Below are positions 1 through 64,000 of a stretch of DNA of 64,000 nt, in pieces. The number at the start of each line of letters is the position of its first letter. Positions within the stretch are counted from its first letter, which is position 1. The position numbers and the translations under genes are program-made. The notes under the pieces were generated by a model that saw only the letters and a program-made list of their open reading frames with translations, was not told where the DNA came from and did no database searches. The stretch is taken from IMG/VR virus record IMGVR_UViG_3300023174_000038, positions 284,702-348,701 of that record. One strand, written 5' to 3'.

Positions 1-271
1 TGGTTATTGCCGTATTACCGGTAGAATACCCGTATCCAAAAATAGCTTTATCTGTACCGTAACCTGCGGCTGCAAGTTGATATCTAGCAGTGCCCACACC
101 AGTTGTATCTGTAGCAACTACACCCGCACTTGTTACTAGGTTGGTTATTGCTGTTACACCTACCCCACCAATGTATCCATATCCAAATATAGCTTTATTA
201 CCGCCTGGAGGTGGTGTAATAGCCCATCCTCCGCCATTTAATGTTATTCCACCTGTAATTGTTATTGACAT
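1..271 (-). CDS. Gly-rich repeat (Kelch/beta-propeller-like) protein, 5' part, runs off window
   Basis: Not in ORF track; hand translation from ATG at 271: MSITITGGITLNGGGWAITPPPGGNKAIFGYG...GTDKAIFGYG; N-terminus matches the 45943..46890 protein. Confidence 0.8.
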   Translation of the reverse strand, partial: MSITITGGITLNGGGWAITPPPGGNKAIFGYGYIGGVGVTAITNLVTSAGVVATDTTGVGTARYQLAAAGYGTDKAIFGYGYSTGNTAIT

Positions 272-281
272 TTTTTAACCT

Positions 282-1235
282 TTATTGAAAAATTTCTGGA
301 TGTGCTTTGCCAAATATCTTAATATACTTGCCAGCCATTACATCCGCTTCAGCTTCTATTGGACTACCAGGATAACTATCACCCGGCTTAATCATATTTA
401 ATTCACCCTGACGTACATGTGTTAATTCATGGAACACAGTACGTAATATATCTACTAAATTTCTATTAGCACAATAAACCCATACTTCACCCGTCTCTGG
501 ATTATGTCTTCCAGTATGATGACCTTCTTGTGCTTCATCACTATCATAACTAAACTCTATCTTTGGAGTATTTTGTAAATTCAACTTCTTACTTGTCCAA
601 GCAAGAAACTTCTGTACAATAGGATTACTATTCAAATCTTCTTGTTCAGCTTCTGTAATGTAGGGCTTTAATAACTCTGGATCATATCCTTTATGTCTAG
701 CAGAATCTCGTAATCGTCTTAACCCTTTAGCTTCAATTTGTCTTATTCTATCTCTAGACAAGTCAAACCTATCACCAATCTGTTGTAATGTCATGTCATA
801 CCAAAATCTTAAAATTAATACTTTTCGTTGGTCATCGGTTAATCTGTCTAAGCCGTTTTGGATAATTTGTTTAATACTATCATCTGTTGCAGGCTCCTCA
901 CCAGCTGGATCTTTATATGGTACTCGTTCTGCCCTATTATAAATATCGTTTGGATCATTTAATGTTGGCATTTTATTATGAGCTCCACGATATGTAGCAC
1001 CATCTGGGTTGTAATGTCGTCCTCCAACCTCATCTAGTTTATCTTTAATCCAATTGTCTGGAGTTTTATGATATTTTCTAACAAATAAATCATGCAATGC
1101 ATCACCAGTAATACGGTGTTTCTTTGCTATGTTTTTCATTAGCTTATCAATGGTATTATAGTCGTGTTTCTCTAAGCTAGGAAGTTTCTTAGCTAGTTCA
1201 ACTGCGGCTGATTCGTATAGTTCTATTGCTCTCAT
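282..1235 (-). CDS. Modular protein: capsid-targeting-like N-terminus, sigma-70 region 4 HTH, C-terminal HExxH metallopeptidase-like domain
   Basis: Likely start MRAIELYE at 1235 (TAAATA 5 nt upstream); LTDDQRKVLILRFWYDMTLQQIGDRFDLSRDRIRQIEAKGLRRLR is a typical sigma region 4; TVFHELTH..EAEA. Confidence 0.75.
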   Translation of the reverse strand: MRAIELYESAAVELAKKLPSLEKHDYNTIDKLMKNIAKKHRITGDALHDLFVRKYHKTPDNWIKDKLDEVGGRHYNPDGATYRGAHNKMPTLNDPNDIYNRAERVPYKDPAGEEPATDDSIKQIIQNGLDRLTDDQRKVLILRFWYDMTLQQIGDRFDLSRDRIRQIEAKGLRRLRDSARHKGYDPELLKPYITEAEQEDLNSNPIVQKFLAWTSKKLNLQNTPKIEFSYDSDEAQEGHHTGRHNPETGEVWVYCANRNLVDILRTVFHELTHVRQGELNMIKPGDSYPGSPIEAEADVMAGKYIKIFGKAHPEIFQ

Positions 1236-1269
1236 ATTAGTATTTATGCTCACTTTTGATTTCACAGTA

Positions 1270-1338
1270 GCGAATTGTTACATCAGGCCAGCAGCCGGCC
1301 CACACTTGAAAACGCAAAGGTCCTAAGGTAGTGTGTTC
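1270..1338. ncRNA. Candidate structured intergenic RNA
   Basis: GC-rich intergenic stretch with adjacent stems GGCC/GGCC and CACACT/AGTGTG; family not recognised. Confidence 0.3.
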
Positions 1339-2151
1339 TTAATCATTCGTCTTACATTTAGCACGTTTAGCATTGGTTAATGCTCCGTAATCTACTGGCC
1401 ATTCTTTACCAGGCTGTAACTCTTTAGCGTTTGCAGGGAAATGGTACTTTACACCTGCATATTCTTGTATCTGTGCTAATGGAGCACGAAACTGTGTCAA
1501 ATCATTACCCAAATTAACATATGGTTTCTTATGTGGGAACTGCCATCCAGCAACTTCATGTGTAACATTGTTAATAACAATCTTGTAGTAACCATGAGGA
1601 ACAACTACACCATTACCAATCTTTTCATTACCTGTACCATAATATGCACCTACATAAATTGTGAATGGTTGTTTTAGTTGTACTGCCCATCCACGTATAC
1701 TTGTTTCTAATAGTTTCCATATGCCACGATTCAATGAACCATGTTGAGGATACATATTAGTCATTAAAAAACTTTCATATTCTACTTGTTGTGTCCAAGA
1801 TAGATCACCATCTGGTGCAGCATGACCTTTGTCATAACCCGTAGCTACATAATCATCAGGCTTTGCACCATCTTTAATACTAGCATCAGCAACAAAAGCG
1901 TTTGTTCTTGGGAAACAACCTAAAGCATTTTCTGGCTTAAGAGTGTATGCTACATATACTGGTATCTTTGCTGGCGAATCATATGCTACAAGATATGCTT
2001 CACGACATATTGGTTGTGATGGTCTTGCTGTTTGTGCAAATCCGTACGGACTATGTATTTGACATTGTTGTACTGGTAAGGGAGCACGTTGATCCCATGC
2101 AAATATATTTGTTGATATTAGTACTGTTGCTATTGCTATTATTTTTTTCAT
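1339..2151 (-). CDS. DNA/RNA non-specific endonuclease (NucA/EndoG family) with signal peptide
   Basis: YDKGHAAP (DRGH-type) and TNMYPQ..LNRGIWKLLE motifs; N-terminal MKKIIAIATVLISTNIFA. Confidence 0.9.
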   Translation of the reverse strand: MKKIIAIATVLISTNIFAWDQRAPLPVQQCQIHSPYGFAQTARPSQPICREAYLVAYDSPAKIPVYVAYTLKPENALGCFPRTNAFVADASIKDGAKPDDYVATGYDKGHAAPDGDLSWTQQVEYESFLMTNMYPQHGSLNRGIWKLLETSIRGWAVQLKQPFTIYVGAYYGTGNEKIGNGVVVPHGYYKIVINNVTHEVAGWQFPHKKPYVNLGNDLTQFRAPLAQIQEYAGVKYHFPANAKELQPGKEWPVDYGALTNAKRAKCKTND

Positions 2152-2161
2152 TCAATCCTCT

Positions 2162-2788
2162 TTATCCTACTACTGTACGATTCTTTACTTTACTAATTTC
2201 TACACTGAGTGGTGTATTAGTTGTTTTTGCTCTAAATATCTTATCAGTCTCACGTACACCTGGCTTAAGTTCAGATGCTACAATTAAGAATCTTGCTCTA
2301 TTCTTTCTCATGCCAATAAACTCACCTACTAATACTTGGTAATTAGGATAGTTAGGTGTTAAATCTATTTTAGGATTTTCTTGTTCATTGATGCTTTCTG
2401 ACACACCTTGTGCAATTGCTTCACGTGCCTGACGTTCATTTTCTTGTTTGAATCGTTGCATGGCTTGACTATCATTTATTTGTCCACGATCCAGTGCTTG
2501 CCAAATTGGCAAATCAAATGTGAGATATTTTTTTTGTACTGCTTGAGCATAACTAACTTCATTGCCACGACCTTGCCAATCAGGTTTATGCCCCCAAACA
2601 ACAGATACAGATTGACCATTTGGGAAGTTGATACGCATACGCTCTCCATAAAATACATATGTACTACCTTGCCATGTAAAAGCAAGATCGCCATTAACTG
2701 TTTTACCCATAGACCAGCCATGCTTTTTTAACAGTGAATCAACTGCGGCTTGATTATCATTCTCAATAATAAACTCTGTTGCTCTCAT
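2162..2788 (-). CDS. Putative head-packaged two-module protein
   Basis: Start MRATEFIIE resembles T4 IPII/IPIII CTS MKTYQEFIAE; internal junction QGVSE-SINE. Confidence 0.6.
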   Translation of the reverse strand: MRATEFIIENDNQAAVDSLLKKHGWSMGKTVNGDLAFTWQGSTYVFYGERMRINFPNGQSVSVVWGHKPDWQGRGNEVSYAQAVQKKYLTFDLPIWQALDRGQINDSQAMQRFKQENERQAREAIAQGVSESINEQENPKIDLTPNYPNYQVLVGEFIGMRKNRARFLIVASELKPGVRETDKIFRAKTTNTPLSVEISKVKNRTVVG

Positions 2789-3228
2789 TACTCACGTTCT
2801 CTTTTTAATGTTGAACGGATAAACCATGCTTTCTTACCGTATAGGTCTTGCAGTTCAGCCATGTAGTTAGCAATACCCTGTTGACGTTCATTTGTTGCTT
2901 CATCAAACATAGCAACAACAAGTTGACCTAATGTTTCACAATCTTGTAGTAACTCAATAAACATGAGTTCAGCTCTTGGAACTTTAGTTTGGTCTTGAAT
3001 GATACTTAATTCAGCATAACGTGTTAGACTGCCAGGAGTATAGTGACCTAATATTCTGATATATTCAGCTACAGGATCAATAGTAGCATTTACATCTTCA
3101 TACAATGTATTAAAGAATTCGTGATATTGTGGGAAGTTACTTCCCTCCACATTCCAATGAAAGTTTTGTGATTTGATAGCAAAGCTTTGTGTACTAGCTA
3201 ATAGTACTTTTAAATTATCTGATAACAT
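2788..3228 (-). CDS. dps: Dps / ferritin-like protein
   Basis: NFHWNVEGSNFPQYHEFF..Y..D.VAE ferroxidase motifs, 146 aa. Confidence 0.92.
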   Translation of the reverse strand: MLSDNLKVLLASTQSFAIKSQNFHWNVEGSNFPQYHEFFNTLYEDVNATIDPVAEYIRILGHYTPGSLTRYAELSIIQDQTKVPRAELMFIELLQDCETLGQLVVAMFDEATNERQQGIANYMAELQDLYGKKAWFIRSTLKRERE

Positions 3229-3237
3229 GATTACTCG

Positions 3238-6200
3238 TTAGTCTTTCTTTTTTGTATTAACATTGATGGCTTTACCACTACGGTCAGGATTAGGATCTTC
3301 TCTACGTTTACGTTGAGCGGCACTTGCACGACCCTTCTTACCTAGACTATGTGCTTTACTTTGTGGCAAGCATTTTGGTTTACCTTCTCCTGGTTCTCTA
3401 GCACATGGACCTTTAATCTTTCCTTTAGTATCCATGCGAACCCACTTTTCTTTATTAAACCAATCATGCAAACTTTCATCTGCCCTTTCAATACCTTCTA
3501 GTATAGAACTTTCATTCTTCTTCCCACCGTTACCCCAGTTACTTGCGCCTTTGTTGCGACACTTAACTAATGCACCACTGGCATAAGCACTTGGCCATAC
3601 TTTATAACGACTCTTTACTTTGTAGTAGCAAGCATCTTTCTTTTCGTTCATTAATTCTTCACTAACCATTTCGCCACCACAGTGTGGGCAACTTTCACTG
3701 TGTTGGTCTTCATTTGTTTTATTTTTAGCACAACTACCCGGAAAGCCTGCTTTAGTACCAGCAACTCTATGATAGCCGGACCAGCATTTCAATTCATCTA
3801 GTTGATCTTTTGAATGGTCACCGTGTGTTTCACACATACCGCAGTCTTCACAGACCATTTCCATTTCAATGCTTTCATTGTGCTTCTTCTTACCTGCACA
3901 ATGAGCCTTTTGACTAAAGCCTTTAGGATGACTACAGTTAATACTGCTCTTATATTTTTGACTCCAGCCTTCATCCATCTCTTGTTCATTAACGTAAATT
4001 GCGGCAGTTGTTTTATTTAAACTTTGTGGATCTTTTACGCCGGCTGCTACTTTAATTGCTTTAACTTTTTGTCTATAGTCATCAGCATATTCGGCTAATC
4101 TGTAGCCTAACATTTTACCAATTTCTTCAGGTGTAGCTGGTTTATCTTGCGGAGTATTTGCACCAAAAGTTGTGTCTAGTATCTTAGGCCATGCCATCCA
4201 GACCATATTTGATAACTCTTTATATGCTTTGCTTCTTAATTCTTTAATTTGAGCTTCAGCCTCATCTTCAGAAATACTAGGTGCGGGTGCAGGAATAGTT
4301 CCTTTGAATGCTTGAGCATTACCGGCACCGCCTAATCCTGCGGCAGCTAATGCGCCGGCGCCTGCTGCCTTACCCATGTTACCTAAAAACCCTCTACGGT
4401 TCATATCAGCTTCTTTCAAACCTGATTTTTTACGTATATACAATCTATCCTGTAATATTGAAATAGCATTGTCTAACTTTTTATTCAATGATTGATAGTT
4501 ATCTTTTGCACCATACTTAACGTGCATACTAGTATCAGTATCATTCTGCATTGCAGGAGTTAACAAACCTTTACGTTCTAATCTATCAACTAACTTATCT
4601 AATAGTTCTTGCTTTTGTATAGCATTATCTAATTGTGCTAATCTAGCTTTTAATACAGAATGTTTTTCACCAGGTTGTGCAACTGGTGTTGGTTGAAATT
4701 CTCTACGTAAACCTTGTTGTGCTTTTTGTACTGTGTTCTTTTCAAAATCTTGTCTCCAAGCTTCTATTTCAGCTTCACGCTGTTTCTCTATAGCTAATTT
4801 AGCTTGAATCAACGCATCCAATGATGTAGATTTTAATTGATCACCTAAGTTTTCATCAATTGATGCATAACGCTTATCATCTAAATCATCGTGGTAACTT
4901 CTTTGTGGTGGTTTTTTTAGCTCTATTGGTTTCTTAGATGAACCTCTATAACCACGTTCCCATGCCGCTGCACCTGCTGCCGCACTTTTACCATTTTTAA
5001 CAAAGTGATTAATGACTTCTTGTTTACTGTTAAATCTAGGTGATTCTATACCTTCATTTGTTGCCATTTCGCCATCATTACTATGACCATAATATTTGGC
5101 TACTTTTTGTAAATCAGCAGAATTTCTATCGTTAAGATAATCAGTTACTAAATCATGTATCTGATATCTTTGTTCTTGCGGGGCTGGTAATTCTATTTCA
5201 CCTTCACTTGCATCAGCAATATGTGCGGCGCCGGGACTGTCTAAGAACCATATCTCATCATCCTCATCCCATTCTAATCCCCATTTGTCTATTGTTGCAG
5301 TTAATACATAGTTGTTAGTAGTACCTACTACAAATTTGTTACCGCCTATATAACGTGAGCTATTTGGTTGACCGTAATCTTTTGGTCCTTTAGGGCCGCC
5401 AGTTTGTACAAATTCATTTATACCTTGACTGATACCAGATTTCTTTGTATCATTAGCAAATTGTTTTTTAGTTGCACGAACAATACCACTGAAACGTTTA
5501 TCACCACGCTTGTAATCGCCCTCTTTATCAGCTTTTCCTGCATCGGCAGCGGCCGCTGTTTTATATTGTGCTAGTTTCTCATTAGAGATTTCATCTAGTT
5601 GTGATTCAGGCATTAATCCGTGCTTTGTAATACGAGCATCTAATTCATCACGCTCTTTGGAATATTTTTGTATAAGTTCTTTATTACCTACTTGAATTGC
5701 TTGTCTAAGTTTTTCCTGAATGGCATCTGCTAAATCATAGTATTGATCCATTTTCATTCTAGTGGTATTATCTTCTTTTATTGTTTTACCTTGACCTAAT
5801 TGTTGTAAATCACTTGTTAATACATCTTGTGTAACACTACCCATACCTTTTGAAATCGTAATGCGAGAATGTTTACGATCCTTACTCATAGCAACTACTT
5901 TTGATGGTTGTCCAAAATACTTAACAGTATCACCTATCTGTATGTTCTTCATAGATACATTACCAACATTAACCGGTTTATCACCTGCAAAGTTACCTTG
6001 ATCTCCCCATGGGTCATCTAAACTTTCATTTGTACCAGTAGCTAATCTATCATGGTCACTATCACGTTGGGCTTTTTCTGCCGCTGCCTTCATAGCACGA
6101 CCTTTAGCAAAATCTTTTTCTTGTCTTATTAAACCATATGGATCATACTCATCATCATCTGTTTGTGTATGTCTACCACGTTTAGGATATGATGGTGCAT

Positions 6201-6282
6201 CTGCCCCGTATTCTCTTGCTGGATCATTATGTCCGTAAAAAGGATTGGATTCGTTTATTATACCTTTTAGAATATTGCTCAT
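3238..6282 (-). CDS. 1014-aa modular polyprotein, putative head cargo
   Basis: More than 15 short unrelated modules separated by x-x-E junctions (IINE, GTNE, QLDE, GINE, SIDE, GLKE, KHNE, LMNE, SILE); internal Tat-like peptide; Cys/Lys-rich C-terminal modules. Confidence 0.7.
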   Translation of the reverse strand: MSNILKGIINESNPFYGHNDPAREYGADAPSYPKRGRHTQTDDDEYDPYGLIRQEKDFAKGRAMKAAAEKAQRDSDHDRLATGTNESLDDPWGDQGNFAGDKPVNVGNVSMKNIQIGDTVKYFGQPSKVVAMSKDRKHSRITISKGMGSVTQDVLTSDLQQLGQGKTIKEDNTTRMKMDQYYDLADAIQEKLRQAIQVGNKELIQKYSKERDELDARITKHGLMPESQLDEISNEKLAQYKTAAAADAGKADKEGDYKRGDKRFSGIVRATKKQFANDTKKSGISQGINEFVQTGGPKGPKDYGQPNSSRYIGGNKFVVGTTNNYVLTATIDKWGLEWDEDDEIWFLDSPGAAHIADASEGEIELPAPQEQRYQIHDLVTDYLNDRNSADLQKVAKYYGHSNDGEMATNEGIESPRFNSKQEVINHFVKNGKSAAAGAAAWERGYRGSSKKPIELKKPPQRSYHDDLDDKRYASIDENLGDQLKSTSLDALIQAKLAIEKQREAEIEAWRQDFEKNTVQKAQQGLRREFQPTPVAQPGEKHSVLKARLAQLDNAIQKQELLDKLVDRLERKGLLTPAMQNDTDTSMHVKYGAKDNYQSLNKKLDNAISILQDRLYIRKKSGLKEADMNRRGFLGNMGKAAGAGALAAAGLGGAGNAQAFKGTIPAPAPSISEDEAEAQIKELRSKAYKELSNMVWMAWPKILDTTFGANTPQDKPATPEEIGKMLGYRLAEYADDYRQKVKAIKVAAGVKDPQSLNKTTAAIYVNEQEMDEGWSQKYKSSINCSHPKGFSQKAHCAGKKKHNESIEMEMVCEDCGMCETHGDHSKDQLDELKCWSGYHRVAGTKAGFPGSCAKNKTNEDQHSESCPHCGGEMVSEELMNEKKDACYYKVKSRYKVWPSAYASGALVKCRNKGASNWGNGGKKNESSILEGIERADESLHDWFNKEKWVRMDTKGKIKGPCAREPGEGKPKCLPQSKAHSLGKKGRASAAQRKRREDPNPDRSGKAINVNTKKKD

Positions 6283-6283
6283 A

Positions 6284-7165
6284 TCACGCTTTCTTATTCT
6301 TGTTATCTAACATGCCACGCTTATTAGCTGTTGCCCAAGCAATGTTCTCCGCTTCTTTTTTACTGTGACCTAATTTCTTTTCACTTTGTGCTACATGCTT
6401 AACCATACGGTCTACTTTAGCACCTTCATCTATTGGTGCATGAACTGGACATTGGTCTTGACCATGTGTTCTACACACACATTTCAAATTAGGTTTGCCT
6501 TCTGCTACGCCCTGTTGACCATACGTATCAAGAATTTGTCTAACATAAAAATTATAAAAACCACGACGGCTATTGTATTCTCTATCTCCAAGTACAGTCT
6601 TTAGTGCTTTTACAGCATCAGTTACTTCTGGGCCACGCATTATTTTTAATGAGTCAGTAACTAGTGTATCACCTCTTTGTGAGCCTTCTGATACACCTTG
6701 AACTTGTTTACCTTCTAAGTATTCACGTATAGTGTTTAGATAATCATTGGCTTTAATAATCTTTTCTTGTACCCAACCATCAAGACCTTCTTCTTCACTA
6801 AGGTCTTTAATCATTGAATAAACTTGTTGAGCATTCTTTGCGGCACTGAATAGATCACTACGTGCCATCTCAACTTCGTGGTCTATACGACTTTGACCAT
6901 GTGGCACAAATCCATTTTTACGACTACGTCCTTGTCCCGGAACGACAATAACATCATCTTCTTGTAGTTCTGCTTCACTTATTTCAGCACTTTCATTAAT
7001 GCTGTTAGCATATGGAGCACTAGTCTTTTTACCCTTGAATAGTGTGCCTACTTTCTTGCCACCATATATGCTAGGATTTCCCCTAGATTGTGTGCCACCT
7101 AATGGTGAATTTACAGTAGCTATTGCACCTGCTGTTGTAGTTTCAGTGATTTGTTTGATTTTCAT
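6284..7165 (-). CDS. Modular putative head-packaged protein
   Basis: MKIKQITE start; junctions SINE, ELQE, QGVSE, QGVAE, PIDE. Confidence 0.65.
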   Translation of the reverse strand: MKIKQITETTTAGAIATVNSPLGGTQSRGNPSIYGGKKVGTLFKGKKTSAPYANSINESAEISEAELQEDDVIVVPGQGRSRKNGFVPHGQSRIDHEVEMARSDLFSAAKNAQQVYSMIKDLSEEEGLDGWVQEKIIKANDYLNTIREYLEGKQVQGVSEGSQRGDTLVTDSLKIMRGPEVTDAVKALKTVLGDREYNSRRGFYNFYVRQILDTYGQQGVAEGKPNLKCVCRTHGQDQCPVHAPIDEGAKVDRMVKHVAQSEKKLGHSKKEAENIAWATANKRGMLDNKNKKA

Positions 7166-7219
7166 AAGGATTTCCGTACTAATAGTGTATTTATCAAAAT
7201 ACCATAATATGGAAACTTA

Positions 7220-8134
7220 TTAGATTTTGCCTGAGGGCTTTGCTGTTGGTGGGATACCTGCTCTACTAGTATTCCAATAGAATGCTTTTGCGTTCTTTTT
7301 GATACTGTCAGGCTTAACATCTACTGTTAATGCTGTACTAAAACGAGGGTCATTCTTCTGTTTTTTGCTTGGGATATAGCCCGAAGCTTCACCTACATAC
7401 ATTTCATCTACATTAGCGTACATATTGTCTAAACTTAAATGTTTGCTATGTAATTTGTCTCTCAAGTCATATAGTTTTGTAATATAGCCCCTGCTACGTA
7501 ATGCTTTATATGCTAAATTTTCAGGGCTAAACTCACCACCTTTATCTAATCCAGCTTGACGATATTGTTTAATCTTTTTTAATACTTTATTGACTTTACT
7601 TATTTTATCAGATTGTAATACTGTATCAATAATGTCTAATAGTTTTATATATTTTGCTTTAGTAGCTGTTTGGTCAAAGTTAGCTCTACGTTTTGCAGGC
7701 ATACGCAACCATTTATTATCTTTAACACTATACTCACCTAAGCTAGTGACAGGTTCTGCCGCATCTTGTATGTATAATTCTACCGGAATTCCATTGATAG
7801 TAATATCATGTGAATCATTGTATAAATCTTTTTTAGCCTTAAAGAATTCATGGTAAATGTCATCGTCAGGTAAATCCTTCATATTGACTAAGATATGTAA
7901 ATCTAAATCACTATGGTCTGTATAACTATAGGCTGCATTACTTCCGGATATAGTAATATCACGTACATCCAAATCATGTATACCCATCTCTTGTAAGAAA
8001 TCTTGTGCTATGTGTTTTAGTTGTAGTTCAACTTCAGGTTGAAGATGTTGTCCACGGAATAACTTTGGATTGAGGTTATCGTGAAATGTCACAGCATCTG
8101 ACATTTTGAATGAATGTAATTCTTTTAAGTCCAT
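7220..8134 (-). CDS. Pol-beta superfamily nucleotidyltransferase with C-terminal E-delimited module
   Basis: ITISGSNA.YSY...SDLDLH (GS + DxD) with downstream ELYIQD. Confidence 0.8.
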   Translation of the reverse strand: MDLKELHSFKMSDAVTFHDNLNPKLFRGQHLQPEVELQLKHIAQDFLQEMGIHDLDVRDITISGSNAAYSYTDHSDLDLHILVNMKDLPDDDIYHEFFKAKKDLYNDSHDITINGIPVELYIQDAAEPVTSLGEYSVKDNKWLRMPAKRRANFDQTATKAKYIKLLDIIDTVLQSDKISKVNKVLKKIKQYRQAGLDKGGEFSPENLAYKALRSRGYITKLYDLRDKLHSKHLSLDNMYANVDEMYVGEASGYIPSKKQKNDPRFSTALTVDVKPDSIKKNAKAFYWNTSRAGIPPTAKPSGKI

Positions 8135-8138
8135 AGAG

Positions 8139-8144
8139 TATTTA
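8139..8144 (-). promoter_or_regulatory. Representative T4-like late promoter (TAAATA, mostly GATAAATA)
   Basis: Same hexamer directly upstream of many genes (1241, 17227, 22729, 36929, 37647, 47666, 54947, 60617 on minus; 18474, 44076, 49588 on plus); T4 consensus is TATAAATA. Confidence 0.75.
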
Positions 8145-8156
8145 TCTAAAAACTAT

Positions 8157-8176
8157 AAAGCCCCTTTCGGGGCTTT
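8157..8176. terminator. Intrinsic terminator hairpin
   Basis: AAAGCCCC-TTTC-GGGGCTTT just after the stop of 8178..9149. Confidence 0.75.
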
Positions 8177-8177
8177 A

Positions 8178-9149
8178 TTATGCGGCAGTAATTTTCTTTA
8201 TTTCGTTACCATCTTTATCGATGAACTTCATTCCGAACTTTTCTTGCTGTTCTTGTAGGAACATAGGACCAACTGTTTTCATTAGATGTTCCTGATTTTC
8301 CATACAGAATACATAAGATCCTGAGTGACGTAATAGAATACGTTTGTCAACCCAAATCTTACCACCTAAATCACGCCAGTTCTCACAGAATGTCCAATCT
8401 TCACTATAATAACGATTCTGACGGACCGCTGTATCAAAGTAGGTTTTTAAGTGTTGGTCAAACTTAGGATCTAATCCAATGTCGTTTTTATATTGCTTAA
8501 CAGCAGGATGCGATTTGAGTTTTTCAAACACATGTTTCTTCATCAATAAGAAACCTGTACCTGCTTTAGATACTTCTTGGAATCCATCTGGTCCTTCTTC
8601 TGCACCTTCAAATCCATTAACAACCCATTTAATTGGCATTGTTTTCATTGGATATAATCCTGCACAAACATCTACGTTACGGTTCAATAGAACTAATAGA
8701 TGCCATGGTTCCCAACCAATGTCAGCATCAACAAAGAATAAATGTGTTGCGTCTGGCATATCTAGGAACTTAGCAGTCAATGTATTTCGTGCTCGGCTAA
8801 TAAGTGATTCATTAACCATTGTTTCTAATGTCCAATCAATACCAAGTTGACGAGCTGTATTAGCCCACTTGATAAATGACATGAATGTTGATTCTGTTAA
8901 CATACCACCATAGCAGGGCATAGCGATATGTACTTTAGTAGTTTTTAAAAAGTCTACATTAACTTGAACTTGTCCGGGACTCGGTGCTTGTTCTTTTGCA
9001 GCCTGTTCAGCGATTTCCTGTATTTTTTCTACGGGAACTGTTTTTTCTGACATGTCTACTTTAGGTGCTTTAGTAGCTTTAGTAGTTGTTTTTGTTGCGG
9101 CTTTTGCAGGTTTGTCTGCTGCCTTGTCGATTGTTTTCTTTGTTGCCAT
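8178..9149 (-). CDS. GT-A fold glycosyltransferase-like protein with Lys/Ala/Thr-rich N-terminal tail
   Basis: IAMPCYGG, LFFVDADIGW (DxD), YSEDWTFC. Confidence 0.75.
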   Translation of the reverse strand: MATKKTIDKAADKPAKAATKTTTKATKAPKVDMSEKTVPVEKIQEIAEQAAKEQAPSPGQVQVNVDFLKTTKVHIAMPCYGGMLTESTFMSFIKWANTARQLGIDWTLETMVNESLISRARNTLTAKFLDMPDATHLFFVDADIGWEPWHLLVLLNRNVDVCAGLYPMKTMPIKWVVNGFEGAEEGPDGFQEVSKAGTGFLLMKKHVFEKLKSHPAVKQYKNDIGLDPKFDQHLKTYFDTAVRQNRYYSEDWTFCENWRDLGGKIWVDKRILLRHSGSYVFCMENQEHLMKTVGPMFLQEQQEKFGMKFIDKDGNEIKKITAA

Positions 9150-9200
9150 TTGATCCTCTTGTTAAGATACTATTATTTACATCAAAACAAGGGGGTCAAA

Positions 9201-10307
9201 TTATTTTTCCTCTAGATAATCCACACTTTCGGTAACCTTAACTGGATCTTCTTCTGCGTTTCTAAACTCAAAACGACTTTGTTGTAGATTGTACTTTTTA
9301 ATAGCTAATTCTAAATATCTATCAATTAAATTGTACGGTACTTTACGATTAACTAACAGAGGTGTTCTTCTTGGACCATCTAAGTAATATACATCTACAT
9401 ATTGTGGATGAAATACTTTAGCTGTTTTTTCTGCTTCTGCCAAACCTTGCTTTACTGTTTTATAAGCACTCTGTAGCACAAACATATATTCTTTATCTGT
9501 TATATCCGGTAGTATACCTTCAACTGCTGTATTGAAAAAGTCATCACCTGCTATCATATTCATAGCATGTATCATACCCAATTCATCAACATTTTTTTGT
9601 TTTGCTACTTGTATAGCAATTTCCAATAGTTTTCTTATTCTACGATTTCTATCATTCTCGCCACCACCATCACCCCTGTCGCTACTCGGCGGGACAAATT
9701 CATTTAATGATCCTTCTGACAATTCATTACCCATACCCATATCTAACATCTTAACAACATTAGCGGCTAGTTTAGGATTCTTTTGTGTTGCAGGATATAA
9801 ACTCATAACCATTGCTGTCTTACGCTTATCATTCAATGTAGGCCATGCATTACGTATCTCTGTGGCACTAGTGATACCAGGACCAAATTCTACTGTGGGT
9901 AAATAAGCCATGTAAGCATGTTTGCCAAATGGTTGTACATTTTCGCCTGTGTATGGTTGAAAGTATGCCGGACTACCGTCTTTCTTTGTACCACCTGGTT
10001 TAGGACTTTCATTACGATCCTTTTCACTACGAACAAAGATTACCACGTCTTGTTCTGGATTAAACTTATCAGTGATTTCTCTAGGTTGAAATGGACTTTT
10101 AACTTGTATAAAATGTCCAGGACTAACTCCTGCTACCTTAGCTAGTTTTTCTTTAATAGCAAAGGGGAAAGGTCTGGTCTTTGTATCATTGGTAGCGGCT
10201 ACATATACATCAGCACCGGGAAATGCTTTAAGTGCGGCTTGGTACAACGATGCATGACCAGCATGAAAAGGATGAAAGCCTCCTGGCATTATAACAACTG
10301 TACTCAT
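9201..10307 (-). CDS. HIGH-motif (cytidylyltransferase-like) nucleotidyltransferase plus C-terminal E-delimited modules
   Basis: Likely start MSTVVIMPGG; GGFHPFHAGH, ITSATEIR; junctions ELSE, SLNE, QGLAE. Confidence 0.8.
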   Translation of the reverse strand: MSTVVIMPGGFHPFHAGHASLYQAALKAFPGADVYVAATNDTKTRPFPFAIKEKLAKVAGVSPGHFIQVKSPFQPREITDKFNPEQDVVIFVRSEKDRNESPKPGGTKKDGSPAYFQPYTGENVQPFGKHAYMAYLPTVEFGPGITSATEIRNAWPTLNDKRKTAMVMSLYPATQKNPKLAANVVKMLDMGMGNELSEGSLNEFVPPSSDRGDGGGENDRNRRIRKLLEIAIQVAKQKNVDELGMIHAMNMIAGDDFFNTAVEGILPDITDKEYMFVLQSAYKTVKQGLAEAEKTAKVFHPQYVDVYYLDGPRRTPLLVNRKVPYNLIDRYLELAIKKYNLQQSRFEFRNAEEDPVKVTESVDYLEEK

Positions 10308-10308
10308 A

Positions 10309-10695
10309 TCAGTATGATAATTTAACAAAATTAACTACACCACCATTAAAGTCTACAACCTTTGCTCTCATATATACAAAATTACCATCTATATTTGTAT
10401 AGACAGAAGCATTACTAGCAATTTGTGGTGCAGAGTTAGCTGCCGCATTTGCATTAGCTTCTAATTCATATACTTTGAACCAATCAGTGCTACTTGGTGT
10501 TGTGGCTAAACTAGCTTCAATTGTGATATTACCTGTACAGTTTGTTACATTGATATTAACAGTTTGCAGTGAACGTGGTGTTATGATATATGATGCACCG
10601 GGTTGGCTATCACCAGTTACAGTATAGGGTGAATTATTGCCTGGATTAATATAGGTAGTTTGCGGCAATAGAATAAGAGTAGTTGTTTGGCTCAT
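10309..10695 (-). CDS. Hypothetical beta-rich protein, probably structural
   Basis: 128 aa Thr/Asn/Val-rich ORF, coupled to downstream gene. Confidence 0.55.
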   Translation of the reverse strand: MSQTTTLILLPQTTYINPGNNSPYTVTGDSQPGASYIITPRSLQTVNINVTNCTGNITIEASLATTPSSTDWFKVYELEANANAAANSAPQIASNASVYTNIDGNFVYMRAKVVDFNGGVVNFVKLSY

Positions 10696-10894
10696 TATGC
10701 TTTTACAACCTCAACAACTACACTATCACCAATTAATTCTTGGGCAACTTGCTCTAAAGCCGCTTGGATATCAGGACTAGTGATACTAGTGCCGGAATCA
10801 TTATCTTTTACTATCTTACTAAAAGTGATTACGATTGATTCTGTTACAATCTTTGCCATGGTAAATCCTCTATTTTATTAGAGTATTTATCATT

Positions 10895-11620
10895 TTAAAT
10901 AGCTTCTGGGCGTTTTTCTAATTTGTAACGTTTTCCAAGAAATTCCCCGTGCATTAGTGCTAGATAGCTTAATAGGGTTTCGTCATCATAATCAATAAAG
11001 TGATTACTATTGGTATAACGATAGCGCCAACTCCATGAAGGAGCAGTATTATTGTATCCTTGTAACCAGTATTTTAATGACGGGCTAGGATGTAAGTCTT
11101 TGGAACGTTTCAATAAATCATCTAATTGCGTAACAAATGATTCTTGGATCATTTTAGATTTCAAATAAACCCTATACTTATGTTTAGGGTCATTAACAAA
11201 TGCTTTTATTCCTACAAAATTATTTGTTTGAGCTTCTGTATAATCATAAAAGATACCATTTTTAATACTTTCACTAGTCTTTAATAAGGCTAAATCATTG
11301 CTAAAGATTGCTATTCTATTACTCTCAATACGAACTAATCCGGTATTGTTTTCTTTAATCATATTACGAAAATCTATAAACTTCCCAAGAGCCTCTAGAT
11401 TTTCTGTAACTACCGGTCTATCTGCATCTTTTATCTTTTTCCAACCAGTTAAGATATTATATCGTTTCATCAACCCATCAAAGTTTTTTTCATACATAGC
11501 ATATCTAACACCCTCTATAGAGAATCTTACACGATACTTGTATTTGCCATAGTAATCACTATCCCGATAATCGTAAAAATCAATACCCGGAGTATCAGTT
11601 GCTAATTTCAATAATCCCAT
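10895..11620 (-). CDS. Hypothetical protein
   Basis: 241 aa ORF with normal composition, follows clpA. Confidence 0.6.
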   Translation of the reverse strand: MGLLKLATDTPGIDFYDYRDSDYYGKYKYRVRFSIEGVRYAMYEKNFDGLMKRYNILTGWKKIKDADRPVVTENLEALGKFIDFRNMIKENNTGLVRIESNRIAIFSNDLALLKTSESIKNGIFYDYTEAQTNNFVGIKAFVNDPKHKYRVYLKSKMIQESFVTQLDDLLKRSKDLHPSPSLKYWLQGYNNTAPSWSWRYRYTNSNHFIDYDDETLLSYLALMHGEFLGKRYKLEKRPEAI

Positions 11621-13871
11621 CGGATCCTACTTTCGCTATTGATTTCTGTACTACATTGAACTCAATTTTATCATCTACTAATACACAAGTTACTGTAGCA
11701 TTTTTAATACGTTCAAACAATACTTTCTTACTGAGAGGTACACGAATCAATTCATCAATCTTCCGAGCTAATGGACGAGCACCCATCTTCTTATCATAAC
11801 CCTGTTCAGCCAAATAATCAATTACTGGCTCAGTTAAATTCAAACTGACATTATACTTGTCAAGTAATGATTTCTTTAGTTCTTCTGTAAACTTAATTAC
11901 AATCTTCTTAATAGCCAATGTATCTAGTTTACCAAACTTACAAATCAAATCAACACGATTTCTAAATTCTGGTTTGAAGAACTCTTTAATTGCTTTATCA
12001 TCCTCACCTGTCTTTTCTTGGCTACCGAATCCGATATTGTTTTTCTCACTATCACTACTACCCAAGTTACTAGTCATAATGATGATAGTATTTTTACAGT
12101 TAACTTCTTTACCATTACTACCAGTGATACGACCTTCATCTAACATCTGTAAGAAGATATTAAAGATATCCGGATGAGCTTTCTCTACTTCATCAAAGAG
12201 TAAGATACTATGTGGGTTCTTGCTCAAATCATTGATTAATCGTCCACCACCTACTTGACTATCACCAAAGCCAACATAGCCAGGAGGAGGACCAATCAAA
12301 CTTGATACAGAATGTTTCTCACTATATTCTGACATATCATACTTAAGTAATGTCATGTCAAGGTTTTTACTTAGTAGTTTAGCTAATTCTGTTTTACCTG
12401 TACCAGTTGGGCCTAAGAAGATAAAGCTTGCTGTAGGTTTGTTCTCATTACCAATACCAGCAAATGACACATATACACGTTCTAATACTTGTTCAACTGT
12501 TTCATCTTGTCCATACAGTTTACCTTTAATGTTAACTTCAAGGCTACTAATACGGTCGTAGTTATCATCGTTTAGTTTATCAGCAGGTACACCAGTGAAT
12601 CGTTCAACTTGTTCGTGTATTAGTTCTTTGGTAATTAATGCACCTTTGTTCATTGCAACACGTTGTTTAGCACAAGCCGCATCTAGCAAATCAATAGATT
12701 TGTCAGGGTTTTTACGGTCATGAATGTAACGTGCTGAACTATCAACTGCGGCAGTTATTGCTTCCTCAGTGATTTCTACTTCATGGAAATCATTCAACCG
12801 TGAGCTTAAACCTTTGAGGATACGAATTGTACTATCATGTGATGGTTCATCAATAGATACACGATAGAATCTACGCATCAATGCACGATCCTTCTCAAAA
12901 CTTTCGTAGTATTCTTCCCAAGTTGTACTAGCAATAACTTTAAGTGTACCTTTAGTGATAGCTGGTTTAATCATATTAGCAAAGTCAATACTTCCACTAG
13001 TAGATGAACCACTACCTTTCATGGTATGTGCTTCATCAATGAATAGTACTGATTTCTTTTTTGTGTTTAATGCATCCAGTACCTGTTTAACTTTTTCTTC
13101 AAAGTCACCACGATATTTACTTCCGGCAAGCAATGCACCTACTTCAAGTGAGTATAGTTCATGTCCGTGTAAGAATTCCGGTACTGTTTTATCAACTAGC
13201 ATTTGTGCTAGACCTTCAGCGATAGCAGTTTTACCTACACCCGGATCACCTACCATCAATACATTTGATTTGAAACGTTTAGCAAGAACATTAATCATAT
13301 CATCAAGTTCTGTACTACGACCAATCAACGGTTCAAGTTTACCTTGTCGTGCAAGATCGGTTAAGTTAGTAGTATATTCTTCAAGGATTTCATCAGCTTG
13401 ACTTTCTGATAGTTTAGCAGTGAACTCTTGACCCTTATATGTTTTTTGCCAATGTGCCACGAAATCATTTTTATTGATACCGTATTTTAATAAGAAATAA
13501 TGTGCATGACTATTGCCCTCACTAGCGATAGAGAGATATAAGTCAATAGTAGTTACTTGTCTACGACCAGTAAACAATACTTGTGTTACAGAACGATTCA
13601 TTACACGTTCCAAGCTATTTGTTTTGCGTGGTTGAACTTCTGTATCTGGATCTACTTTAGCTACAATAGCGTGTAAGCTATCAATATATGAAGTAACCTC
13701 TTGAATCATATTTGGGGTATCGCACCCAAAACTATCCAAACATTTTTTAAATGGTGTATGTGTTATAAGAGATAACAGTAAATGTTCAATTGTACAATAT
13801 TGATGTTTACGTTGTTTAGACAACTCAATAGCCTGTTCAATGATGGCTTCAATTTCGGGTGAATTATTCAC
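11595..13871 (-). CDS. clpA: ClpA-type Hsp100 AAA+ unfoldase
   Basis: GTG start with SD; Clp N-domain; two Walker A (GDPGVGKT, GPTGTGKT) and B (FIDEAH, LFDEVEK); no ClpB middle domain; IGF ClpP-docking loop. Confidence 0.92.
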   Translation of the reverse strand: MNNSPEIEAIIEQAIELSKQRKHQYCTIEHLLLSLITHTPFKKCLDSFGCDTPNMIQEVTSYIDSLHAIVAKVDPDTEVQPRKTNSLERVMNRSVTQVLFTGRRQVTTIDLYLSIASEGNSHAHYFLLKYGINKNDFVAHWQKTYKGQEFTAKLSESQADEILEEYTTNLTDLARQGKLEPLIGRSTELDDMINVLAKRFKSNVLMVGDPGVGKTAIAEGLAQMLVDKTVPEFLHGHELYSLEVGALLAGSKYRGDFEEKVKQVLDALNTKKKSVLFIDEAHTMKGSGSSTSGSIDFANMIKPAITKGTLKVIASTTWEEYYESFEKDRALMRRFYRVSIDEPSHDSTIRILKGLSSRLNDFHEVEITEEAITAAVDSSARYIHDRKNPDKSIDLLDAACAKQRVAMNKGALITKELIHEQVERFTGVPADKLNDDNYDRISSLEVNIKGKLYGQDETVEQVLERVYVSFAGIGNENKPTASFIFLGPTGTGKTELAKLLSKNLDMTLLKYDMSEYSEKHSVSSLIGPPPGYVGFGDSQVGGGRLINDLSKNPHSILLFDEVEKAHPDIFNIFLQMLDEGRITGSNGKEVNCKNTIIIMTSNLGSSDSEKNNIGFGSQEKTGEDDKAIKEFFKPEFRNRVDLICKFGKLDTLAIKKIVIKFTEELKKSLLDKYNVSLNLTEPVIDYLAEQGYDKKMGARPLARKIDELIRVPLSKKVLFERIKNATVTCVLVDDKIEFNVVQKSIAKVGSDGIIEISN

Positions 13872-13895
13872 ATCCAGTTCCTTTTAAAATAATAT

Positions 13896-14693
13896 TTACT
13901 GTGTTTTAGATTGCAAAATGCTATCAGTTATACGACTGTCTATATTATCAGGTATAAAGGGTTTTAGCAAGATGATTTGGTCGCCATATGCATTAGTACC
14001 TTGTATAGGCATTCCATGTCCGGCTAATTTTAAATGCATAAATGGTTGTGTTTTTGATGGGACAGTTACCTCTAGTGATTTCCCATTAATGGTAGTAAAT
14101 TGAAATGTAGATCCTACAATCAAATCCAATACAGATATAGAATGATTAGTATGTAAGTCATTCATTCTTCTTTCATATTTTAAATGATTATGTACCCTAT
14201 ATTCTACTATTAAGTCATGTGAATCAACTACCTTTTCATAACGTACTTGTCCACCATCAGGTATACCTTTTGGAATATTTACCCTTACCATATGTAATCC
14301 AGATGGTGTTTGTAGTTTTAATAGTTCTTCACCGCCATTATAAACTTGTTCTAAACTAATCCAATAGGTAGTCCTATATGTGTTTTGTTGTTGCGGGTGT
14401 TGTTGTCTAAACATTTGTCCAAACAGATCATCCATATTGAAACCATTCATATTGAAATGAAATCCACCACCCGGGAATCCTTGAAACGGATTACCTTGTG
14501 GCATTGGGTTATCATATTGTTGACGTTGTTGTGGGTCTGAAAGAATGCGATATGCTTCTTCAATCTTTTGAAATGTAGAAGTATCGCCGCCCTTATCAGG
14601 ATGATGTTTACCTGCTAATTTTCTATATGCTTTTTTTATGTCGTCGGCATTAGCATTTTTACCAACGCCTAATGTTGAGTAATGGTCTGTCAT
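13896..14693 (-). CDS. dnaJ: DnaJ/CbpA-type co-chaperone (class II, no Zn finger)
   Basis: J domain with HPD, G/F-rich linker, C-terminal substrate-binding domain. Confidence 0.9.
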   Translation of the reverse strand: MTDHYSTLGVGKNANADDIKKAYRKLAGKHHPDKGGDTSTFQKIEEAYRILSDPQQRQQYDNPMPQGNPFQGFPGGGFHFNMNGFNMDDLFGQMFRQQHPQQQNTYRTTYWISLEQVYNGGEELLKLQTPSGLHMVRVNIPKGIPDGGQVRYEKVVDSHDLIVEYRVHNHLKYERRMNDLHTNHSISVLDLIVGSTFQFTTINGKSLEVTVPSKTQPFMHLKLAGHGMPIQGTNAYGDQIILLKPFIPDNIDSRITDSILQSKTQ

Positions 14694-14700
14694 AATATCA

Positions 14701-14729
14701 AGTATAACACAGTTAGTGTGTTAAGTCAA
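14701..14729 (-). promoter_or_regulatory. Sigma70-type promoter of dnaJ-clpA
   Basis: TTGACT-17 nt-TATACT; spacer holds inverted repeat AACACA-N5-TGTGTT. Confidence 0.75.
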
Positions 14730-14735
14730 TATTTA

Positions 14736-15431
14736 TTATGATTTGCCTTCAATTTTTTCTTTTGTTCGGCAGTTTTCAAAGTGCCATCTACCCATAGTAT
14801 TTTTTCCACCAACTTTGTGGCAGTGAGGGCATTCAACTTGTTCTTTTGGTACTCCTTTAAATCGTAATGATGTTTGTTGTCGCAACTCATCCGTATGTTT
14901 TTTACCATAAAAAGGGTTAGTATTGCCTGGTCTACTTAGTTGTTTTCTGACCTCCGGCCTTTTAGCTGGATTGGACTCACCGTATTGCCAGTAGTTTTTT
15001 CTGCCTTTTAATTTAGTAGATACTTTTAACGCAATCTCCGGATCTCTCATAGGATTATTATTTCCTAATTTTTTAGGAGTATTTTTAGAAATTAACATAC
15101 GAACCTCAGGTCGTTTTGCAGGGTTATCCAATCCATATAATGGAGCAATAGAAATATTATCTGTTCTATTAATCCATTTTTCAGAATGTACTACTTTAAT
15201 TCTCTGTAGTACTCGCTGTTCCCATCGTCTAGCAGAAATAGAATTATTAAATATTTTTCGTACTTCAATAATTGAAGGCTCTCCGTACAATTGTACAATG
15301 GTGCTAACATGCCTGCTTGAAGTTTTGTAACTAACCCACAAATCACCCGGGTGACATTTTTTAGCATAGCGGACTCCGTAATACCATCTATTAATTTTTG
15401 GCCAACCTAATAGATATGTATAAGGTATCAT
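14736..15431 (-). CDS. Free-standing GIY-YIG-type homing endonuclease (HEG1)
   Basis: Likely start MIPYTY (ATGA overlap with upstream stop); YTY...YYGVR, NUMOD3-like NPAKRPEV repeats, C-terminal CPHC zinc motif. Confidence 0.75.
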   Translation of the reverse strand: MIPYTYLLGWPKINRWYYGVRYAKKCHPGDLWVSYKTSSRHVSTIVQLYGEPSIIEVRKIFNNSISARRWEQRVLQRIKVVHSEKWINRTDNISIAPLYGLDNPAKRPEVRMLISKNTPKKLGNNNPMRDPEIALKVSTKLKGRKNYWQYGESNPAKRPEVRKQLSRPGNTNPFYGKKHTDELRQQTSLRFKGVPKEQVECPHCHKVGGKNTMGRWHFENCRTKEKIEGKS

Positions 15432-16054
15432 TGTTTTCCTTCTAATTTTTCTTTTGTTCTTCCATAAGCTGCAACTCCTAATACAGCACCCATAGCAATA
15501 TGATAAAGTCCGGCACCTTGTAATGTTAACGGTTGCCATTGATTAGTGACTTGACCCTTACTCATTGCTTGTAATAAACTCCATAATACGGGGAATATAA
15601 CAAAATCACATGTACATGTTATCATATAAACGAATGCCATTAATGGTCGCCATTTTTTATTAATAAAATCTGTGTTATCATTAGCTACTAATACATCTGC
15701 CCCGCTTGCGGCATTTGTTGGGGCTGCTCCTGTGAGGACGGGTTGATTACTGTTTGATTGGTTAATGTTTTGTGTGCTACCAAATCCAGACGTTGGCGCT
15801 CCAAATCCTGAACCACCACCAAAGCCCGTTGATGTTGACGTACCAAAACCACCGGGTGAGCCGAAGCCTCCTGCTGACGGTGAGCCAAATGTTGAAGACC
15901 CGCCAAATGATATGTTGACTGCATTACTATCTCCAAATGAACTGCCTTGCGGAAATTGCTGTATTGTAGGATCAGCCGCTAACATTTCGTGATGGTCATC
16001 ATCTAATGTCATTGGTTGCTCAAATCCTGTTTTCTTAGGTAATATCGTTGCCAT
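15428..16054 (-). CDS. Holin-like membrane protein with FG-rich N-terminal region
   Basis: KWRPLMAFVYM... and YHIAMGAVLGVAAYGRTKEK hydrophobic segments typical of phage 3TM holin-like proteins. Confidence 0.65.
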   Translation of the reverse strand: MATILPKKTGFEQPMTLDDDHHEMLAADPTIQQFPQGSSFGDSNAVNISFGGSSTFGSPSAGGFGSPGGFGTSTSTGFGGGSGFGAPTSGFGSTQNINQSNSNQPVLTGAAPTNAASGADVLVANDNTDFINKKWRPLMAFVYMITCTCDFVIFPVLWSLLQAMSKGQVTNQWQPLTLQGAGLYHIAMGAVLGVAAYGRTKEKLEGKQ

Positions 16055-16611
16055 TATAAACCTGCCATTGCTTTAAATGCTTTAATATCAGCATCTTGTT
16101 TGTCAGCATGAATTACTTTGACTTCTAGTCCAGCACGTTCACGCATTTCATTAATTTCTTCTTCTTCAACTTCTTCTACCTCACGATAATCATGTGGGCT
16201 AATAGTTATTACTTGTTTCAATATATCTTCTTCAGGAGCATGTTCTTCTTCATCAACAACTATTGTCCAATCTTTAACTGGTATTGCTGTTAATGTTTCT
16301 AAATCATCTAGTAATTCTATGATACGTTTAGGTACGCTACTCCTACGATTCATTTCAACGAACACTAAGTATTGTCCGGGCTTTACTTCACCTTCACTTA
16401 CTTGAGCATCTAATACAAAGTCATAACCACGTTCAAACCAATCAACTAAATCATTACCGGCTGCTTCACTTTTAATAGTAAAAGCTAGTGTTACAATTTC
16501 ACTATCACTTCCCATATGTGCGGCATATTCATCTACAGTAACTGTAGGGATCATTTGACCTTCTAGGTCATGATAGTCTAAACCTTCATTTAATATAGTT
16601 TTATTAGTCAT
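16054..16611 (-). CDS. Hypothetical acidic protein, possible CTS-like start
   Basis: MTNKTILNE start; 185 aa. Confidence 0.55.
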   Translation of the reverse strand: MTNKTILNEGLDYHDLEGQMIPTVTVDEYAAHMGSDSEIVTLAFTIKSEAAGNDLVDWFERGYDFVLDAQVSEGEVKPGQYLVFVEMNRRSSVPKRIIELLDDLETLTAIPVKDWTIVVDEEEHAPEEDILKQVITISPHDYREVEEVEEEEINEMRERAGLEVKVIHADKQDADIKAFKAMAGL

Positions 16612-16612
16612 A

Positions 16613-17221
16613 TTACATTGCCGGTAATGGAGGAGGCATTCCCATGCCAGGTGCTGCTGTACCAGTTTGATCCATCATATCGTCTTGTTGATCGTCCTCT
16701 TCACCGGTATCTTCTTTATCTAAATCGTCATCATAAGCATCATCTAACTCATTCAAGTCAATATTCTGACCTGCTAAATCAACTGATCCTTCACGTATAT
16801 CATCCATCAATTCTTTAGGCATTTCAATGTAAACTAGCCATACTTCACGCATAGCAGTCTTTGGATATCTTGTACCGGGAATATAATCATCTGGATTTTC
16901 AACCGCTACAGGTACTTTAATCTTAGTTTTTTTGAACTTGATTTTGCAACCAACGCCGGCCAAACGTTTAGCACCACGTGGATCAGGCATTAATTTATAT
17001 GGGTACATGAATATACATGCTACTGTATAGCGTCTAACGTCAGGACCTTGAACTAATTCGCCCAATTCCCAATTTTTAAATGCATATAAGTCGGCTTCAT
17101 CTAGGACTCGCTCGTAGTCTAGTAGAACAGCCATTGATCCGTCGCTGGTAAATATACCTTTTACGGTGTCAATTATGCTTACATAATCAACGTTGTCAAA
17201 AAATTCGTCTGCGGTTTTCAT
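16613..17221 (-). CDS. Hypothetical protein
   Basis: Likely start MKTADEFF at 17221 (TAAATA 5 nt upstream); acidic and Pro/Met-rich tail. Confidence 0.6.
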   Translation of the reverse strand: MKTADEFFDNVDYVSIIDTVKGIFTSDGSMAVLLDYERVLDEADLYAFKNWELGELVQGPDVRRYTVACIFMYPYKLMPDPRGAKRLAGVGCKIKFKKTKIKVPVAVENPDDYIPGTRYPKTAMREVWLVYIEMPKELMDDIREGSVDLAGQNIDLNELDDAYDDDLDKEDTGEEDDQQDDMMDQTGTAAPGMGMPPPLPAM

Positions 17222-17391
17222 ATATATATTTATCTTTTGTAGTTTGAATACATCAAATAACGATATTTGATACCGTAGCCTAATATTTATCATTAATAGC
17301 TACACAATAAGTATGCTACTATGTCTCTATGTATTGACCTTAAATAAACTTGAGTGTTATGAGAACTCACGCTCTACAAAGGAGAATTAAC

Positions 17392-18174
17392 TTGAGCAAA
17401 AGAAAAACTAGCGCATTACGTACACAAGACACACGGTTTTCACACAATAAAAAACAAGATAATCAAACTTTTTATACACATGAATCAAAAACGATAGATT
17501 TCTCACAAGCACAGAGGGAAATGCGGGTCAATAAAAAGCCCGTTCAACTTATCCCCAAGTCAGTTAACCAAGAAAATTACATCCTCGCACTACTGGACGA
17601 AGAGACAGATATTGTCGTAGTCACAGGTCCTGCGGGTACTGGTAAAACTTACTTAGCTATGCTTGCTGCCATAAAAGCTATGCGTAATGGTGAATGTGAT
17701 AGAATTATATTATCTAGGCCAGCAGTAGGTGTTGATGATGAAAAACACGGTTTCTTACCGGGAGATATCAATCAAAAGATGGAACCATGGACTAGGCCGT
17801 TATTAGACGTTCTGCGTGAATACTACACCACAAAGGAAATAGCCCACATGCTAGAAGAACAGATAGTGGAAATTGCACCTCTAGCATTCTGTCGAGGAAG
17901 AAATTTCAAACATAGTTGGGTAGTATTAGACGAGGCACAAAACGCAACCCCGGGTCAACTCAAAATGATTATGACCAGAATCGGCGTCGGTAGTAAGATT
18001 GTAATTACTGGCGATATTGAACAAGCCGATCGTAAAACAGCCGACAACGGGCTATTAGATTTACAAAATAGGTTGAGGAAGGGGGTGATTCCGGGATTGC
18101 AATTATGTAAGTTTGAACTGAAAGATGTTCAACGACATAAAATAATTGAACATGTGCTTAACTTATATAGTTAA
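17392..18174 (+). CDS. phoH: PhoH-family ATPase
   Basis: TTG start after AAGGAG; GPAGTGKT, RPAV...GFLPG, RGR, LDEAQN, GDIEQAD. Confidence 0.93.
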   Translation: MSKRKTSALRTQDTRFSHNKKQDNQTFYTHESKTIDFSQAQREMRVNKKPVQLIPKSVNQENYILALLDEETDIVVVTGPAGTGKTYLAMLAAIKAMRNGECDRIILSRPAVGVDDEKHGFLPGDINQKMEPWTRPLLDVLREYYTTKEIAHMLEEQIVEIAPLAFCRGRNFKHSWVVLDEAQNATPGQLKMIMTRIGVGSKIVITGDIEQADRKTADNGLLDLQNRLRKGVIPGLQLCKFELKDVQRHKIIEHVLNLYS

Positions 18175-18176
18175 CA

Positions 18177-18205
18177 AAATGGGGCTTAGGCCCCATTTGT
18201 TTTTT
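18177..18205. terminator. Terminator hairpin between convergent genes
   Basis: AAATGGGGC-TTAG-GCCCCATTT followed by T-run. Confidence 0.75.
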
Positions 18206-18458
18206 CAGTAATAGTTGCTTCTTTTTCAAGTTGTGCAATAAGATTAGGATAAATTCGTACATAATAATCATGCATCCTATCCCACTCACGTTCTAATGAC
18301 TTACCTTCAATTACACATTTATCTACTTTTTTCTTAGCATAATCTAATATAACATTGCAGGTCTGTAAGTCGCTTGGCTTAACTTTTTTAGCAACAGTAA
18401 CTTGTTCATCAATTTGCCCGCCGGGCTTCCTCAGGAATTGGATTAGTAAATAACGCAT
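18186..18458 (-). CDS. Hypothetical protein
   Basis: 90 aa ORF. Confidence 0.6.
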   Translation of the reverse strand: MRYLLIQFLRKPGGQIDEQVTVAKKVKPSDLQTCNVILDYAKKKVDKCVIEGKSLEREWDRMHDYYVRIYPNLIAQLEKEATITEKTNGA

Positions 18459-18471
18459 TTTAATCTTTCTG

Positions 18472-18552
18472 TATAAATAGTAGTGTAGCCCACGAGAATC
18501 TGACCTCTCCGACTACTCTAATGCTCATATCTTGAAAGGAAGCACCAGCATG
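18472..18552 (+). promoter_or_regulatory. Late promoter plus conserved structured HEG leader (copy 1)
   Basis: TATAAATA then AGT-GTAG..CAC-GAGA/TCTC-C..CTAC-TCTAA-TGCT..AAGGA-AGCA-CCAGC-ATG. Confidence 0.8.
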
Positions 18553-19383
18553 ACTATTTATTATTTAATGATTAAGACGCATAATATTACGGGTCTTAAA
18601 TATTTGTGTCAAACTAAACAAAAGAATCCTATTAATTACACAGGTTCCGGAGTTGATTGGAAAATACACTTAAAAGAGCACGGCATAGATATTAGGACTA
18701 GTATCATTAAAGCATCAACTGATAAACATATCATCAATGAGTTAGGAAGACATCTCAGTAATCTATGGAAAATAACTACTGCCATGAATGATTACGGGGA
18801 CAGAATATGGGCTAATAAAATACCTGAAACGGGCGGTGGTGCAGGAGTTACTAGTGATATAGCAAAACAAAGATACGTAGATCATCCTGAGTTGATTGAA
18901 CAATTCAAGAAAACAATGACATTGCCGCAAAGTGTTCAGAGAAGAAAAAAATCTAGGGCTGTTACAGTTTCACAACCTGAATTTAGAGAAAAATTCAAAT
19001 CAACAATGAAACTTGCCATGAATAGACCAGAAGTCAGATTGAATAATAGCATCAATCAGACGAAAGCTCAAAATAGACCCGACGTAAAACTGAATAAAAG
19101 TATTAAACAAAAGGAAGCTCAAAATAGACCCGAAGTTAAGATGCTCAAGAGTAAAAATGGCAAAATAGCACAGAATAGACCAGAGGTTAAAGATTCCAAA
19201 TCAGGTAAAAATAATTATAGATACGATCCAACAATTCGCACATTTATTCATTCTGACGGAACGATAGAAAAAATGCCAGCTAACGATTTCAGTCTAAAGT
19301 ACAACTTAGATCGCGGGTGGCTATCCAATGTAATTCTTGGAAATAGAAAAACAATAAAAGGTTGGTCTGTTAAAGTGCAGTAA
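18550..19383 (+). CDS. Free-standing GIY-YIG (Seg-like) homing endonuclease (HEG2)
   Basis: IYYLMIKTHNITGLKYLCQT..YTGSG..WKIHL; ANKIPETGGG; five tandem NRP(E/D)V repeats. Confidence 0.8.
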   Translation: MTIYYLMIKTHNITGLKYLCQTKQKNPINYTGSGVDWKIHLKEHGIDIRTSIIKASTDKHIINELGRHLSNLWKITTAMNDYGDRIWANKIPETGGGAGVTSDIAKQRYVDHPELIEQFKKTMTLPQSVQRRKKSRAVTVSQPEFREKFKSTMKLAMNRPEVRLNNSINQTKAQNRPDVKLNKSIKQKEAQNRPEVKMLKSKNGKIAQNRPEVKDSKSGKNNYRYDPTIRTFIHSDGTIEKMPANDFSLKYNLDRGWLSNVILGNRKTIKGWSVKVQ

Positions 19384-20296
19384 GTTCACAAAGAGTTGCC
19401 GCCAAACTTATTTCAGGGATACCTACCATACTTAAATTAGCTAAACCATTTCTAATAACAATAATACTAGCATCACGCTTTTCATTAGACTTACCCCATA
19501 AATCTAAATTCTGATACATCCATGCATATGTATCTTCAATACGTGTAGGATACAATGCAATATATTGTAATAACTGTTGTCTGCCTTCAAGGATTTTACC
19601 CGCTTTAAACAAAGTAGTTGCTTCTACTAATAACTCATCTTCACCGCTACTTTGAGTTTGTGCTGATAACAATGTTCCTGTACTACTGTTAACTTGTAAT
19701 TGATTTAAACATTTACGCAAGTCTGGATACGTAGCACGTACATAATTATCCAAATCATCTAAATCAAATACAATGTTTTCACTCACTAACACAGTTGCCG
19801 CTCTCGCAGTGAACTCTGTTTTATCTGTTTTTGTAATGTGAAACTCATGGCATCGTGACTTTAATGCAGGGATAATCCTATGTTGATAGTTACATGTTAG
19901 AATAAATCGTGCGGTCATATGATATGCTTCCATATCGTTACGCAATGCCGCTTGCCCAGCTGGTGTCAAATAATCTGCTTCATCTAGTAATACTACTTTG
20001 AAGTTACCGAAAGGCATTGTTTGTACAAAGTTAACAATCTTGTTACGTACAACATCTACACTATTCTCACGTGATGCATTGATTTCTAATACATCATATT
20101 CACTTACATCAAGTTCATGGATCAATACTTTAGCAAGAGTTGTTTTACCTGTACCCGGATCACCTGATAGTAATAGATGAGGGATAGAGCCATCTTTAAC
20201 CCAACCATGTACTTGATTCTTTTGTCGTTCATCTACAAACACGTAGTCTGCTACTGTTGATGGCCTGTATGATTCTACCCAAAGTTTCTTATTCAT
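19370..20296 (-). CDS. Clamp loader ATPase subunit (gp44/RFC-small type)
   Basis: LWVESYRP, GDPGTGKTT, INAS, LLDEAD, SRC motif, PDLRKCLN. Confidence 0.92.
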   Translation of the reverse strand: MNKKLWVESYRPSTVADYVFVDERQKNQVHGWVKDGSIPHLLLSGDPGTGKTTLAKVLIHELDVSEYDVLEINASRENSVDVVRNKIVNFVQTMPFGNFKVVLLDEADYLTPAGQAALRNDMEAYHMTARFILTCNYQHRIIPALKSRCHEFHITKTDKTEFTARAATVLVSENIVFDLDDLDNYVRATYPDLRKCLNQLQVNSSTGTLLSAQTQSSGEDELLVEATTLFKAGKILEGRQQLLQYIALYPTRIEDTYAWMYQNLDLWGKSNEKRDASIIVIRNGLANLSMVGIPEISLAATLCELTAL

Positions 20297-20586
20297 TTTC
20301 TTAACATTTCTAGTGTAATTATGTGAGCTATGCCCTGACCCATATCTTGGTCAGATGGGATGATATGTAAATTGTGATTGTGTCTATCTGTCTTGTCGTC
20401 ATATGCTGAGTATTCTAGGACATATCCACCACTAGCCATATGAATAGTAAAACTCATACCTCTACTATCAAGGCTTGATCCTCTAACAAGAACGCCTCTT
20501 CTGGTATGTTGTTTTGATTCTACTAGACAATCATTATCTTGTGGATACAGAAAATCACGTAGTTTTTGTCTAAACCAATTTATCAT
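20293..20586 (-). CDS. Hypothetical protein
   Basis: 97 aa, ATGA-coupled to clamp loader. Confidence 0.6.
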   Translation of the reverse strand: MINWFRQKLRDFLYPQDNDCLVESKQHTRRGVLVRGSSLDSRGMSFTIHMASGGYVLEYSAYDDKTDRHNHNLHIIPSDQDMGQGIAHIITLEMLRK

Positions 20587-20963
20587 TAAAATACCTTATC
20601 ACCCATTGTTTCATCCTCCATCGGTTCATCCGATACTAATAGTATATCACCGGGATCAACTTTACGCAATGTTTGTTTACCCAAAGGTGTCTCAACTGTA
20701 ATACCCCTTGTCCAACGCCCGTGACTGATAAGAATCCATTTACCAATTTCTAATTGCGGATCATCCTGTTCTGGACCCAAACCATAAATCTTTGCCCAAC
20801 GTGGACGAATGCCTGAACTTTTTTTATCATCATCTGGTATAATGATACCACCTTTACTGATACGTTCATCAAAATGCATCTCGGATACAATGATATGATC
20901 CTTAAAGAATCTCATTGTATCTACTTTAGTAGGGCTAAATGCTGGTTTACTATATTGGTTCAT
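20586..20963 (-). CDS. groES: GroES-like co-chaperonin
   Basis: D.IIV...E..SKGGIIIPD..K; GPE; ..GD.LLV pattern of Cpn10. Confidence 0.75.
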   Translation of the reverse strand: MNQYSKPAFSPTKVDTMRFFKDHIIVSEMHFDERISKGGIIIPDDDKKSSGIRPRWAKIYGLGPEQDDPQLEIGKWILISHGRWTRGITVETPLGKQTLRKVDPGDILLVSDEPMEDETMGDKVF

Positions 20964-21319
20964 TTCTTTTTAAGTTCCTGTAATTTAATTTGTTCAACTT
21001 CTAATTCATCTTCTAACGATTCTTCTAGTTCACGCTCAATTTCATTAAGTTCTGATAAATCAATCGCTGGTTTGGGAGGAGCAGGTGGTGCAGATGTTTT
21101 TGGTTTGTTACGTATTAGTTGTGCTGAACGATTACCTACAGTTTTATTGTATGAATCGTTTACTTTAGTTGTTGCAGTTTTTATAATACGACCTTGTGCA
21201 TCAATTGTGTCTCCACGTGCATTAACTTTCATATTACCCACTGCTCTAGTTTTTTCATTTTTAGCAGTTAGTGCTGCCATGTCAACGATTTTGCCCATTG
21301 CTGTTTTGTAATTAGCCAT
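20960..21319 (-). CDS. Hypothetical protein
   Basis: 119 aa with SD (AGGAG). Confidence 0.6.
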   Translation of the reverse strand: MANYKTAMGKIVDMAALTAKNEKTRAVGNMKVNARGDTIDAQGRIIKTATTKVNDSYNKTVGNRSAQLIRNKPKTSAPPAPPKPAIDLSELNEIERELEESLEDELEVEQIKLQELKKK

Positions 21320-21329
21320 TATGTTCTCC

Positions 21330-21836
21330 TTATTTTAAAAACTCATCTATAGACAAGTCATAGTACAAGCTATTTATACGGTGTATTCCTATTATAAACA
21401 ATACAAAACTAGCTACACTACTACCACGACCTACACCCCAAACAACATTATTCTTACGCATTGTGTCAACTAAGTATTTCAAATACTGCAATAGTACAAA
21501 CATATTACGTTCTTGAAATTTAATTAGTTCATCACCGGCACGTTGCAACTCTGCTTCATTTTTGCATTGATCTAATACCCATTTAGCAATATCAAACTCA
21601 TAATACTCTTTGGGCATATGCCATTTTGTTTGATTTAATCTATCAAACTCTTCCAAAGAAATAGTTGAAGTGGTGTATTGTTTTAGATTTGGGATATTCT
21701 CTAATGAGAGAAACCCATTAAATTCTATGGGACTATCTACTAATGCGTTAGAGATTGTACGTGTTGGGTCTTGTAAGAACAATTCACATAAATCGTTCTG
21801 ATTGTAAATTAATTGACCATACTTATCTGTTTTCAT
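21330..21836 (-). CDS. Stand-alone fragment of a family C (DnaE-like) DNA polymerase
   Basis: VWGVGRGSSVASFVLFIIGIHRINSLYYDLSIDEFLK matches DnaE GRGS..GSLV.Y.LGIT.VDP....L.FERFL; only 168 aa. Confidence 0.8.
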   Translation of the reverse strand: MKTDKYGQLIYNQNDLCELFLQDPTRTISNALVDSPIEFNGFLSLENIPNLKQYTTSTISLEEFDRLNQTKWHMPKEYYEFDIAKWVLDQCKNEAELQRAGDELIKFQERNMFVLLQYLKYLVDTMRKNNVVWGVGRGSSVASFVLFIIGIHRINSLYYDLSIDEFLK

Positions 21837-21842
21837 TTATGT

Positions 21843-21871
21843 ATTATAGCACAACTGTTACTAAAATACAA
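21843..21871 (-). promoter_or_regulatory. Sigma70-type promoter
   Basis: TTGTAT-17 nt-TATAAT with TGn extension. Confidence 0.75.
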
Positions 21872-21884
21872 TATGTTTGGATAA

Positions 21885-22487
21885 TTACTTTTCCTGTTCA
21901 GTTGTAAAAACAATTTCACAATTAGCTGTGTGTTCTTTTTCTTTCCAAACTAAATTATATTCTGCCCAATCTGTTGTGGGTGTTTTAAACAGTTTGACAA
22001 TCTTGTCTTTTCTTATTGATTTTTTGATAGGGTCGGATATAGAAGTTCCACTATCTGTCCACCATCCGGGAGACTCTAACGGACCACGTGGACTTTCAAT
22101 ATCACATATGAATTTAACCTCATCACTTATACGTGAACCCAATGTCATATCAGTAATAATCAATCTACCCTCAGTAATGCTATTGAGTTTAGTTAATAAT
22201 AACAATGTTATAATTTGGTCATAAGGTTCTTCAGGAACAGTACATACCTTAAATCCACATGTGTTATATTTTTCAATAACTTTATGTTCAGTATCCTGAA
22301 CAAAAATACCATTTTCTAAACAATCACTTAGGAAGTATTTTATTCGTTCCATTGCTACATTTTGTTCTCGGATGGATTGAGTTTCTACTTCCATATACAA
22401 TGTTATTGTATATAGATTCATTAAAAATTCTTCCTTAAAATAAACGCCCGCTTGAAATGAAAATTCTCGTTCTATACGTGTGGTCAA
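21885..22487 (-). CDS. Hypothetical protein
   Basis: 200 aa, TTG start. Confidence 0.6.
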   Translation of the reverse strand: MTTRIEREFSFQAGVYFKEEFLMNLYTITLYMEVETQSIREQNVAMERIKYFLSDCLENGIFVQDTEHKVIEKYNTCGFKVCTVPEEPYDQIITLLLLTKLNSITEGRLIITDMTLGSRISDEVKFICDIESPRGPLESPGWWTDSGTSISDPIKKSIRKDKIVKLFKTPTTDWAEYNLVWKEKEHTANCEIVFTTEQEK

Positions 22488-22489
22488 TT

Positions 22490-22723
22490 TTAGCTTTCTT
22501 TTTGAATATTAATTTGTGTCCGATCACCTTGCTTTTTAAGCAGTTCGTCCATTTTGCGGCCGTATTCAGCTTTATAGCTAGCTATAACCATATTTAGTTG
22601 ATGAATCATAGCACTATTTTGCATACGATATGCAAAGTTAAGTTTTTTGGTCAAGTCTGATATAGAACCTTGAAGTTCTTCTAAGGTTTTATCAGATAGT
22701 GATGAAATGAACGGGTGTTCCAT
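22490..22723 (-). CDS. Hypothetical small helical protein
   Basis: 77 aa; TAAATA 5 nt upstream. Confidence 0.6.
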   Translation of the reverse strand: MEHPFISSLSDKTLEELQGSISDLTKKLNFAYRMQNSAMIHQLNMVIASYKAEYGRKMDELLKKQGDRTQINIQKES

Positions 22724-22734
22724 TCAAATATTTA

Positions 22735-24000
22735 TTACCAAGAAGTAAGTGCAATTCTTTTCCAAATGTCCGAACCCACATATGCAGTCGCTACACATGT
22801 ACCGGATGCAGTTGTTAATGTTAATGCTGTACCCGCAACTCCATTTGTCCTAGATTGACTGATAGTGATATTACCACCTGTTCCGATTGCTTTAATGTAA
22901 TATACTGTATTTGCTGTTATTCCACCAAACGTAGTACCAGTAAACACAACGGGAGCATTATTAGCCAATGAAGTTGTATTATTTAAAGTAATATTACCTG
23001 TACTATTAGTAGCTGTTGCTGATTTATCATATGCTGTAGAGTTATAATCATCAGTACACACGTATAGATATGACACTGGGTTAGCATACATTGGAATTGT
23101 TGGGCTAGCATTTCCTGCTAAATTAACATTTGCTCCACCTAATGTTGATGATACTGTAAAATATGTATTAGCTGAAACATTACGTACATAATAAGTTGTA
23201 CCAACAGTAATATTAGCTTCCATAGTAACACCGGTGAATACAATTGGCATATCTGTATACAATTGTACTGTATTGGCAGTATTAAAATAATCTGCGGCAT
23301 TAGAACTAGTTATTGTTAGTTGATTTACCCCATTACTAGTTGCGATATCACCTACCATATCACCTTGATTACCGGTAGGTATAACGTCACGAGTTTTTAT
23401 TTGGGACGCTATTCTATTATTATTAAATGGCTCTACTGTAATTGTATTACCGCAATCAAGCGTACTAAATCTATAGTCTAATTGAGTCACCCCATATGGT
23501 ACAGTAACTGTATTTGTGTTAGCTATATTAGCATAATTTTCTAAAGTAGTTACACCGTCAGTAACTTGACTAGGGAAAGATAATACTGCTAAATTGTTTG
23601 AGACAGCGAGTTGAAGTTGTACATTGCTTTGTGTACTAGTAGGTGCCCATCCTGTAAACTGAATAGTTGTGTTACCTGCGATAGTACCATATTGAACATC
23701 ACCCAATGATACATTTACTGATACAACACCTGATAAAGCATTACCCAAATTATAAGTACTAGCACGAAAACTACGTGTTAATGCATTACTAATAAGAGTA
23801 TTAGCCATATCGTTATTAACAGTAGAATTAGCTAGTGCAGACTTGACTACAACTTTATTTTGTAGGTCTGTTATTTCTGTGCCAGCTGTATTCAAGTTAG
23901 TTCTAATAGATGCAAAGTTATCTCTGAATCCTTGACTATTGTTGTTTATCCCCGGTACAGGGTAATTTACATTGATGCCGTTTGTGTTAATTGTACTCAT
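22735..24000 (-). CDS. Virion structural protein (baseplate/fibre-associated)
   Basis: Thr/Asn/Gly-rich beta protein, N-terminal coiled coil, C-terminal WKRIALTSW; next to baseplate gene. Confidence 0.65.
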   Translation of the reverse strand: MSTINTNGINVNYPVPGINNNSQGFRDNFASIRTNLNTAGTEITDLQNKVVVKSALANSTVNNDMANTLISNALTRSFRASTYNLGNALSGVVSVNVSLGDVQYGTIAGNTTIQFTGWAPTSTQSNVQLQLAVSNNLAVLSFPSQVTDGVTTLENYANIANTNTVTVPYGVTQLDYRFSTLDCGNTITVEPFNNNRIASQIKTRDVIPTGNQGDMVGDIATSNGVNQLTITSSNAADYFNTANTVQLYTDMPIVFTGVTMEANITVGTTYYVRNVSANTYFTVSSTLGGANVNLAGNASPTIPMYANPVSYLYVCTDDYNSTAYDKSATATNSTGNITLNNTTSLANNAPVVFTGTTFGGITANTVYYIKAIGTGGNITISQSRTNGVAGTALTLTTASGTCVATAYVGSDIWKRIALTSW

Positions 24001-24023
24001 ATTTTTGTTGTTCCGTTATATAT

Positions 24024-26501
24024 TTAGTATTGTGTTTTGTTTGGTAAAATTGTTTGTCTAGGGAACAATACATAGAAATCCTTGCTATCTAATGGATCGG
24101 GTACAGGTGTTGCACTCGGTAAGCCTGTCCAAGCAGGTGGATTTAATTTCTTATCATAATTATAAGTTTCGCTCTTATCTACACTAAATCTATCAATTCT
24201 AAAGTTAATTTCATTCAATGTATATGGCCAATTAGTATTAATATTATTTTTAATAATATCGGCAAATCCCGGTTTAGTGTAACATATTACCCAAGCTTGA
24301 GTATAACCTAATGTACCACCGTTAGCTTGTTGACTTGTCATCCATAATGGTAATAATCTACTATCAAATTCTTGACCTACAACTTGACCCACACGATTAC
24401 GCATATTAAATAGACTATTTGGATATAGTGTTCTTGCATATCCGGGTGTTAAACTAGTATAGTAATCCTGTCCCAATACATTTTCATAACTTGTAAATGT
24501 ATCAGTAACACTTGTATACCATGGACCTAATTGTAAATCAATTGGGCGGGGCCAGTATATTTGTTGTTGTATACTTACTCCAGCTGGATTAACTAAGTTA
24601 TCAATAACTTCGCTATATACTACTTCATATATTATTTCACCTGCATTATTTTTTGCCACAGCAGTTTTTATTTCACCTAATGTTATATTTCTCCAATAGT
24701 GATTTTGTGTTACCGCTAGCAAATATTCATCAATCTCACTAGCATATATACCATATGCATGGTCATATATTATACTAGTTGCTTTACCAAAATATATATC
24801 ATTAGGTCTATAAACCATTGATTCCGGAATTAATGTTTCACTTGATAATAAAGTGTTTAATATAGTTCTATCATTTATACTAGGTGTTGCCTTAATATAT
24901 AATGTATCAGTTGGCTGGGTATATTCTTGTAATACTGTTACTGTAAAAGTTTTAGTAGATTGAACTACAGGATATATTAGTGAATAAGCTTGAATGGTAA
25001 ATGTGAAAACAGTTTGAGCATTTTGTTCTAATAATGTGTCTGTAGGTTGATCCGCTACTCTACCGGTTATTTCTCCGTTATCTAGTAATATTAGATTAGG
25101 TGGAAGTGCTCCACTAGTTATTCTATATGATAAACTAGTATCAGCTTCTGCAAGGACATTTAAAGTACTTACTGTACTATTAAATATTGTTCCTAAATTA
25201 CTTGGTGTTATCCATATTATAGTATCAGTTACCTGATTACTTAAGTTATATCTAAAATTAAAATTAGTTGTACCTATACTAGGATTATTTGTTTTATATA
25301 CATTTACCGCAAAATTAAAAGTGCTTAAACCAGTTGAATTTAATGTGGGTGTTCCTGTAATCCATCCTGTGTCAGGGTCACCGTCTAAATTAGAAGGTAA
25401 ATCAACATATTCATATGTTAATGGATTACCATCAAAATCATAACCTATTATTTTAAATGTGAAATATTCACCACTACGTATTGTGCCAATAAAAGCATTA
25501 ACAGTAGGGTTTACCGGTGGTAAAATATAATACCCATAATATGGATCACTATCTGTAATTATAAATGTTTTTGGTCTAGTATTAAGTATAGTAGGGATGC
25601 GTGAATTAGGCGTATATCCCGGTCCACCTTGACTTACTGGAGTATTTTGATTTACTACGGTAATAGTATATGTAGCGGTATCACCTCCTAAATTACTTGA
25701 TAATCTAAGAACAAATGAATAAGTACGTATTGTAGGTTGACCAACTGATATAGCCGGCAATGTAACAGTCATTGATCCGGTAGCAGATGTTAGTGGGAAT
25801 ACTTCACCATTTTGAGTAGCGGCTATTGTAAATGTTGTAGTGCTATCAATAGTTTTAATGTAGTAAGTCTCACCTTCACTTATACCACCAAATGCAGTAG
25901 AGGTAAAAATTACAGGTCTTCCTATAGTGAATTGAATAGTAGTAGTACATGTTATTAAGTTAGTAGTACTATCTGTAATAGTTGCATTAGTTTGTACTTG
26001 ATTTAAAGTAATATTAACAGTGGGCGGGTTAGCATAACCTCTAATTAAACCCTCAGCATTTATTTCTAAACCCGGTGGTAAAAGACCTTCTTGCAATTCT
26101 ATTACCACAGCATTAGTATTATCTGGGTTTGAATATGTTATAGGTAACTCAATCCAAACACTATCTAATGTGTTTAAAATACTGCCGGCAGGTGTGGTGA
26201 ATGCTGGAATGGCTACACCAGAAATAGTCATTGAAAATGTTCTATCACGCAAATTAGAATTATTATCAGTAGCTCTAATTGTAAAAGTACTAGTTGTATC
26301 GGCAGTAACTAATGTAGGAGTCCCGCTTATTAATCCACTAGTACTAATAGATATTCCAGGTGGTAGTGTACCACTTAGTAGAGTATATGTTATTGTTGTA
26401 GCGGGAAATACAGCCGAAGCTGATAATTGATTTACCATTACAATAGTAGCAGGATATCTACCTATAGAACCAGCGGGTGTGTTCCAAATTGGTTGTGCCA
26501 T
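24024..26501 (-). CDS. Baseplate wedge-like protein with repeated Ig-like domains
   Basis: Repeated LPPG(L/I)...GxIxG(T/Y)P..FTI.A Ig-like motifs. Confidence 0.7.
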   Translation of the reverse strand: MAQPIWNTPAGSIGRYPATIVMVNQLSASAVFPATTITYTLLSGTLPPGISISTSGLISGTPTLVTADTTSTFTIRATDNNSNLRDRTFSMTISGVAIPAFTTPAGSILNTLDSVWIELPITYSNPDNTNAVVIELQEGLLPPGLEINAEGLIRGYANPPTVNITLNQVQTNATITDSTTNLITCTTTIQFTIGRPVIFTSTAFGGISEGETYYIKTIDSTTTFTIAATQNGEVFPLTSATGSMTVTLPAISVGQPTIRTYSFVLRLSSNLGGDTATYTITVVNQNTPVSQGGPGYTPNSRIPTILNTRPKTFIITDSDPYYGYYILPPVNPTVNAFIGTIRSGEYFTFKIIGYDFDGNPLTYEYVDLPSNLDGDPDTGWITGTPTLNSTGLSTFNFAVNVYKTNNPSIGTTNFNFRYNLSNQVTDTIIWITPSNLGTIFNSTVSTLNVLAEADTSLSYRITSGALPPNLILLDNGEITGRVADQPTDTLLEQNAQTVFTFTIQAYSLIYPVVQSTKTFTVTVLQEYTQPTDTLYIKATPSINDRTILNTLLSSETLIPESMVYRPNDIYFGKATSIIYDHAYGIYASEIDEYLLAVTQNHYWRNITLGEIKTAVAKNNAGEIIYEVVYSEVIDNLVNPAGVSIQQQIYWPRPIDLQLGPWYTSVTDTFTSYENVLGQDYYTSLTPGYARTLYPNSLFNMRNRVGQVVGQEFDSRLLPLWMTSQQANGGTLGYTQAWVICYTKPGFADIIKNNINTNWPYTLNEINFRIDRFSVDKSETYNYDKKLNPPAWTGLPSATPVPDPLDSKDFYVLFPRQTILPNKTQY

Positions 26502-26502
26502 G

Positions 26503-27123
26503 TTATGCGCCTAAATAGTCTAATGCTATATGATAGTGATGTTGTCTATCTTCTAAACCAATAGTACCACCATTAATACGTTTTGTTAATGTAATAAAAT
26601 CATCTTTATCACAGAACTGATTTAGTTTGTTATTATCCCAGAACCAACCAGCACTAGCAACAGCACCATTAGGTGTCTCTAAGTATCTAACTGTATCTTC
26701 AATACTCATGTCTAGTGCTTCAGCAAAACGTGTATAGTTATCACGACCAGTTAACTGAATCAATCCGCGACCTCTGAATCTAAATCCATCACCACTGTTC
26801 TCATCACCGTTTTTCATCCGATTAGCATAAACACGATTAGCAATCATTTCTGGCTTACGTTCATATTGTTTAGCAATATCTTCAGTTGGGAAATATTTTT
26901 TAAATGTACCCATTAATCCTTTTGCTGAATAGTTCAAATTTTCAATTACAGCATTAAAGCCACCACTTTCATGTGCTACTTGTGCTAAAAAGCCCGCAAC
27001 ACGTTTTGGATTGTCAAACATTTCGTAGTATTCTGCTACAGTGTTTAGTGGCTCAACAAAACCCTCTAATGTAGAGCGTTTTGTTTTTGGACACATTGCT
27101 GTTAATAATTCTATTGTTACCAT
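26503..27123 (-). CDS. GH19 lysozyme/chitinase-fold lysin
   Basis: FLAQVAHESGGF, FRGRGLIQLTGRDNY, TKRINGG. Confidence 0.9.
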   Translation of the reverse strand: MVTIELLTAMCPKTKRSTLEGFVEPLNTVAEYYEMFDNPKRVAGFLAQVAHESGGFNAVIENLNYSAKGLMGTFKKYFPTEDIAKQYERKPEMIANRVYANRMKNGDENSGDGFRFRGRGLIQLTGRDNYTRFAEALDMSIEDTVRYLETPNGAVASAGWFWDNNKLNQFCDKDDFITLTKRINGGTIGLEDRQHHYHIALDYLGA

Positions 27124-27132
27124 TTGTTTTCC

Positions 27133-30100
27133 TTATGCGTATGTTCCACCAACAGTGTACCATTGGGTTGCGGTTGGTGCAATAAATTGTATAGTTGCTC
27201 CGGTTGTTTGAGTAAACCCTACATTAATTGCAAGCGTATTAATAGCTGTACTAGCTGCCGGATAAACTAATAAGCTATTAGCACTTGTATTAGTAATAGT
27301 TATAACCATGCCAGCAACTGCAGTTGGTAATTGTACACCTGATGCACTAGCTACGGTTGATACAATATTAATTTCTTTAGATAATATAGTTGCTGTACCT
27401 TGAGTAGAACCAGCTGAAGATATACCTGTACCTACTGAACGAATATGATAACCCGTTGCAATTATATTAGCGCCCTGAATATTTCCGCTAGATATCATTG
27501 ATGTTAGGGTGCCAACACTTGTAATATTAGGCTGTGCTGCCGTTGTTACAGTACCGGCCGTTGTAGCAGATGTAGCACTAGGTACTGTTCCTGTTACATT
27601 AGCACCAGTAATTGAAGTTAGTCCACTACCATTACCAGTAAACACACCAATCGTAGAAGTAATGTTTACAGCGGATATATTACCATTTACACCTAGTGCA
27701 GTTAGTGTTCCTACTGACGTAATATTAGGTTGTGCTCCGGTAGTTACTGTACCTGCAGTTGTTGCACTAGTAGCAACAGTCGCAGAGTTGGCTGTGCCAT
27801 ATAAAGTACCAATAAAATAATTAGCTGTTACTGCATTGCCCAAAGTAGCATTACCACTAGTGATATTACCAGATGCTGTAAATGTATTTGCAGATATTAC
27901 ATTAGCATTAGTAATATTACCACCGGATCCACTACTATTAACATTGGTTGCAGTAATATTTCCGGATGCAGTAATAAAGTTAGCACTAATTAAATTAGCA
28001 CCAGATATATTACCTGTAGTAATATTACCTGAGACGGTTAAACTAGTTAATGAGCCAACACTTGTAATATTAGGTTGTGCTGCCGTTGTTACTGTAGCAG
28101 CCGTAACTGCAGTTGTTGCTGTAGTAGCAGTGCCTGCTGTAGTGGAGTATGTAGCATTAGCTACAGTACCTGTTACATTAGCACCTGGTATAGAAGTTAA
28201 TCCAGTTGCCGCACCATAATGAGTACCTGTTACATTACCAGTTGTTGTAATATTACCAGATGCAGTTAATGATGTTAATGTACCGGTACTAGTTATGTTT
28301 GGTTGAGAAGAATTAGTTACAGTGCCAGCAGTTGTAGCAGCACCACTTAGTGCTCCTACAAATGTAGTTGCCGCTAACGATCCATTAGCAATATTAGCAA
28401 CATATACTCCATTGGCAACTTTTGCTAAATTACCACTGGTAGCATTAACAAATGTTGGATAATAAGTACCGGTAGTAACTAAAGTAATGTTGGCAAATTC
28501 ACTTACATTAGCACGGGCAACATACAAGTTAGGAACTAAGGTAGTTGAAGTAACTGTAATTGGAGCAGTACCTGTAGCAATGTTAGAAGTTAAAGTAGAA
28601 CCTTGAACAGCACCAGATGCATATAAAGCACCCACGTTAGCATTTGCTGTTACTGCTAACGAACCTAAAGTACCAACTGCTGTAATTTGAGTTTGTGAAG
28701 CATTTACACTAAATGTTGTACTTGTTAATGTTAAACCAGTACCTGCTGAATATGTTTGTGAACTGCTAAATTGACTAAATGTAATAGCAGTTGTACCAAA
28801 TATAATAGTGCCTGCTGTAGTAACTACCCATGAAGTACCCCTATTAACACTTCCATTATTAACAAAGAAATAATCGTTTTCACTTAAGTCAGTAGCTCCG
28901 GCAGGACCATACGTATCTGCATCTGTGGCACGTACAATAGTTGTAGCATTTGCCCAAGTATAAACACCATTCCAAGCTTGAGTTATTTCGTCTTTAACTA
29001 AGATACGTGTACCAACTGTTTGAACGTTTGCTGTATCAATTAAATTAAATGAACCAGTTGTAACTAAGTTAGCACCTACACCACTTGCACCATTATTATA
29101 AGTAATTGTACCGCCGGTCGTACTAGCTAATGTTGTTGTAGTGGCTGCTGAAACAGCAGGGTGATATGCTATTCCTGTAGAAACTAATGTGTCAACATAA
29201 TTCTTTGTTGCGGCATCTTGTGCATTAACTGGATCAGATACAGAAACAACATATTTGCTGTTCATATTTAAATTACCATTAATGGAACTTACACCAGTAC
29301 CATTAACGGTTAATGTTCCACCTGTTGATAAATTACCTGAATTAATTGTACCAGTAACTGTTAGTGAAGTTAATGTTCCAACACTTGTAATATTTGGTTG
29401 AGCATTAGTTGTTACTGTGGCTGCCGTAGTAGTTGAACCTGAGGTTACTGCATATGTTGCATTAGCTACAGTACCTGTTACATTAGCACCTGGTATAGAA
29501 GTTAATCCAGTTGCCGCACCATAATGAGTACCTATTATATTAGCACCAGTAACATTACCTGTAACAGTTAATGATGCTAGAGTACCTATACTTGTTATAT
29601 TGGGTTGAGCGGCAGTAGTTAATGTTCCTGTTAAAAAGTTAGCACTAACTGTATTGCCACCATTTACATTGGCTGCACTTATTGAGCCTGATACAATCAA
29701 TGATGTTAATGTACCTACAGCATTAATACCCGTTTGTGGCCCTGCAGTTAATGTGGCCGCTATATTGGGAACAGTTAGTGTACTAAGTGCTGAGTTATAA
29801 GTAAAATTAGAGTTACTACCATATGAACCAGCATTGTTAAATATGACTTGAGTATTAACACCCGGTACCGGAACTAATGCGGCATTAGTCCAAAGTAAAT
29901 TACCTGAGCCATCAGTTTGTAGGAAGTAGCCATTTGTTCCGCCAGTAATACGAACATTACTATTGGATCCTAAATTAACATTGGATGCATTAGCAAAATT
30001 AACAGTACCGTTACTTGTTAGTCCAGTTAATGTACCTAAACTTGTTATATTAGCCTGAGCGGCTGTAGTTACGTTACCACTAAAGTTACCACTATGATTA

Positions 30101-32418
30101 CCACTAATAATTCCAGTAGCATTTAATGTACCTGTAATATTTGCACCAGTTCCTGTTACAACTAAAATATTTGCATTGCCTGCAACAGATGTTAATACAT
30201 TACCATTAGCAGTAACAATTACGTTACTGTTACCATTAACAATTGCACTACCGGCTGCAATATTAATATTACTTAAACCCCCTCCATCACCAATAAAGTA
30301 ATTACCCTTAATAGTGCCTGAGTTAGCATATACATTACCTGCTGTTACGTTAGCAGTTACTGCCAATGAACTTAATGTACCAACTGAAGTTATGTTTGGT
30401 TGTGTATTAGTTGTTACAGTGCCGGCTGTTGTAGCAGTACCGGCTGTAGCTACACTTAAATTAGCTACTTGAGTTGTGCTTGTTACTGTGAACGGGGCAG
30501 TACCTGTTGCAATGTTAGATGTAAATGAGTTTGCAGTCACAGTTCCATTTACTGCTAAACTAGTTAATGTACCAGTACTAGTTATGTTTGGTTGAGCATT
30601 AGTTGTAACAGTTCCGGCAGTTGTGGCAGAATTTGCAGTGCCTGCAGTTGCAACATTTAAGTTTGCAACTTGAGTAGTAGAGTTTACAACAAAAGGTGCT
30701 GTACCTGTAGCCAATGTTGTTATATATTGACCTGTAATATTAGATGTAGTACCTGTATGATTTGTAGCACTAATATTACCTGTATTAACATTACCTGTTA
30801 CAGTTAATGATGTTAATGTACCAACACTTGTAATATTTGGTTGAGCATTTGTTGTTACTGTGGCTGCAGTATTTGCACTACCAGAAGATACTGCATATGT
30901 TGCATTAGCTACTGTGCCGGATACATTAGCCCCGGCTACACTGTTAGCTGTTGTAGCAAATGCCACTGCACCCGATACATTAGAACCAGATACACTATTA
31001 GCTGTTGTTGCATATGTTACTGCACCTAATACATTAGCACCTTGAATATTACTTAGATTATTACCAGATCCTATAAAGAAATTAGCAATTGCTGCATTAC
31101 CTAAATTAGCATTAGCTGATGTTAAATTACCTGTAATTGAAACAAGATTTGTTAACTTATTAAAAGTAAATCCTGCTGTAGCGTTTGCATTACCAGCATC
31201 ATTAAACAACACTTGTGTGTTAGACCCATTAACTGTAATATTACCAGAAATATTACCTTGAAAATTACCTACAAAGGTAGTTGCTATAAATGCACCGTTA
31301 GCTAAATTAGCACTAAATAAGGTATTTGACGCAATAGTATAATTACCATTTGCAGTTGAAGATATAAAGGCAGGGTAATATGTTCCAGTTGTTTGTACAT
31401 TGTTTAATACTGCACTTGAATTGGTTGCACTAGGAACAGTGCCGGATACATTAGAACCGGCTACTGCATTTGCTGTTGTTGCATATGTTGCTAAACCTGC
31501 GGTTGCTACATTTAAATTAGCAACTTGCGTAGTAGAAGTAACAGTTAATGGAGCAGTACCTGTTGCAACAGTTGATATAAATCTGTTGCCAGTAACATTT
31601 TGAGTGGCAGTTAAATATCCGGCAATATTAACACCGGTACCGGTTGCAACAATAATATTTGCATTACCAGTAACACTGGTTGTTACATTACCATTAAGAC
31701 CTACTACAATATTACTATTTCCATTAATAAGATTACTACCCGAGGCAAAACCTAAATTGGTCAATAAACTACCATCACCAATAAAGTAATTAGCAGTAGC
31801 CGAATTGCCTAAATTACTATTACCAGCACCAGTTACTGATAAATTACTTAGTGTACCAATAGTAGTAATATTTGGTTGTGAAGATGCGGCTGTTGTTAAT
31901 GTACCAATTAGTGATGTAGCTACTACTATTCCTGAATTAGCATATATATTCCCTGCGGTTATATTAGCAGTTACTGCTAAACTACCTAATGTACCAACAG
32001 TTGTAATGTTTGATTGTGCTGATGCGGCAGCAGTTAATGTGCCCGTAAGATTGGCTAATCCACCTCCCACTGCCGCAAAATTATTTGAAAATACATTAGC
32101 TGGATTAATATCTACCACTAATGTTTGAGCAGAACCGGTAATAGTTGCTGACGTTCCACCATTACCACCTTGTCCAATACTTAATGAGCTTGTAGAAACC
32201 TGAACACATGCAATATTTGCAGTAACAATAACATTTCCAGTAGGGCTATTAACCTGTATACCAGCCCCAGGAGATCTATTAATTGATATTACTTGTCCAG
32301 CAACAGTAGTACTGAATAACTCATCAAAATTATTCTGTACTTTTTGAAATGCTGTTCTTATTGCATCTGCATCCGGATCATCCGGAAATGTACCAAAGTC
32401 TATGTTTTGTTGCGCCAT
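27133..32418 (-). CDS. Long tail fibre-like protein (1761 aa)
   Basis: T/A/N/G/S-rich; about 14 copies of xxQPNITSVGTLTSL; N-terminal DADAIRTAFQKVQNNF anchor. Confidence 0.8.
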   Translation of the reverse strand: MAQQNIDFGTFPDDPDADAIRTAFQKVQNNFDELFSTTVAGQVISINRSPGAGIQVNSPTGNVIVTANIACVQVSTSSLSIGQGGNGGTSATITGSAQTLVVDINPANVFSNNFAAVGGGLANLTGTLTAAASAQSNITTVGTLGSLAVTANITAGNIYANSGIVVATSLIGTLTTAASSQPNITTIGTLSNLSVTGAGNSNLGNSATANYFIGDGSLLTNLGFASGSNLINGNSNIVVGLNGNVTTSVTGNANIIVATGTGVNIAGYLTATQNVTGNRFISTVATGTAPLTVTSTTQVANLNVATAGLATYATTANAVAGSNVSGTVPSATNSSAVLNNVQTTGTYYPAFISSTANGNYTIASNTLFSANLANGAFIATTFVGNFQGNISGNITVNGSNTQVLFNDAGNANATAGFTFNKLTNLVSITGNLTSANANLGNAAIANFFIGSGNNLSNIQGANVLGAVTYATTANSVSGSNVSGAVAFATTANSVAGANVSGTVANATYAVSSGSANTAATVTTNAQPNITSVGTLTSLTVTGNVNTGNISATNHTGTTSNITGQYITTLATGTAPFVVNSTTQVANLNVATAGTANSATTAGTVTTNAQPNITSTGTLTSLAVNGTVTANSFTSNIATGTAPFTVTSTTQVANLSVATAGTATTAGTVTTNTQPNITSVGTLSSLAVTANVTAGNVYANSGTIKGNYFIGDGGGLSNINIAAGSAIVNGNSNVIVTANGNVLTSVAGNANILVVTGTGANITGTLNATGIISGNHSGNFSGNVTTAAQANITSLGTLTGLTSNGTVNFANASNVNLGSNSNVRITGGTNGYFLQTDGSGNLLWTNAALVPVPGVNTQVIFNNAGSYGSNSNFTYNSALSTLTVPNIAATLTAGPQTGINAVGTLTSLIVSGSISAANVNGGNTVSANFLTGTLTTAAQPNITSIGTLASLTVTGNVTGANIIGTHYGAATGLTSIPGANVTGTVANATYAVTSGSTTTAATVTTNAQPNITSVGTLTSLTVTGTINSGNLSTGGTLTVNGTGVSSINGNLNMNSKYVVSVSDPVNAQDAATKNYVDTLVSTGIAYHPAVSAATTTTLASTTGGTITYNNGASGVGANLVTTGSFNLIDTANVQTVGTRILVKDEITQAWNGVYTWANATTIVRATDADTYGPAGATDLSENDYFFVNNGSVNRGTSWVVTTAGTIIFGTTAITFSQFSSSQTYSAGTGLTLTSTTFSVNASQTQITAVGTLGSLAVTANANVGALYASGAVQGSTLTSNIATGTAPITVTSTTLVPNLYVARANVSEFANITLVTTGTYYPTFVNATSGNLAKVANGVYVANIANGSLAATTFVGALSGAATTAGTVTNSSQPNITSTGTLTSLTASGNITTTGNVTGTHYGAATGLTSIPGANVTGTVANATYSTTAGTATTATTAVTAATVTTAAQPNITSVGSLTSLTVSGNITTGNISGANLISANFITASGNITATNVNSSGSGGNITNANVISANTFTASGNITSGNATLGNAVTANYFIGTLYGTANSATVATSATTAGTVTTGAQPNITSVGTLTALGVNGNISAVNITSTIGVFTGNGSGLTSITGANVTGTVPSATSATTAGTVTTAAQPNITSVGTLTSMISSGNIQGANIIATGYHIRSVGTGISSAGSTQGTATILSKEINIVSTVASASGVQLPTAVAGMVITITNTSANSLLVYPAASTAINTLAINVGFTQTTGATIQFIAPTATQWYTVGGTYA
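28154..29533. repeat. 75-bp exact direct repeat within fibre gene (28154..28228 and 29459..29533)
   Basis: GCATTAGCTACAGTACC...CATAATGAGTACCT read at both positions. Confidence 0.85.
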
Positions 32419-32470
32419 ATCTATATCACCTTATTTAGTATTTATCGTTTTCCTATAAACACTATAGCCG

Positions 32471-32501
32471 AAAAAATACCCGACTAAAGCCGGGTACTTT
32501 T
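32471..32501 (-). terminator. Intrinsic terminator
   Basis: On minus strand TACCCG-GCTTTAGT-CGGGTA then T-run, after the 746-aa gene. Confidence 0.75.
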
Positions 32502-32513
32502 GACTAGTATTAA

Positions 32514-34754
32514 TTACTTAATACCACTTAATTTACGCCAATCTGTTAACAAATCAGTAGATTCTCTCATTGGATTGCCTAAACGATTTACTTGTGTAGA
32601 GACAACTGGAATTGTTGTTTGACCAGTAGATTTTTGCTTGTTTAAACCACCAGAAATAACTTTAGTCATAAAGTCAATATCAGACTCAAATGTATCATCT
32701 GCACCATTGGCTAACGATTCTTCTAATTCTTCATCGCTTTCATTTTGTGCGGCATCTACTGTAGCTAGTGCTTGGTCTTCTGAAGCTTCTGCATTTTCAT
32801 CGGCAGTAGTTTCAGCTTGTCCATCATCTTGCGCCGCATCTTCTGCTACTTCATACTCACGTTGATCCATTGTCTCATTCTCATCAACAGCTTCTTCGCT
32901 ATCACAATCACAAGGTGATGCGCCACATGTTCCGCATGCTTCTTCATGACCGTGATCTTCATGTCCACCTTCTTCTTCATAATCGCCGGATGCTTGTGCA
33001 GGGCCTTGACCAGTCATTTTACGGATTAATGATAACATGTCATCATGGTCATCAACTACTTCAATCTCAGCTTGAGGACCTTCACCACCATCAACTGTCA
33101 TCGGAGCTGTTGCTTGAGCATGTCCAGCATCATCACCACCAAACAAGCCTAAACCTGATTGTTTAATGATACTTAATAATTGGTCAGCTTCACCGTCTTG
33201 TGCAGAAACACTTACTGAATCAGGAGTACCTTGTTGACCTTTACTGATAGAAACTGTCATTCCCTCAGTAACATCTTTACCTTCTAAGATAGCATTCAAC
33301 TCTTTATCCCATGCTTCAAAAGCAAATGGGCTTTCTACTACTTCTTTATCTTTAAAAGTTTGACCAAATGCTTTGAATGTATCGCCCGGAGTCTTAATTG
33401 CTTGTTGCTTCATGTAACTAGTTTTATCCATCTCGTACATGTCATCTTCCATAGTAGGCGTATGAGCACCGTAACTAGCCATATCAGCTACTTCATTATT
33501 TGCTTCACCAACATAACCTTGAATTGGCATTTGACCATAGCACTCATCCAGACCTTCTTTGAAGCCTTCATGGTAATGTCTTGCTTCTTCCATATCATCA
33601 TAACGGCAGTTATAACTTTCTTTAGCCAAAGCATGTGCCTTACCTATATGGCGAGCTGCTTTTAGTTTATGTTCCATACCTTCTTTTACTTTCTTTTTGT
33701 CTGTTGCGGCTTTTTTCATTGGTTCTTTCTTGTTGCCGTCTTTGTCTAGGTCTAAAAAGTCTGGCTTAGCCGCTTCTTTAACTGTTTTTTTCTTCTCATC
33801 ATACTCAATGTCTTTGGTAACTTTTTTGCCAGCTTTTTCAGCTTTATTGTCATCTTTACCTTTATGTTTCATATCGTATTCTAAGTCTTTAGTAACTTTC
33901 TTACCTGCTTTTTCAGCTTTGTCATCAGCTTTAGCACGTGCTTCACTGATTGGACTCATCAAACTATCGTTTGGTGGTTGATCGGCTTCACGAATTTTCT
34001 TCAATTGTGCACCGGCAATACGTTTTGCTGCCTCTACACCATACTTAGGTGTTAACTTCTTAACTAATGCATCAAAGCCAGTAGTAGCATTGTTGTGTTT
34101 ACCGATATCTTCTTCGTGCATCTGATCAGGCATTAGTGTCATTTCACCTTTGCCAATAGATTGTTTAATCTGTTGTGCTAGTTGTGGATTGTCAACTGTA
34201 CCTAATGTTTTATTGCCTTGAGCAATAACTTGTGTTTGTTTTTGTGGCTGACCGGCAACTTGTTGCTGTCCTGGAGGTGTCATTTGACCAGGTTGTTTAG
34301 GCATTTGACTTGCTGGTTTGATTTGAATCTGTTCAGCTTCGTTTAATGCTTTGTCTAATGAATCAAAATATTCTTTTAGACCTTTCTTCTTTGTTTTAGG
34401 TTCTTCACCAGGATCAGTACCATCATCTACTTTATTAGAAGCATGGCTTTGTGATTTACCTTTAACTACTGTAGTTTTCTTTTTATCATGTTTAGGTAAC
34501 TTAACATCTTTGCCAGACTTAACACCAAACGCACTGAAGTCATACTTTTTAGTTTCACCAGAATCATCAGCATCTTTCTTAGGACGACCTTTACCTTTTT
34601 TGACAGCAGTGGCTTTAACTTTATTGCCTTCGTCATCTTCATCATCTTTACGACCGTAACCACCTGGCTCAGCAGTATGCTTTAATCCAGTTTTAGTTTT
34701 TTCTTTTGCTTCGTTCAACTGGTCTAGTTGTGATAATAAACTTTTAAAATCCAT
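32514..34754 (-). CDS. 746-aa charged modular protein, putative prohead core/head cargo
   Basis: QLNE, GLKE, ALNE, PISE, TVKE, KVKE, AILE, ELEE junctions; alternating Lys-rich and acidic blocks; DLDKDG EF-hand-like loop. Confidence 0.65.
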   Translation of the reverse strand: MDFKSLLSQLDQLNEAKEKTKTGLKHTAEPGGYGRKDDEDDEGNKVKATAVKKGKGRPKKDADDSGETKKYDFSAFGVKSGKDVKLPKHDKKKTTVVKGKSQSHASNKVDDGTDPGEEPKTKKKGLKEYFDSLDKALNEAEQIQIKPASQMPKQPGQMTPPGQQQVAGQPQKQTQVIAQGNKTLGTVDNPQLAQQIKQSIGKGEMTLMPDQMHEEDIGKHNNATTGFDALVKKLTPKYGVEAAKRIAGAQLKKIREADQPPNDSLMSPISEARAKADDKAEKAGKKVTKDLEYDMKHKGKDDNKAEKAGKKVTKDIEYDEKKKTVKEAAKPDFLDLDKDGNKKEPMKKAATDKKKVKEGMEHKLKAARHIGKAHALAKESYNCRYDDMEEARHYHEGFKEGLDECYGQMPIQGYVGEANNEVADMASYGAHTPTMEDDMYEMDKTSYMKQQAIKTPGDTFKAFGQTFKDKEVVESPFAFEAWDKELNAILEGKDVTEGMTVSISKGQQGTPDSVSVSAQDGEADQLLSIIKQSGLGLFGGDDAGHAQATAPMTVDGGEGPQAEIEVVDDHDDMLSLIRKMTGQGPAQASGDYEEEGGHEDHGHEEACGTCGASPCDCDSEEAVDENETMDQREYEVAEDAAQDDGQAETTADENAEASEDQALATVDAAQNESDEELEESLANGADDTFESDIDFMTKVISGGLNKQKSTGQTTIPVVSTQVNRLGNPMRESTDLLTDWRKLSGIK

Positions 34755-34766
34755 TTTATATTCCTT

Positions 34767-35396
34767 TTATTTTGATACGCTAGCGCCAGTTGCTGGCTTT
34801 GGTGGGCGTTTAATTGTACTCATTGGACTCTTATCGCCCATTTTTTCGTCATCCAAATATGGCTTGAACGGATCAAACGCATTAGGAGTCTTTTGTCCTG
34901 CATAAGGGATATCAATAGTTGAACCCTTCATTTGGTCTTTGATGCTTGATAGATAACTATCACCATATGCTTTATTTGCTTCTTTAGCACCAGGTTGCTC
35001 ACCCATTTCTTCATGTGTAAGTAGTGGGCTATCTTTCATTTCATTAGCGTAGCCTTCAGCTTCACTATTAATGCTATCATCATATTGACTGCTGATAACA
35101 CGAACCATGTTAACATTGTAACCTAGTAACTGTGCAATTTGCTGAATCATTGGTTCAGTAGCTGGGTATCTAAAGTCTGCTTTAATAATAGTTACAGATT
35201 GATTATTCAAATTAGGAAATCCGTATGGATCTTTCTGTATAGGTGTTTTAGTTGGCTCGCTGATTCTGATCGGGTCAAACTTGTTTAGATTGTATTTAAA
35301 CATATCTATAAAGTTTTTATCCACATCACCAGCAATCTTTATAGTATAGTTGTAACTTTTAAGACTTTCGGTTATGTATTGTTTTAGACTACGCAT
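34767..35396 (-). CDS. Putative head-associated protein with CTS-like start
   Basis: MRSLKQYITE. Confidence 0.55.
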   Translation of the reverse strand: MRSLKQYITESLKSYNYTIKIAGDVDKNFIDMFKYNLNKFDPIRISEPTKTPIQKDPYGFPNLNNQSVTIIKADFRYPATEPMIQQIAQLLGYNVNMVRVISSQYDDSINSEAEGYANEMKDSPLLTHEEMGEQPGAKEANKAYGDSYLSSIKDQMKGSTIDIPYAGQKTPNAFDPFKPYLDDEKMGDKSPMSTIKRPPKPATGASVSK

Positions 35397-35466
35397 AGGT
35401 ATCCTTTTTCTTATATATATTTATCTATTTATGATTTTTATTTGCATTTCGTAAAATGCTTGAGAG

Positions 35467-36420
35467 TTATTGACTGCCTGAAGTTGCCGCTAAATATCTT
35501 CCGGCAGCTGCTAATGGACCCCTAGCTGTAGCGGTAGCAGTATCAGTTGCATATGTAATACGGTTTACTGTAGATAATGCACCACCTAAATATCCTCCTC
35601 CGTTCCATCCATAATTAGCATCGGTCATTGCCGCTCCGGATTGTATTACTGTAATTGGTAATGGACCGCGTACACTAGCAGTAACAAGATCATTTGCATA
35701 TGTAATGCGTTGTATTGTACTAGATGGATTATTTGTAGCATCATATCCGCCTATTATCCAACCGTTAGTTGTATTACCGGTTCCCGATGTAAAGTATGTT
35801 CCGGTGTTTAATGGACCACGTGCTGATGCAGTATTTGTATCAGTTGCGTATGTAATTCGATCTATTACAGTGGTCATTGGAAAACCTTGATAACCTCCTC
35901 CAAACCATCCATAAGTAGTACCATCTGATGATGCGGCTAACCCCCTTCTTGTTAAACTTAATGGTCCACGTACACTTGCAGTTGCTGTATCTGTTGCAAA
36001 TGTAATTCTATCTACAGTTGATACCGCTGGGTAGGCCTGACCACCAGCAAACCAACCGGCTGTTGTAGTACCAGTCGCCCCATATTGACTTCTAGCTAAA
36101 CTTAGCGGCCCGCGAATGCTTGCAGTAGCCGTGTCAGTTGCATATGTGATACGTTGTACCGTTGTTGAACTGGTTGTAGAGCCAAACCATCCGTCAGTAA
36201 AATTACCAGTGCCGGCTGCTGACAATGTGTTTTGACTTAGTACTCCTCGTAAACTTGCAGTAGCAGTATCAGTTGCAAAAGTTATACGTTGAATAGAACT
36301 CATAGCACTAGAACCAAAACCGCCTGCTGCCCAGCCTGCAGTGTTTGTTGACGGCGGTGCCAATGTAGCTGTAAACCCACCACCGGTAAATGTAAATGCT
36401 CCACTAAATGTTACTGACAT
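35467..36420 (-). CDS. Six-repeat Kelch/beta-propeller-like protein
   Basis: Six units GW..GG-loop-(D/Q)RIT(F/Y)ATDTATAS.RGPL. Confidence 0.8.
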   Translation of the reverse strand: MSVTFSGAFTFTGGGFTATLAPPSTNTAGWAAGGFGSSAMSSIQRITFATDTATASLRGVLSQNTLSAAGTGNFTDGWFGSTTSSTTVQRITYATDTATASIRGPLSLARSQYGATGTTTAGWFAGGQAYPAVSTVDRITFATDTATASVRGPLSLTRRGLAASSDGTTYGWFGGGYQGFPMTTVIDRITYATDTNTASARGPLNTGTYFTSGTGNTTNGWIIGGYDATNNPSSTIQRITYANDLVTASVRGPLPITVIQSGAAMTDANYGWNGGGYLGGALSTVNRITYATDTATATARGPLAAAGRYLAATSGSQ

Positions 36421-36438
36421 ATTTTTATTCCCATATCA

Positions 36439-36924
36439 TTATTTATCTGACGGTTCTTTACTGGCCAACATCTTAAGCAACTCGTTGCGGTCTAAAGCTT
36501 TACCCTCACCAACTGGCGTGTTCTCTATCTCTTCGGCTTTTCCAGCCAACTTCTGGTCTAACTGTGCTTTCTTAAGCTGTAAATCAATCATCTTTAACTT
36601 CTTATTCAATTTAGCAGTCTTTGCTGTAATAGCATGACCTAACATGTTACTAGCAACACTAAAAATCTCACTACTAAATCTACTATCAACTTGCATACCC
36701 AAATCACTTAAATCTTTAAAACTATCTACAGCCATCTGCGCTAATTCATCTAACTCATTATCACTAGCATCTAATCCACGTACTTGTGGCAATGCATTAT
36801 CAATCTTCTCTAACGCACTTAATGCATCAGTGGTTATATCACGTGCATTTTCTGGTATAGGAATATGCAAGCTGTCAATCTCATCTTGCGGTAGCTCAAA
36901 TAATTCGTTTAATTTTTTCGTCAT
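36439..36924 (-). CDS. Hypothetical helical protein, possibly terminase small subunit-like
   Basis: 161 aa helical/coiled-coil; position near head-completion gene; weak resemblance only. Confidence 0.45.
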
Positions 36925-37586
36925 ATGTTATTTATTCGGTCTCTGTTATCCAAAATGTATTTTACCCTATCCCATGAGATTTGAAGTTTAATAGATATCT
37001 GTCTAATATTTGTACCACTATCAGCTAATTCAAACACTTGAGGGAATAAGTGTTTGTTCTTGTCAATATATGTTGTAACCATCTGTTCTCTTTTTTCATC
37101 AGACCAGGTAGATCCTTTTCTATTTTCTGCAGCCTTCAAGCAATTATTAAGTCTATTTTCTAGTGCCTTTTCAGACCAAACTTTGTATTCTGTTTGGTAT
37201 ATTTTAATTTTTTCTTTAGTGGACTCTTTACGTTTTATACCAGTACGTTGCTCGGTAAATAATTTTTTAGTATGTTCATAATGTTTAAATCCAGATACTC
37301 CTTCTCCACCATCGGTTCTATTTTGTAGTATACCGGTATTATTATTCTTTCTACCATACCATTTAATCATCCTTCGTTCTATTGCAAATGCACCTATTTC
37401 TGTTAAACCGGATTCTAATATAATAATCCTAGACGTGTCTTTTGGAGTTTTAAATCGTTCAGTATTTGCGTGACCCCACGCTCTATATCCGTGTCCTTTA
37501 CCGATGTAATACGGTGTGTTATCTTTCCGTAGATAGGCATATACATAAAACCCCGCAGGATATAATTTTTTATAATAAATAGTCAT
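36921..37586 (-). CDS. Free-standing GIY-YIG homing endonuclease (HEG3)
   Basis: [21 protein letters not shown]....I...[11 protein letters not shown]. Confidence 0.85.
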
Positions 37587-37652
37587 GCTGACATTCCCTT
37601 ACAATGTTAGAGTAGTTGGGGTTCCGACGCCCGCGAACTACACTTTTATTTA
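37584..37652 (-). promoter_or_regulatory. Late promoter plus conserved structured HEG leader (copy 2)
   Basis: TAAATA-AAAGT-GTAGTT-CGC-GGG/CCC-C-AACTAC-TCTA-ACATT..AAGGG-AATGT-CAGC-ATG. Confidence 0.8.
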
Positions 37653-38096
37653 TCTTTTGTTCTTTGGATTACCATTGTGGAAGATATCATCTTCCGTCAA
37701 CACTCTAAAGGTATATCCATGATGCTTACAATAGGCCATTGCAGCTTGCCATTTAGCATGGTTGATTGCTACTACCATTCTATCTTTAGCATTAGCAACT
37801 TTACTTTCTATAAGACTTTGTTTCTTGGGTTTAATCTCAACTATCTCAGCAATATTTTTACCATACTTGTTTTGATAAACTACAAAGAAGTCTGGGATAT
37901 ATGTTTTTGGTTGTCCAGTAAACGGATTACGATAAGGTACACTTATTGCTTCACTAGCCCAATACAATACGTTTTTGTTAGTATCACAAAAATTCATAAA
38001 TGTTAGTTCCCATCCACTACGATATCTAGGGGTATGTTTACCTACATATTTTTGACTATTCTTTGGGGTAAATAAACCTTGAGCAAACTTTGCCAT
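37650..38096 (-). CDS. Head completion nuclease (T4 gp4-like, TnsA-type PD-(D/E)xK)
   Basis: F.PKN..KYVG...YRSGWE..FM.FCD....WASE; YIPDF; EIKP. Confidence 0.85.
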   Translation of the reverse strand: MAKFAQGLFTPKNSQKYVGKHTPRYRSGWELTFMNFCDTNKNVLYWASEAISVPYRNPFTGQPKTYIPDFFVVYQNKYGKNIAEIVEIKPKKQSLIESKVANAKDRMVVAINHAKWQAAMAYCKHHGYTFRVLTEDDIFHNGNPKNKR

Positions 38097-38098
38097 GA

Positions 38099-38461
38099 TT
38101 ATTGCACGATATTACGTGCTACGGGTTGATTAGATTGTGGTACTGTGCTTACACCATACAAACTTGTTTTAGATTTAAAACTGTTTAGATAGTATGATAT
38201 AACTTGATTCATTTGTAGTTTAGTACCAGTACCTTGAATTTGTGCTAATAAATCTAGTACAGGGATACCTGTTTCTTGTGATATTCTGAATAGAAATGCG
38301 GTAAAATTTCCTGCGATAACTTTAGTATCGCATACAGATTTAAAATAGCCATTGACAATATCAAATTCATTACCGTTTACTGTCATATTAAATGAGTAGA
38401 AATCGTCAAATATTTTAACTGTTAAGTCAGTTGCTGTTCGGTCGTCTATAATTCTTGCCAT
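38099..38461 (-). CDS. Hypothetical protein in tail module
   Basis: 120 aa. Confidence 0.6.
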   Translation of the reverse strand: MARIIDDRTATDLTVKIFDDFYSFNMTVNGNEFDIVNGYFKSVCDTKVIAGNFTAFLFRISQETGIPVLDLLAQIQGTGTKLQMNQVISYYLNSFKSKTSLYGVSTVPQSNQPVARNIVQ

Positions 38462-38464
38462 AAG

Positions 38465-39655
38465 TTATGCTCCTGTACTATTTATATCAGGGGGAACTAC
38501 AGCTCTACCATTAGCTTGTTGATACTGATTTGGTGTAGAACCAAATATAGGTAAATTAAATAATACATTTCTACCAGTATTGTTTAATGGATTCATAATA
38601 GCATTAGTAATACCAGCAGTTACTTCACTTCTAATAGCTTGTTTTAGATTTATATTTTTAAGAGTATTATATGTAGCACCGGCTTTTTGTATAGCACCTA
38701 GTATATTTGTATTTTCACCAGATAAGTCATCAATTACACCATTGACACCGTCTACTAAACCGCCTTGACCCAATATACTAGCTTGACTACCCGGTCTAGT
38801 AATAGGACTGGCAACTCTATCATAGTGTTCGCTTAATCCAAATCCGGCAACAATATTACTAGGTTCCTTACCACTAATAGCACCCTGAAAATACTTAACA
38901 GTTTCATAGTCCAATGTCATTGTATTTTCCATAGTACCATTACCTTCTGCATAATTGTATGTATCATGTGCAAATCTATTAATTATAGGATTAATTAATG
39001 TATAAGCCGCATAGTTATGTTGATTAAAACCAAATATTGTGATATTTTTAAAAAATGGAATTTTTGTTTGACCATTACTAGCTTGAATGCTATTTGCAGG
39101 AGTATCAGGTGTTTCTCCTATATAGCCCCAATTTGTATCACCAGTAATAGATTGTGAATAAATGTTTCTTAAATTGTAATTTGCATTATTAGGACTATTA
39201 GTACTACCATTACCTGTTTGTTGTGCTTGACGACCAGAAACAGAAGCTACAGGAATACTAGCATCTTTATAATAATATGTATAGTAGTTATACCACATAT
39301 TACGTATTAGATTTCCATTATCGTCATGGAAGTTAATATCTATTGGATCGTATTTAATTTTTGTTTGCACGATACGTTTACGATTATATTGATTCATCGT
39401 ATGTGTATCAAAACTATAGCTTGGTAACTTAACAGATTTAACAGCTAGACCAAAATTTGCACCTTGTGGTAATCCTACTGCATATGCACTTTGATTGATT
39501 TCAAAATACACATGGAATAGGAACTTAAATTTAGGTGCATATTGATATGCATTAGGTCTGAATGTCTTACTAGCATGAGTATAATCACGAAGGTAGTCGT
39601 TGCCAAAGAATCCATTGGCAGCGTCTGTTACTAAGTTTTGAAAGAAACCAGCCAT
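38465..39655 (-). CDS. Tail-tube-fold baseplate hub/tube initiator (gp48/gp54-like)
   Basis: PKFKFLFHV.F, VKLPSYSFDT..MNQYNRKRIVQTKI.YDPI...FHDD; next to tube gene. Confidence 0.7.
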   Translation of the reverse strand: MAGFFQNLVTDAANGFFGNDYLRDYTHASKTFRPNAYQYAPKFKFLFHVYFEINQSAYAVGLPQGANFGLAVKSVKLPSYSFDTHTMNQYNRKRIVQTKIKYDPIDINFHDDNGNLIRNMWYNYYTYYYKDASIPVASVSGRQAQQTGNGSTNSPNNANYNLRNIYSQSITGDTNWGYIGETPDTPANSIQASNGQTKIPFFKNITIFGFNQHNYAAYTLINPIINRFAHDTYNYAEGNGTMENTMTLDYETVKYFQGAISGKEPSNIVAGFGLSEHYDRVASPITRPGSQASILGQGGLVDGVNGVIDDLSGENTNILGAIQKAGATYNTLKNINLKQAIRSEVTAGITNAIMNPLNNTGRNVLFNLPIFGSTPNQYQQANGRAVVPPDINSTGA

Positions 39656-39673
39656 TTAATATATTAAAATATA

Positions 39674-40312
39674 TTAAGCTTGACCGGCACCAATACCCGT
39701 TGTTGATGTACCACCTAAAGCACGACCAACACTTGTGCCAACACCAGAACTCAACGGTGATTGAACCGCATTGTCAAAGCGAATTGATAATTGTATTGTT
39801 ACAACTTCATTAGAGCTATAAGCCAAATTATTGTAATTTGCTGCCTGCAAGAAACAACCATATACTTCCCAAGTTTCTAGTACGACCGGAGTAGCAGTAC
39901 CGTTACCACCGTCTAAGATTTCAATATTTGTTTGAAATTTATAGTCTTGACCAGTTGCGGCTGAAGCTTGTTCAACAAAGTCCATTTGCTTCTGTAATTG
40001 TTGACCAACTAATGCTGAAACACTACCTGAAGCATCATCTCTAACATTAACAGTTAGTGGTTGCCATTCGTGTCTGCCTGCCAAATACATAGTAGAGTTA
40101 TAAACTGGGATATTAATTTCACCAAAACTAACTGATGGGCGTGTTACATCAATAACTTGCTTTGTTAATTCATTAGTAGCGTTATTAGTACCAAAGTTTA
40201 GAAAATTAACTCTAAAACGATATTGTAGTTTGGGCATTAGCAAGCCCTGATTTCCGCCTGCGTTGTCTGACGCTACGGTCATGTTAAACAATGATTGTGA
40301 GGCTATTGCCAT
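39674..40312 (-). CDS. Tail tube protein (gp19-like)
   Basis: PKLQYRFRV, RPSVSF.EI, W.PLTVNVRDD, ETWEVYGCF, I.LSIRFDNA. Confidence 0.85.
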   Translation of the reverse strand: MAIASQSLFNMTVASDNAGGNQGLLMPKLQYRFRVNFLNFGTNNATNELTKQVIDVTRPSVSFGEINIPVYNSTMYLAGRHEWQPLTVNVRDDASGSVSALVGQQLQKQMDFVEQASAATGQDYKFQTNIEILDGGNGTATPVVLETWEVYGCFLQAANYNNLAYSSNEVVTIQLSIRFDNAVQSPLSSGVGTSVGRALGGTSTTGIGAGQA

Positions 40313-40349
40313 GTTTTTCTCCTGTTATTAATATTTATCTATTTAAATA

Positions 40350-40369
40350 GATACCCCTCTCGGGGTATC
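40350..40369 (-). terminator. Terminator-like hairpin after sheath gene
   Basis: GATACCCC-GAGA-GGGGTATC on minus strand. Confidence 0.65.
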
Positions 40370-40377
40370 ATATTTTA

Positions 40378-43300
40378 TTATTGTCCACCAAGCTCGCCTG
40401 TGTTCAATATACGAACTGGGATATAGATGAATTCAGCTGCCTTAACAGGCTCTACTGCAACGTCAATCCACAATTCATTTCTATCAATTCTTGCTGGCGT
40501 GTTGTTACTTTCGTCACACACTACAAGATAATCATATAGACCGCGTTTAGCAACTAAATCAACCATCAATGTTTGTACAACACCTGCAATTTGATTACGT
40601 GTTAGTGCATCGTTAGGTTCAAATACAAACGGTCTTGCCGCTAATGTTAATTGTCTACGTATATACGCAACTAAACGAGCAACGTTAGTTCTGTCTAATG
40701 CACTTGAACTATTAAAACTAGTTTTGTTACCATAATTCAATAAACCAACACCAGTAAAGAATACTAATGGATTAATGAAATTTATATACAATACATCACG
40801 TATACCTAAACGTGTTTTGATAGATTGCCACTCACCTGTTGTAGCGTCAACATAACCAATGCTTAATGCATTGTCAATTGTACCACGACGAGTACCTGCT
40901 GCCGCTAACCAAGGATAACTAATAGTATCATTACGCAAGAATGTACGCAACATCATATATGATGGGGGTACTGCAACTTGATTACCTTGTAAGTCAGTTG
41001 CTAATCCACTTGGATAGAATAGACCCATGTATGTATCACGGTTAACTAAACCTTCTTCACCTGTACTTGATGCACCTGCTTCGTTATTAGCCCATGCTTG
41101 AATTGCAGTAGCACTATCCGGTAAACGCATTGGTGTATCACCTAAGATATAACCAGTTTGACCGCGGTCATTATTCAATGTAATCATACCGGGCTGTAGT
41201 TCTGGATAGTTAGGTGTTGCAATCAAGTTGAAGAAATTATCTTCATCACGTATTGCTGTGTTAGTAGCAATTGCCGCATTCAATGATTGAACAACCATTG
41301 CACGTTGTGCCTTACGACCCATATATGGTGCACCGTTTGTTTGATTACCACTAACTGTTACCCAAGTACTAGTATATGTAGGTAATGTGTCATCTGGGAA
41401 ACTTGTACTGTTGAAGTAATCAACCATATACTGTTTTACATTATAACCATTACGGCGTGTGTTGAACAACAACATACCAGATGGATATAGTGTTGGATCC
41501 GGAGCATCTAAATCAAGATTGTTACTAGTTAACAAACTAACGATTGTTGGGATAGGATCATCAACTGGACTAATAGTATTTTGATTACTTGACCAACGTG
41601 CATCAGCAAATACTACACCAGTGCTACTTGTTTGGTCTGTGTTATCAATCAATACCCATTGATCGGTACCACTAACACTTTGCCAACGATTAATTACTGG
41701 ATAATTTTCTAAATCACTAGTATCGATCCATAAATCACCGTATACTAATGCGGTAGTACCGTCACTTTGTGTTGTTGGTGCAGTTGCACTAATTAATGGT
41801 CCATTAGGATCAGTTTCATTAGTTCCACTTGGAAGAGGGAAACCACTACTGTCATAATCTCTATTGCCATAACCATACCAAGCACCAGAGAAGTTAATCA
41901 TAATATCAACCTGGTCAACTACTGAGTAGTACCAATTTGTATCATTAGCAGGAGCAACTGCAGGTTGTCCTTCATTAGAAATATATGTAAATTCAACCCA
42001 GTTACTTAACTGTGTTCTATACTTAGCAGTGGGTAAACCTAAACTATATGTAATTGCAGTAGCTACACCACCTGATACGGCTGTCACTTCAACAATCAAA
42101 TCATTAGTTATTGATGTTCCACCTAAATCAGCACCGTCAATTGTAATTAAATCACCAACTGTATAACCACTACCGCCAGCATTTACACCTGCACCATTTA
42201 TAATGTAAGCACCACTGGATACAATAATGTTAAAAGTAGCATTAGCACCTGGGCTAGATGTACCAGATACACCTGTAAATACGCTTGTTACAAAAGGACC
42301 AAATTTTACACCAGATGTTGTACCAATTACAAATCCAGCTGTTTCAATTAATCCATTAGATACACCTGTTGATAGATATGAGGAATTTACAGTATCATCT
42401 AATATAATTGTACCACCCTCAGTGTGTGATAATTGTATAGCACCGTCACTTGTTACACTTGCCGTTGTGTAGGGGATATTGGCCGCTGCCCAAGCAGTTA
42501 CAAAATTTGTAGCGGTAGTGTTATCTGCTAATGTAAAGGGATATGCAGAACTCAATGTGCTACTTCCAGGAACACTTACATATACATTCATATAGTATCT
42601 ACCAGAATTAAATTCAGGATCAGTAACATCACCTGTTACAATAGTTGCACCTGTAGCAATTCTTTCCCAAATATAAATTGGGACAGCAGATCCCGTACCA
42701 TTAAAGCCATACTGTGCATATACAGTATTTGCCGGAATAGCTTGTCCGCCAGTTGCATCTATACCTGCTGATGCAGCCCAATCACTTTCATATAATGAAA
42801 CATTTTTATTTAACCAAGTTTGAGTTACTCCATTAAACTCTGCCATTATAGGATCTAATCCAGTGCCAGCAGAACCTACTTTAATCCAAACACTGCCTGT
42901 TGGACGAGGAGCTGATTGACTTGAAGTCCATAATGGCATTTGAGCACTTGTTCCATATTGTGATAAAGGTTGATAATATGTAGATTGTACACTTACATTT
43001 ATACCCATAGTTGCTAATGGAGTACCAGTTCCTTCTGCTAAAACCAATCTTCCGTTTGAACTACCGGCTGACAATACTTGGCTAGAAAAAATACATAACT
43101 TACCACTACGTACTGATGCTGATAGATATGGCCAATCTAAAGCATTAATAACTCCGGCCACACCTGCTACCGTATTATTCGGTGATGCTGGAACTGAAAT
43201 TGTTGCTGTAACACCTGCCAACCCAGATAGATTTATAGTAAATGTATTTCCTGCAACTAATGTAGGATTAGAAACTGATCCCTGTACTGTAGGAATATCT

Positions 43301-43965
43301 CTTTGCCAAGCAGGTGTACCTACTGCGACCCATGTATTAGATGTGGTTTTATAATAATATGTTTTATATGTTGATGCAGGTGTTTCATTAATCTGTATTG
43401 CATTTATAGCATAATCACCAATGTTACCTATACTACTTAATGGAACCCCTGCTGATAAATCACTAGCCATTGTTATAACAATAGGATTTTGTAAAGTGAA
43501 TTGGCCAGTTGTTTGATTAAACTCATATATACCCCATGTGCTTGTTGTAGTATCTAACCACCATGTACCAGCATCTGGATTACCAGTTGGACGACCAGTT
43601 TGACCAACTAAACTAGCTAGGTCAATGTCTGCACGTAAAACATAACAACGGTTTGTTACACCTAATGTACTATAGGCTGCTAACAATCCATATTCATTTA
43701 ACTCATAACCTTGAATTGGTGTACCATTTGCTGTTGTATAAAAGAATGGACTACCATACAAGTTTACCAAATCTCGTTGACTTGTTACTTGGAATAACTT
43801 ATTTGCGTTAGCGGCCGTTGTTGCGGCTGCTACACCTGTTCCAGATGCATCAGCTTTGTTTTGCGCTGTTGCTAATAGAATAAGTGGGACTGAATTCGTT
43901 GGGGCTGGAAGATATTGACTCTGGTCAATGATCGTTACTTCTACGCCTGGAGATGTTAATGCCAT
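40378..43965 (-). CDS. Contractile tail sheath protein (gp18-like) with insertion domains
   Basis: L.SPGVEVT.IDQS start; PWLAAAG..RG, INP, LDRTNVARL, FVFEPND, CDESNNT...IDRNELW.DVAVEPVK.AEFIYIP. Confidence 0.93.
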   Translation of the reverse strand: MALTSPGVEVTIIDQSQYLPAPTNSVPLILLATAQNKADASGTGVAAATTAANANKLFQVTSQRDLVNLYGSPFFYTTANGTPIQGYELNEYGLLAAYSTLGVTNRCYVLRADIDLASLVGQTGRPTGNPDAGTWWLDTTTSTWGIYEFNQTTGQFTLQNPIVITMASDLSAGVPLSSIGNIGDYAINAIQINETPASTYKTYYYKTTSNTWVAVGTPAWQRDIPTVQGSVSNPTLVAGNTFTINLSGLAGVTATISVPASPNNTVAGVAGVINALDWPYLSASVRSGKLCIFSSQVLSAGSSNGRLVLAEGTGTPLATMGINVSVQSTYYQPLSQYGTSAQMPLWTSSQSAPRPTGSVWIKVGSAGTGLDPIMAEFNGVTQTWLNKNVSLYESDWAASAGIDATGGQAIPANTVYAQYGFNGTGSAVPIYIWERIATGATIVTGDVTDPEFNSGRYYMNVYVSVPGSSTLSSAYPFTLADNTTATNFVTAWAAANIPYTTASVTSDGAIQLSHTEGGTIILDDTVNSSYLSTGVSNGLIETAGFVIGTTSGVKFGPFVTSVFTGVSGTSSPGANATFNIIVSSGAYIINGAGVNAGGSGYTVGDLITIDGADLGGTSITNDLIVEVTAVSGGVATAITYSLGLPTAKYRTQLSNWVEFTYISNEGQPAVAPANDTNWYYSVVDQVDIMINFSGAWYGYGNRDYDSSGFPLPSGTNETDPNGPLISATAPTTQSDGTTALVYGDLWIDTSDLENYPVINRWQSVSGTDQWVLIDNTDQTSSTGVVFADARWSSNQNTISPVDDPIPTIVSLLTSNNLDLDAPDPTLYPSGMLLFNTRRNGYNVKQYMVDYFNSTSFPDDTLPTYTSTWVTVSGNQTNGAPYMGRKAQRAMVVQSLNAAIATNTAIRDEDNFFNLIATPNYPELQPGMITLNNDRGQTGYILGDTPMRLPDSATAIQAWANNEAGASSTGEEGLVNRDTYMGLFYPSGLATDLQGNQVAVPPSYMMLRTFLRNDTISYPWLAAAGTRRGTIDNALSIGYVDATTGEWQSIKTRLGIRDVLYINFINPLVFFTGVGLLNYGNKTSFNSSSALDRTNVARLVAYIRRQLTLAARPFVFEPNDALTRNQIAGVVQTLMVDLVAKRGLYDYLVVCDESNNTPARIDRNELWIDVAVEPVKAAEFIYIPVRILNTGELGGQ

Positions 43966-44085
43966 TTTATGTTTCCTTTATGTAAAATTTTAAGGTTTAC
44001 TACCTGTTTGCATACTAATATTTATCAAATACCTTTAAAAAGACATACTTACCGTGCCTTTAAAGGTTCCTAGAGTAAATACACA

Positions 44086-44430
44086 ATGAGACCTATATGC
44101 AATACTTGTGGAAAGAATCACTGTGCCGTTAACTATAAACGGCTAGGAGTAACACACTATAGAAGCATGTGCGATGAGTGTGGACGAAAGAAAAATAAAC
44201 TTAAACCCAGAACTCCTAAATGGAAAAGTAAAGGTTATAAGAAAAAAACCGCATGTGATTTATGCGGCTTTAAGGGTTTATTTACTAGTCAAATCACCGT
44301 CTTTCATATTGACGGTAATTTAGAAAACACTGATTTGGTTAACTTGCGTAGTATATGTCTTAACTGTGTAGAAGTAGTTAAAAAGAAAGAAGTTAATTGG
44401 AAACGAGGGGACTTACAGGTTGACCACTGA
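44086..44430 (+). CDS. Small HNH/zinc-finger protein
   Basis: CxxC pairs and HIDGNLEN...NLRSIC.NC. Confidence 0.7.
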   Translation: MRPICNTCGKNHCAVNYKRLGVTHYRSMCDECGRKKNKLKPRTPKWKSKGYKKKTACDLCGFKGLFTSQITVFHIDGNLENTDLVNLRSICLNCVEVVKKKEVNWKRGDLQVDH

Positions 44431-45045
44431 GTTAACTTGTTTATGTAACTCATCAATTGATCCATTGTTATCAATATAATAGTCATACAACAATCCTACA
44501 CTACTATACTCACTAGCGTGTACGGCATAGTTACCTAACTCTACCATAGCTTTTAATCTTTGTTCACTACCTTCAGGCTCATTATTATAGTCTACTGCGG
44601 CACTATACCATATAGGACGTTCACCCCTGCTTACACGCATTGTGATACCACCTACACTTTTGATAGAATTAACTTCATTAGCAAAACGGCAATCGGTAAT
44701 AACAATGTTTTCATCTGTTTGGCGTAGCTTATTTTCTACACTAGCTACCCAAATATCTTTATGAAACCCATTACGACATACTTCTGTACCCCAGTATTGT
44801 AATACCCATCTTGGAGTAATATCCATTCCTAATCGTTCACTCCACCATTCATCACGTTGTTCACGCCAAGCTCTACTGGTTTTAGTAGAACCTTCTAAGT
44901 ATTCTCTATTCCAACCAAATACTGCGGCTACTGCGTCTTTTAAACTTGCCGCAAAACTAACACGTTTGAACCCGTGAAATGTAGTAAGATAGTTTGCAAT
45001 AGTGTCCTTGCCCGAACCGATTTGGCCAGTGATTCCTATTATCAT
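44413..45045 (-). CDS. Deoxynucleoside monophosphate kinase (T4 gp1-like)
   Basis: Likely start MIIGITGQIGSGKDT; SFAASLKD, R.VLQYWGTE, ITDCRF.NE, HASE. Confidence 0.9.
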   Translation of the reverse strand: MIIGITGQIGSGKDTIANYLTTFHGFKRVSFAASLKDAVAAVFGWNREYLEGSTKTSRAWREQRDEWWSERLGMDITPRWVLQYWGTEVCRNGFHKDIWVASVENKLRQTDENIVITDCRFANEVNSIKSVGGITMRVSRGERPIWYSAAVDYNNEPEGSEQRLKAMVELGNYAVHASEYSSVGLLYDYYIDNNGSIDELHKQVNSVVNL

Positions 45046-45049
45046 ATGG

Positions 45050-45097
45050 TAACTCCTGTAATACATTTATTATACTACAGGAGAGTTGTAAAGTAAA
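45050..45097 (-). promoter_or_regulatory. Sigma70-type promoter inside an RBS-occluding hairpin
   Basis: TTTACT-17-TATAAT; stem CTCCTGTAGTA/TATTACAGGAG covers the SD. Confidence 0.7.
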
Positions 45098-45106
45098 GTG
45101 TTTAGG

Positions 45107-45904
45107 TTAACCTTGCACCCATGTCAAGGGTTGTGATCCATCTACATACCGTTTTAGTTCTTCAATGAGTTCTTGCTGTAGTTGTTTAGATTCTGCTTTC
45201 ATTGCCGCACCATTTAAACTTGTGCCGCCACCCGGACCTGCAATACTAGCAAACTTCTCACGTGCTTCACCAATAATACCTTTTAATACAGCAAATACCC
45301 AATCACCAATCCAAACACCAGTGCTTGGATCTTGTAATAATACTTCTTGTGTTCTTTGTACATCTGCCCAAATTAATATACGTTCACCGGATCCTTTTGG
45401 ATCACGAACAATACGTAATACTTTGGTTACTGGATCAAATGTATAAACAACATATCCACCAAACATACGTGCGGCTAATTCAACATAACCAGCATAAAAG
45501 TCATATGTTGCCATACCACCAGCATAGTTATAGTTTAGCAAATATGTGTTTAGAATAGCTGAACTGAATGGGTCAAAACTACTACTTGAAGGGCCTGTTT
45601 CTAGTCCAACTGTTCTACGATATAAACATCTGACGTTAATGAATTCTTGTGGTAGTGTATATGTATCAACATTCTTTTCTATTGTGAAAAGAGTATAAGA
45701 TTCTGCCGTAGCATTTTGCGCTCGTTGACGATAGACTTTGATAGCATAGTTGTATGCTGCCTCATAGTGTTGAGGATCTAATTCCAAATCAATGATACCA
45801 TCTCCTAGACGATATCTAACGTTTTGGAATAATGCTTGTTTTAGTTCATCTAGTGTTAGACCAGATGGAGTAGATAGTATATTTGCAGTAGCTGATATTG
45901 TCAT
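45107..45904 (-). CDS. Neck/head-tail adaptor protein (gp13-like)
   Basis: RLGDGIIDLELDPQHYE, G..GE.R.KF..I.GP.GGT.LNG..MK.E, PL.WV.G. Confidence 0.8.
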   Translation of the reverse strand: MTISATANILSTPSGLTLDELKQALFQNVRYRLGDGIIDLELDPQHYEAAYNYAIKVYRQRAQNATAESYTLFTIEKNVDTYTLPQEFINVRCLYRRTVGLETGPSSSSFDPFSSAILNTYLLNYNYAGGMATYDFYAGYVELAARMFGGYVVYTFDPVTKVLRIVRDPKGSGERILIWADVQRTQEVLLQDPSTGVWIGDWVFAVLKGIIGEAREKFASIAGPGGGTSLNGAAMKAESKQLQQELIEELKRYVDGSQPLTWVQG

Positions 45905-45942
45905 AGTTGTTTACCTGTATGTTGTATTTAATGTAAAAATTC

Positions 45943-46890
45943 TTATGGTGTGCCACCGGTTGCTCCCAGCTGTGTAGCTTGAACAGTCATAGGTCCACGT
46001 GTTGTTGCAGTAGCAGTATCAGTTGCATAAATTATCCGCTGTGTTGTGGCTTGATTAGATCCGTATACCCATCCATAACTAGTATCACCGGTACCACATA
46101 TATACGGTGCAGGATTGGCCAACGGGCCTCTAATGCTAGCGGTTGCTGTATCCGTTGCATATGTTATTCTTTCAACCATGCTAGAATTGTAATTTCCTCC
46201 AAAAAACCAGCCATACGTAGAATTATCAGTAGTTGCGGCAAGGGCATATCTTACACCACTAAGTGGACCACGTGTACTTGCGGTAGCAGTATCTGTTGCA
46301 TAGGTGATACGAGAGACTTTAGATTGGGATACACCACCGGCAAACCAGCCGGATGTACTAAGCCCGGTTGCGGCATTCCACTGCACAGCAAAACTTAATG
46401 GGCCACGTGTGGTTGCATTAGCAGTATCTGTTGCGTATGTAGTTCTGTCTACGGTTGATATGGTTCCGGGACCAATTGGGTAATTATATCCGCCACCCCA
46501 CCAGCCATATGTAGCACCATCTGTGGAGGCGGCCAACTGTCTTACTCCACCGGATAATGATCCTCTAAGGCTGGCTGTTGCAGTATCAGTTGAAAAAGTA
46601 ACTCTTTGAACCGCAGAGATAATAGAAGATTGAAAGCTTGATTGCTGTCCTCCTCCCCACCATCCATATGTTAAAGTGCCTGCGGCTGTTAGCTGTCTTG
46701 CTATAAGGGATAATGGGCCCCGTATTGAGCTAGAGGCAGTATCTGTTGCAAAAGTTATACGCTGTACGGTGGATATAGAACCATATCCGCCACCCCACCA
46801 ACCTGCAGTAGCGGTGGACGGAGGTGCCGGAGGTGCTACTATACCCACTCCACCACTAAATGAAATTCCACCTGTTATCGTTATTGACAT
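45943..46890 (-). CDS. Six-repeat Kelch/beta-propeller-like protein (paralogue)
   Basis: Six GW..GG...RIT(F/Y)ATDTATAS.RGPL units; visibly more GC-rich than flanks. Confidence 0.8.
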   Translation of the reverse strand: MSITITGGISFSGGVGIVAPPAPPSTATAGWWGGGYGSISTVQRITFATDTASSSIRGPLSLIARQLTAAGTLTYGWWGGGQQSSFQSSIISAVQRVTFSTDTATASLRGSLSGGVRQLAASTDGATYGWWGGGYNYPIGPGTISTVDRTTYATDTANATTRGPLSFAVQWNAATGLSTSGWFAGGVSQSKVSRITYATDTATASTRGPLSGVRYALAATTDNSTYGWFFGGNYNSSMVERITYATDTATASIRGPLANPAPYICGTGDTSYGWVYGSNQATTQRIIYATDTATATTRGPMTVQATQLGATGGTP

Positions 46891-46941
46891 AATTGTTACC
46901 CTTAAATACGTATATTGTATTTATCGGGCAACAATTATTAC

Positions 46942-47604
46942 TTACAAATCGCCTTCTTTACGATTCTCACTATAATATGCATCAAAACTACCAATATCTT
47001 TCATTTTACAATTATTTCCGTGCCATCTTACGTAATTACCTTTAGAAATAATTTTATCGCAATATTCACACGTAATCTGATACTCAGGTTTACACATTGG
47101 ATTGTTACTACCGGTCTTTAATGCATTTAATTTTGAAAGTTTTGGATTTTTCTTTCCGCGCATTGCACTTACTTTTCCAAACATTGGATTTTTATTACCA
47201 ACATTAGCAGAATTTCTAGCACTAAGTTGCGGATTCTTTTTTCCATACATGGGATGTTTATCACCAGCCCTGAGTGAGTTTCTTTCTCCTACTGTAGTAT
47301 TTTTTCTTCCGTAACAAGGATGATTCTCACCTCTATCCGAACCACCTGTTTCAGGTATCTTGTTTGCCCACTCATTACTTTTAACAATATTCCACAGTGT
47401 ACTGTAGTATCTCCCCCAAATACTCAATTCTTCTTTAGAGTGACATTCCCTAATAATTTCAGTATCAATGAATTTACCAAACTCTTTTAAATGAGATTTC
47501 CATTCTAATCCTGAACCCAAATATTTGTAGGGATCTTTAGTTGTTTTGCCGAGATATTTAATCCCAGTAACTTGGTGGGTCTTTTTGTATAGATAAATAA
47601 TCAT
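46942..47604 (-). CDS. Free-standing GIY-YIG (Seg-like) homing endonuclease (HEG4)
   Basis: IYLYKKTHQVTGIKYLGKT..YLGSG..WK.HL; ANKIPETGG; NUMOD3-like G..(H/N)PM(Y/F)GK repeats; C-terminal CEYC. Confidence 0.85.
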   Translation of the reverse strand: MIIYLYKKTHQVTGIKYLGKTTKDPYKYLGSGLEWKSHLKEFGKFIDTEIIRECHSKEELSIWGRYYSTLWNIVKSNEWANKIPETGGSDRGENHPCYGRKNTTVGERNSLRAGDKHPMYGKKNPQLSARNSANVGNKNPMFGKVSAMRGKKNPKLSKLNALKTGSNNPMCKPEYQITCEYCDKIISKGNYVRWHGNNCKMKDIGSFDAYYSENRKEGDL

Positions 47605-47671
47605 GCTGATTGCTCCTTCAAAGCATTAGAGTAACTGGGAAGTCTAATTCCGCGAGTTACACTATTATTTA
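47602..47671 (-). promoter_or_regulatory. Late promoter plus conserved structured HEG leader (copy 3)
   Basis: TAAATA-ATAGT-GTAACT-CGC-GGAA/TTCC-C-AGTTAC-TCTAA-TGCT..AAGG-AGCA-ATCAGC-ATG. Confidence 0.8.
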
Positions 47672-47673
47672 TC

Positions 47674-48105
47674 TTAAATATCACCATCCTTACGATGTTC
47701 TGAGTGGTAAGCATCAAATGACCCGCCGGGATATCTAGACTCAAGTTTTTTAATATTTTCTTGAATCACATGATTTGGATCTACATTGAGGGCCCTGCAG
47801 GCTGTAATCCAGTACCACATAATGTCACCTAATTCCCTAACCATATGGTAGGCATTCTCATCAGTTAATGGTTTACCCTGAAAAAACATCTTTTTGGGCA
47901 CTTCAATAAACTCACCTGCTTCAGCCGCTAATCCAAGACAAGCGGTTAATAACAATGGTACATTGATATCAGGACCATGTACCCCATCACCAATGTAATT
48001 AGCATCTAGCTCATCACACCGGTCCATAAACGTAGTCAAGTCATTGCTTGCTTTGCTTGTTACTGCTTCTACAAAATCTTTGTATTTGTTCAAATCAATA
48101 TTCAT
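47674..48105 (-). CDS. mazG: MazG-like nucleotide pyrophosphohydrolase
   Basis: LGLAAEAGEF.E..KK, ELGDIMWY, N..KL..RYP. Confidence 0.85.
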   Translation of the reverse strand: MNIDLNKYKDFVEAVTSKASNDLTTFMDRCDELDANYIGDGVHGPDINVPLLLTACLGLAAEAGEFIEVPKKMFFQGKPLTDENAYHMVRELGDIMWYWITACRALNVDPNHVIQENIKKLESRYPGGSFDAYHSEHRKDGDI

Positions 48106-48284
48106 ACTAAATCCTTAAACATTTGTTTCCTACCTTCTTCTCCTACTAGCGCATCAAATAGTTCTCGGACACGCTGTAGCATAACACAATTAAACATAAG
48201 TAACTCACGCCTATCATCACACATATAAATTTGCTGGTCTATAGGCTTAATTAATTCTTCCATTCGTTCTTGTATATCACTCAT
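48102..48284 (-). CDS. Hypothetical small protein
   Basis: 60 aa, coupled on both sides. Confidence 0.55.
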   Translation of the reverse strand: MSDIQERMEELIKPIDQQIYMCDDRRELLMFNCVMLQRVRELFDALVGEEGRKQMFKDLV

Positions 48285-49474
48285 TAAAATGCTTTCAAAA
48301 TAATCATTGCGTCATTAAACCTACCATTAGGTGTTGTACTAACTGCTTTAATATCTTTAAAATACTTACGTGCGGCTGGCTTGCTACCCATAACTTCTTT
48401 AATCTGTTCACTAGGTTTACGTAATGTCTTTACTTCACTTTGTGCAGTATCAAATCCTAACAACGTGCTACCTTTAACTGTAAAGGTTTTGCTATAATCA
48501 TCGGCAATGTAATGATGTAACTTGCGCTTTGCAGTGTCATATACCCATGCTTCACTTGCACCATGAAGCTTAATTGGGCTAATACTTACTAAATCAAGTT
48601 TACTTGCAGTATCTTTAAATGTTTTAAGATACTTAAGTTTTGCTACTTGTTTCTCCACTGGTACTGCCTTACGTGCCCTAGGAGCTTTTGCGGCTTTCTT
48701 AACACTAATGTAACTGTTCAAGTCACTAATAACTAACTCAATAAACTTTACAACGTTTTTCAGTTGTGTTTTAGTCAAGTGTGAATATCCCTGTACTAGT
48801 TGTGCATCAGTACCTTTTAATACTTCTTCAATTTCATTTAGTTTCTTTTTCCATACATCGGTTAACAAACTGATATGTTGTGGCATTACATTCTTTTTAG
48901 CGACTTCATCCATTGGTCGTAATGTATGTTTTGTACTAGCACCTGATGTAATATATTCATCAAACAATCCTTCAAGTTCACCGCCGGCTTCACGTGCTTT
49001 ATCTTTAAGAATGTCCTGAATATTGGGACGTGCAGTAACTGGTGCACCGGTCACTGTTGCTTCAATAACTTCAGGCTTGTTTACTGTTTCCAATAAACGT
49101 TTGATTTCATTTTGCAATGTATCTGATTCGGTTTCAGATAGTTCTAGTCCACGCAATTCCATACGTGCTAACCAGGCTAGAGTATTGATACATTCTTTCT
49201 CATCAATCTTACGCATGATTTTAGCCTCTTGTGGGCGTTCACGTAGGTCTAAGTATTGTGCTAAGAATTCTTTAGCATCTTTTTTACCATAGAATCTTCC
49301 ATACCAGGTGAAACTACGCATAAGTGCTACTCGGCGTCTATCTGGATCGGGTTGTACGGCAAACATAGGTTCAGGGCCTAAGTATTCAGTGTCCGGGTCT
49401 CTGGGGTTAAGTGTCTTAACCTGTGAATAATCACTAGCTTTAATGATTTTCTTTGCGGGTTTACGTGTTGCCAT
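48284..49474 (-). CDS. Hypothetical early protein (basic)
   Basis: 396 aa, AGGAG SD, consensus sigma70 promoter upstream. Confidence 0.7.
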   Translation of the reverse strand: MATRKPAKKIIKASDYSQVKTLNPRDPDTEYLGPEPMFAVQPDPDRRRVALMRSFTWYGRFYGKKDAKEFLAQYLDLRERPQEAKIMRKIDEKECINTLAWLARMELRGLELSETESDTLQNEIKRLLETVNKPEVIEATVTGAPVTARPNIQDILKDKAREAGGELEGLFDEYITSGASTKHTLRPMDEVAKKNVMPQHISLLTDVWKKKLNEIEEVLKGTDAQLVQGYSHLTKTQLKNVVKFIELVISDLNSYISVKKAAKAPRARKAVPVEKQVAKLKYLKTFKDTASKLDLVSISPIKLHGASEAWVYDTAKRKLHHYIADDYSKTFTVKGSTLLGFDTAQSEVKTLRKPSEQIKEVMGSKPAARKYFKDIKAVSTTPNGRFNDAMIILKAF

Positions 49475-49506
49475 TAAGTTCTCCTAAATTTATAGCGCAT
49501 TTATGT

Positions 49507-49535
49507 ATTATAGCAGATGTTCCATTTGTTGTCAA
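49507..49535 (-). promoter_or_regulatory. Consensus sigma70 promoter
   Basis: TTGACA-17 nt-TATAAT with TGn extension. Confidence 0.85.
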
Positions 49536-49599
49536 CCTTAAAATTAACCCATTTTCTAATTCTATTTACTGAACCGACTATAAACGATAAATAATAGAT

Positions 49600-51318
49600 A
49601 TGCCTAGACTCTCACTATATCACCCCACGAAATCAAATGATTATCGTTTCTTTGATAGGACAATATCAGAGATGTTTACTGTTGGTGCCACTGATTTATA
49701 TATCCATAAATATTTGGGTCCTACAGATCAGGGTGCAAGTATTGATTATACACAACCACAATATGATATATTAGATCCTACTAATATACAGGATTTATTA
49801 TTTTTAGAGAATAGAGATAGGACATATGATCCTAATATTTATAGATTACGTGGACATTATAATGTACAGAATTTAGATTTTGATTTAAGTCAATTTGGTT
49901 TATTCTTAAATAACGACATTATCTTTATTACTATTCATTATAATGATATGATTGATTTAATTGGTCGTAAGTTAATGGTAGGTGATGTATTAGAATTACC
50001 TCATCTATTAGATTATAATCCATTAAAAGAAACCATACCAGTAGCTTTAAAAAGATTCTATCAGATTACTGATGGTAATTTTGCTAGTGAAGGATTTAGT
50101 CCCACATGGTATCCGCATTTATGGCGTATTAAGTGTGAACCATTAGTTGATAGTGAAGAATTTAGTCAGATATTAGCCGAGCCAATTGATCAGGATAATT
50201 ATCTTGGATTATGGGATGCTACTAGAACATATCCAGCTGGTTATACTATTACATTTGGTGATAAGAATTATATATCTACACAAGAAGTACCAATTGGTAT
50301 TAGTCCTCCAAATACAGTATTTTGGGAACTTGATCCTAATCAAAATCTTAAAGATATTCTTGCTACATATAATAAAAATCTACAAATCAATAATGCTATT
50401 ATTGAAGAGGCTGATAGATTAGTACCTAAATCAGGGTATGATAGAAGTAATTTATATATTGTACCTACATATGGTGAGTTTGAAACTAATACAGAATTAT
50501 CAGGTAAATATAATCAACCTGCTCCACCAATAAATGTTCTTGCTAATAATGGTGGTGCACCTGTTGTTGCAACCGGAGTAGTATCAATAGTACGTAGTGC
50601 AAATTACAAAAACGCAAGTCCTATACTACGTATACCTAAAGCAACAATACAAAGTATTTGGGATATGTCAGCAGACATGACATTTGATCCATTACAAGTT
50701 GCAAGACAAATCAATTTAGAAACTGCTACAATTGCACCAACAGTCATTGGTAATGGTTCAGGAGCAGTTGAAGGGGAAGTAGTATTAACTGCATTACCAA
50801 CAGGACCGATTACAGGACCATATGGTACATCAGATAACACATATGCATTTGCCGATCAGAATCCAGTAGCACCAAACTTTACTGGAACACAACCATATGG
50901 TCCAAATACAATGGACTATCGTGCGGATTGCGATCCAAGATTCCAATTCATTGCACGTAGTAGCCCAAGAAGTTTTGGATATACAACTGGTTACTTAGAT
51001 GGTACAGGCGAAGCACCAAACGGATTCCCAACAGGAGCAGGTATTGCTTTCCCACAAAATCCACAAGTAGGTGCATATTTCTTACGTACAGATTATCTAC
51101 CTCAAATTCTCTATCGTTGGGATGGAAGAATATGGGTTCGTATATCTAAAAACGTCAGAACACAAACAGGATTCACTGAGGGAGATTTGTCACAACAATC
51201 TAGCTTCATAAATAACAGTAATGTTACAGTAACAACAAATGGTACAGAGATACCACAAAAACAAGCGTTGTCAACTATTTTGACAATAGCACCAGATTCA
51301 ATTCCACCGGTAATATAA
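49600..51318 (+). CDS. Neck/head closure protein (gp14-like) with extra domains
   Basis: IHKYLG, IQDLLFLENRDR.YD, DLSQFGLFL, GDVLELPHL, PHLWRIKC. Confidence 0.75.
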   Translation: MPRLSLYHPTKSNDYRFFDRTISEMFTVGATDLYIHKYLGPTDQGASIDYTQPQYDILDPTNIQDLLFLENRDRTYDPNIYRLRGHYNVQNLDFDLSQFGLFLNNDIIFITIHYNDMIDLIGRKLMVGDVLELPHLLDYNPLKETIPVALKRFYQITDGNFASEGFSPTWYPHLWRIKCEPLVDSEEFSQILAEPIDQDNYLGLWDATRTYPAGYTITFGDKNYISTQEVPIGISPPNTVFWELDPNQNLKDILATYNKNLQINNAIIEEADRLVPKSGYDRSNLYIVPTYGEFETNTELSGKYNQPAPPINVLANNGGAPVVATGVVSIVRSANYKNASPILRIPKATIQSIWDMSADMTFDPLQVARQINLETATIAPTVIGNGSGAVEGEVVLTALPTGPITGPYGTSDNTYAFADQNPVAPNFTGTQPYGPNTMDYRADCDPRFQFIARSSPRSFGYTTGYLDGTGEAPNGFPTGAGIAFPQNPQVGAYFLRTDYLPQILYRWDGRIWVRISKNVRTQTGFTEGDLSQQSSFINNSNVTVTTNGTEIPQKQALSTILTIAPDSIPPVI

Positions 51319-51321
51319 TAT

Positions 51322-52698
51322 ATGGCAGCTTTCTTTTATGATAATCAGGTCCGCAGATTTCTAATTCAATTTGGTAAAATTTTTAGTAATTGGTATGTTA
51401 CTAAAGGTAAAGATCCTGCAGGTAATGAAATACTCGTCCGTGTACCAATTATGTACGGTGATAGTAGTCGTCAAGCGGCTACTATCATTGCTAATAATAG
51501 TGCTAGTAATTTACCTAGCGCACCACTAATCACTTATTACATTACTGGTTTAGAATATGACCAACGCAGAACACAAGATCCTACATTTATTGATAAGATT
51601 CAAGTTCGTCAACGTAGCTATAACGCAGAAACACAAAGTTATGAAACTGTACAAGGACAAGCATTTACTGTAGAAAGATTAATGCCAGTACCCTATACAT
51701 TACGTATAAGTGTAGATTTGTGGACAACTAACTATAATCAAAAACTACAATTGATTGAACAACTTGGTACATTGTTTAACCCATCAATGGAAATACAAAG
51801 TACTGATAACTTTATTGATTGGACTTCACTAAGTGTTGTTTACCAAGATGGACTAACATTCAGTAGTCGTAGCATACCACAAGGTACAGGCAATCCTATT
51901 GATGTAATGAGTTGGAAATTTTATATGCCTATATGGATTAGCAATGCCGCTAAACTTAAAAAGATGGGTGTTATTGAAAAGATTATTGCAAGTATCTTCT
52001 CTGGTAAAGCACTAGATGATATACAGAATGACGATTTATTATTGGGTACAAGACAAAAGATTACACCATACGGATATAAATTGTTATTGATAGGTAATAG
52101 TTTACAATTATTACCAGCTAATCAGGATTTCTATCCAAGTAATGAAGATTTAGATTTACCACCTAGTCCTAATACAAGTTTATATTGGAGTAGTCTATTA
52201 AATGTATATGGTACATTAAGACCGGGCATTAGTCAGATATGGTTACAGAATCCATATATGGATACAGAGATTGTTGGTACAATTGTACCCGACCCAGTTG
52301 ATGATAGATTATTGATATATGATATTGACCCAGATACCCTGCCTCAAAATACATTGGATCCCGTAGACAGCGTGATTAACCCATTAGTCACAGGACCAAA
52401 TGCAGGGTTACCTCCCGCAGAAAATGGAATGAGATATCTTATTGTAGATAACATTGGTCATGAAGGTGATACAACCATTGCATGGGGTAATGTAATAGCA
52501 TATGCTAATGACATTATTGAATATGATGGTAGTATGGGAGAATGGTTTGTATCATTTGATAGTGCCCAGGCTACTACGGTAGAATATGTTACCAATTTAA
52601 CAACCAGTATTCAATATCGTTATGTCAATACTGAAGGTGCATGGATGAAATCGTGGGAAGGCTGGTACGATCAGGGTGATTATAGTATTGTAATCTAA
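51322..52698 (+). CDS. Tail terminator/sheath stabiliser (gp15-like)
   Basis: FFYDNQVRRFLIQFGKIFS, VPIMYG, PVPYTL..SVDLW, QLIEQL..LFNP. Confidence 0.8.
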   Translation: MAAFFYDNQVRRFLIQFGKIFSNWYVTKGKDPAGNEILVRVPIMYGDSSRQAATIIANNSASNLPSAPLITYYITGLEYDQRRTQDPTFIDKIQVRQRSYNAETQSYETVQGQAFTVERLMPVPYTLRISVDLWTTNYNQKLQLIEQLGTLFNPSMEIQSTDNFIDWTSLSVVYQDGLTFSSRSIPQGTGNPIDVMSWKFYMPIWISNAAKLKKMGVIEKIIASIFSGKALDDIQNDDLLLGTRQKITPYGYKLLLIGNSLQLLPANQDFYPSNEDLDLPPSPNTSLYWSSLLNVYGTLRPGISQIWLQNPYMDTEIVGTIVPDPVDDRLLIYDIDPDTLPQNTLDPVDSVINPLVTGPNAGLPPAENGMRYLIVDNIGHEGDTTIAWGNVIAYANDIIEYDGSMGEWFVSFDSAQATTVEYVTNLTTSIQYRYVNTEGAWMKSWEGWYDQGDYSIVI

Positions 52699-52716
52699 TT
52701 TACTTTATGCTATAAT
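52688..52716 (+). promoter_or_regulatory. Sigma70-type promoter of NUDIX gene
   Basis: TTGTAA-17-TATAAT with TGn. Confidence 0.65.
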
Positions 52717-52726
52717 GTCTTAGCAT

Positions 52727-53143
52727 ATGAACAATATCTCGGCAGGCGTTTTCTTTTACGCTAAAAACACACAACGATTCTTATATCTACTTAGAACGGA
52801 CAACAAAAATCCGGGTAATTGGGGTATACCAGGTGGTAAGATTGAGAATGGTGAAACATTACTTGTGGGTATTGAAAGAGAATGTACGGAAGAAATTGGA
52901 TACTTCCCTAAAAATCCAAAACTAGTACCAATACAAAAGTTTGTTAATAATACATTTACATATCATACATTCTTTTGTGCAATAGATGAAGAATTTATCC
53001 CAGTATTAAATTATGAACATTGCGGATATGCATGGGTAGGTGATACTCAATATCCTAAACCATTACATCCCGGATTGTTTAGTACAGTAAATTTTGATGT
53101 TGTGCAGAAGAAATTAAAAGCACTTACGAAAAAACGGTCCTAA
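52727..53143 (+). CDS. NUDIX hydrolase
   Basis: WGIPGGKIENGETLLVGIERECTEEIG Nudix box. Confidence 0.9.
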   Translation: MNNISAGVFFYAKNTQRFLYLLRTDNKNPGNWGIPGGKIENGETLLVGIERECTEEIGYFPKNPKLVPIQKFVNNTFTYHTFFCAIDEEFIPVLNYEHCGYAWVGDTQYPKPLHPGLFSTVNFDVVQKKLKALTKKRS

Positions 53144-53155
53144 GACCGTTTTTTT
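53129..53155. terminator. Bidirectional terminator between convergent genes
   Basis: AAAAAACGGTC-CTAA-GACCGTTTTTT. Confidence 0.8.
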
Positions 53156-53468
53156 ATTTTAGTAGTTTTGCTATTGTATCAAAACCAAGTGACCCTATCA
53201 CTATGCCTGCCCCCATCATCATCCATCTCCACTTTTCTAGTGCAGAGACTTTTGATCCCAGTTCCTTATGAGCAATAACATCTTCGTTACGCATATTATT
53301 TAGAAGTGTTCTAGTTTCTTCTGCGTTACGGTCAAGACATTCATGCATCTCTTTAAGACTACTTTTGATTTCGCTGACATCTTGTTCAATGTTTTTAAAT
53401 TGAACTTGAAGTACAGCGATATCAGTTTTAGTAGTCTGTGCCGGCATCTTAATAGTTTTCGTAATCAT
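53154..53468 (-). CDS. Coiled-coil protein with C-terminal TM helix (XhlA/holin-like)
   Basis: Heptad region then WRWMMMGAGIVIG. Confidence 0.55.
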   Translation of the reverse strand: MITKTIKMPAQTTKTDIAVLQVQFKNIEQDVSEIKSSLKEMHECLDRNAEETRTLLNNMRNEDVIAHKELGSKVSALEKWRWMMMGAGIVIGSLGFDTIAKLLK

Positions 53469-54862
53469 TAAGCATTAGCAATCGTTACGATTGGGTTAGG
53501 CTGACCGTTAGCAGCATTAGCGGCGTAAGCAGTATTGAATGTAGCAATAACGTCAGGGTTAACGCTATAAACAACAGCAGTACCTGTACCAGATCCTGAA
53601 GCAGTAGCAGTAAATGTTACACCTGTCATATTAGATGATGCACCAACTGCTGTCCAGTTAGTTGTACCAGTAGAATAAATTGTATATACTGTACCTGCTG
53701 ATATTGATCCGGCTGCAACTTGCGCTGGGAATATTTCACTGTTATAATCATTAATACTTGAAACATATGCTGTAGCTGATGCATCATCAGTAGAAAGAAT
53801 GTTCATTGTATTTGGTGTCAATGCTGTATTTGCTACGTTAGCAGTATAGCATTGTGCTGTTAAACCAGTTGTACCACCTGTAACTAGATATTTTGTTTTG
53901 CCTTTTTGACGAACAATATAACCAGCTTCATCATTAGCATAAACATATGCGGCATTACTTGCTACAACATTTGCATTAGCTGTTAATACAACACGATTCA
54001 TAAGAGCATTGGCTGTTACAGACGCATTGGCTGTGACAGCTTGTACAGCACCACCTTGACTAGTAGAAACCGTGAACGCGGCTGCGTTAGCAATAGTTTT
54101 AACAAAATATGTTGTACCTGTAGTTAAACCACCAAAATTAGCACTAAACTGAATTGGCATATCTTCTATAAGAGTTTGTGCATTACCTGAAGTTCCAATA
54201 ATGCTACCTGATACTGTAGTATTTGCTACTGCAACACTAACATTACCTTTTGTTGCACTTGCAAAACCTAGATTAACATAATCAGTACTACCATTAATAT
54301 TAGCAACAGCAACTTGAAGTGCTGCGCCAGTAGTCAAATTAGCTAAATCAGTACCTACACCTACTACTACATTACTAGTGTTAACCGCTACTGGTGTGTA
54401 TAATGTACCTGTTCCATTAATACCAATTGCAACTTGTGCTAATACTTGTTTACCAACAATAGCTGTATTACCACCAACTACACCGTATGTAGCTGAGTTA
54501 GTTGCCGGAAAACCTGCACCGGATACTGGGTTATTGAAATAAGCATCAACAACACCAAATGACACTCTAACTGATTGAGTAGTAGTATCAGTCATTGTTG
54601 CCAAAACTTGCGGTTGAACACTTAAGTCTGTTGCAGATACACTAAATGTAGTATTTGATAATATTACATTTACGAAATATGTAACACCTGCTGTTAGACC
54701 ACCAACTGTAGTAGCTACTTGGAATGGCATTCCTTTAGCTACACCAACTGTTGGACTAGTTGTTAGATTTCCACCTGATACTGTAACGATACTGCCTGTT
54801 TGTGCTGTATCAGTAATTGTTAAGACTGCTTGAGCCTTTGCGATTTTTAGAGGACGTCCCAT
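53468..54862 (-). CDS. Virion structural protein
   Basis: 464 aa T/A/V/N/G-rich, repeated GGLT.GTTYFV motif, strong SD, late promoter. Confidence 0.65.
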   Translation of the reverse strand: MGRPLKIAKAQAVLTITDTAQTGSIVTVSGGNLTTSPTVGVAKGMPFQVATTVGGLTAGVTYFVNVILSNTTFSVSATDLSVQPQVLATMTDTTTQSVRVSFGVVDAYFNNPVSGAGFPATNSATYGVVGGNTAIVGKQVLAQVAIGINGTGTLYTPVAVNTSNVVVGVGTDLANLTTGAALQVAVANINGSTDYVNLGFASATKGNVSVAVANTTVSGSIIGTSGNAQTLIEDMPIQFSANFGGLTTGTTYFVKTIANAAAFTVSTSQGGAVQAVTANASVTANALMNRVVLTANANVVASNAAYVYANDEAGYIVRQKGKTKYLVTGGTTGLTAQCYTANVANTALTPNTMNILSTDDASATAYVSSINDYNSEIFPAQVAAGSISAGTVYTIYSTGTTNWTAVGASSNMTGVTFTATASGSGTGTAVVYSVNPDVIATFNTAYAANAANGQPNPIVTIANA

Positions 54863-54871
54863 TTGATTTTC

Positions 54872-54952
54872 CTTTATAAAATTAGCGGGTTCTAGCCGCT
54901 ACGCAGTGGGTTACTGCATAAACTCTCCGAATGAGAATGTATTATATATTTA
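54872..54952 (-). promoter_or_regulatory. Late promoter with three-hairpin 5' leader
   Basis: TAAATA then stems ATTCTC/GAGAGT, TGCAGT/ACTGCG, TAGCGG/CCGCTA before AAAGGA SD. Confidence 0.6.
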
Positions 54953-54968
54953 TCTAAAAAGGTAAAAT

Positions 54969-55523
54969 TTAAGACAGAGGTCCGCCCAATGCCGGTGTAG
55001 CATTTACACCAGATGTACCTGTATTAGGATGAGGGGCTCCTAATTCGGTAATACTTATCTGATCGGTGCCGGCGCCGTTTTTAAGAAATGATACGATATT
55101 ACCTTGGCCTACAATAATACTATTTAAAATAGTATTTTTAGGAATAATAGTGCTGTTAGCATCTGCTATTGTGTATGGAACACCATATGGATTATATCTT
55201 GCTGTTGCATTACTAATTGCTACGGCTGAATTAGTAGTCAGTGTCAGGCTTATATTATTGGCGATTGCTTTTACAACACCTGCAGTATTTCCTGCAGTAT
55301 TACCAATCCAGGCACCAACATTTAATTGAGTAGTAAATGATGTTCCTGATCCAGTTACTGTATTACTATTTGTTGCACAAGTTAATGTACCTGTCAATGC
55401 AACATTGGGGAAACTAGTTGTGTATTGAATTGCAGTATCAGTTGTAGCAATTTGTACTTTATCAGTAGCAATGTTTCCTGATGTTATTACTGCTGAACTC
55501 GGTGTATATACATATGATGCCAT
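54969..55523 (-). CDS. Virion structural protein (fibre-associated)
   Basis: 184 aa Thr/Asn-rich, VTGSGTSFT motif. Confidence 0.6.
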   Translation of the reverse strand: MASYVYTPSSAVITSGNIATDKVQIATTDTAIQYTTSFPNVALTGTLTCATNSNTVTGSGTSFTTQLNVGAWIGNTAGNTAGVVKAIANNISLTLTTNSAVAISNATARYNPYGVPYTIADANSTIIPKNTILNSIIVGQGNIVSFLKNGAGTDQISITELGAPHPNTGTSGVNATPALGGPLS

Positions 55524-55541
55524 TTTATTTTTCCTATTATT

Positions 55542-57479
55542 TTAAAGTCTGCCGACTGCTACTTCAATGATACCTTCTATACCATCAAAGTTTTCTAATG
55601 ATTTACCAATTACTGTACCCAATATTGGAAAGAGTGCTTGCCGTGCAAAGCCATAACCTGCACTAACAAGCATATCACCCTTTTTAATATTTCCACGTAC
55701 TTTACATGGAACACGACCTTGTAATGCTAACGCAACTGTATGTTCACCTGCACATGCGCTATTCATTACATATGCTGGATTAGTTGAGACTATGCCTGCA
55801 ACCTTTGTTGTAGCATCATCTGCTATAGTAACTTCTTTTTCACCGCCGAATGCCAATACAGTACCCGGTTCATAATGTTGGTCAGCTTCGTAATATTCTG
55901 CTAAGTCAGCATAGGTTGCTAGTAATCTAGAACCAGTAGTTAATGACCAATTACCAGTAATATTACCTACTGTAACGTTAGATCCTGTTGTAAGATTTGC
56001 ACCATAGAATGTTGCCGCACCAGTTCCTACTTGACCAGTATATGTTGGTAAATATGCCGCAACATTTGAATTACTATATGCACCTGCAAAACTTATTGAT
56101 ACACCATTAGCATAGTAATAATTATCTGTTTTAATACCACCAGTAGCTACGTTAGCAGATACCGTTAAACTAGTTAATGTACCTGTACTAGTAATATTGG
56201 GTTGTGCCGCGGTATATACTGTTCCAGCTACTAATGCATTAGCTACTTGACCTGATATGTTAGCGGCTGGTATAGATGTTAATCCAGTTGCCGCACCATA
56301 ATGTGTGCCAGTTACATTAGCACCACTTATATTGCCTGTAACTGCTAATGATGTTAGTGTACCTACACTCGTGATATTTGGTTGTGCCGCGGTATACACA
56401 GTACCTGCTACTAATGCATTAGCTACTTGTCCGGATACATTAGCTCCGGCTACTGAGTTAGCAGTACCTGCTGTTACCGCATATGTTGCGTTAGCAACTG
56501 TACCTGTAACGTTAGCACCTGGTATTGATGTTAATCCAGTGCCTGTTCCAAAATGATTACCAATTAAGTTTGCACCACTTATATTACCAGTAACTGCAAG
56601 TGAAGTTAATGTTCCCACTGAAGTAACGTTAGGTTGTGCCGCAGTTGTTAATGTACCAGTAACTAATGTACCTATTACATTTCCAGCTGTTACATTACCG
56701 GGAATAGCTACTGCGCCTGTAATTTTATTGAATGTAAATCCCGCATTGCCTTGAATTACATTATTATCGTTAAATTGAATTGTAGTATTACTACCACCGG
56801 CTGCACTAGTTCCAGCACCACCTACACTAGCAATTACTCTACCACCGCTTGTATATGTTGTGTATCCACTAGTATCTACTGGAGTAGTTAATCCGGAATC
56901 TGAATATAATGAAAAGGTATTAGAAGTTAGTACATTTACATAATAACTATTACCATTAAGCTGTGTCATACCAAGAACATTAGTAATGGTTATTGCGGCG
57001 CCCTCAGTAAAGAAATTATCTTGTGTAGTAGTTACTACGCCCGGATTAGCTTTTGTTACAGCACTAATATATGCAGTAATTGTTGATTTAGGTGTCCAAC
57101 TTAAATTACCTACACCATCTGTTTCTAAAACGTAACCAATAGCACCGCCGGTAATAGTAATATTACCAACACTTCCTAAATTTATTTCCCCACCAGCTGA
57201 TCCACCTTTGTTAACCCAATTAGTTCCGTCATAACTCAATACTTGACCAGAGCCGGCTGCTACAATATTTAAATTGCCTTCACTGCCATTAATTTGACTA
57301 AAAGTTATGTTTGAATATGCAGTTAATACTTCAACATTTTCGTTTGGATTGGGTGTTGTAGTACCTATAAAAAGACGTTTAGCGTCATTAGCCCAACCTA
57401 ATTGGGCTTCATCTAATTGTGGCAGGTCTACAAGGTTACCTGTACGTTGTTGGATTTTAGATATCTGTATAATGGCCAT
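55542..57479 (-). CDS. Tail fibre/spike with C-terminal intramolecular-chaperone-like domain
   Basis: N-terminal LPQLDEAQLGWA.D..RLFIG; AQPNITS repeats; C-terminal YADLAEYY...GRVPCKV..GD.LV. Confidence 0.75.
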   Translation of the reverse strand: MAIIQISKIQQRTGNLVDLPQLDEAQLGWANDAKRLFIGTTTPNPNENVEVLTAYSNITFSQINGSEGNLNIVAAGSGQVLSYDGTNWVNKGGSAGGEINLGSVGNITITGGAIGYVLETDGVGNLSWTPKSTITAYISAVTKANPGVVTTTQDNFFTEGAAITITNVLGMTQLNGNSYYVNVLTSNTFSLYSDSGLTTPVDTSGYTTYTSGGRVIASVGGAGTSAAGGSNTTIQFNDNNVIQGNAGFTFNKITGAVAIPGNVTAGNVIGTLVTGTLTTAAQPNVTSVGTLTSLAVTGNISGANLIGNHFGTGTGLTSIPGANVTGTVANATYAVTAGTANSVAGANVSGQVANALVAGTVYTAAQPNITSVGTLTSLAVTGNISGANVTGTHYGAATGLTSIPAANISGQVANALVAGTVYTAAQPNITSTGTLTSLTVSANVATGGIKTDNYYYANGVSISFAGAYSNSNVAAYLPTYTGQVGTGAATFYGANLTTGSNVTVGNITGNWSLTTGSRLLATYADLAEYYEADQHYEPGTVLAFGGEKEVTIADDATTKVAGIVSTNPAYVMNSACAGEHTVALALQGRVPCKVRGNIKKGDMLVSAGYGFARQALFPILGTVIGKSLENFDGIEGIIEVAVGRL

Positions 57480-57523
57480 AAGTATAATTCTTTAGAAGAT
57501 TTATACTTATTTATCATTATTTC

Positions 57524-58210
57524 TTACAAGAACTGTTCATAATACTTCTCAACACGACTAAACCAAATATCACTATACTTGTCAAACTCAGTACCCTCTA
57601 GGATAAATTCCTGATATTCATTTGCGGCAGAACACATAAAAATAACACCTTTACGTATCTTTGTACCATGAACTTCATTATGTGCATTAGCATAAGCGGC
57701 TAATTGAACAAAATAATCTTCAATCCACTCACGTTTTTTAGGTTTATTTGTTTGTTTGTGATCCATGATAGCTTCATTACCGTCATGTATGCCTGCTAGG
57801 TCTGTTGTCCCTGCGTAAATTTTCGGATAATAGAGAGGAACTTCTGTGCCCCAATATTCATTGCATTTAACAAGACCTTGATTAATGATTGATTTGGCCA
57901 TTTGATGGCTTTGGATGCTATACGGATTGCTTCCGGGCTCATTGAGTACTCCTGTCTTAATGTAATCTTCTAGCCACTTGTGCATTCGTGTTCCACGACC
58001 TGCGGCTTCTGTTGTGATTTCTTGTGCTTTCTGAACACCAACTCGCTTTCGCCAGTTTTGCAATGCTTGTTTAGATTCTTCACTTTTAGTAGCATCTAGT
58101 ATTGTAGTTACACTAGGAAGTTTCTCGCCATCAGGTGTTGCATATTTACGTGACCCGTTTATTGTTTCTCTAAGTAAAGGAACATAATTATATTTGTTTG
58201 GAATGTACAT
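57524..58210 (-). CDS. PD-(D/E)xK exonuclease
   Basis: Likely start MYIPNKY; LPSVTTIL, RGTRMH, EVPL, YAGTTD, DHKQ, YFVQLAAYA. Confidence 0.85.
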   Translation of the reverse strand: MYIPNKYNYVPLLRETINGSRKYATPDGEKLPSVTTILDATKSEESKQALQNWRKRVGVQKAQEITTEAAGRGTRMHKWLEDYIKTGVLNEPGSNPYSIQSHQMAKSIINQGLVKCNEYWGTEVPLYYPKIYAGTTDLAGIHDGNEAIMDHKQTNKPKKREWIEDYFVQLAAYANAHNEVHGTKIRKGVIFMCSAANEYQEFILEGTEFDKYSDIWFSRVEKYYEQFL

Positions 58211-58254
58211 TAGACTATTATAATTTATTTTATAATTTAATGCTAGCATTTAGG

Positions 58255-58581
58255 TTAAACTCTAAAACTCTCTCCGCAACCGCATCGGTCACGCTCATTT
58301 GGGTTACTAAATTCAAACCCTTCATTTAACCCATTACGAACATAATCTACTATCATGTTCTTTAAGTATACATCATGTTTTTTATCTACTAGTACAATAA
58401 AATTTGGTTGTGCATAATTAATAGCAGATTCATCATAACTGTATTCATCAACATACTCTAATACATATGCCAAACCACTACATCCAGTGGTCTTGACGCC
58501 TATTCGTATTCCTAGACCCTTACCACGTTTTTTAATTATTTGTTGTATTTTATTGGAAGCTTTTTCGGTGATTGTAATCAT
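58255..58581 (-). CDS. iscA: IscA/HesB Fe-S cluster carrier
   Basis: GVKTTGCSGLAY and NPNERDRCGCGESF. Confidence 0.95.
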   Translation of the reverse strand: MITITEKASNKIQQIIKKRGKGLGIRIGVKTTGCSGLAYVLEYVDEYSYDESAINYAQPNFIVLVDKKHDVYLKNMIVDYVRNGLNEGFEFSNPNERDRCGCGESFRV

Positions 58582-58582
58582 C

Positions 58583-58906
58583 TTACTTCATTGCTTTGTG
58601 TGCCATTTGTTTGACAACTTTTTTACTATCTTCTTCTTCTGGTTCAACTGGAGTTTCTTGACCTTTAAATATAACCTTATCACCTTGAATATTTGATATT
58701 TTATTCTTCAATGGTGGCTTTTTAATCATATCATACAAATCTTGTTTTGCTAGTATGATATCATTATCTTTATAATATTGTAATAATTCATCAACTGACC
58801 AATCCGAATGTTGGTCACCACTATCAATTTCACTAGTGAGCTGACTTGTGACAGCTACTAATCTAACTAATAGTGGATTCGGATTTGATAGTTCAAATAA
58901 ACGCAT
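58583..58906 (-). CDS. Putative head-associated protein, CTS-like start
   Basis: MRLFELS start, 107 aa. Confidence 0.55.
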   Translation of the reverse strand: MRLFELSNPNPLLVRLVAVTSQLTSEIDSGDQHSDWSVDELLQYYKDNDIILAKQDLYDMIKKPPLKNKISNIQGDKVIFKGQETPVEPEEEDSKKVVKQMAHKAMK

Positions 58907-59631
58907 TATCTCTTTAAACGGCCAGCACCACCAACGGGTACTTCTTCGTCTGGTTCTTCAACGGAAATATCATCGTCAACACTGAAATCATCTTCACCGT
59001 CACCAGCTAAATCGCCAGACATATCTAAATCAGCAGATACATCTTCATCACCAAATGCATCATCTGCAGGGTTACCACCCATCATGTCACCACCTTGGCC
59101 AGTGATACCATTTAAAGCAGATTGCATTGTGCCTTTGCTTTGTGTTAATGCGGCTTGTACAGAAGTTAATGCTTCAGTAACTTGTTGGTTGAAAGTTTCA
59201 CTTTCATTTACACCAATCTCGCTTTGAACACCTGATGTTAATGCCGGTAATTCTTTTACTAACATATCAGATACTTCTTCAACCATCTTTTGTATTTGGT
59301 CGACCATGTCTTGGGCGGCAAGAACAACTTGTGACTTCTCAACTTCTTCGTTCTCTACCATAATACGAGTTCTAGGTAGTGATTGCAAATAGCTAAAATG
59401 GTCAGCTAATGCTTGTTCCATAAACACTAGTTTCATGTATGATGGACTAGTTTGGCTTTGGTAAAATTCAGTAGATGATTTAGTTTCATTAATCAATCCG
59501 CGAACTTTACTAAGCATAGACTTAGTTTCCGTAACGGTCATTCTCTTTGTATTGAACGGAAGAGAATAGTGTTCATTCAACGCCTGTTTAGCAGTTGATA
59601 TTTTTTTGTTGTCAAATTCAGTTAGTTTCAT
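58906..59631 (-). CDS. Putative prohead core/scaffold-like protein
   Basis: MKLTEF start, ALNE, LINE, MVENEE junctions, helical body, very acidic tail. Confidence 0.55.
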   Translation of the reverse strand: MKLTEFDNKKISTAKQALNEHYSLPFNTKRMTVTETKSMLSKVRGLINETKSSTEFYQSQTSPSYMKLVFMEQALADHFSYLQSLPRTRIMVENEEVEKSQVVLAAQDMVDQIQKMVEEVSDMLVKELPALTSGVQSEIGVNESETFNQQVTEALTSVQAALTQSKGTMQSALNGITGQGGDMMGGNPADDAFGDEDVSADLDMSGDLAGDGEDDFSVDDDISVEEPDEEVPVGGAGRLKR

Positions 59632-59680
59632 AGTTATATTCCAAGACTAATATAAAGTATTTATCTTTTTTGTTTTATTG

Positions 59681-60160
59681 TTAGGGTTTTGTGTTAAATC
59701 TTTTAGTTTGCCATTTTTTGGAATCATTAATATATGTGTACAATTCATCCGTAAATTGTCTCTTTTTTAGCTTATCTTCACTTAATTTGGACAAAAATAT
59801 TAACCGATCATCAGTATTTTTGGCATTTTTAAACATCTTTGTATGCAATGATATATCTACTTCTAATCCAGCTAATAGATTGTCTAATTTAAGTATTCGG
59901 TTAGACTGATATAATAGATTTCTTTTATCAAATGTACACCAAGCTACGGCATGTTTAAGTACATTAAAGTTATGTGTAGTGAATGTAGTGTGCATTTTCA
60001 CTATATATTCATTGGTGCTAGACTTATTAATATGATACATATTGAATAATTCATAGCTATTGTCAGGGTTCTGAAAAATGATAACATCTTCTAATTGCCC
60101 TACAAAGTCAGTTTTCATTAGCTTTTCTAATTGCTTTTCTGGATTAGTACGTTTAACCAT
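59681..60160 (-). CDS. Hypothetical protein
   Basis: 159 aa. Confidence 0.55.
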   Translation of the reverse strand: MVKRTNPEKQLEKLMKTDFVGQLEDVIIFQNPDNSYELFNMYHINKSSTNEYIVKMHTTFTTHNFNVLKHAVAWCTFDKRNLLYQSNRILKLDNLLAGLEVDISLHTKMFKNAKNTDDRLIFLSKLSEDKLKKRQFTDELYTYINDSKKWQTKRFNTKP

Positions 60161-60611
60161 ATTTCACTACCTTAAAATATATGTTTTTAAGTTCATCAGA
60201 TGTATCTAAAAATGAGGGTAATTTGTCCCAAATCGTATCTGTTTTAATCATTGGTACTGTATCACAATCACTATATAATGATCCTAATTCATTAGTGCCA
60301 TCATAAAATACACTAGCATGTTGTATTTCAAAATCAAATGACCAGCAATTATATAACTCATTTTCTTGTTGTTGATATAGAAAGCCAAAGTCTGTAAATT
60401 CATCAAATCGTATTTGTATTTTTTTAGGAGTTCTAGTAATTTCAGGTTGACTACGTAATGATATAGCTTGTAATACTGTATCAAAATTACATTGTGTATT
60501 TCTTTTATGTAGCCAAGGTATCAATTCTTCATCCTCAACTGGACGACTTCTATTGACTACTCCTGTAGGGGTAATATCAAATAGTGTATAGCAAGTAATA
60601 GTGTAACTCAT
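60153..60611 (-). CDS. Hypothetical protein
   Basis: 152 aa; TAAATA 5 nt upstream. Confidence 0.6.
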   Translation of the reverse strand: MSYTITCYTLFDITPTGVVNRSRPVEDEELIPWLHKRNTQCNFDTVLQAISLRSQPEITRTPKKIQIRFDEFTDFGFLYQQQENELYNCWSFDFEIQHASVFYDGTNELGSLYSDCDTVPMIKTDTIWDKLPSFLDTSDELKNIYFKVVKYG

Positions 60612-60630
60612 ACTACTATTTAATAGAGGT

Positions 60631-60655
60631 AAAAAAACCCGAGAAATTCTCGGGT
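60631..60655 (-). terminator. Intrinsic terminator
   Basis: ACCCGAGA-ATT-TCTCGGGT then T7 on minus strand. Confidence 0.8.
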
Positions 60656-60674
60656 CCTTTTAATTAAGTTAAAA

Positions 60675-61058
60675 TTAACCTGTGAATGTAGCTGTAGCTG
60701 TTGTAGTTACAGAATTAGACAAGCTAGCTGCCGTTAGAACTGCTTCTACAGCGGCATCTAAGGTTGTAGTTGTCCATGCGCCAACTGGATATACAGCCAT
60801 TGCTAGTGTATCATTAGTTGTATCTGTATACTCATACAAGTAAACTGTAGCTAATTGTTGTGTAGCTTGGATGATCAAATTAACTTGTGTACCTGTCAAA
60901 GCGCCAGTAGCTGTAATCGTGAAGAAGTCTAGCTTAGGACCTTGTGGTTGTACCGTAGCTCCTGAGGTAACAGCGTTTGCACCACTGTTTGTGTAAGCTG
61001 GGCTATCATAGTTAATTACCGGTAGTAAGTCACCGTTTGTTTTTGTAAATTGTGCCAT
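60675..61058 (-). CDS. Small abundant virion protein (possible capsid decoration)
   Basis: Monocistronic: own TAAATA, AAAGGA SD and terminator; Thr/Ala-rich. Confidence 0.55.
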   Translation of the reverse strand: MAQFTKTNGDLLPVINYDSPAYTNSGANAVTSGATVQPQGPKLDFFTITATGALTGTQVNLIIQATQQLATVYLYEYTDTTNDTLAMAVYPVGAWTTTTLDAAVEAVLTAASLSNSVTTTATATFTG

Positions 61059-61135
61059 TTTAAAATTCCTTTAAGTTTGTGAGCATATAGCTCTACTCTT
61101 ATTTATGCCTGGCACAAAAAAATCCAGGATTTGGC

Positions 61136-62284
61136 TTATCTTCTGGCGAGATTTTGACGACTAAATCCCATTCTATCTACAAATTTTAAGCCATTTGATA
61201 CAAAACCTTCATGCGTTTCGGTTCCGTCTTCTAAATATCCTTTAACAGGACTAACTTCAGCGGCTTTATTCAATTGATTAACCACTGACATTTTTAGTTT
61301 ATACATCTCAATCCATATAGTAAAAGCACCAACTAATCCAGCTTCATTGGCTTGTAAATGCTCAACTATCTTCGCTTTCATTTTATCAGTCATTGGTCTA
61401 TTCTGTACAAAATCCATAAACCCAGCAAGTAGATTGTTCAAATCACCTGCAACAATCTTCTTGTTAATATATACGGTAAACAATTGATTAAATGTATTAC
61501 GTGCTTGTGGTGCACTATTCATTAATTGGTCTACTGCAGGACCATATTTCTTAACTGCATTCTGTGCATTCTTTACTAATGCAGTATCTATTTTAAGCTT
61601 AGGTGCTGTTGGCATAGCACTAGGAACAATTGCAACATCACTATTATTCTTTAGTTGTCCTATATTACCATTCAATGTAACTGCTTCATCAGTGGTCATT
61701 GCATTAGGATCAATATACTGATGTACTGCAATACCAGCACGTTTACCACCCATTAATTTACCAATTGGACTATTAACTTCTACTTTGTAAGTAATACCAT
61801 TGGGATTAGCTTTGAAAACATAGTTACCGTTTTGGTCGTTTAATGGTTGATGAAATAACAAATCACCCCAATAATAACCCTTAGCACCTTTGCTAGCTTT
61901 TTCTAACCCAGGCCATATCTCATTGATAATAGGCCATAAACTATCACGCTCTACCCCACGTGCTTGGTCATATTGAACAAATTGTTCTGGACTGAATACT
62001 TGACGTCCTGTCCCGTCTTTCTTATTGAACATATGTTTGTCCATAATACTAAACTTACCTGAACTATTACGTCCAAATATCAATGCAGGATATCCATCCC
62101 ATTTGATTGTAACTGTTGCTGGATTCTTTACTGTAGCAATAGTAGCTTGTATGGCACGACTAGCACCTTCACTTCCACCTAAAAATATTAAATCTTCTGG
62201 ATGGTCTAAATGACCTTTATCTTCATTTATAGATAGTTTGTCAATTTTAGATTTAAGTAATGCTAATGCTTCCGATAAATTCAT
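61136..62284 (-). CDS. Covalent nucleotidyltransferase (ligase-like) protein with E-terminated propeptide
   Basis: KWDG (motif I), WGDLLF (III), EGFV (IV), KFVDR (V); N-terminal MNLSE..SINE then DKGHLDHPED. Confidence 0.65.
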   Translation of the reverse strand: MNLSEALALLKSKIDKLSINEDKGHLDHPEDLIFLGGSEGASRAIQATIATVKNPATVTIKWDGYPALIFGRNSSGKFSIMDKHMFNKKDGTGRQVFSPEQFVQYDQARGVERDSLWPIINEIWPGLEKASKGAKGYYWGDLLFHQPLNDQNGNYVFKANPNGITYKVEVNSPIGKLMGGKRAGIAVHQYIDPNAMTTDEAVTLNGNIGQLKNNSDVAIVPSAMPTAPKLKIDTALVKNAQNAVKKYGPAVDQLMNSAPQARNTFNQLFTVYINKKIVAGDLNNLLAGFMDFVQNRPMTDKMKAKIVEHLQANEAGLVGAFTIWIEMYKLKMSVVNQLNKAAEVSPVKGYLEDGTETHEGFVSNGLKFVDRMGFSRQNLARR

Positions 62285-62535
62285 AACTGCTCTTTGTCGC
62301 TATTTTTCTTTATTGATTTAGAAAACTTTCCTTGGTCACGGGATTTAATTGCACCCAGCAATTTTCTCTCTAATATTTCTGCTTGCTCTTTAGGATAATT
62401 CCTATTAATCATCTCTAATAGATTAATAGCACTAGTAATGATGTTGTGGGCTCTACTCTCAATAACATGACTTGTATCACGGTTATTGCCAATAGCTTCC
62501 AATTCCTGAAGCAGGCTGCGAGTTTGTTTTTGCAT
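62281..62535 (-). CDS. Hypothetical protein
   Basis: 84 aa, ATGA-coupled. Confidence 0.6.
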   Translation of the reverse strand: MQKQTRSLLQELEAIGNNRDTSHVIESRAHNIITSAINLLEMINRNYPKEQAEILERKLLGAIKSRDQGKFSKSIKKNSDKEQL

Positions 62536-62564
62536 AATAGTTTCCTAATAGTATTTATCTACTT

Positions 62565-64000
62565 TTAGGATTTGTTCTTTAAACCATTCAATATTGACTT
62601 TAATTTTGACCCCTGTACATCAACTACAATACGCTTGTTTTCAGGCTCTAATATTTCTCCTGTAGTTTGATCTATGATAGGTTCTGTTGATATTAATGTA
62701 CTTTGCGGCTTTAATTTATTCATAATATCTGTAGCACTAGGTTGTGGTCTATAATTATCTTCCCCGTCACCCCCATTGTCACTAATACGCATAGTTTCAA
62801 CATTGTATTCTAAGTCAATCTTCATACCCACCCCGGTTGAACTACGACTTTTCATACATTGTATCTGATACTTACCACGCTCACGCATACTACGACTTGT
62901 AAAAATACCAAACACATTGTCTGCTGTGTTAATCTTACTGATACCACCTGCAATATGACTATGATCAAATTCTTGTTCGTCAACAGCACTACGATTTAAC
63001 TGTGACGCCGTTACCATCAGTATGCTCATTTCTTTTGCAAGATTACGCAATTCTTCAGCAACATACTTGTCTTTAATAAACTGATCGTTAGGATTAACTT
63101 TAACAGATACTGGCATTACTAAATCCAAATAATCAATCATTACAAAGTCAATGTTAATACCTGTTTGAATCTGTACCTCTTTTAAATAAGCACGAATATC
63201 ATTTACATTACTTTGTGCAGGTAATGCTTTAACACGATATTGTCCTGCTTTCTTACCAACCATTTTAACTTTAAGTTCGGTTGATCCAATATCTTTACGA
63301 ATATCTCTTGTGCCCATATTAGTTAACATAGCATCAGTACGCAAACTAGTTAGTTCTTCACTCAATTCTAATGTTACATATACTCCGCTCATTCCTGTCT
63401 GTAACCAATTCAATGCTATATTCATCATAACAAGACTTTTGCCTGAACCACTACCACCTGCAAAGATATTCAATTCACCACGACTCATACCACCATACAG
63501 TATCTTATCCATCTGTGGCCAGCCTGTACTAACTTGTCCACCACTGTTAAAGTATTTGTTAATACGACCGGCCGGATCAGCAAAATAATCTGTGCCCATA
63601 TCTTTTTGTAAACTGATTTGTACTGCTTCTTTAATTAGTTTCTCAACGGGACCAAAATCACCCTTCTCAAGTAAGTCAGCACTCTTTAATATCGCTCTTT
63701 CTAATTCTTGTCGTTTAGTAAAACTTTCAAATTCTTCAAAGAACCAATCATAATGTCCCTGACTCAATTCAGGTATGACTTCAAGATCCATGCCAGTTAA
63801 TGCTTTAATTTGTGTGCTATCAGGCAATACATTATATTTTGTTGTATGTTCTTTAAATAGTTCTGCTACTGGGCGCAATGATTTATCAAAGTTTTCAGAG
63901 TTCATAATATTCATAACTCTGGTATACAGTTCGGCATTTGTAATCATCATTTGCAAAAACAACTTCTGCAATTCTACACTATATTCTTTATTATCCGATT
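62565..64000 (-). CDS. Replicative helicase (DnaB/gp41 type), start beyond window
   Basis: GGSGSGKS Walker A, LELSE, MIDYLDL, TASQLNR, KSR; frame stays open to the window edge (SDNKEYSVELQKL). Confidence 0.92.
   Translation of the reverse strand, partial: SDNKEYSVELQKLFLQMMITNAELYTRVMNIMNSENFDKSLRPVAELFKEHTTKYNVLPDSTQIKALTGMDLEVIPELSQGHYDWFFEEFESFTKRQELERAILKSADLLEKGDFGPVEKLIKEAVQISLQKDMGTDYFADPAGRINKYFNSGGQVSTGWPQMDKILYGGMSRGELNIFAGGSGSGKSLVMMNIALNWLQTGMSGVYVTLELSEELTSLRTDAMLTNMGTRDIRKDIGSTELKVKMVGKKAGQYRVKALPAQSNVNDIRAYLKEVQIQTGINIDFVMIDYLDLVMPVSVKVNPNDQFIKDKYVAEELRNLAKEMSILMVTASQLNRSAVDEQEFDHSHIAGGISKINTADNVFGIFTSRSMRERGKYQIQCMKSRSSTGVGMKIDLEYNVETMRISDNGGDGEDNYRPQPSATDIMNKLKPQSTLISTEPIIDQTTGEILEPENKRIVVDVQGSKLKSILNGLKNKS

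What the first reader, a model, noticed from the sequence alone, without database searches (positions are those of the whole stretch)
35467..46890. Dispersed family of six-bladed repeat proteins with a shared N-terminal tag and variable loops
Seen: 35467-36420, 45943-46890 and the partial gene at 1-271 start MS(I/V)T(I/F)(T/S)G(G/A)..(F/L).GG...PP. The two complete ones have six near-identical blades (RIT(F/Y)ATDTATAS.RGPL), while the loop after each GG varies in length and sequence (QAYPAV, YQGFPMT, YDATNNPS, QQSSFQSSII, YNYPIGPGT). Each has its own TAAATA upstream and sits as a cassette near a HEG. Inference: interchangeable receptor-binding or adhesion heads docked on the virion by a common N-terminal strand, diversified on one face.
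Basis: partly seen in the sequence, partly recalled or inferred. Interest (0 to 1): 0.6.

Follow-up and report, generated by a model that had tools for sequence, protein, structure and literature searches.

The report
Hypervariable Kelch propeller family in jumbo phage
An uncultured 349-kb freshwater jumbo phage carries twelve copies of a small six-bladed Kelch propeller protein whose ligand-binding face changes very fast while the rest stays fixed, most likely a set of exchangeable adhesion heads on the virus particle, although presence in the particle is not yet shown.

Summary
The window is the last 64 kb of a 348,701-bp IMG/VR jumbo myophage. That genome holds 10 full-length paralogues, a 76-aa one-blade ORF, and one sister-subfamily gene whose first 90 codons are window 2-271.

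- **Fold:** both subfamilies model as closed six-bladed Kelch propellers (pLDDT 93 and 80; TM 0.72-0.80 to Keap1/KLHL12).
- **N-terminal tag:** residues 1-27 lie outside the propeller.
- **Variation:** Together these form the canonical Kelch substrate face. The other face is near invariant.
- **Rate of change:** in a close relative the flanking enzymes are 90-97% identical, while the syntenic Kelch genes are 45-63% identical and their loops 21-23%.
- **Cassette behaviour:** relatives carry two copies, one copy, or none at the window 45943-46890 slot.
- **Mechanism of variation:** the genome has no reverse transcriptase, so this is not a DGR.
- **Expression signal:** the cassettes share a GATAAATA promoter-like motif with the tail sheath and tube genes.
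- **Fusions:** homologues are fused to tail-fibre anchor modules (Mtd_N, TIG, fn3, Laminin_G).

Best reading: virion-displayed, exchangeable binding heads. Virion location and target are inferred, not shown.

The parts
45943..46890 (-). Kelch-type six-bladed propeller paralogue (315 aa): 27-aa N-terminal tag plus six blades. It is closed by its C-terminal strand.
   Evidence: ORF. AF2 model pLDDT 93, pTM 0.90. Foldseek TM 0.76-0.80 to Keap1/KLHL12/SAKe Kelch domains. PHROG 19111 E 3e-28.
46918..46925 (-). GATAAATA promoter-like motif, 27 nt upstream of the ATG of 45943-46890.
   Evidence: The same motif precedes the tail sheath and tail tube genes. In a Kelch-less strain variant it would sit about 18 nt before the gp13-like gene.
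35467..36420 (-). Kelch-type six-bladed propeller paralogue (317 aa) with the same N-terminal tag.
   Evidence: ORF. 48% identical to 45943-46890. PHROG 19111 E 2.8e-22. Member of alignments A1 and A2.
36440..36447 (-). GATAAATA promoter-like motif, 19 nt upstream of the ATG of 35467-36420.
2..271 (-). First 90 codons of a 310-aa sister-subfamily Kelch propeller (whole gene is genome 284040-284972). It has the same N-terminal tag and a different blade motif.
   Evidence: AF2 model pLDDT 80, Foldseek TM 0.72-0.77 to KLHL17/KLHL12/Keap1. hhalign to the main family gives probability 86%.
46942..47604 (-). Homing-endonuclease-like gene (NUMOD3 motifs). It occupies the slot where a relative has a second Kelch paralogue.
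   Evidence: Pfam NUMOD3. PHROG endonuclease hits. Synteny with L025.
36921..37586 (-). Homing-endonuclease-like gene, GIY-YIG-like by eye. It lies one ORF upstream of the 35467-36420 cassette.
   Evidence: A YIG motif is visible in the sequence. PHROG 314 'homing endonuclease' E 6.7e-4 and PHROG 15526. No Pfam hit.
45107..45904 (-). T4 gp13-like neck / head-tail adaptor gene, immediately downstream of the Kelch cassette. By my recollection this is the position that wac (fibritin) holds in T4.
   Evidence: PHROG 211 'head-tail adaptor Ad2' E 8.6e-25. PF26809 Phage_T4_gp13 is on record for the 97%-identical orthologue.
40378..43965 (-). Tail sheath gene (context). It shares the GATAAATA upstream motif, at 44019-44026.
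   Evidence: tblastn to annotated sheath genes. Motif positions.

Best explanation
The genes encode stand-alone six-bladed Kelch-type beta-propellers that act as exchangeable binding heads displayed on the virion.

**Proposed architecture.** Each protein is a 27-residue N-terminal tag followed by a propeller. The tag lies outside the fold. The propeller's upper face is built from six BC loops (2-16 residues) and six DA loops (6 residues) and is hypervariable. The lower face (CD loops A-T-D-T-A-T, AB loops) is conserved, and by strand topology both chain termini lie on that side.

**Proposed mechanism.** The genes are transcribed late from a GATAAATA promoter together with the tail genes. The conserved tag and lower face dock the propeller non-covalently onto a common virion site, probably a fibre, the neck or the tail surface. 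The variable face points outward and binds host-surface or environmental ligands. Twelve paralogues would give one particle population a repertoire of specificities. Recombination, gain and loss of whole cassettes, and fast loop evolution would reshuffle that repertoire between strains.

**Shown:** fold, position of the variability, rate contrast with neighbouring genes, cassette gain and loss, modular N-terminus, promoter motif shared with tail genes, phage-restricted distribution.

**Inferred:** late expression, virion incorporation, docking through the tag, and the nature of the ligand.
For: **Fold**
- AF2 pLDDT 93 / pTM 0.90. There are six four-stranded blades, and the C-terminal strand closes blade I.
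- Foldseek TM 0.76-0.80 to Keap1, KLHL12 and designed SAKe Kelch proteins. The sister subfamily gives the same result.
- The A2 profile hits the consensus-designed Kelch SAKe6FR at E 5.9e-8.

**Variable face**
- Across 92 sequences, entropy is 2.49 bits in BC loops and 2.74 in DA loops. It is 0.58-0.93 bits in the B, C and D strands and the CD loop.
- BC and DA loops define the Kelch substrate pocket on the upper face (PMC3597819).

**Selection**
- In the orthologue pair at 80% identity, dN/dS is 0.92 in DA loops, 0.25 in BC loops and 0-0.28 elsewhere. The tag shows no amino-acid change.
- In relative L017 the flanking enzymes are 90-97% identical, and the six syntenic Kelch genes are 45-63% identical. 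By site class, identity is BC 21%, DA 23%, CD 82%, tag 77%.
- The tree is star-like with tips of 0.6-1.6 substitutions per site.

**Cassette behaviour**
- L025 has a second paralogue where the window has a HEG.
- One lake-metagenome contig joins 45912 to 46912, skipping the gene but keeping the promoter.

**Virion link**
- GATAAATA also precedes the sheath and tube genes. 34 of the 46 genomic copies lie within 70 nt upstream of a gene.
- The genes sit beside gp13-like, sheath and tube genes and beside fibre-like giant genes.
- P0017 combines a fibre-like N-terminus, a TIG domain and the propeller.
- 76 of the 120 best sister-family hits have N-terminal extensions of 60 aa or more, including Mtd_N, Laminin_G_3 and fn3.

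**Distribution**
- 272 matches in IMG/VR, against 5 MAG contigs among 185,579 species genomes.

**Precedent**
- phiKZ gp298 is a Kelch protein present at low copy in the virion and is required for adsorption to particular strains (PMC12676376).
- CBB_552 is a Kelch protein found in virions by mass spectrometry (PMC5259590).
Against: - There is no proteomic, imaging or expression evidence for this phage or its close relatives. No RNA run holds the locus.
- The docking partner is unknown. The one complex test, with the adjacent gp13-like protein, gave no verdict.
- The seven loci share no common neighbour, and some lie next to non-structural genes such as a PP-loop ATPase, a sigma-like factor and modification enzymes.
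- Assigning loops to faces rests on strand topology and the Kelch literature. I could not measure it on model coordinates.
- The dN/dS values come from one pair and small site classes.
- The framework itself is also more diverged than the flanking genes (66-82% against 90-97%). Allele replacement by recombination, rather than in-place positive selection, may explain part of the contrast.
Confidence: 0.5

Rival explanations
1. The propellers act inside the infected cell as binders: anti-defence or host-takeover factors. Like poxvirus Kelch proteins, they would use the hypervariable Kelch face to capture fast-evolving host proteins, and would not be part of the particle.
For: - The canonical protein-binding face is the hypervariable one.
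- The family has many paralogues, evolves very fast and is gained and lost between strains, as expected in an arms race.
- Several copies lie next to non-structural genes.
- There is no direct virion evidence.
Against: - There is no BTB or other effector domain; each protein is only a tag plus a propeller.
- The promoter-like motif is shared with the sheath and tube genes.
- Homologues are fused to tail-fibre anchor modules with the propeller in the distal position.
- Copies are embedded in the neck/tail and giant-fibre gene blocks.
Confidence: 0.15
2. They are capsid or tail decoration proteins, comparable to Hoc or to the 'hairs' of phage CBB. They would bind environmental polymers or give weak, reversible first contact with surfaces, and would not determine host range.
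For: - The evidence for virion display listed under the best explanation applies equally here.
- The CBB Kelch protein is in the virion of a phage with hair-like tail appendages.
- The cassette is dispensable in a natural variant.
- The pseudo-sixfold conserved face could sit on a sixfold site (inference).
Against: - Decoration proteins that bind generic polymers are not expected to randomise their binding loops between strains that are 90-97% identical elsewhere.
- phiKZ gp298 shows strain-specific adsorption.
Confidence: 0.15
3. The propellers are the substrates, or the carriers, of the co-encoded modification enzymes: a TPST-like sulfotransferase, an APS kinase, a GT4 glycosyltransferase and 2OG-Fe oxygenases. 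The conserved Thr/Ser/Tyr-rich lower face would be sulfated or glycosylated, and the modified protein would be the functional entity. Alternatively, they are lectins for a sulfated glycan.
For: - Six of the paralogues are interleaved with these enzymes, and the order is conserved in L017.
- The S-SKS1 homologue lies next to a sulfotransferase that is 37% identical to this phage's enzyme (E 2e-67).
- 16 of 79 family loci have this sulfotransferase within 6 kb (loci not de-replicated).
- The best solved-structure match of the sulfotransferase is protein-tyrosine sulfotransferase 1, weakly (E 1e-4).
Against: - Half of the paralogues, including both complete window genes, are far from the enzyme cluster.
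- The TPST match is weak.
- No acidic sulfation motif is evident.
- The enzymes could act on other virion proteins or on host envelope glycans.
- This reading is compatible with the best explanation rather than exclusive of it.
Confidence: 0.1
4. A diversity-generating retroelement mutates the loops.
For: The only support is the localised hypervariability.
Against: - The complete 348.7-kb genome has no RVT_1 match, while the control genomes do.
- Variation includes loop-length changes of 2-16 residues, which DGRs do not make.
- No template repeat was seen.
Confidence: 0.02

Closest known systems
phiKZ gp298 (Kelch-domain, low-copy virion protein needed for adsorption to certain Pseudomonas strains; PMC12676376)
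   Same: Both are stand-alone Kelch propellers of about 300-335 aa in a jumbo phage. gp298 is dispensable on some hosts, and here a natural variant lacks the cassette. Its role as a strain-specific adsorption factor is the one proposed here.
   Different: gp298 is a single gene, not a 12-member repertoire. It carries a predicted N-acetylneuraminate epimerase signature that is not detected here (Pfam gave no hit). No shared N-terminal tag is described for it. I did not test sequence homology because no gp298 sequence was on hand; only fold-level matches to phiKZ-like Kelch proteins were seen.
Kelch-like proteins of phage vB_PcaM_CBB (CBB_550/552/554; CBB_552 found in virions; PMC5259590)
   Same: Several Kelch propeller genes sit in a small cluster of a ~350-kb myophage, and at least one product is in the particle. 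The fold matches (BFVD TM 0.55-0.62).
   Different: The CBB proteins match Pfam/InterPro Kelch models; this family does not. No hypervariable face, common tag or large metagenomic family is reported for them.
Kelch domains of Keap1/KLHL substrate adaptors
   Same: Both are six-bladed propellers closed by a C-terminal strand, with a GG doublet before the BC loop. In both, the BC and DA loops form the ligand face. BC loop lengths are similar: median 9-10 here, about 12 in KLHL proteins.
   Different: There are no BTB/BACK domains and no Cul3 context. Sequence identity is 13-16%. The blades here are far more regular, closer to the designed SAKe proteins. Pfam Kelch models do not match.
DGR-diversified receptor-binding proteins (Bordetella phage Mtd and relatives)
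   Same: Both show localised hypervariability of a binding surface on a conserved scaffold. Some sister-family homologues carry the Mtd_N anchor domain.
   Different: The scaffold differs: a Kelch propeller here, a C-type lectin fold in Mtd. There is no reverse transcriptase. Diversity here comes from paralogy, recombination and ordinary substitution and indel, not mutagenic retrohoming.
T4 fibritin (wac) and Hoc
   Same: By my recollection, the gene slot immediately upstream of gp13 is where T4 has wac. All three are dispensable accessory virion proteins with an N-terminal anchor and an outward-facing part.
   Different: There is no coiled coil or foldon and no Ig domains. The resemblance is positional and conceptual only.

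Membership tests
Kelch-repeat beta-propeller superfamily | Closed propeller of (usually six) four-stranded antiparallel blades | tested here: met
   AF2 models reach pLDDT 93 and 80, each with six sets of four strands. Foldseek TM is 0.72-0.80 to Keap1, KLHL12 and KLHL17, with E down to 1e-18.
Kelch-repeat beta-propeller superfamily | Ring closure by a C-terminal strand that supplies strand A of blade I | tested here: met
   In the strand order of the model, the last strand (309-313) follows strand D of blade VI, and the first strand (29-33) is a B strand. This was read from the secondary-structure string, not from coordinates.
Kelch-repeat beta-propeller superfamily | Sequence signature: GG doublet at the end of strand B, plus conserved aromatic and Arg positions in each repeat | tested here: inconclusive
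   A G-W-x-G-G(G) motif is present in every blade, and an Arg is common in the DA loop. The usual Tyr/Trp positions are replaced by the R-I-T-Y-A-T-D-T / R-G-P-L motifs.
Kelch-repeat beta-propeller superfamily | Match to curated Kelch sequence models (Pfam Kelch_1-6) | tested here: not met
   No Kelch model matched at E up to 1. The family profile does hit the consensus-designed Kelch SAKe6FR at E 5.9e-8.
BTB-Kelch substrate adaptors (KLHL, poxvirus Kelch) | N-terminal BTB and BACK domains | tested here: not met
   Only 27 residues precede the propeller, and there is no Pfam hit.
DGR target proteins | Cognate reverse transcriptase and a template/variable repeat pair in the same genome | tested here: not met
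   PF00078 has no match in the complete genome, while the controls are positive.
Phage receptor-binding / tail-fibre distal domains | Present in the virion and required for adsorption | not testable with these tools
   The phage is uncultured, no proteome exists, and no RNA run holds the locus.
Phage receptor-binding / tail-fibre distal domains | The domain is found C-terminal to tail-fibre anchor modules in homologues | tested here: met
   P0017 has a fibre-like N-terminus and a TIG domain. In the sister family, P0122 has Mtd_N, P0124 and P0125 have Laminin_G_3, and P0207 has fn3. 76 of 120 sister-family hits carry extensions of 60 aa or more.
Phage receptor-binding / tail-fibre distal domains | Much faster divergence than neighbouring genes between close relatives | tested here: met
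   The Kelch genes are 45-63% identical against 90-97% for the flanking genes. At the window locus the Kelch gene is 78-80% identical, against 93-97% for the gp13-like, DNMK and orf396 genes. The sheath (81%), tube and MazG (86%) are nearly as diverged there.
PHROG 19111 (unknown function) | Significant match to the family profile | tested here: met
   E 3e-28 and 2.8e-22 for the two window proteins. The sister-subfamily protein has no PHROG match.

The most novel reading that the evidence does not exclude
Phages of this freshwater group use the Kelch propeller somewhat as vertebrates use the immunoglobulin fold. It would be a rigid scaffold with twelve hypervariable loops on one face, encoded as a multigene repertoire that is reshuffled by cassette gain, loss and recombination. 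Each head would plug into the virion through a universal 27-residue N-terminal tag and an invariant lower face. That lower face may additionally be modified by a co-inherited TPST-like sulfotransferase / PAPS / glycosyltransferase module. If true, this would be a non-DGR, non-fibre route to multivalent host recognition, and possibly the first phage structural protein family with dedicated tyrosine sulfation.
Probability: 0.2. Interest if true: 0.8.

Novelty: new variant of a known kind. Interest (0 to 1): 0.6.

Why it matters
Kelch propellers have been noted in a few jumbo phages, and one (phiKZ gp298) was recently tied to strain-specific adsorption. Here the same fold appears as a large, phage-restricted family that Pfam does not recognise.

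- **Scale:** it has thousands of environmental members and up to a dozen copies per genome, about 3% of this genome.
- **Design:** the split between a fixed docking side and a randomised binding side is unusually clean.
- **Use as a marker:** the loops are the fastest-changing part of genomes that are otherwise 90-97% identical, so they are natural markers for host-range microdiversity in lake viromes.
- **Use as a tool:** the regular scaffold resembles designed Kelch proteins and could serve as an engineerable binder. Fluorescent versions could be used to fish out the unknown hosts.
- **Testable side lead:** the repeated linkage to a TPST-like sulfotransferase points to post-translational sulfation in phage particles, which can be tested directly.

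Tried and rejected
- **DGR:** searched the complete genome for RVT_1 and found nothing. Rejected.
- **Pfam on the three proteins:** nothing meaningful.
- **Isolated phages:** a megablast of the 14-kb region against isolated phages found no match. A tblastn of the protein found only Synechococcus phage S-SKS1.
- **Complex prediction:** Kelch protein 45943-46890 with the adjacent gp13-like protein gave no verdict (score 0.00, controls not run). This counts neither for nor against binding.
- **N-terminal tag as closure strand:** I considered that the tag was simply the propeller's 'velcro' strand. Rejected, because closure is by the C-terminal strand and residues 1-27 have low confidence and lie outside the fold.
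- **Enzyme role (NanM or galactose-oxidase-like):** rejected as unlikely, because the only pocket-forming face is hypervariable.
- **Expression:** I looked for RNA evidence, but no RNA run holds the locus.
- **Cellular origin:** only 5 MAG contigs among 185,579 species genomes carry the family. These are likely binned phage DNA.
- **Concerted evolution within the genome:** the tree shows paralogues of the different phages intermixed on long tips, not clustered by genome.
- **Not used:** the big representative-protein search (search of protein representatives), because the word search and the fold answered the question.

Full report
**Where the window lies.** The window is bases 284,702-348,701 of a single 348,701-bp IMG/VR virus record. 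CheckV rates the record complete. Its 1195-aa tail sheath is 45-47% identical to those of Agrobacterium phage Atu_ph07, Sinorhizobium phage Phosso and the PA5oct group. The genes around the finding are:
- two tail-tube paralogues;
- a T4 gp13-like neck protein (PHROG 211, E 8.6e-25; PF26809 is on record for its 97%-identical orthologue);
- a dNMP kinase and a MazG protein;
- several homing-endonuclease-like genes.

Near-identical DNA occurs in lake and freshwater metagenomes from about a dozen studies. The organism is therefore an uncultured freshwater jumbo myophage, distantly T4-like.

**Checking the observation.**
- Both complete ORFs and the open-ended ORF at 2-271 are present as described.
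- The two complete proteins are 48% identical.
- They show six repeats with the R-I-T-(Y/F)-A-T-D-T-A-T-A-S-x-R-G-P-L core, preceded by G-W-x-G-G and a loop of variable length.
- All three start with the same MS(I/V)T(I/F)(T/S)GG...GGG...PP tag.

The genome has ten full-length paralogues of 312-337 aa:
- a tandem pair at 156.6-158.6 kb;
- a tandem quartet at 161.6-165.4 kb;
- singles at 119.0, 282.1, 320.2 and 330.6 kb.

It also has a 76-aa ORF made of the tag, one blade and the C-terminal strand (281,806-282,036). Finally there is the 310-aa gene whose 5' end is window 2-271. That last gene belongs to a sister subfamily with a different blade motif. Profile comparison links the two at 86% probability, driven largely by the shared tag.

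**Fold.** I modelled the 45943-46890 protein with an alignment of 92 family members. The model has pLDDT 93 and pTM 0.90, with six blades of four strands.
- The best PDB matches are all six-bladed Kelch domains: designed SAKe proteins, KLHL12 and Keap1, at TM 0.76-0.80 and E down to 1e-18.
- The sister protein folds the same way (pLDDT 80; TM 0.72-0.77 to KLHL17, KLHL12 and Keap1).
- At sequence level, Pfam's Kelch models do not match. The family profile does find the consensus-designed Kelch SAKe6FR at E 5.9e-8.
- The first modelled strand (29-33, the G-W-x-G-G strand) is a B strand. The last strand (309-313) follows strand D of blade VI, so it supplies strand A of blade I. This is the usual Kelch closure.
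They are not the closure strand.

**Where the variation is.** I labelled every residue of the reference by structural element and measured column entropy over the 92 sequences.

| Element | Entropy (bits) | Note |
|---|---|---|
| BC loop (after GG) | 2.49 | length 2-16 residues |
| DA loop (after R-G-P-L) | 2.74 | fixed at about 6 residues |
| B strand | 0.84 | |
| C strand | 0.93 | |
| CD loop | 0.58 | |
| D strand | 0.76 | |
| Tag | 1.46 | |

In Kelch domains the inter-blade DA loops and the protruding BC loops together shape the substrate pocket on the upper face (Canning et al. 2013, PMC3597819). By strand order, the CD and AB loops and both chain termini fall on the opposite face. This assignment rests on topology and the literature. 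I could not measure it on coordinates.

**Rate and mode of change.** Three comparisons bear on this.

1. A JGI contig (L017) carries the same gene order as genome 153.9-166.7 kb. Its enzymes and small ORFs are 90-97% identical in protein to those of this genome. The six syntenic Kelch genes are only 45-63% identical. By site class, the pooled identity of those pairs is:

| Tag | B | BC | C | CD | D | DA |
|---|---|---|---|---|---|---|
| 77% | 69% | 21% | 66% | 82% | 73% | 23% |

2. A relative of the window locus (L023/L025) has an orthologue of 45943-46890 at 80% identity over the full length (tblastn local alignment 78%).
   - Neighbouring genes there: gp13-like 97%, dNMP kinase 93%, orf396 93%. 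The sheath (81%), tube (86%) and MazG (86%) are nearly as diverged as the Kelch gene.
   - Nei-Gojobori dN/dS for that pair is 0.92 in DA loops (23 of 36 residues changed), 0.25 in BC loops and 0-0.28 elsewhere.
   - The 28 tag codons show no amino-acid change.
   - This is one pair with small classes, so it is indicative only.
3. A maximum-likelihood tree of 19 paralogues from three phages is star-like, with terminal branches of 0.6-1.6 substitutions per site. Only a few positional orthologue pairs are recovered, and there is no clustering by genome. This argues against concerted evolution. It fits very fast divergence, or replacement by distant alleles.

**Cassette behaviour.**
- In L025 the slot held here by the NUMOD3 endonuclease gene (46942-47604) holds a second Kelch paralogue of 333 aa.
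- In one lake metagenome, a contig about 95% identical on its left side joins 45912 directly to 46912 with four other letters between. The whole Kelch gene is missing. The GATAAATA motif at 46918-46925 remains and would then sit about 18 nt before the gp13-like start.
- This locus therefore exists with two, one or no Kelch genes.
- The 76-aa one-blade ORF looks like the product of recombination between blade repeats.
- The complete genome has no reverse transcriptase. Together with the loop-length variation, this rules out a DGR.

**Expression signal.**
- The two complete window genes, and the first gene of each tandem block elsewhere, have GATAAATA 19-32 nt upstream of the ATG.
- The same octamer precedes the tail sheath, the tail tube and the two endonuclease genes.
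- Genome-wide there are 46 copies. By my own base-composition estimate, about 41 would be expected by chance, so the total is unremarkable.
- However, 34 of the 46 lie within 70 nt upstream of a called gene in the right orientation, whereas I estimate roughly two would do so by chance.
- The motif is one base away from the T4 late promoter TATAAATA (my own knowledge of T4). Late co-expression with tail genes is therefore a reasonable inference, not a demonstration.
- The partial gene at 2-271 has no such motif and abuts the upstream gene.

**Links to the particle.** The copy at 118,991 shares its start with the stop of a 350-aa gene and precedes a 2753-aa gene. Like the 1142-aa and 4990-aa ORFs in the same region, both of these begin with similar fibre-like N-termini. 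The largest Kelch block follows the 4990-aa gene, after a 71-aa and a 1288-aa ORF and four small genes.

More telling are the fusions in homologues:
- P0017 joins a fibre-like N-terminus and an IPT/TIG domain to the main-family propeller.
- Other main-family members replace the tag with a different ~50-aa N-terminal module.
- Among the 120 best sister-family hits, 76 have N-terminal extensions of 60 aa or more. Detected domains include Mtd_N (the anchor domain of the Bordetella phage tropism determinant), Laminin_G_3 and fn3.

In every case the propeller sits at the distal, C-terminal position. The short tag is carried by at least 87 of the 120 best main-family hits. The family is essentially phage-restricted: 272 matches in IMG/VR, against five MAG contigs among 185,579 species genomes.

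**Precedent in the literature.**
- CBB_552, a Kelch-like protein of the 356-kb phage CBB, was found in virions by mass spectrometry (PMC5259590).
- phiKZ gp298 is a Kelch-domain protein of about 335 aa (a 1,008-bp gene). It is a low-abundance virion protein that is dispensable on PAO1 but required for adsorption to two other strains (PMC12676376).
- BFVD fold matches include Kelch proteins of BcepSaruman, PS119XW, CBB, PhiPA3 and Noxifer, some annotated as virion structural proteins.
- My searches of the held library found nothing describing this sequence family, its tag or its hypervariable face.

**Interpretation.** The best-supported reading is a repertoire of virion-displayed binding heads. 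A fixed tag and fixed lower face would do the docking. A randomised Kelch binding face would recognise ligands. The genes would be expressed late and reshuffled between strains by cassette turnover.

I put this at about 0.5, because virion location, partner and ligand are all inferred. The one complex test, against the adjacent gp13-like protein, returned no verdict and is not evidence either way. The rivals are:
- intracellular anti-defence binders;
- generic decoration proteins;
- substrates or lectins tied to the neighbouring modification enzymes.

**A side lead.** Six paralogues are interleaved with five enzyme genes:
- a DUF6445 protein;
- a sulfotransferase;
- a GT4 glycosyltransferase;
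- a 2OG-Fe(II) oxygenase;
- an APS-kinase-like protein.

The order is conserved in L017. The only isolated phage with a family member is the 208-kb Synechococcus phage S-SKS1 (genus Llyrvirus). Its homologue sits next to a sulfotransferase that is 37% identical to this phage's enzyme (E 2e-67). Of 79 family loci, 16 have this sulfotransferase within 6 kb; the loci are not de-replicated. Its best match among solved structures is protein-tyrosine sulfotransferase 1, weakly (E 1e-4). Whether the propellers are modified is open and testable.

**Verdict.** The finding is a new variant of a known kind: Kelch propellers as accessory virion or adsorption proteins of jumbo phages. What is unusual is its copy number, the clean two-faced conservation pattern, the shared tag and the linkage to sulfation genes.

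Noticed in passing
L004:1211-1441 (-) = genome 281,806-282,036, outside the window: A 76-aa ORF consists of the N-terminal tag, exactly one Kelch blade and the conserved C-terminal strand ending S-G-I-Q. It has its own ribosome-binding-like site. It looks like an in-frame collapse between blade repeats, and it is a natural single-blade protein that might oligomerise.
   Followed up: partly
L021:4953-17260 = genome 153,953-166,260: Six Kelch paralogues are interleaved with DUF6445, a sulfotransferase (best PDB match is protein-tyrosine sulfotransferase 1, E 1e-4), a GT4 glycosyltransferase, a 2OG-Fe(II) oxygenase and an APS-kinase-like gene. The same order occurs in L017. A homologous sulfotransferase also sits next to the family member of Synechococcus phage S-SKS1.
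   Followed up: partly
window 45913-46911: One lake-metagenome contig (run X9, depth 12) joins 45912 to 46912 with four other letters between. This strain variant lacks the whole Kelch gene but keeps the GATAAATA motif in front of the gp13-like gene.
   Followed up: partly
window 37587-37654 (-) and 47605-47673 (-): The two homing-endonuclease-like genes have related 60-nt leaders that start at GATAAATA. Both fold into the same two hairpins, with compensatory changes in the first stem (GUAGUU/AACUAC against GUAACU/AGUUAC). The second hairpin covers the ribosome-binding site. The energy z-scores are only -0.6 and -2.0.
   Followed up: partly
whole genome; window 35418-35425, 36440-36447, 37647-37654, 40332-40339, 44019-44026, 46918-46925, 47666-47673 (-): GATAAATA differs by one base from the T4 late promoter. 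It occurs 46 times in the genome, and 34 of those copies lie within 70 nt upstream of a gene, including the sheath and tube genes. It is probably this phage's late promoter.
   Followed up: partly
window 282-1265 (-): A 327-aa protein has a clear sigma-70 region 4 (E 8e-19) followed by a C-terminal part containing an H-E-x-x-H motif. This is an unusual combination. It lies directly upstream of the sister-subfamily Kelch gene.
   Followed up: no
window 1339-2151 (-): A 270-aa DNA/RNA non-specific endonuclease (PF01223, E 1e-36) begins with what looks like a signal peptide.
   Followed up: no
window 38465-39655 (-) and 39674-40312 (-): Two adjacent tail-tube-like genes of 396 and 212 aa both match PHROG 4542. 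The longer one carries a large insertion.
   Followed up: no
window 40378-43965 (-): The tail sheath is 1195 aa. Only about 57-62% of it aligns, in two pieces, to the sheaths of Atu_ph07 and PA5oct-type phages, so it carries a large lineage-specific insertion. It is also only 81% identical to the sheath of the close relative L025.
   Followed up: no
L022 and L021 = genome 109,150-153,913: A run of very large genes (1091, 662, 1142, 350, 2753, 4990 and 1288 aa). Several of them (1142, 350, 2753 and 4990 aa) begin with similar N-termini, and none has an informative Pfam match. One Kelch paralogue that lacks the tag starts at the stop of the 350-aa gene.
   Followed up: partly
window 37650-38096 (-) and 44086-44430 (+): A TnsA-like endonuclease and an HNH endonuclease lie among the tail genes. 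With the two HEG-like genes, that makes four nuclease-type mobile-element genes within 11 kb of structural genes.
   Followed up: no

Follow-up and report, generated by a model that had tools for sequence, protein, structure and literature searches.

What kind of enzyme is encoded by a gene of unassigned function in a freshwater jumbo phage, and does that enzyme enter the host cell together with the phage DNA? The gene in question (61136..62284, minus strand) specifies, by its open reading frame and translation, a protein of 382 residues that is predicted to be a nucleotidyltransferase of the ligase superfamily; it lies within a stretch of 64,000 nucleotides (positions 284,702 to 348,701 of IMG/VR record IMGVR_UViG_3300023174_000038) that is referred to here as the window. 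The genome as a whole is that of a 348.7-kb T4-like jumbo phage, which recurs in metagenomes that many studies have drawn from lakes and fresh water and is represented by identical contigs in an independent study. An earlier note on this DNA had proposed that the gene product is a ligase-like covalent nucleotidyltransferase, carried behind a propeptide that terminates in glutamate.

A viral protein family

The 382-residue protein belongs to Pfam family DUF6267 (PF19782), which it matches with a score of 136.9 bits (against a gathering cut-off of 27) over residues 25-380, and all 57 of the homologues that were aligned in order to assess conservation (29% mean column identity) match the same family. 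Its sole match in PHROGs is a family of unknown function, no NCBIfam profile matched it, and searches of the PDB sequences with the protein and with the family profile produced no match to a ligase. An exhaustive, profile-free search of metagenomes yielded 905 cluster representatives, and those DUF6267 representatives for which a taxonomy is known are all viral. The cultured relatives, which are approximately 25-27% identical to the window protein, are encoded by T4-like cyanophages, by Pelagibacter phage HTVC008M and by Methylophilales phage Melnitz; much closer relatives (approximately 90% identical), found in contigs from RNA libraries, cover parts of the gene, and such contigs are no proof of its transcription. 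Searches of the full-text literature returned no publication that names DUF6267 or gives a function for the family, and none that joins RNA ligase, phage and ejection proteins.

Fold and catalytic motifs

The AlphaFold2 model that was computed with the 57-sequence alignment (pLDDT 94.6, pTM 0.89) displays the nucleotidyltransferase domain fold of the ligase and capping enzyme superfamily, with a single disordered segment at residues 16-22. In an exhaustive VIA search of structures the best 25 neighbours of that model were all ligases, while the one non-ligase among the neighbours listed was the m3G-cap-binding domain of snurportin, at rank 44; no capping enzyme was found among them. Within the matched ligase chains, K61 and K367 lie at the distances from the chain ends that are expected for motifs I and V. 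A Foldseek comparison with the PDB gave E-values above 0.1 in every row, RNA ligases being among those rows, and a structure search of the Atlas returned DUF6267 clusters only. A predicted fold unrelated to ligase nucleotidyltransferase domains was one of the findings that the earlier note had named as fatal to its assignment, and the fold proved to be of the ligase type; together with the invariance of the motif lysine, the structural neighbours bear out the description of the protein as a ligase-like covalent nucleotidyltransferase.

That note had also listed four motifs (KWDG, GDLLF, EGFV and KFVDR) in the order that is typical of ligases, and translation recovers all four in that same order. 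Motif I (KWDG, residues 61-64; 62093..62104, minus strand) conforms to the KxDG pattern and provides K61 as the predicted nucleotidyl-accepting lysine; K61, D63 and G64 are invariant, and in the model the motif occupies the end of a strand and the loop that follows it, as in ligases. Motifs III to V appear to follow in the expected order, with D141, F157, E359-G360 and K367 as their conserved residues. The motif III-like strand GDLLF (residues 140-144; 61853..61867, minus strand) presents the invariant D141 in place of the usual glutamate, and the motif IIIa-like strand YVFKANPNG (61796..61822, minus strand) contains F157, P161 and N162, each at least 90% conserved in the alignment. Motif IV and the motif V-like segment (together 61172..61210, minus strand) consist of EGFV (residues 359-362; 61199-61210) and KFVDR (residues 367-371; 61172-61186), positions that were checked by translation; E359, G360, K367 and R371 are invariant, and KFVDR lacks the second lysine that a canonical KxK would have. 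The complete set of residues that are invariant in the 57 homologues comprises H28, D31, K61, D63, G64, G71, D141, Y166, K331, E359, G360, K367 and R371, a pattern that goes beyond chance.

The architecture that surrounds these motifs is, according to the model, an unusual one: an OB domain is missing, a basic helical domain is inserted, motif III carries aspartate and motif V reads KxxxR, and a helix containing an HxED motif precedes the fold. That helix is opened by HPED (62192..62203, minus strand), in which H28 and D31 are invariant and E30 is at least 90% conserved in the 57-sequence alignment, and the motif is particular to the DUF6267 family. The insert is an all-helical domain of 109 residues (234-342; 61259..61585, minus strand; pI 9.7), located between the N-terminal part of the nucleotidyltransferase fold and motifs IV and V; among its residues, N274 is at least 90% conserved and K331 is invariant. 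The earlier note had recognized no OB domain, and the model agrees: the C-terminal OB-fold with motif VI that is a trait of DNA ligases and capping enzymes is absent, the chain stops 11 residues after KFVDR, and the sole extra domain is the helical insert. Neither the appended domains nor the family HMMs of Rnl1, Rnl2, Rnl3 and Rnl5 were matched.

Comparisons with ligase families at the level of profiles were uniformly negative. Among the 57 members, none gave a significant match to a Pfam ligase family (the best being RNA_lig_T4_1, with an E-value of 0.15, for one member of the 57). In hhalign alignments the family profile reached probabilities below 1% in every comparison, both with T4 Rnl2, T4 Rnl1 and the DNA ligase that the phage itself encodes, each taken as a single sequence, and with a profile of 18 Rnl2 sequences, which was shallow in that its members were at least 56% identical and were drawn from the closest 120 matches. 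Membership in the superfamily therefore rests on structure and motifs, which make it a well-supported prediction that DUF6267 is a divergent member of the covalent (lysine-NMP) nucleotidyltransferases, with catalysis as its predicted activity.

The same observations weigh upon one alternative, namely that the protein is a catalytically dead internal head protein, or one associated with the scaffold, that has merely retained a ligase-like fold. The gene adjoins one for a predicted virion protein and its product bears a leader of the capsid-targeting type, as such a protein might; yet K61, D63, G64, D141, E359, G360 and K367 are all invariant across very divergent homologues, and such invariance of every residue expected for nucleotidyl transfer is hard to explain without catalysis. 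We consider this alternative very improbable.

The leader and its predicted processing

The first 21 residues of the protein (MNLSEALALLKSKIDKLSINE; 62222..62284, minus strand) are predicted to form a helix (residues 3-17) and then a disordered linker that closes with I-N-E, pLDDT values being below 50 at residues 16-22. The leader is truly encoded, because the next in-frame methionine, M84, lies past the conserved core. The earlier note had described it as 22 residues in length and ending in SINE; the terminal glutamate stands, the length is corrected to 21, and the predicted mature N-terminus is DKGHL. Cleavage after E21 would leave a mature form (residues 22-382) of approximately 39.8 kDa and pI 9.2.

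In phage T4 the gp21 protease cleaves after L/I-X-E (PMC9026906), and a capsid-targeting sequence of 10 residues, MKTYQEFIAE, sends proteins into the head (PMC9026906, PMC8442874). The combination that marks T4-type head proteins, an N-terminal L/I-x-E segment together with a gp21-family protease encoded by the phage, is found here, the segment reading LSINE/D (the slash denotes the predicted cut). Residue E21 is at least 90% conserved among the 57 homologues. Across a set of 138 family representatives, each of the positions 6-8 residues before the invariant histidine is the end of an [LI]xE motif in 14-22% of the sequences; the background per position is 0.78%, which corresponds to an enrichment of approximately 25-fold; the motif is found 3-12 residues from that histidine in 109 of the 138, and the more permissive [LIVMF]xE is found no more than 20 residues from it in 135. 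The latter is kept even where the DUF6267 domain starts 150-790 residues into a fusion protein. Many orthologues open with MRAIEFLTEA, MRAQEFLTEE or MKIIELLTEA, all of which resemble the T4 sequence. This comparative evidence provides good support, if not proof, for regarding the leader as a probable propeptide and capsid-targeting sequence, and the E-terminated propeptide of the earlier note is accordingly credible in view of its L/I-x-E motif, its disordered linker, its conservation throughout the family and the presence of a gp21-type protease in the genome.

Capsid genes, related leaders and predicted late expression

The genome carries a gp21-gp22-gp23 module, in which the gp21 homologue is a Peptidase_S77 protein (G000 98606-99037), the scaffold protein is rich in LxE, and the gp23 homologue contains the sequence LLAE/SSAG aligned to the T4 gp23 cleavage site, FLTE65/AE. 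Thirteen of 355 ORFs start with M[KRN]xx[ED][FLIMA], against approximately two expected (a rough estimate from typical residue frequencies), and several of the 13 share the form MRxxEFhTE. At least nine further ORFs begin with leaders that resemble the T4 capsid-targeting sequence. Near-identical leaders occur on unrelated ORFs at 2162-2788, 282-1235, 58583-58906 and 58906-59631 of the window (all minus strand), and additional leader-bearing ORFs are located at G000 16385-17154, 235931-237007 and 261485-264180; the leaders of these ORFs read MRATEFIIE, MRAIELYES, MRLFEL, MKLTEF, MRAIEFVTE, MRAKEFITE and MRFTEIITE. These leaders, in their resemblance to the T4 sequence MKTYQEFIAE, suggest that the phage may load a large set of cargo proteins into its capsid.

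A 1014-residue protein (3238-6282, minus strand) has a leader-like start (GIINE/S), long low-complexity and coiled regions and a cysteine-rich basic C-terminus, and displays only a weak match to DUF5872; it is possibly a large ejected protein. Other products of the minus strand in the window include a non-specific endonuclease of DNA and RNA whose N-terminus resembles a signal peptide (1339-2151), a ferritin/Dps-like protein (2788-3228), a PD-(D/E)XK exonuclease (57524-58249) and an Fe-S assembly protein of the HesB/IscA type (58255-58581).

Directly upstream of the DUF6267 gene is an ORF for a basic protein of 84 residues (62281..62535, minus strand; pI 9.6), and the stop and start of the two genes overlap in ATGA, an arrangement by which they appear to be translationally coupled. 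The protein matches phrog_11854 (E-value 6e-17) and is 47% identical to a protein of phage PA5oct and its relatives, the PA5oct homologue being annotated as a 'virion structural protein'. Through this protein the phage is linked to jumbo phages of the PA5oct type, Phosso and SCTP-2, and through DUF6267 to marine T4-like phages.

An ATAAATA box that resembles a T4-type late promoter (62552..62558, minus strand) is located 17 nucleotides upstream of the 84-residue ORF; counting this one, at least 11 genes of the window have such a box 17-30 nucleotides ahead of their start. Further copies are present on the minus strand at 59658-59664, 57508-57514, 40332-40338 and 32439-32445. The full TATAAATA is under-represented, with five occurrences against approximately 14 expected. 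These observations agree with a T4-like late promoter that would read NATAAATA, and the box at 62552..62558, as a predicted promoter, would drive a two-gene unit composed of the 84-residue ORF and the DUF6267 gene.

A recurrent adenylyltransferase partner

From 150 DUF6267 representatives, half (75) are at least 480 residues in length, and in at least 23 of those 75 the domain is fused to a HIGH-motif nucleotidyltransferase with signatures such as GGFHPFHLGH and GRMNPPTLGH. When the fusion partners were searched against the present genome with tblastn, they matched, at up to 75% identity, an ORF at 9201..10328 (minus strand; likely start ATG at 10307) that lies 51 kb from the DUF6267 gene and encodes a NadD/NadM-like adenylyltransferase with the HIGH-type motif GGFHPFHAGH. 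Its product belongs to Pfam CTP_transf_like and matches profiles of both PPAT and NMNAT; the N-terminal 190 residues fold confidently, with NadD and NadM as the best fold neighbours, and the C-terminal part of 170 residues is poorly modelled. This protein is without an N-terminal leader, and it shares with its relatives a conserved L-x-E-A motif after the catalytic domain. Gene fusion and gene neighbourhood thus show DUF6267 and a NadD/NadM-like HIGH adenylyltransferase to be recurrent partners.

The earlier note had named a Pol-beta nucleotidyltransferase as the possible working partner, a suggestion that these fusions redirect to the HIGH adenylyltransferase. The Pol-beta-type gene of the window (7220..8134, minus strand; motif GS...DLD) displays only a weak Pfam match, to NTP_transf_7, and is homologous (tblastn, 38% identity, E-value 5e-43) to the C-terminus of P0157, a protein composed of DUF6267, a HIGH nucleotidyltransferase and a Pol-beta-like domain. 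Of the 22 fusion proteins that were compared with this genome, P0157 alone carries the Pol-beta homologue. Other domains that are fused to DUF6267 include ART-PolyVal, Sigma70_r4, NT5C, DUF5661 and Sod_Cu, and one fusion protein joins the HIGH nucleotidyltransferase, DUF6267 and ART-PolyVal.

The C-terminal part of P0126, a polyvalent protein with DUF6267 and ART-PolyVal, has a homologue at 282-1265 of the window (minus strand), a product in which Sigma-70 region 4 is accompanied by an HExxH-like motif, HELTH, at the C-terminus. In P0151, P0156, P0162, P0172, P0180, P0263 and others, an uncharacterized N-terminal domain of approximately 250-300 residues precedes the ligase-like domain; in the large P0151-type subgroup that domain closes with a conserved ARLRDRIVNQGM...hIE segment, and it has no Pfam match and no homologue in this genome.

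The tight linkage to a NadD/NadM-like enzyme raises the alternative that DUF6267 is a lysine-adenylylating enzyme other than a ligase, one that would either form dinucleotides or pass AMP, or another NMP, on to a small molecule or a protein; its chemistry would be centred on NAD and shared with the NMNAT-like enzyme and, in certain relatives, with an ADP-ribosyltransferase. The triple fusion with ART-PolyVal, the missing nucleic-acid clamp domain and the departure of motif V from the ligase pattern all speak for such an activity. Against it, the structural neighbours listed are, apart from snurportin, polynucleotide ligases; the mature protein and its insert are basic, as expected of a nucleic-acid binder; and the domains of polyvalent proteins are often functionally independent, so that their fusion need not imply a common chemistry. 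On balance this alternative appears improbable, if less so than a dead head protein.

Cyanophages, pelagiphages and virion proteomics

In the comparison of T4-like cyanophages by Sullivan et al., the hypothetical protein T4-GC71 corresponds to DUF6267 and T4-GC190, annotated as 'cytidylyltransferase' or 'CTP-transferase', to its HIGH-type partner. Both are found in 16 of 16 phages, and they are adjacent in 13. T4-GC190, the gene downstream of DUF6267, was listed as part of the cyanophage core and was detected in virions of S-SM1 (Sullivan et al. 2010); virion proteomics of S-CREM2 likewise detected the HIGH nucleotidyltransferase (gp154), and DUF6267 (gp87) is not listed there. The cyanophage DUF6267 copies examined start just before HxED and have no leader, while their GC190 partners carry leaders such as MKKFSAFLNE/A, MRFLDFIKE/A and MKNFSSFLTE/A; the detection in virions of the partner but not of DUF6267 is consistent with that distribution. 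In Melnitz and HTVC008M, leaders are found on both proteins, which rules out a scheme of one leader per module, placed on DUF6267 or on its partner but never on both. That the window protein is itself packaged we infer from its own conserved leader, and not from proteomics.

The DUF6267 gene is located directly downstream of a gp41-type helicase gene in this phage and in S-PM2, S-SM1, P-TIM40, HTVC008M and Melnitz, and because it follows gp41 in every genome examined, a further alternative stays alive: that DUF6267 is a cytoplasmic DNA ligase of replication and repair, the 'missing' nick-sealer of T4-like cyanophages and pelagiphages, that is not delivered by the virion and whose N-terminal segment either belongs to the fold or serves as a regulatory peptide. 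No ATP- or NAD-dependent DNA ligase is detectable by Pfam in S-PM2 and HTVC008M, unlike T4, which has one, and the presence of the family in all 16 cyanophages compared, in copies that are leaderless where examined and were not found in virions, agrees with such a role. The present phage, however, already encodes a canonical ATP-dependent DNA ligase (PF01068) elsewhere in its genome; the model contains neither an OB domain nor a DNA-encircling domain; the leader with its L/I-x-E motif is conserved in 109-135 of 138 representatives, also inside fusions; a late-promoter-like box precedes the gene and the virion-gene homologue with which it is coupled; and fusions join its homologues to ART-PolyVal, which takes its name from polyvalent proteins that are predicted to be packaged in virions and injected. 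We regard a replicative ligase as unlikely, though it is the strongest of the alternatives. Neither Rnl1 nor Rnl2 was found in the phage genome. The N-terminus of the phage DNA ligase (L004 1216-2550; G000 ~247.5-248.9 kb), KLNESDSRLHKEDIIL, bears a faint likeness to the LxE...HxED arrangement of DUF6267 that is not significant (hhalign E-value 0.17).

Proposed mechanism and significance

The explanation that we prefer, and hold with moderate confidence, is that of a ligase-superfamily enzyme that is made late, processed by gp21 and delivered by the capsid, and that belongs to a module with a NadD/NadM-like adenylyltransferase. A precursor bearing a T4-type capsid-targeting leader would be synthesized late in infection; the leader would carry it into the prohead, where the gp21-like protease would cut after E21 (L-S-I-N-E/D), and the basic mature enzyme of approximately 40 kDa would be ejected together with the DNA. 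In the cell, K61 would be adenylylated, with ATP or NAD+ as the donor, and the AMP would be handed to the 5'-phosphate of a polynucleotide end, which would then be sealed or left capped. In its biological role, DUF6267 would act in a conserved functional module with the HIGH adenylyltransferase encoded at 9201-10328.

The assignment of a ligase fold with a predicted catalytic lysine, together with the leader, gives what may serve as a first clue to the function of DUF6267. The family (T4-GC71) extends from the 16 of 16 cyanophages of Sullivan et al. to a myophage of Pelagibacter, to myophages of Methylophilales and to the freshwater jumbo phage described here, and with its catalytic lysine thus specified it is opened to a simple and decisive bench test. 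Its constant pairing with an NMNAT-like enzyme directs attention to a part of phage nucleotide or NAD biochemistry that is unexplored. If the protein is delivered by the capsid, it would be, as far as the literature searched shows, without precedent among ligase-type enzymes in being injected along with phage DNA, and the reach of the T4 capsid-targeting system would widen to a large number of cargo enzymes of aquatic phages. The replication module of cyanophages has a long-noted gap where a ligase would be expected, which DUF6267 would fill if it is their replicative ligase.

A bolder conjecture, to which we attach a low probability, is that DUF6267 and the NadD/NadM-like enzyme constitute an unrecognized, NAD-linked module of two enzymes that joins or adenylylates polynucleotide ends and represents the ligase that is 'missing' from T4-like cyanophages and pelagiphages. 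The ligase-like enzyme might be charged from NAD+ that is made in situ by the partner; and in many lineages, including this phage, it might be loaded into the capsid and injected, so as to act upon the incoming genome or upon host RNA in the first seconds of infection.

Comparison with known systems

The ATP-dependent RNA ligases that lack an OB domain (T4 Rnl2/TbREL1, Naegleria Rnl5, T4 Rnl1/Trl1) display no sequence or profile similarity to DUF6267 that could be found. They append an extra domain at either end, whereas the modelled DUF6267 protein has a helical domain of 109 residues inserted before motifs IV and V; they carry glutamate in motif III and KxK in motif V, whereas DUF6267 carries aspartate and KxxxR; and DUF6267 differs further in the invariant HxED helix that precedes its fold and in its putative capsid-targeting leader. 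In contrast to the ATP-dependent DNA ligases (T4 gp30, those of T7 and Chlorella virus, Pmar-Lig and the PF01068 enzyme of this phage), DUF6267 is modelled with neither an OB domain and motif VI nor an N-terminal DNA-binding domain.

The GC71 and GC190 genes of cyanophages represent the same two families as those described here. In cyanophages they are usually adjacent and downstream of gp41, the GC71 protein (approximately 25-27% identical to the window protein) is leaderless, and GC190 bears the leader and is detected in virions; in the present phage, 51 kb separate the two genes and it is DUF6267 that bears the leader. Homologues of DUF6267 are also found in multi-domain proteins of 600-1300 residues, of the polyvalent kind described by Iyer et al. 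(2017), together with ART-PolyVal, Sigma70_r4, NT5C, Pol-beta nucleotidyltransferase and Sod_Cu domains; as far as a search for terms shows, that paper mentions no ligase-fold domain. Some of the domain junctions in these proteins carry LxE, whereas the window protein consists of a single domain.

The closest parallel for the leader is provided by T4 Alt, an enzyme that is delivered with the DNA (PMC9026906), and by the internal proteins IPI-III, in which an N-terminal propeptide that ends in L/I-x-E is removed by the prohead protease. The DUF6267 leader is alike, its processing and packaging being predicted; the cargo in T4 is an ADP-ribosyltransferase or an anti-restriction protein, whereas here it would be a ligase-like enzyme.
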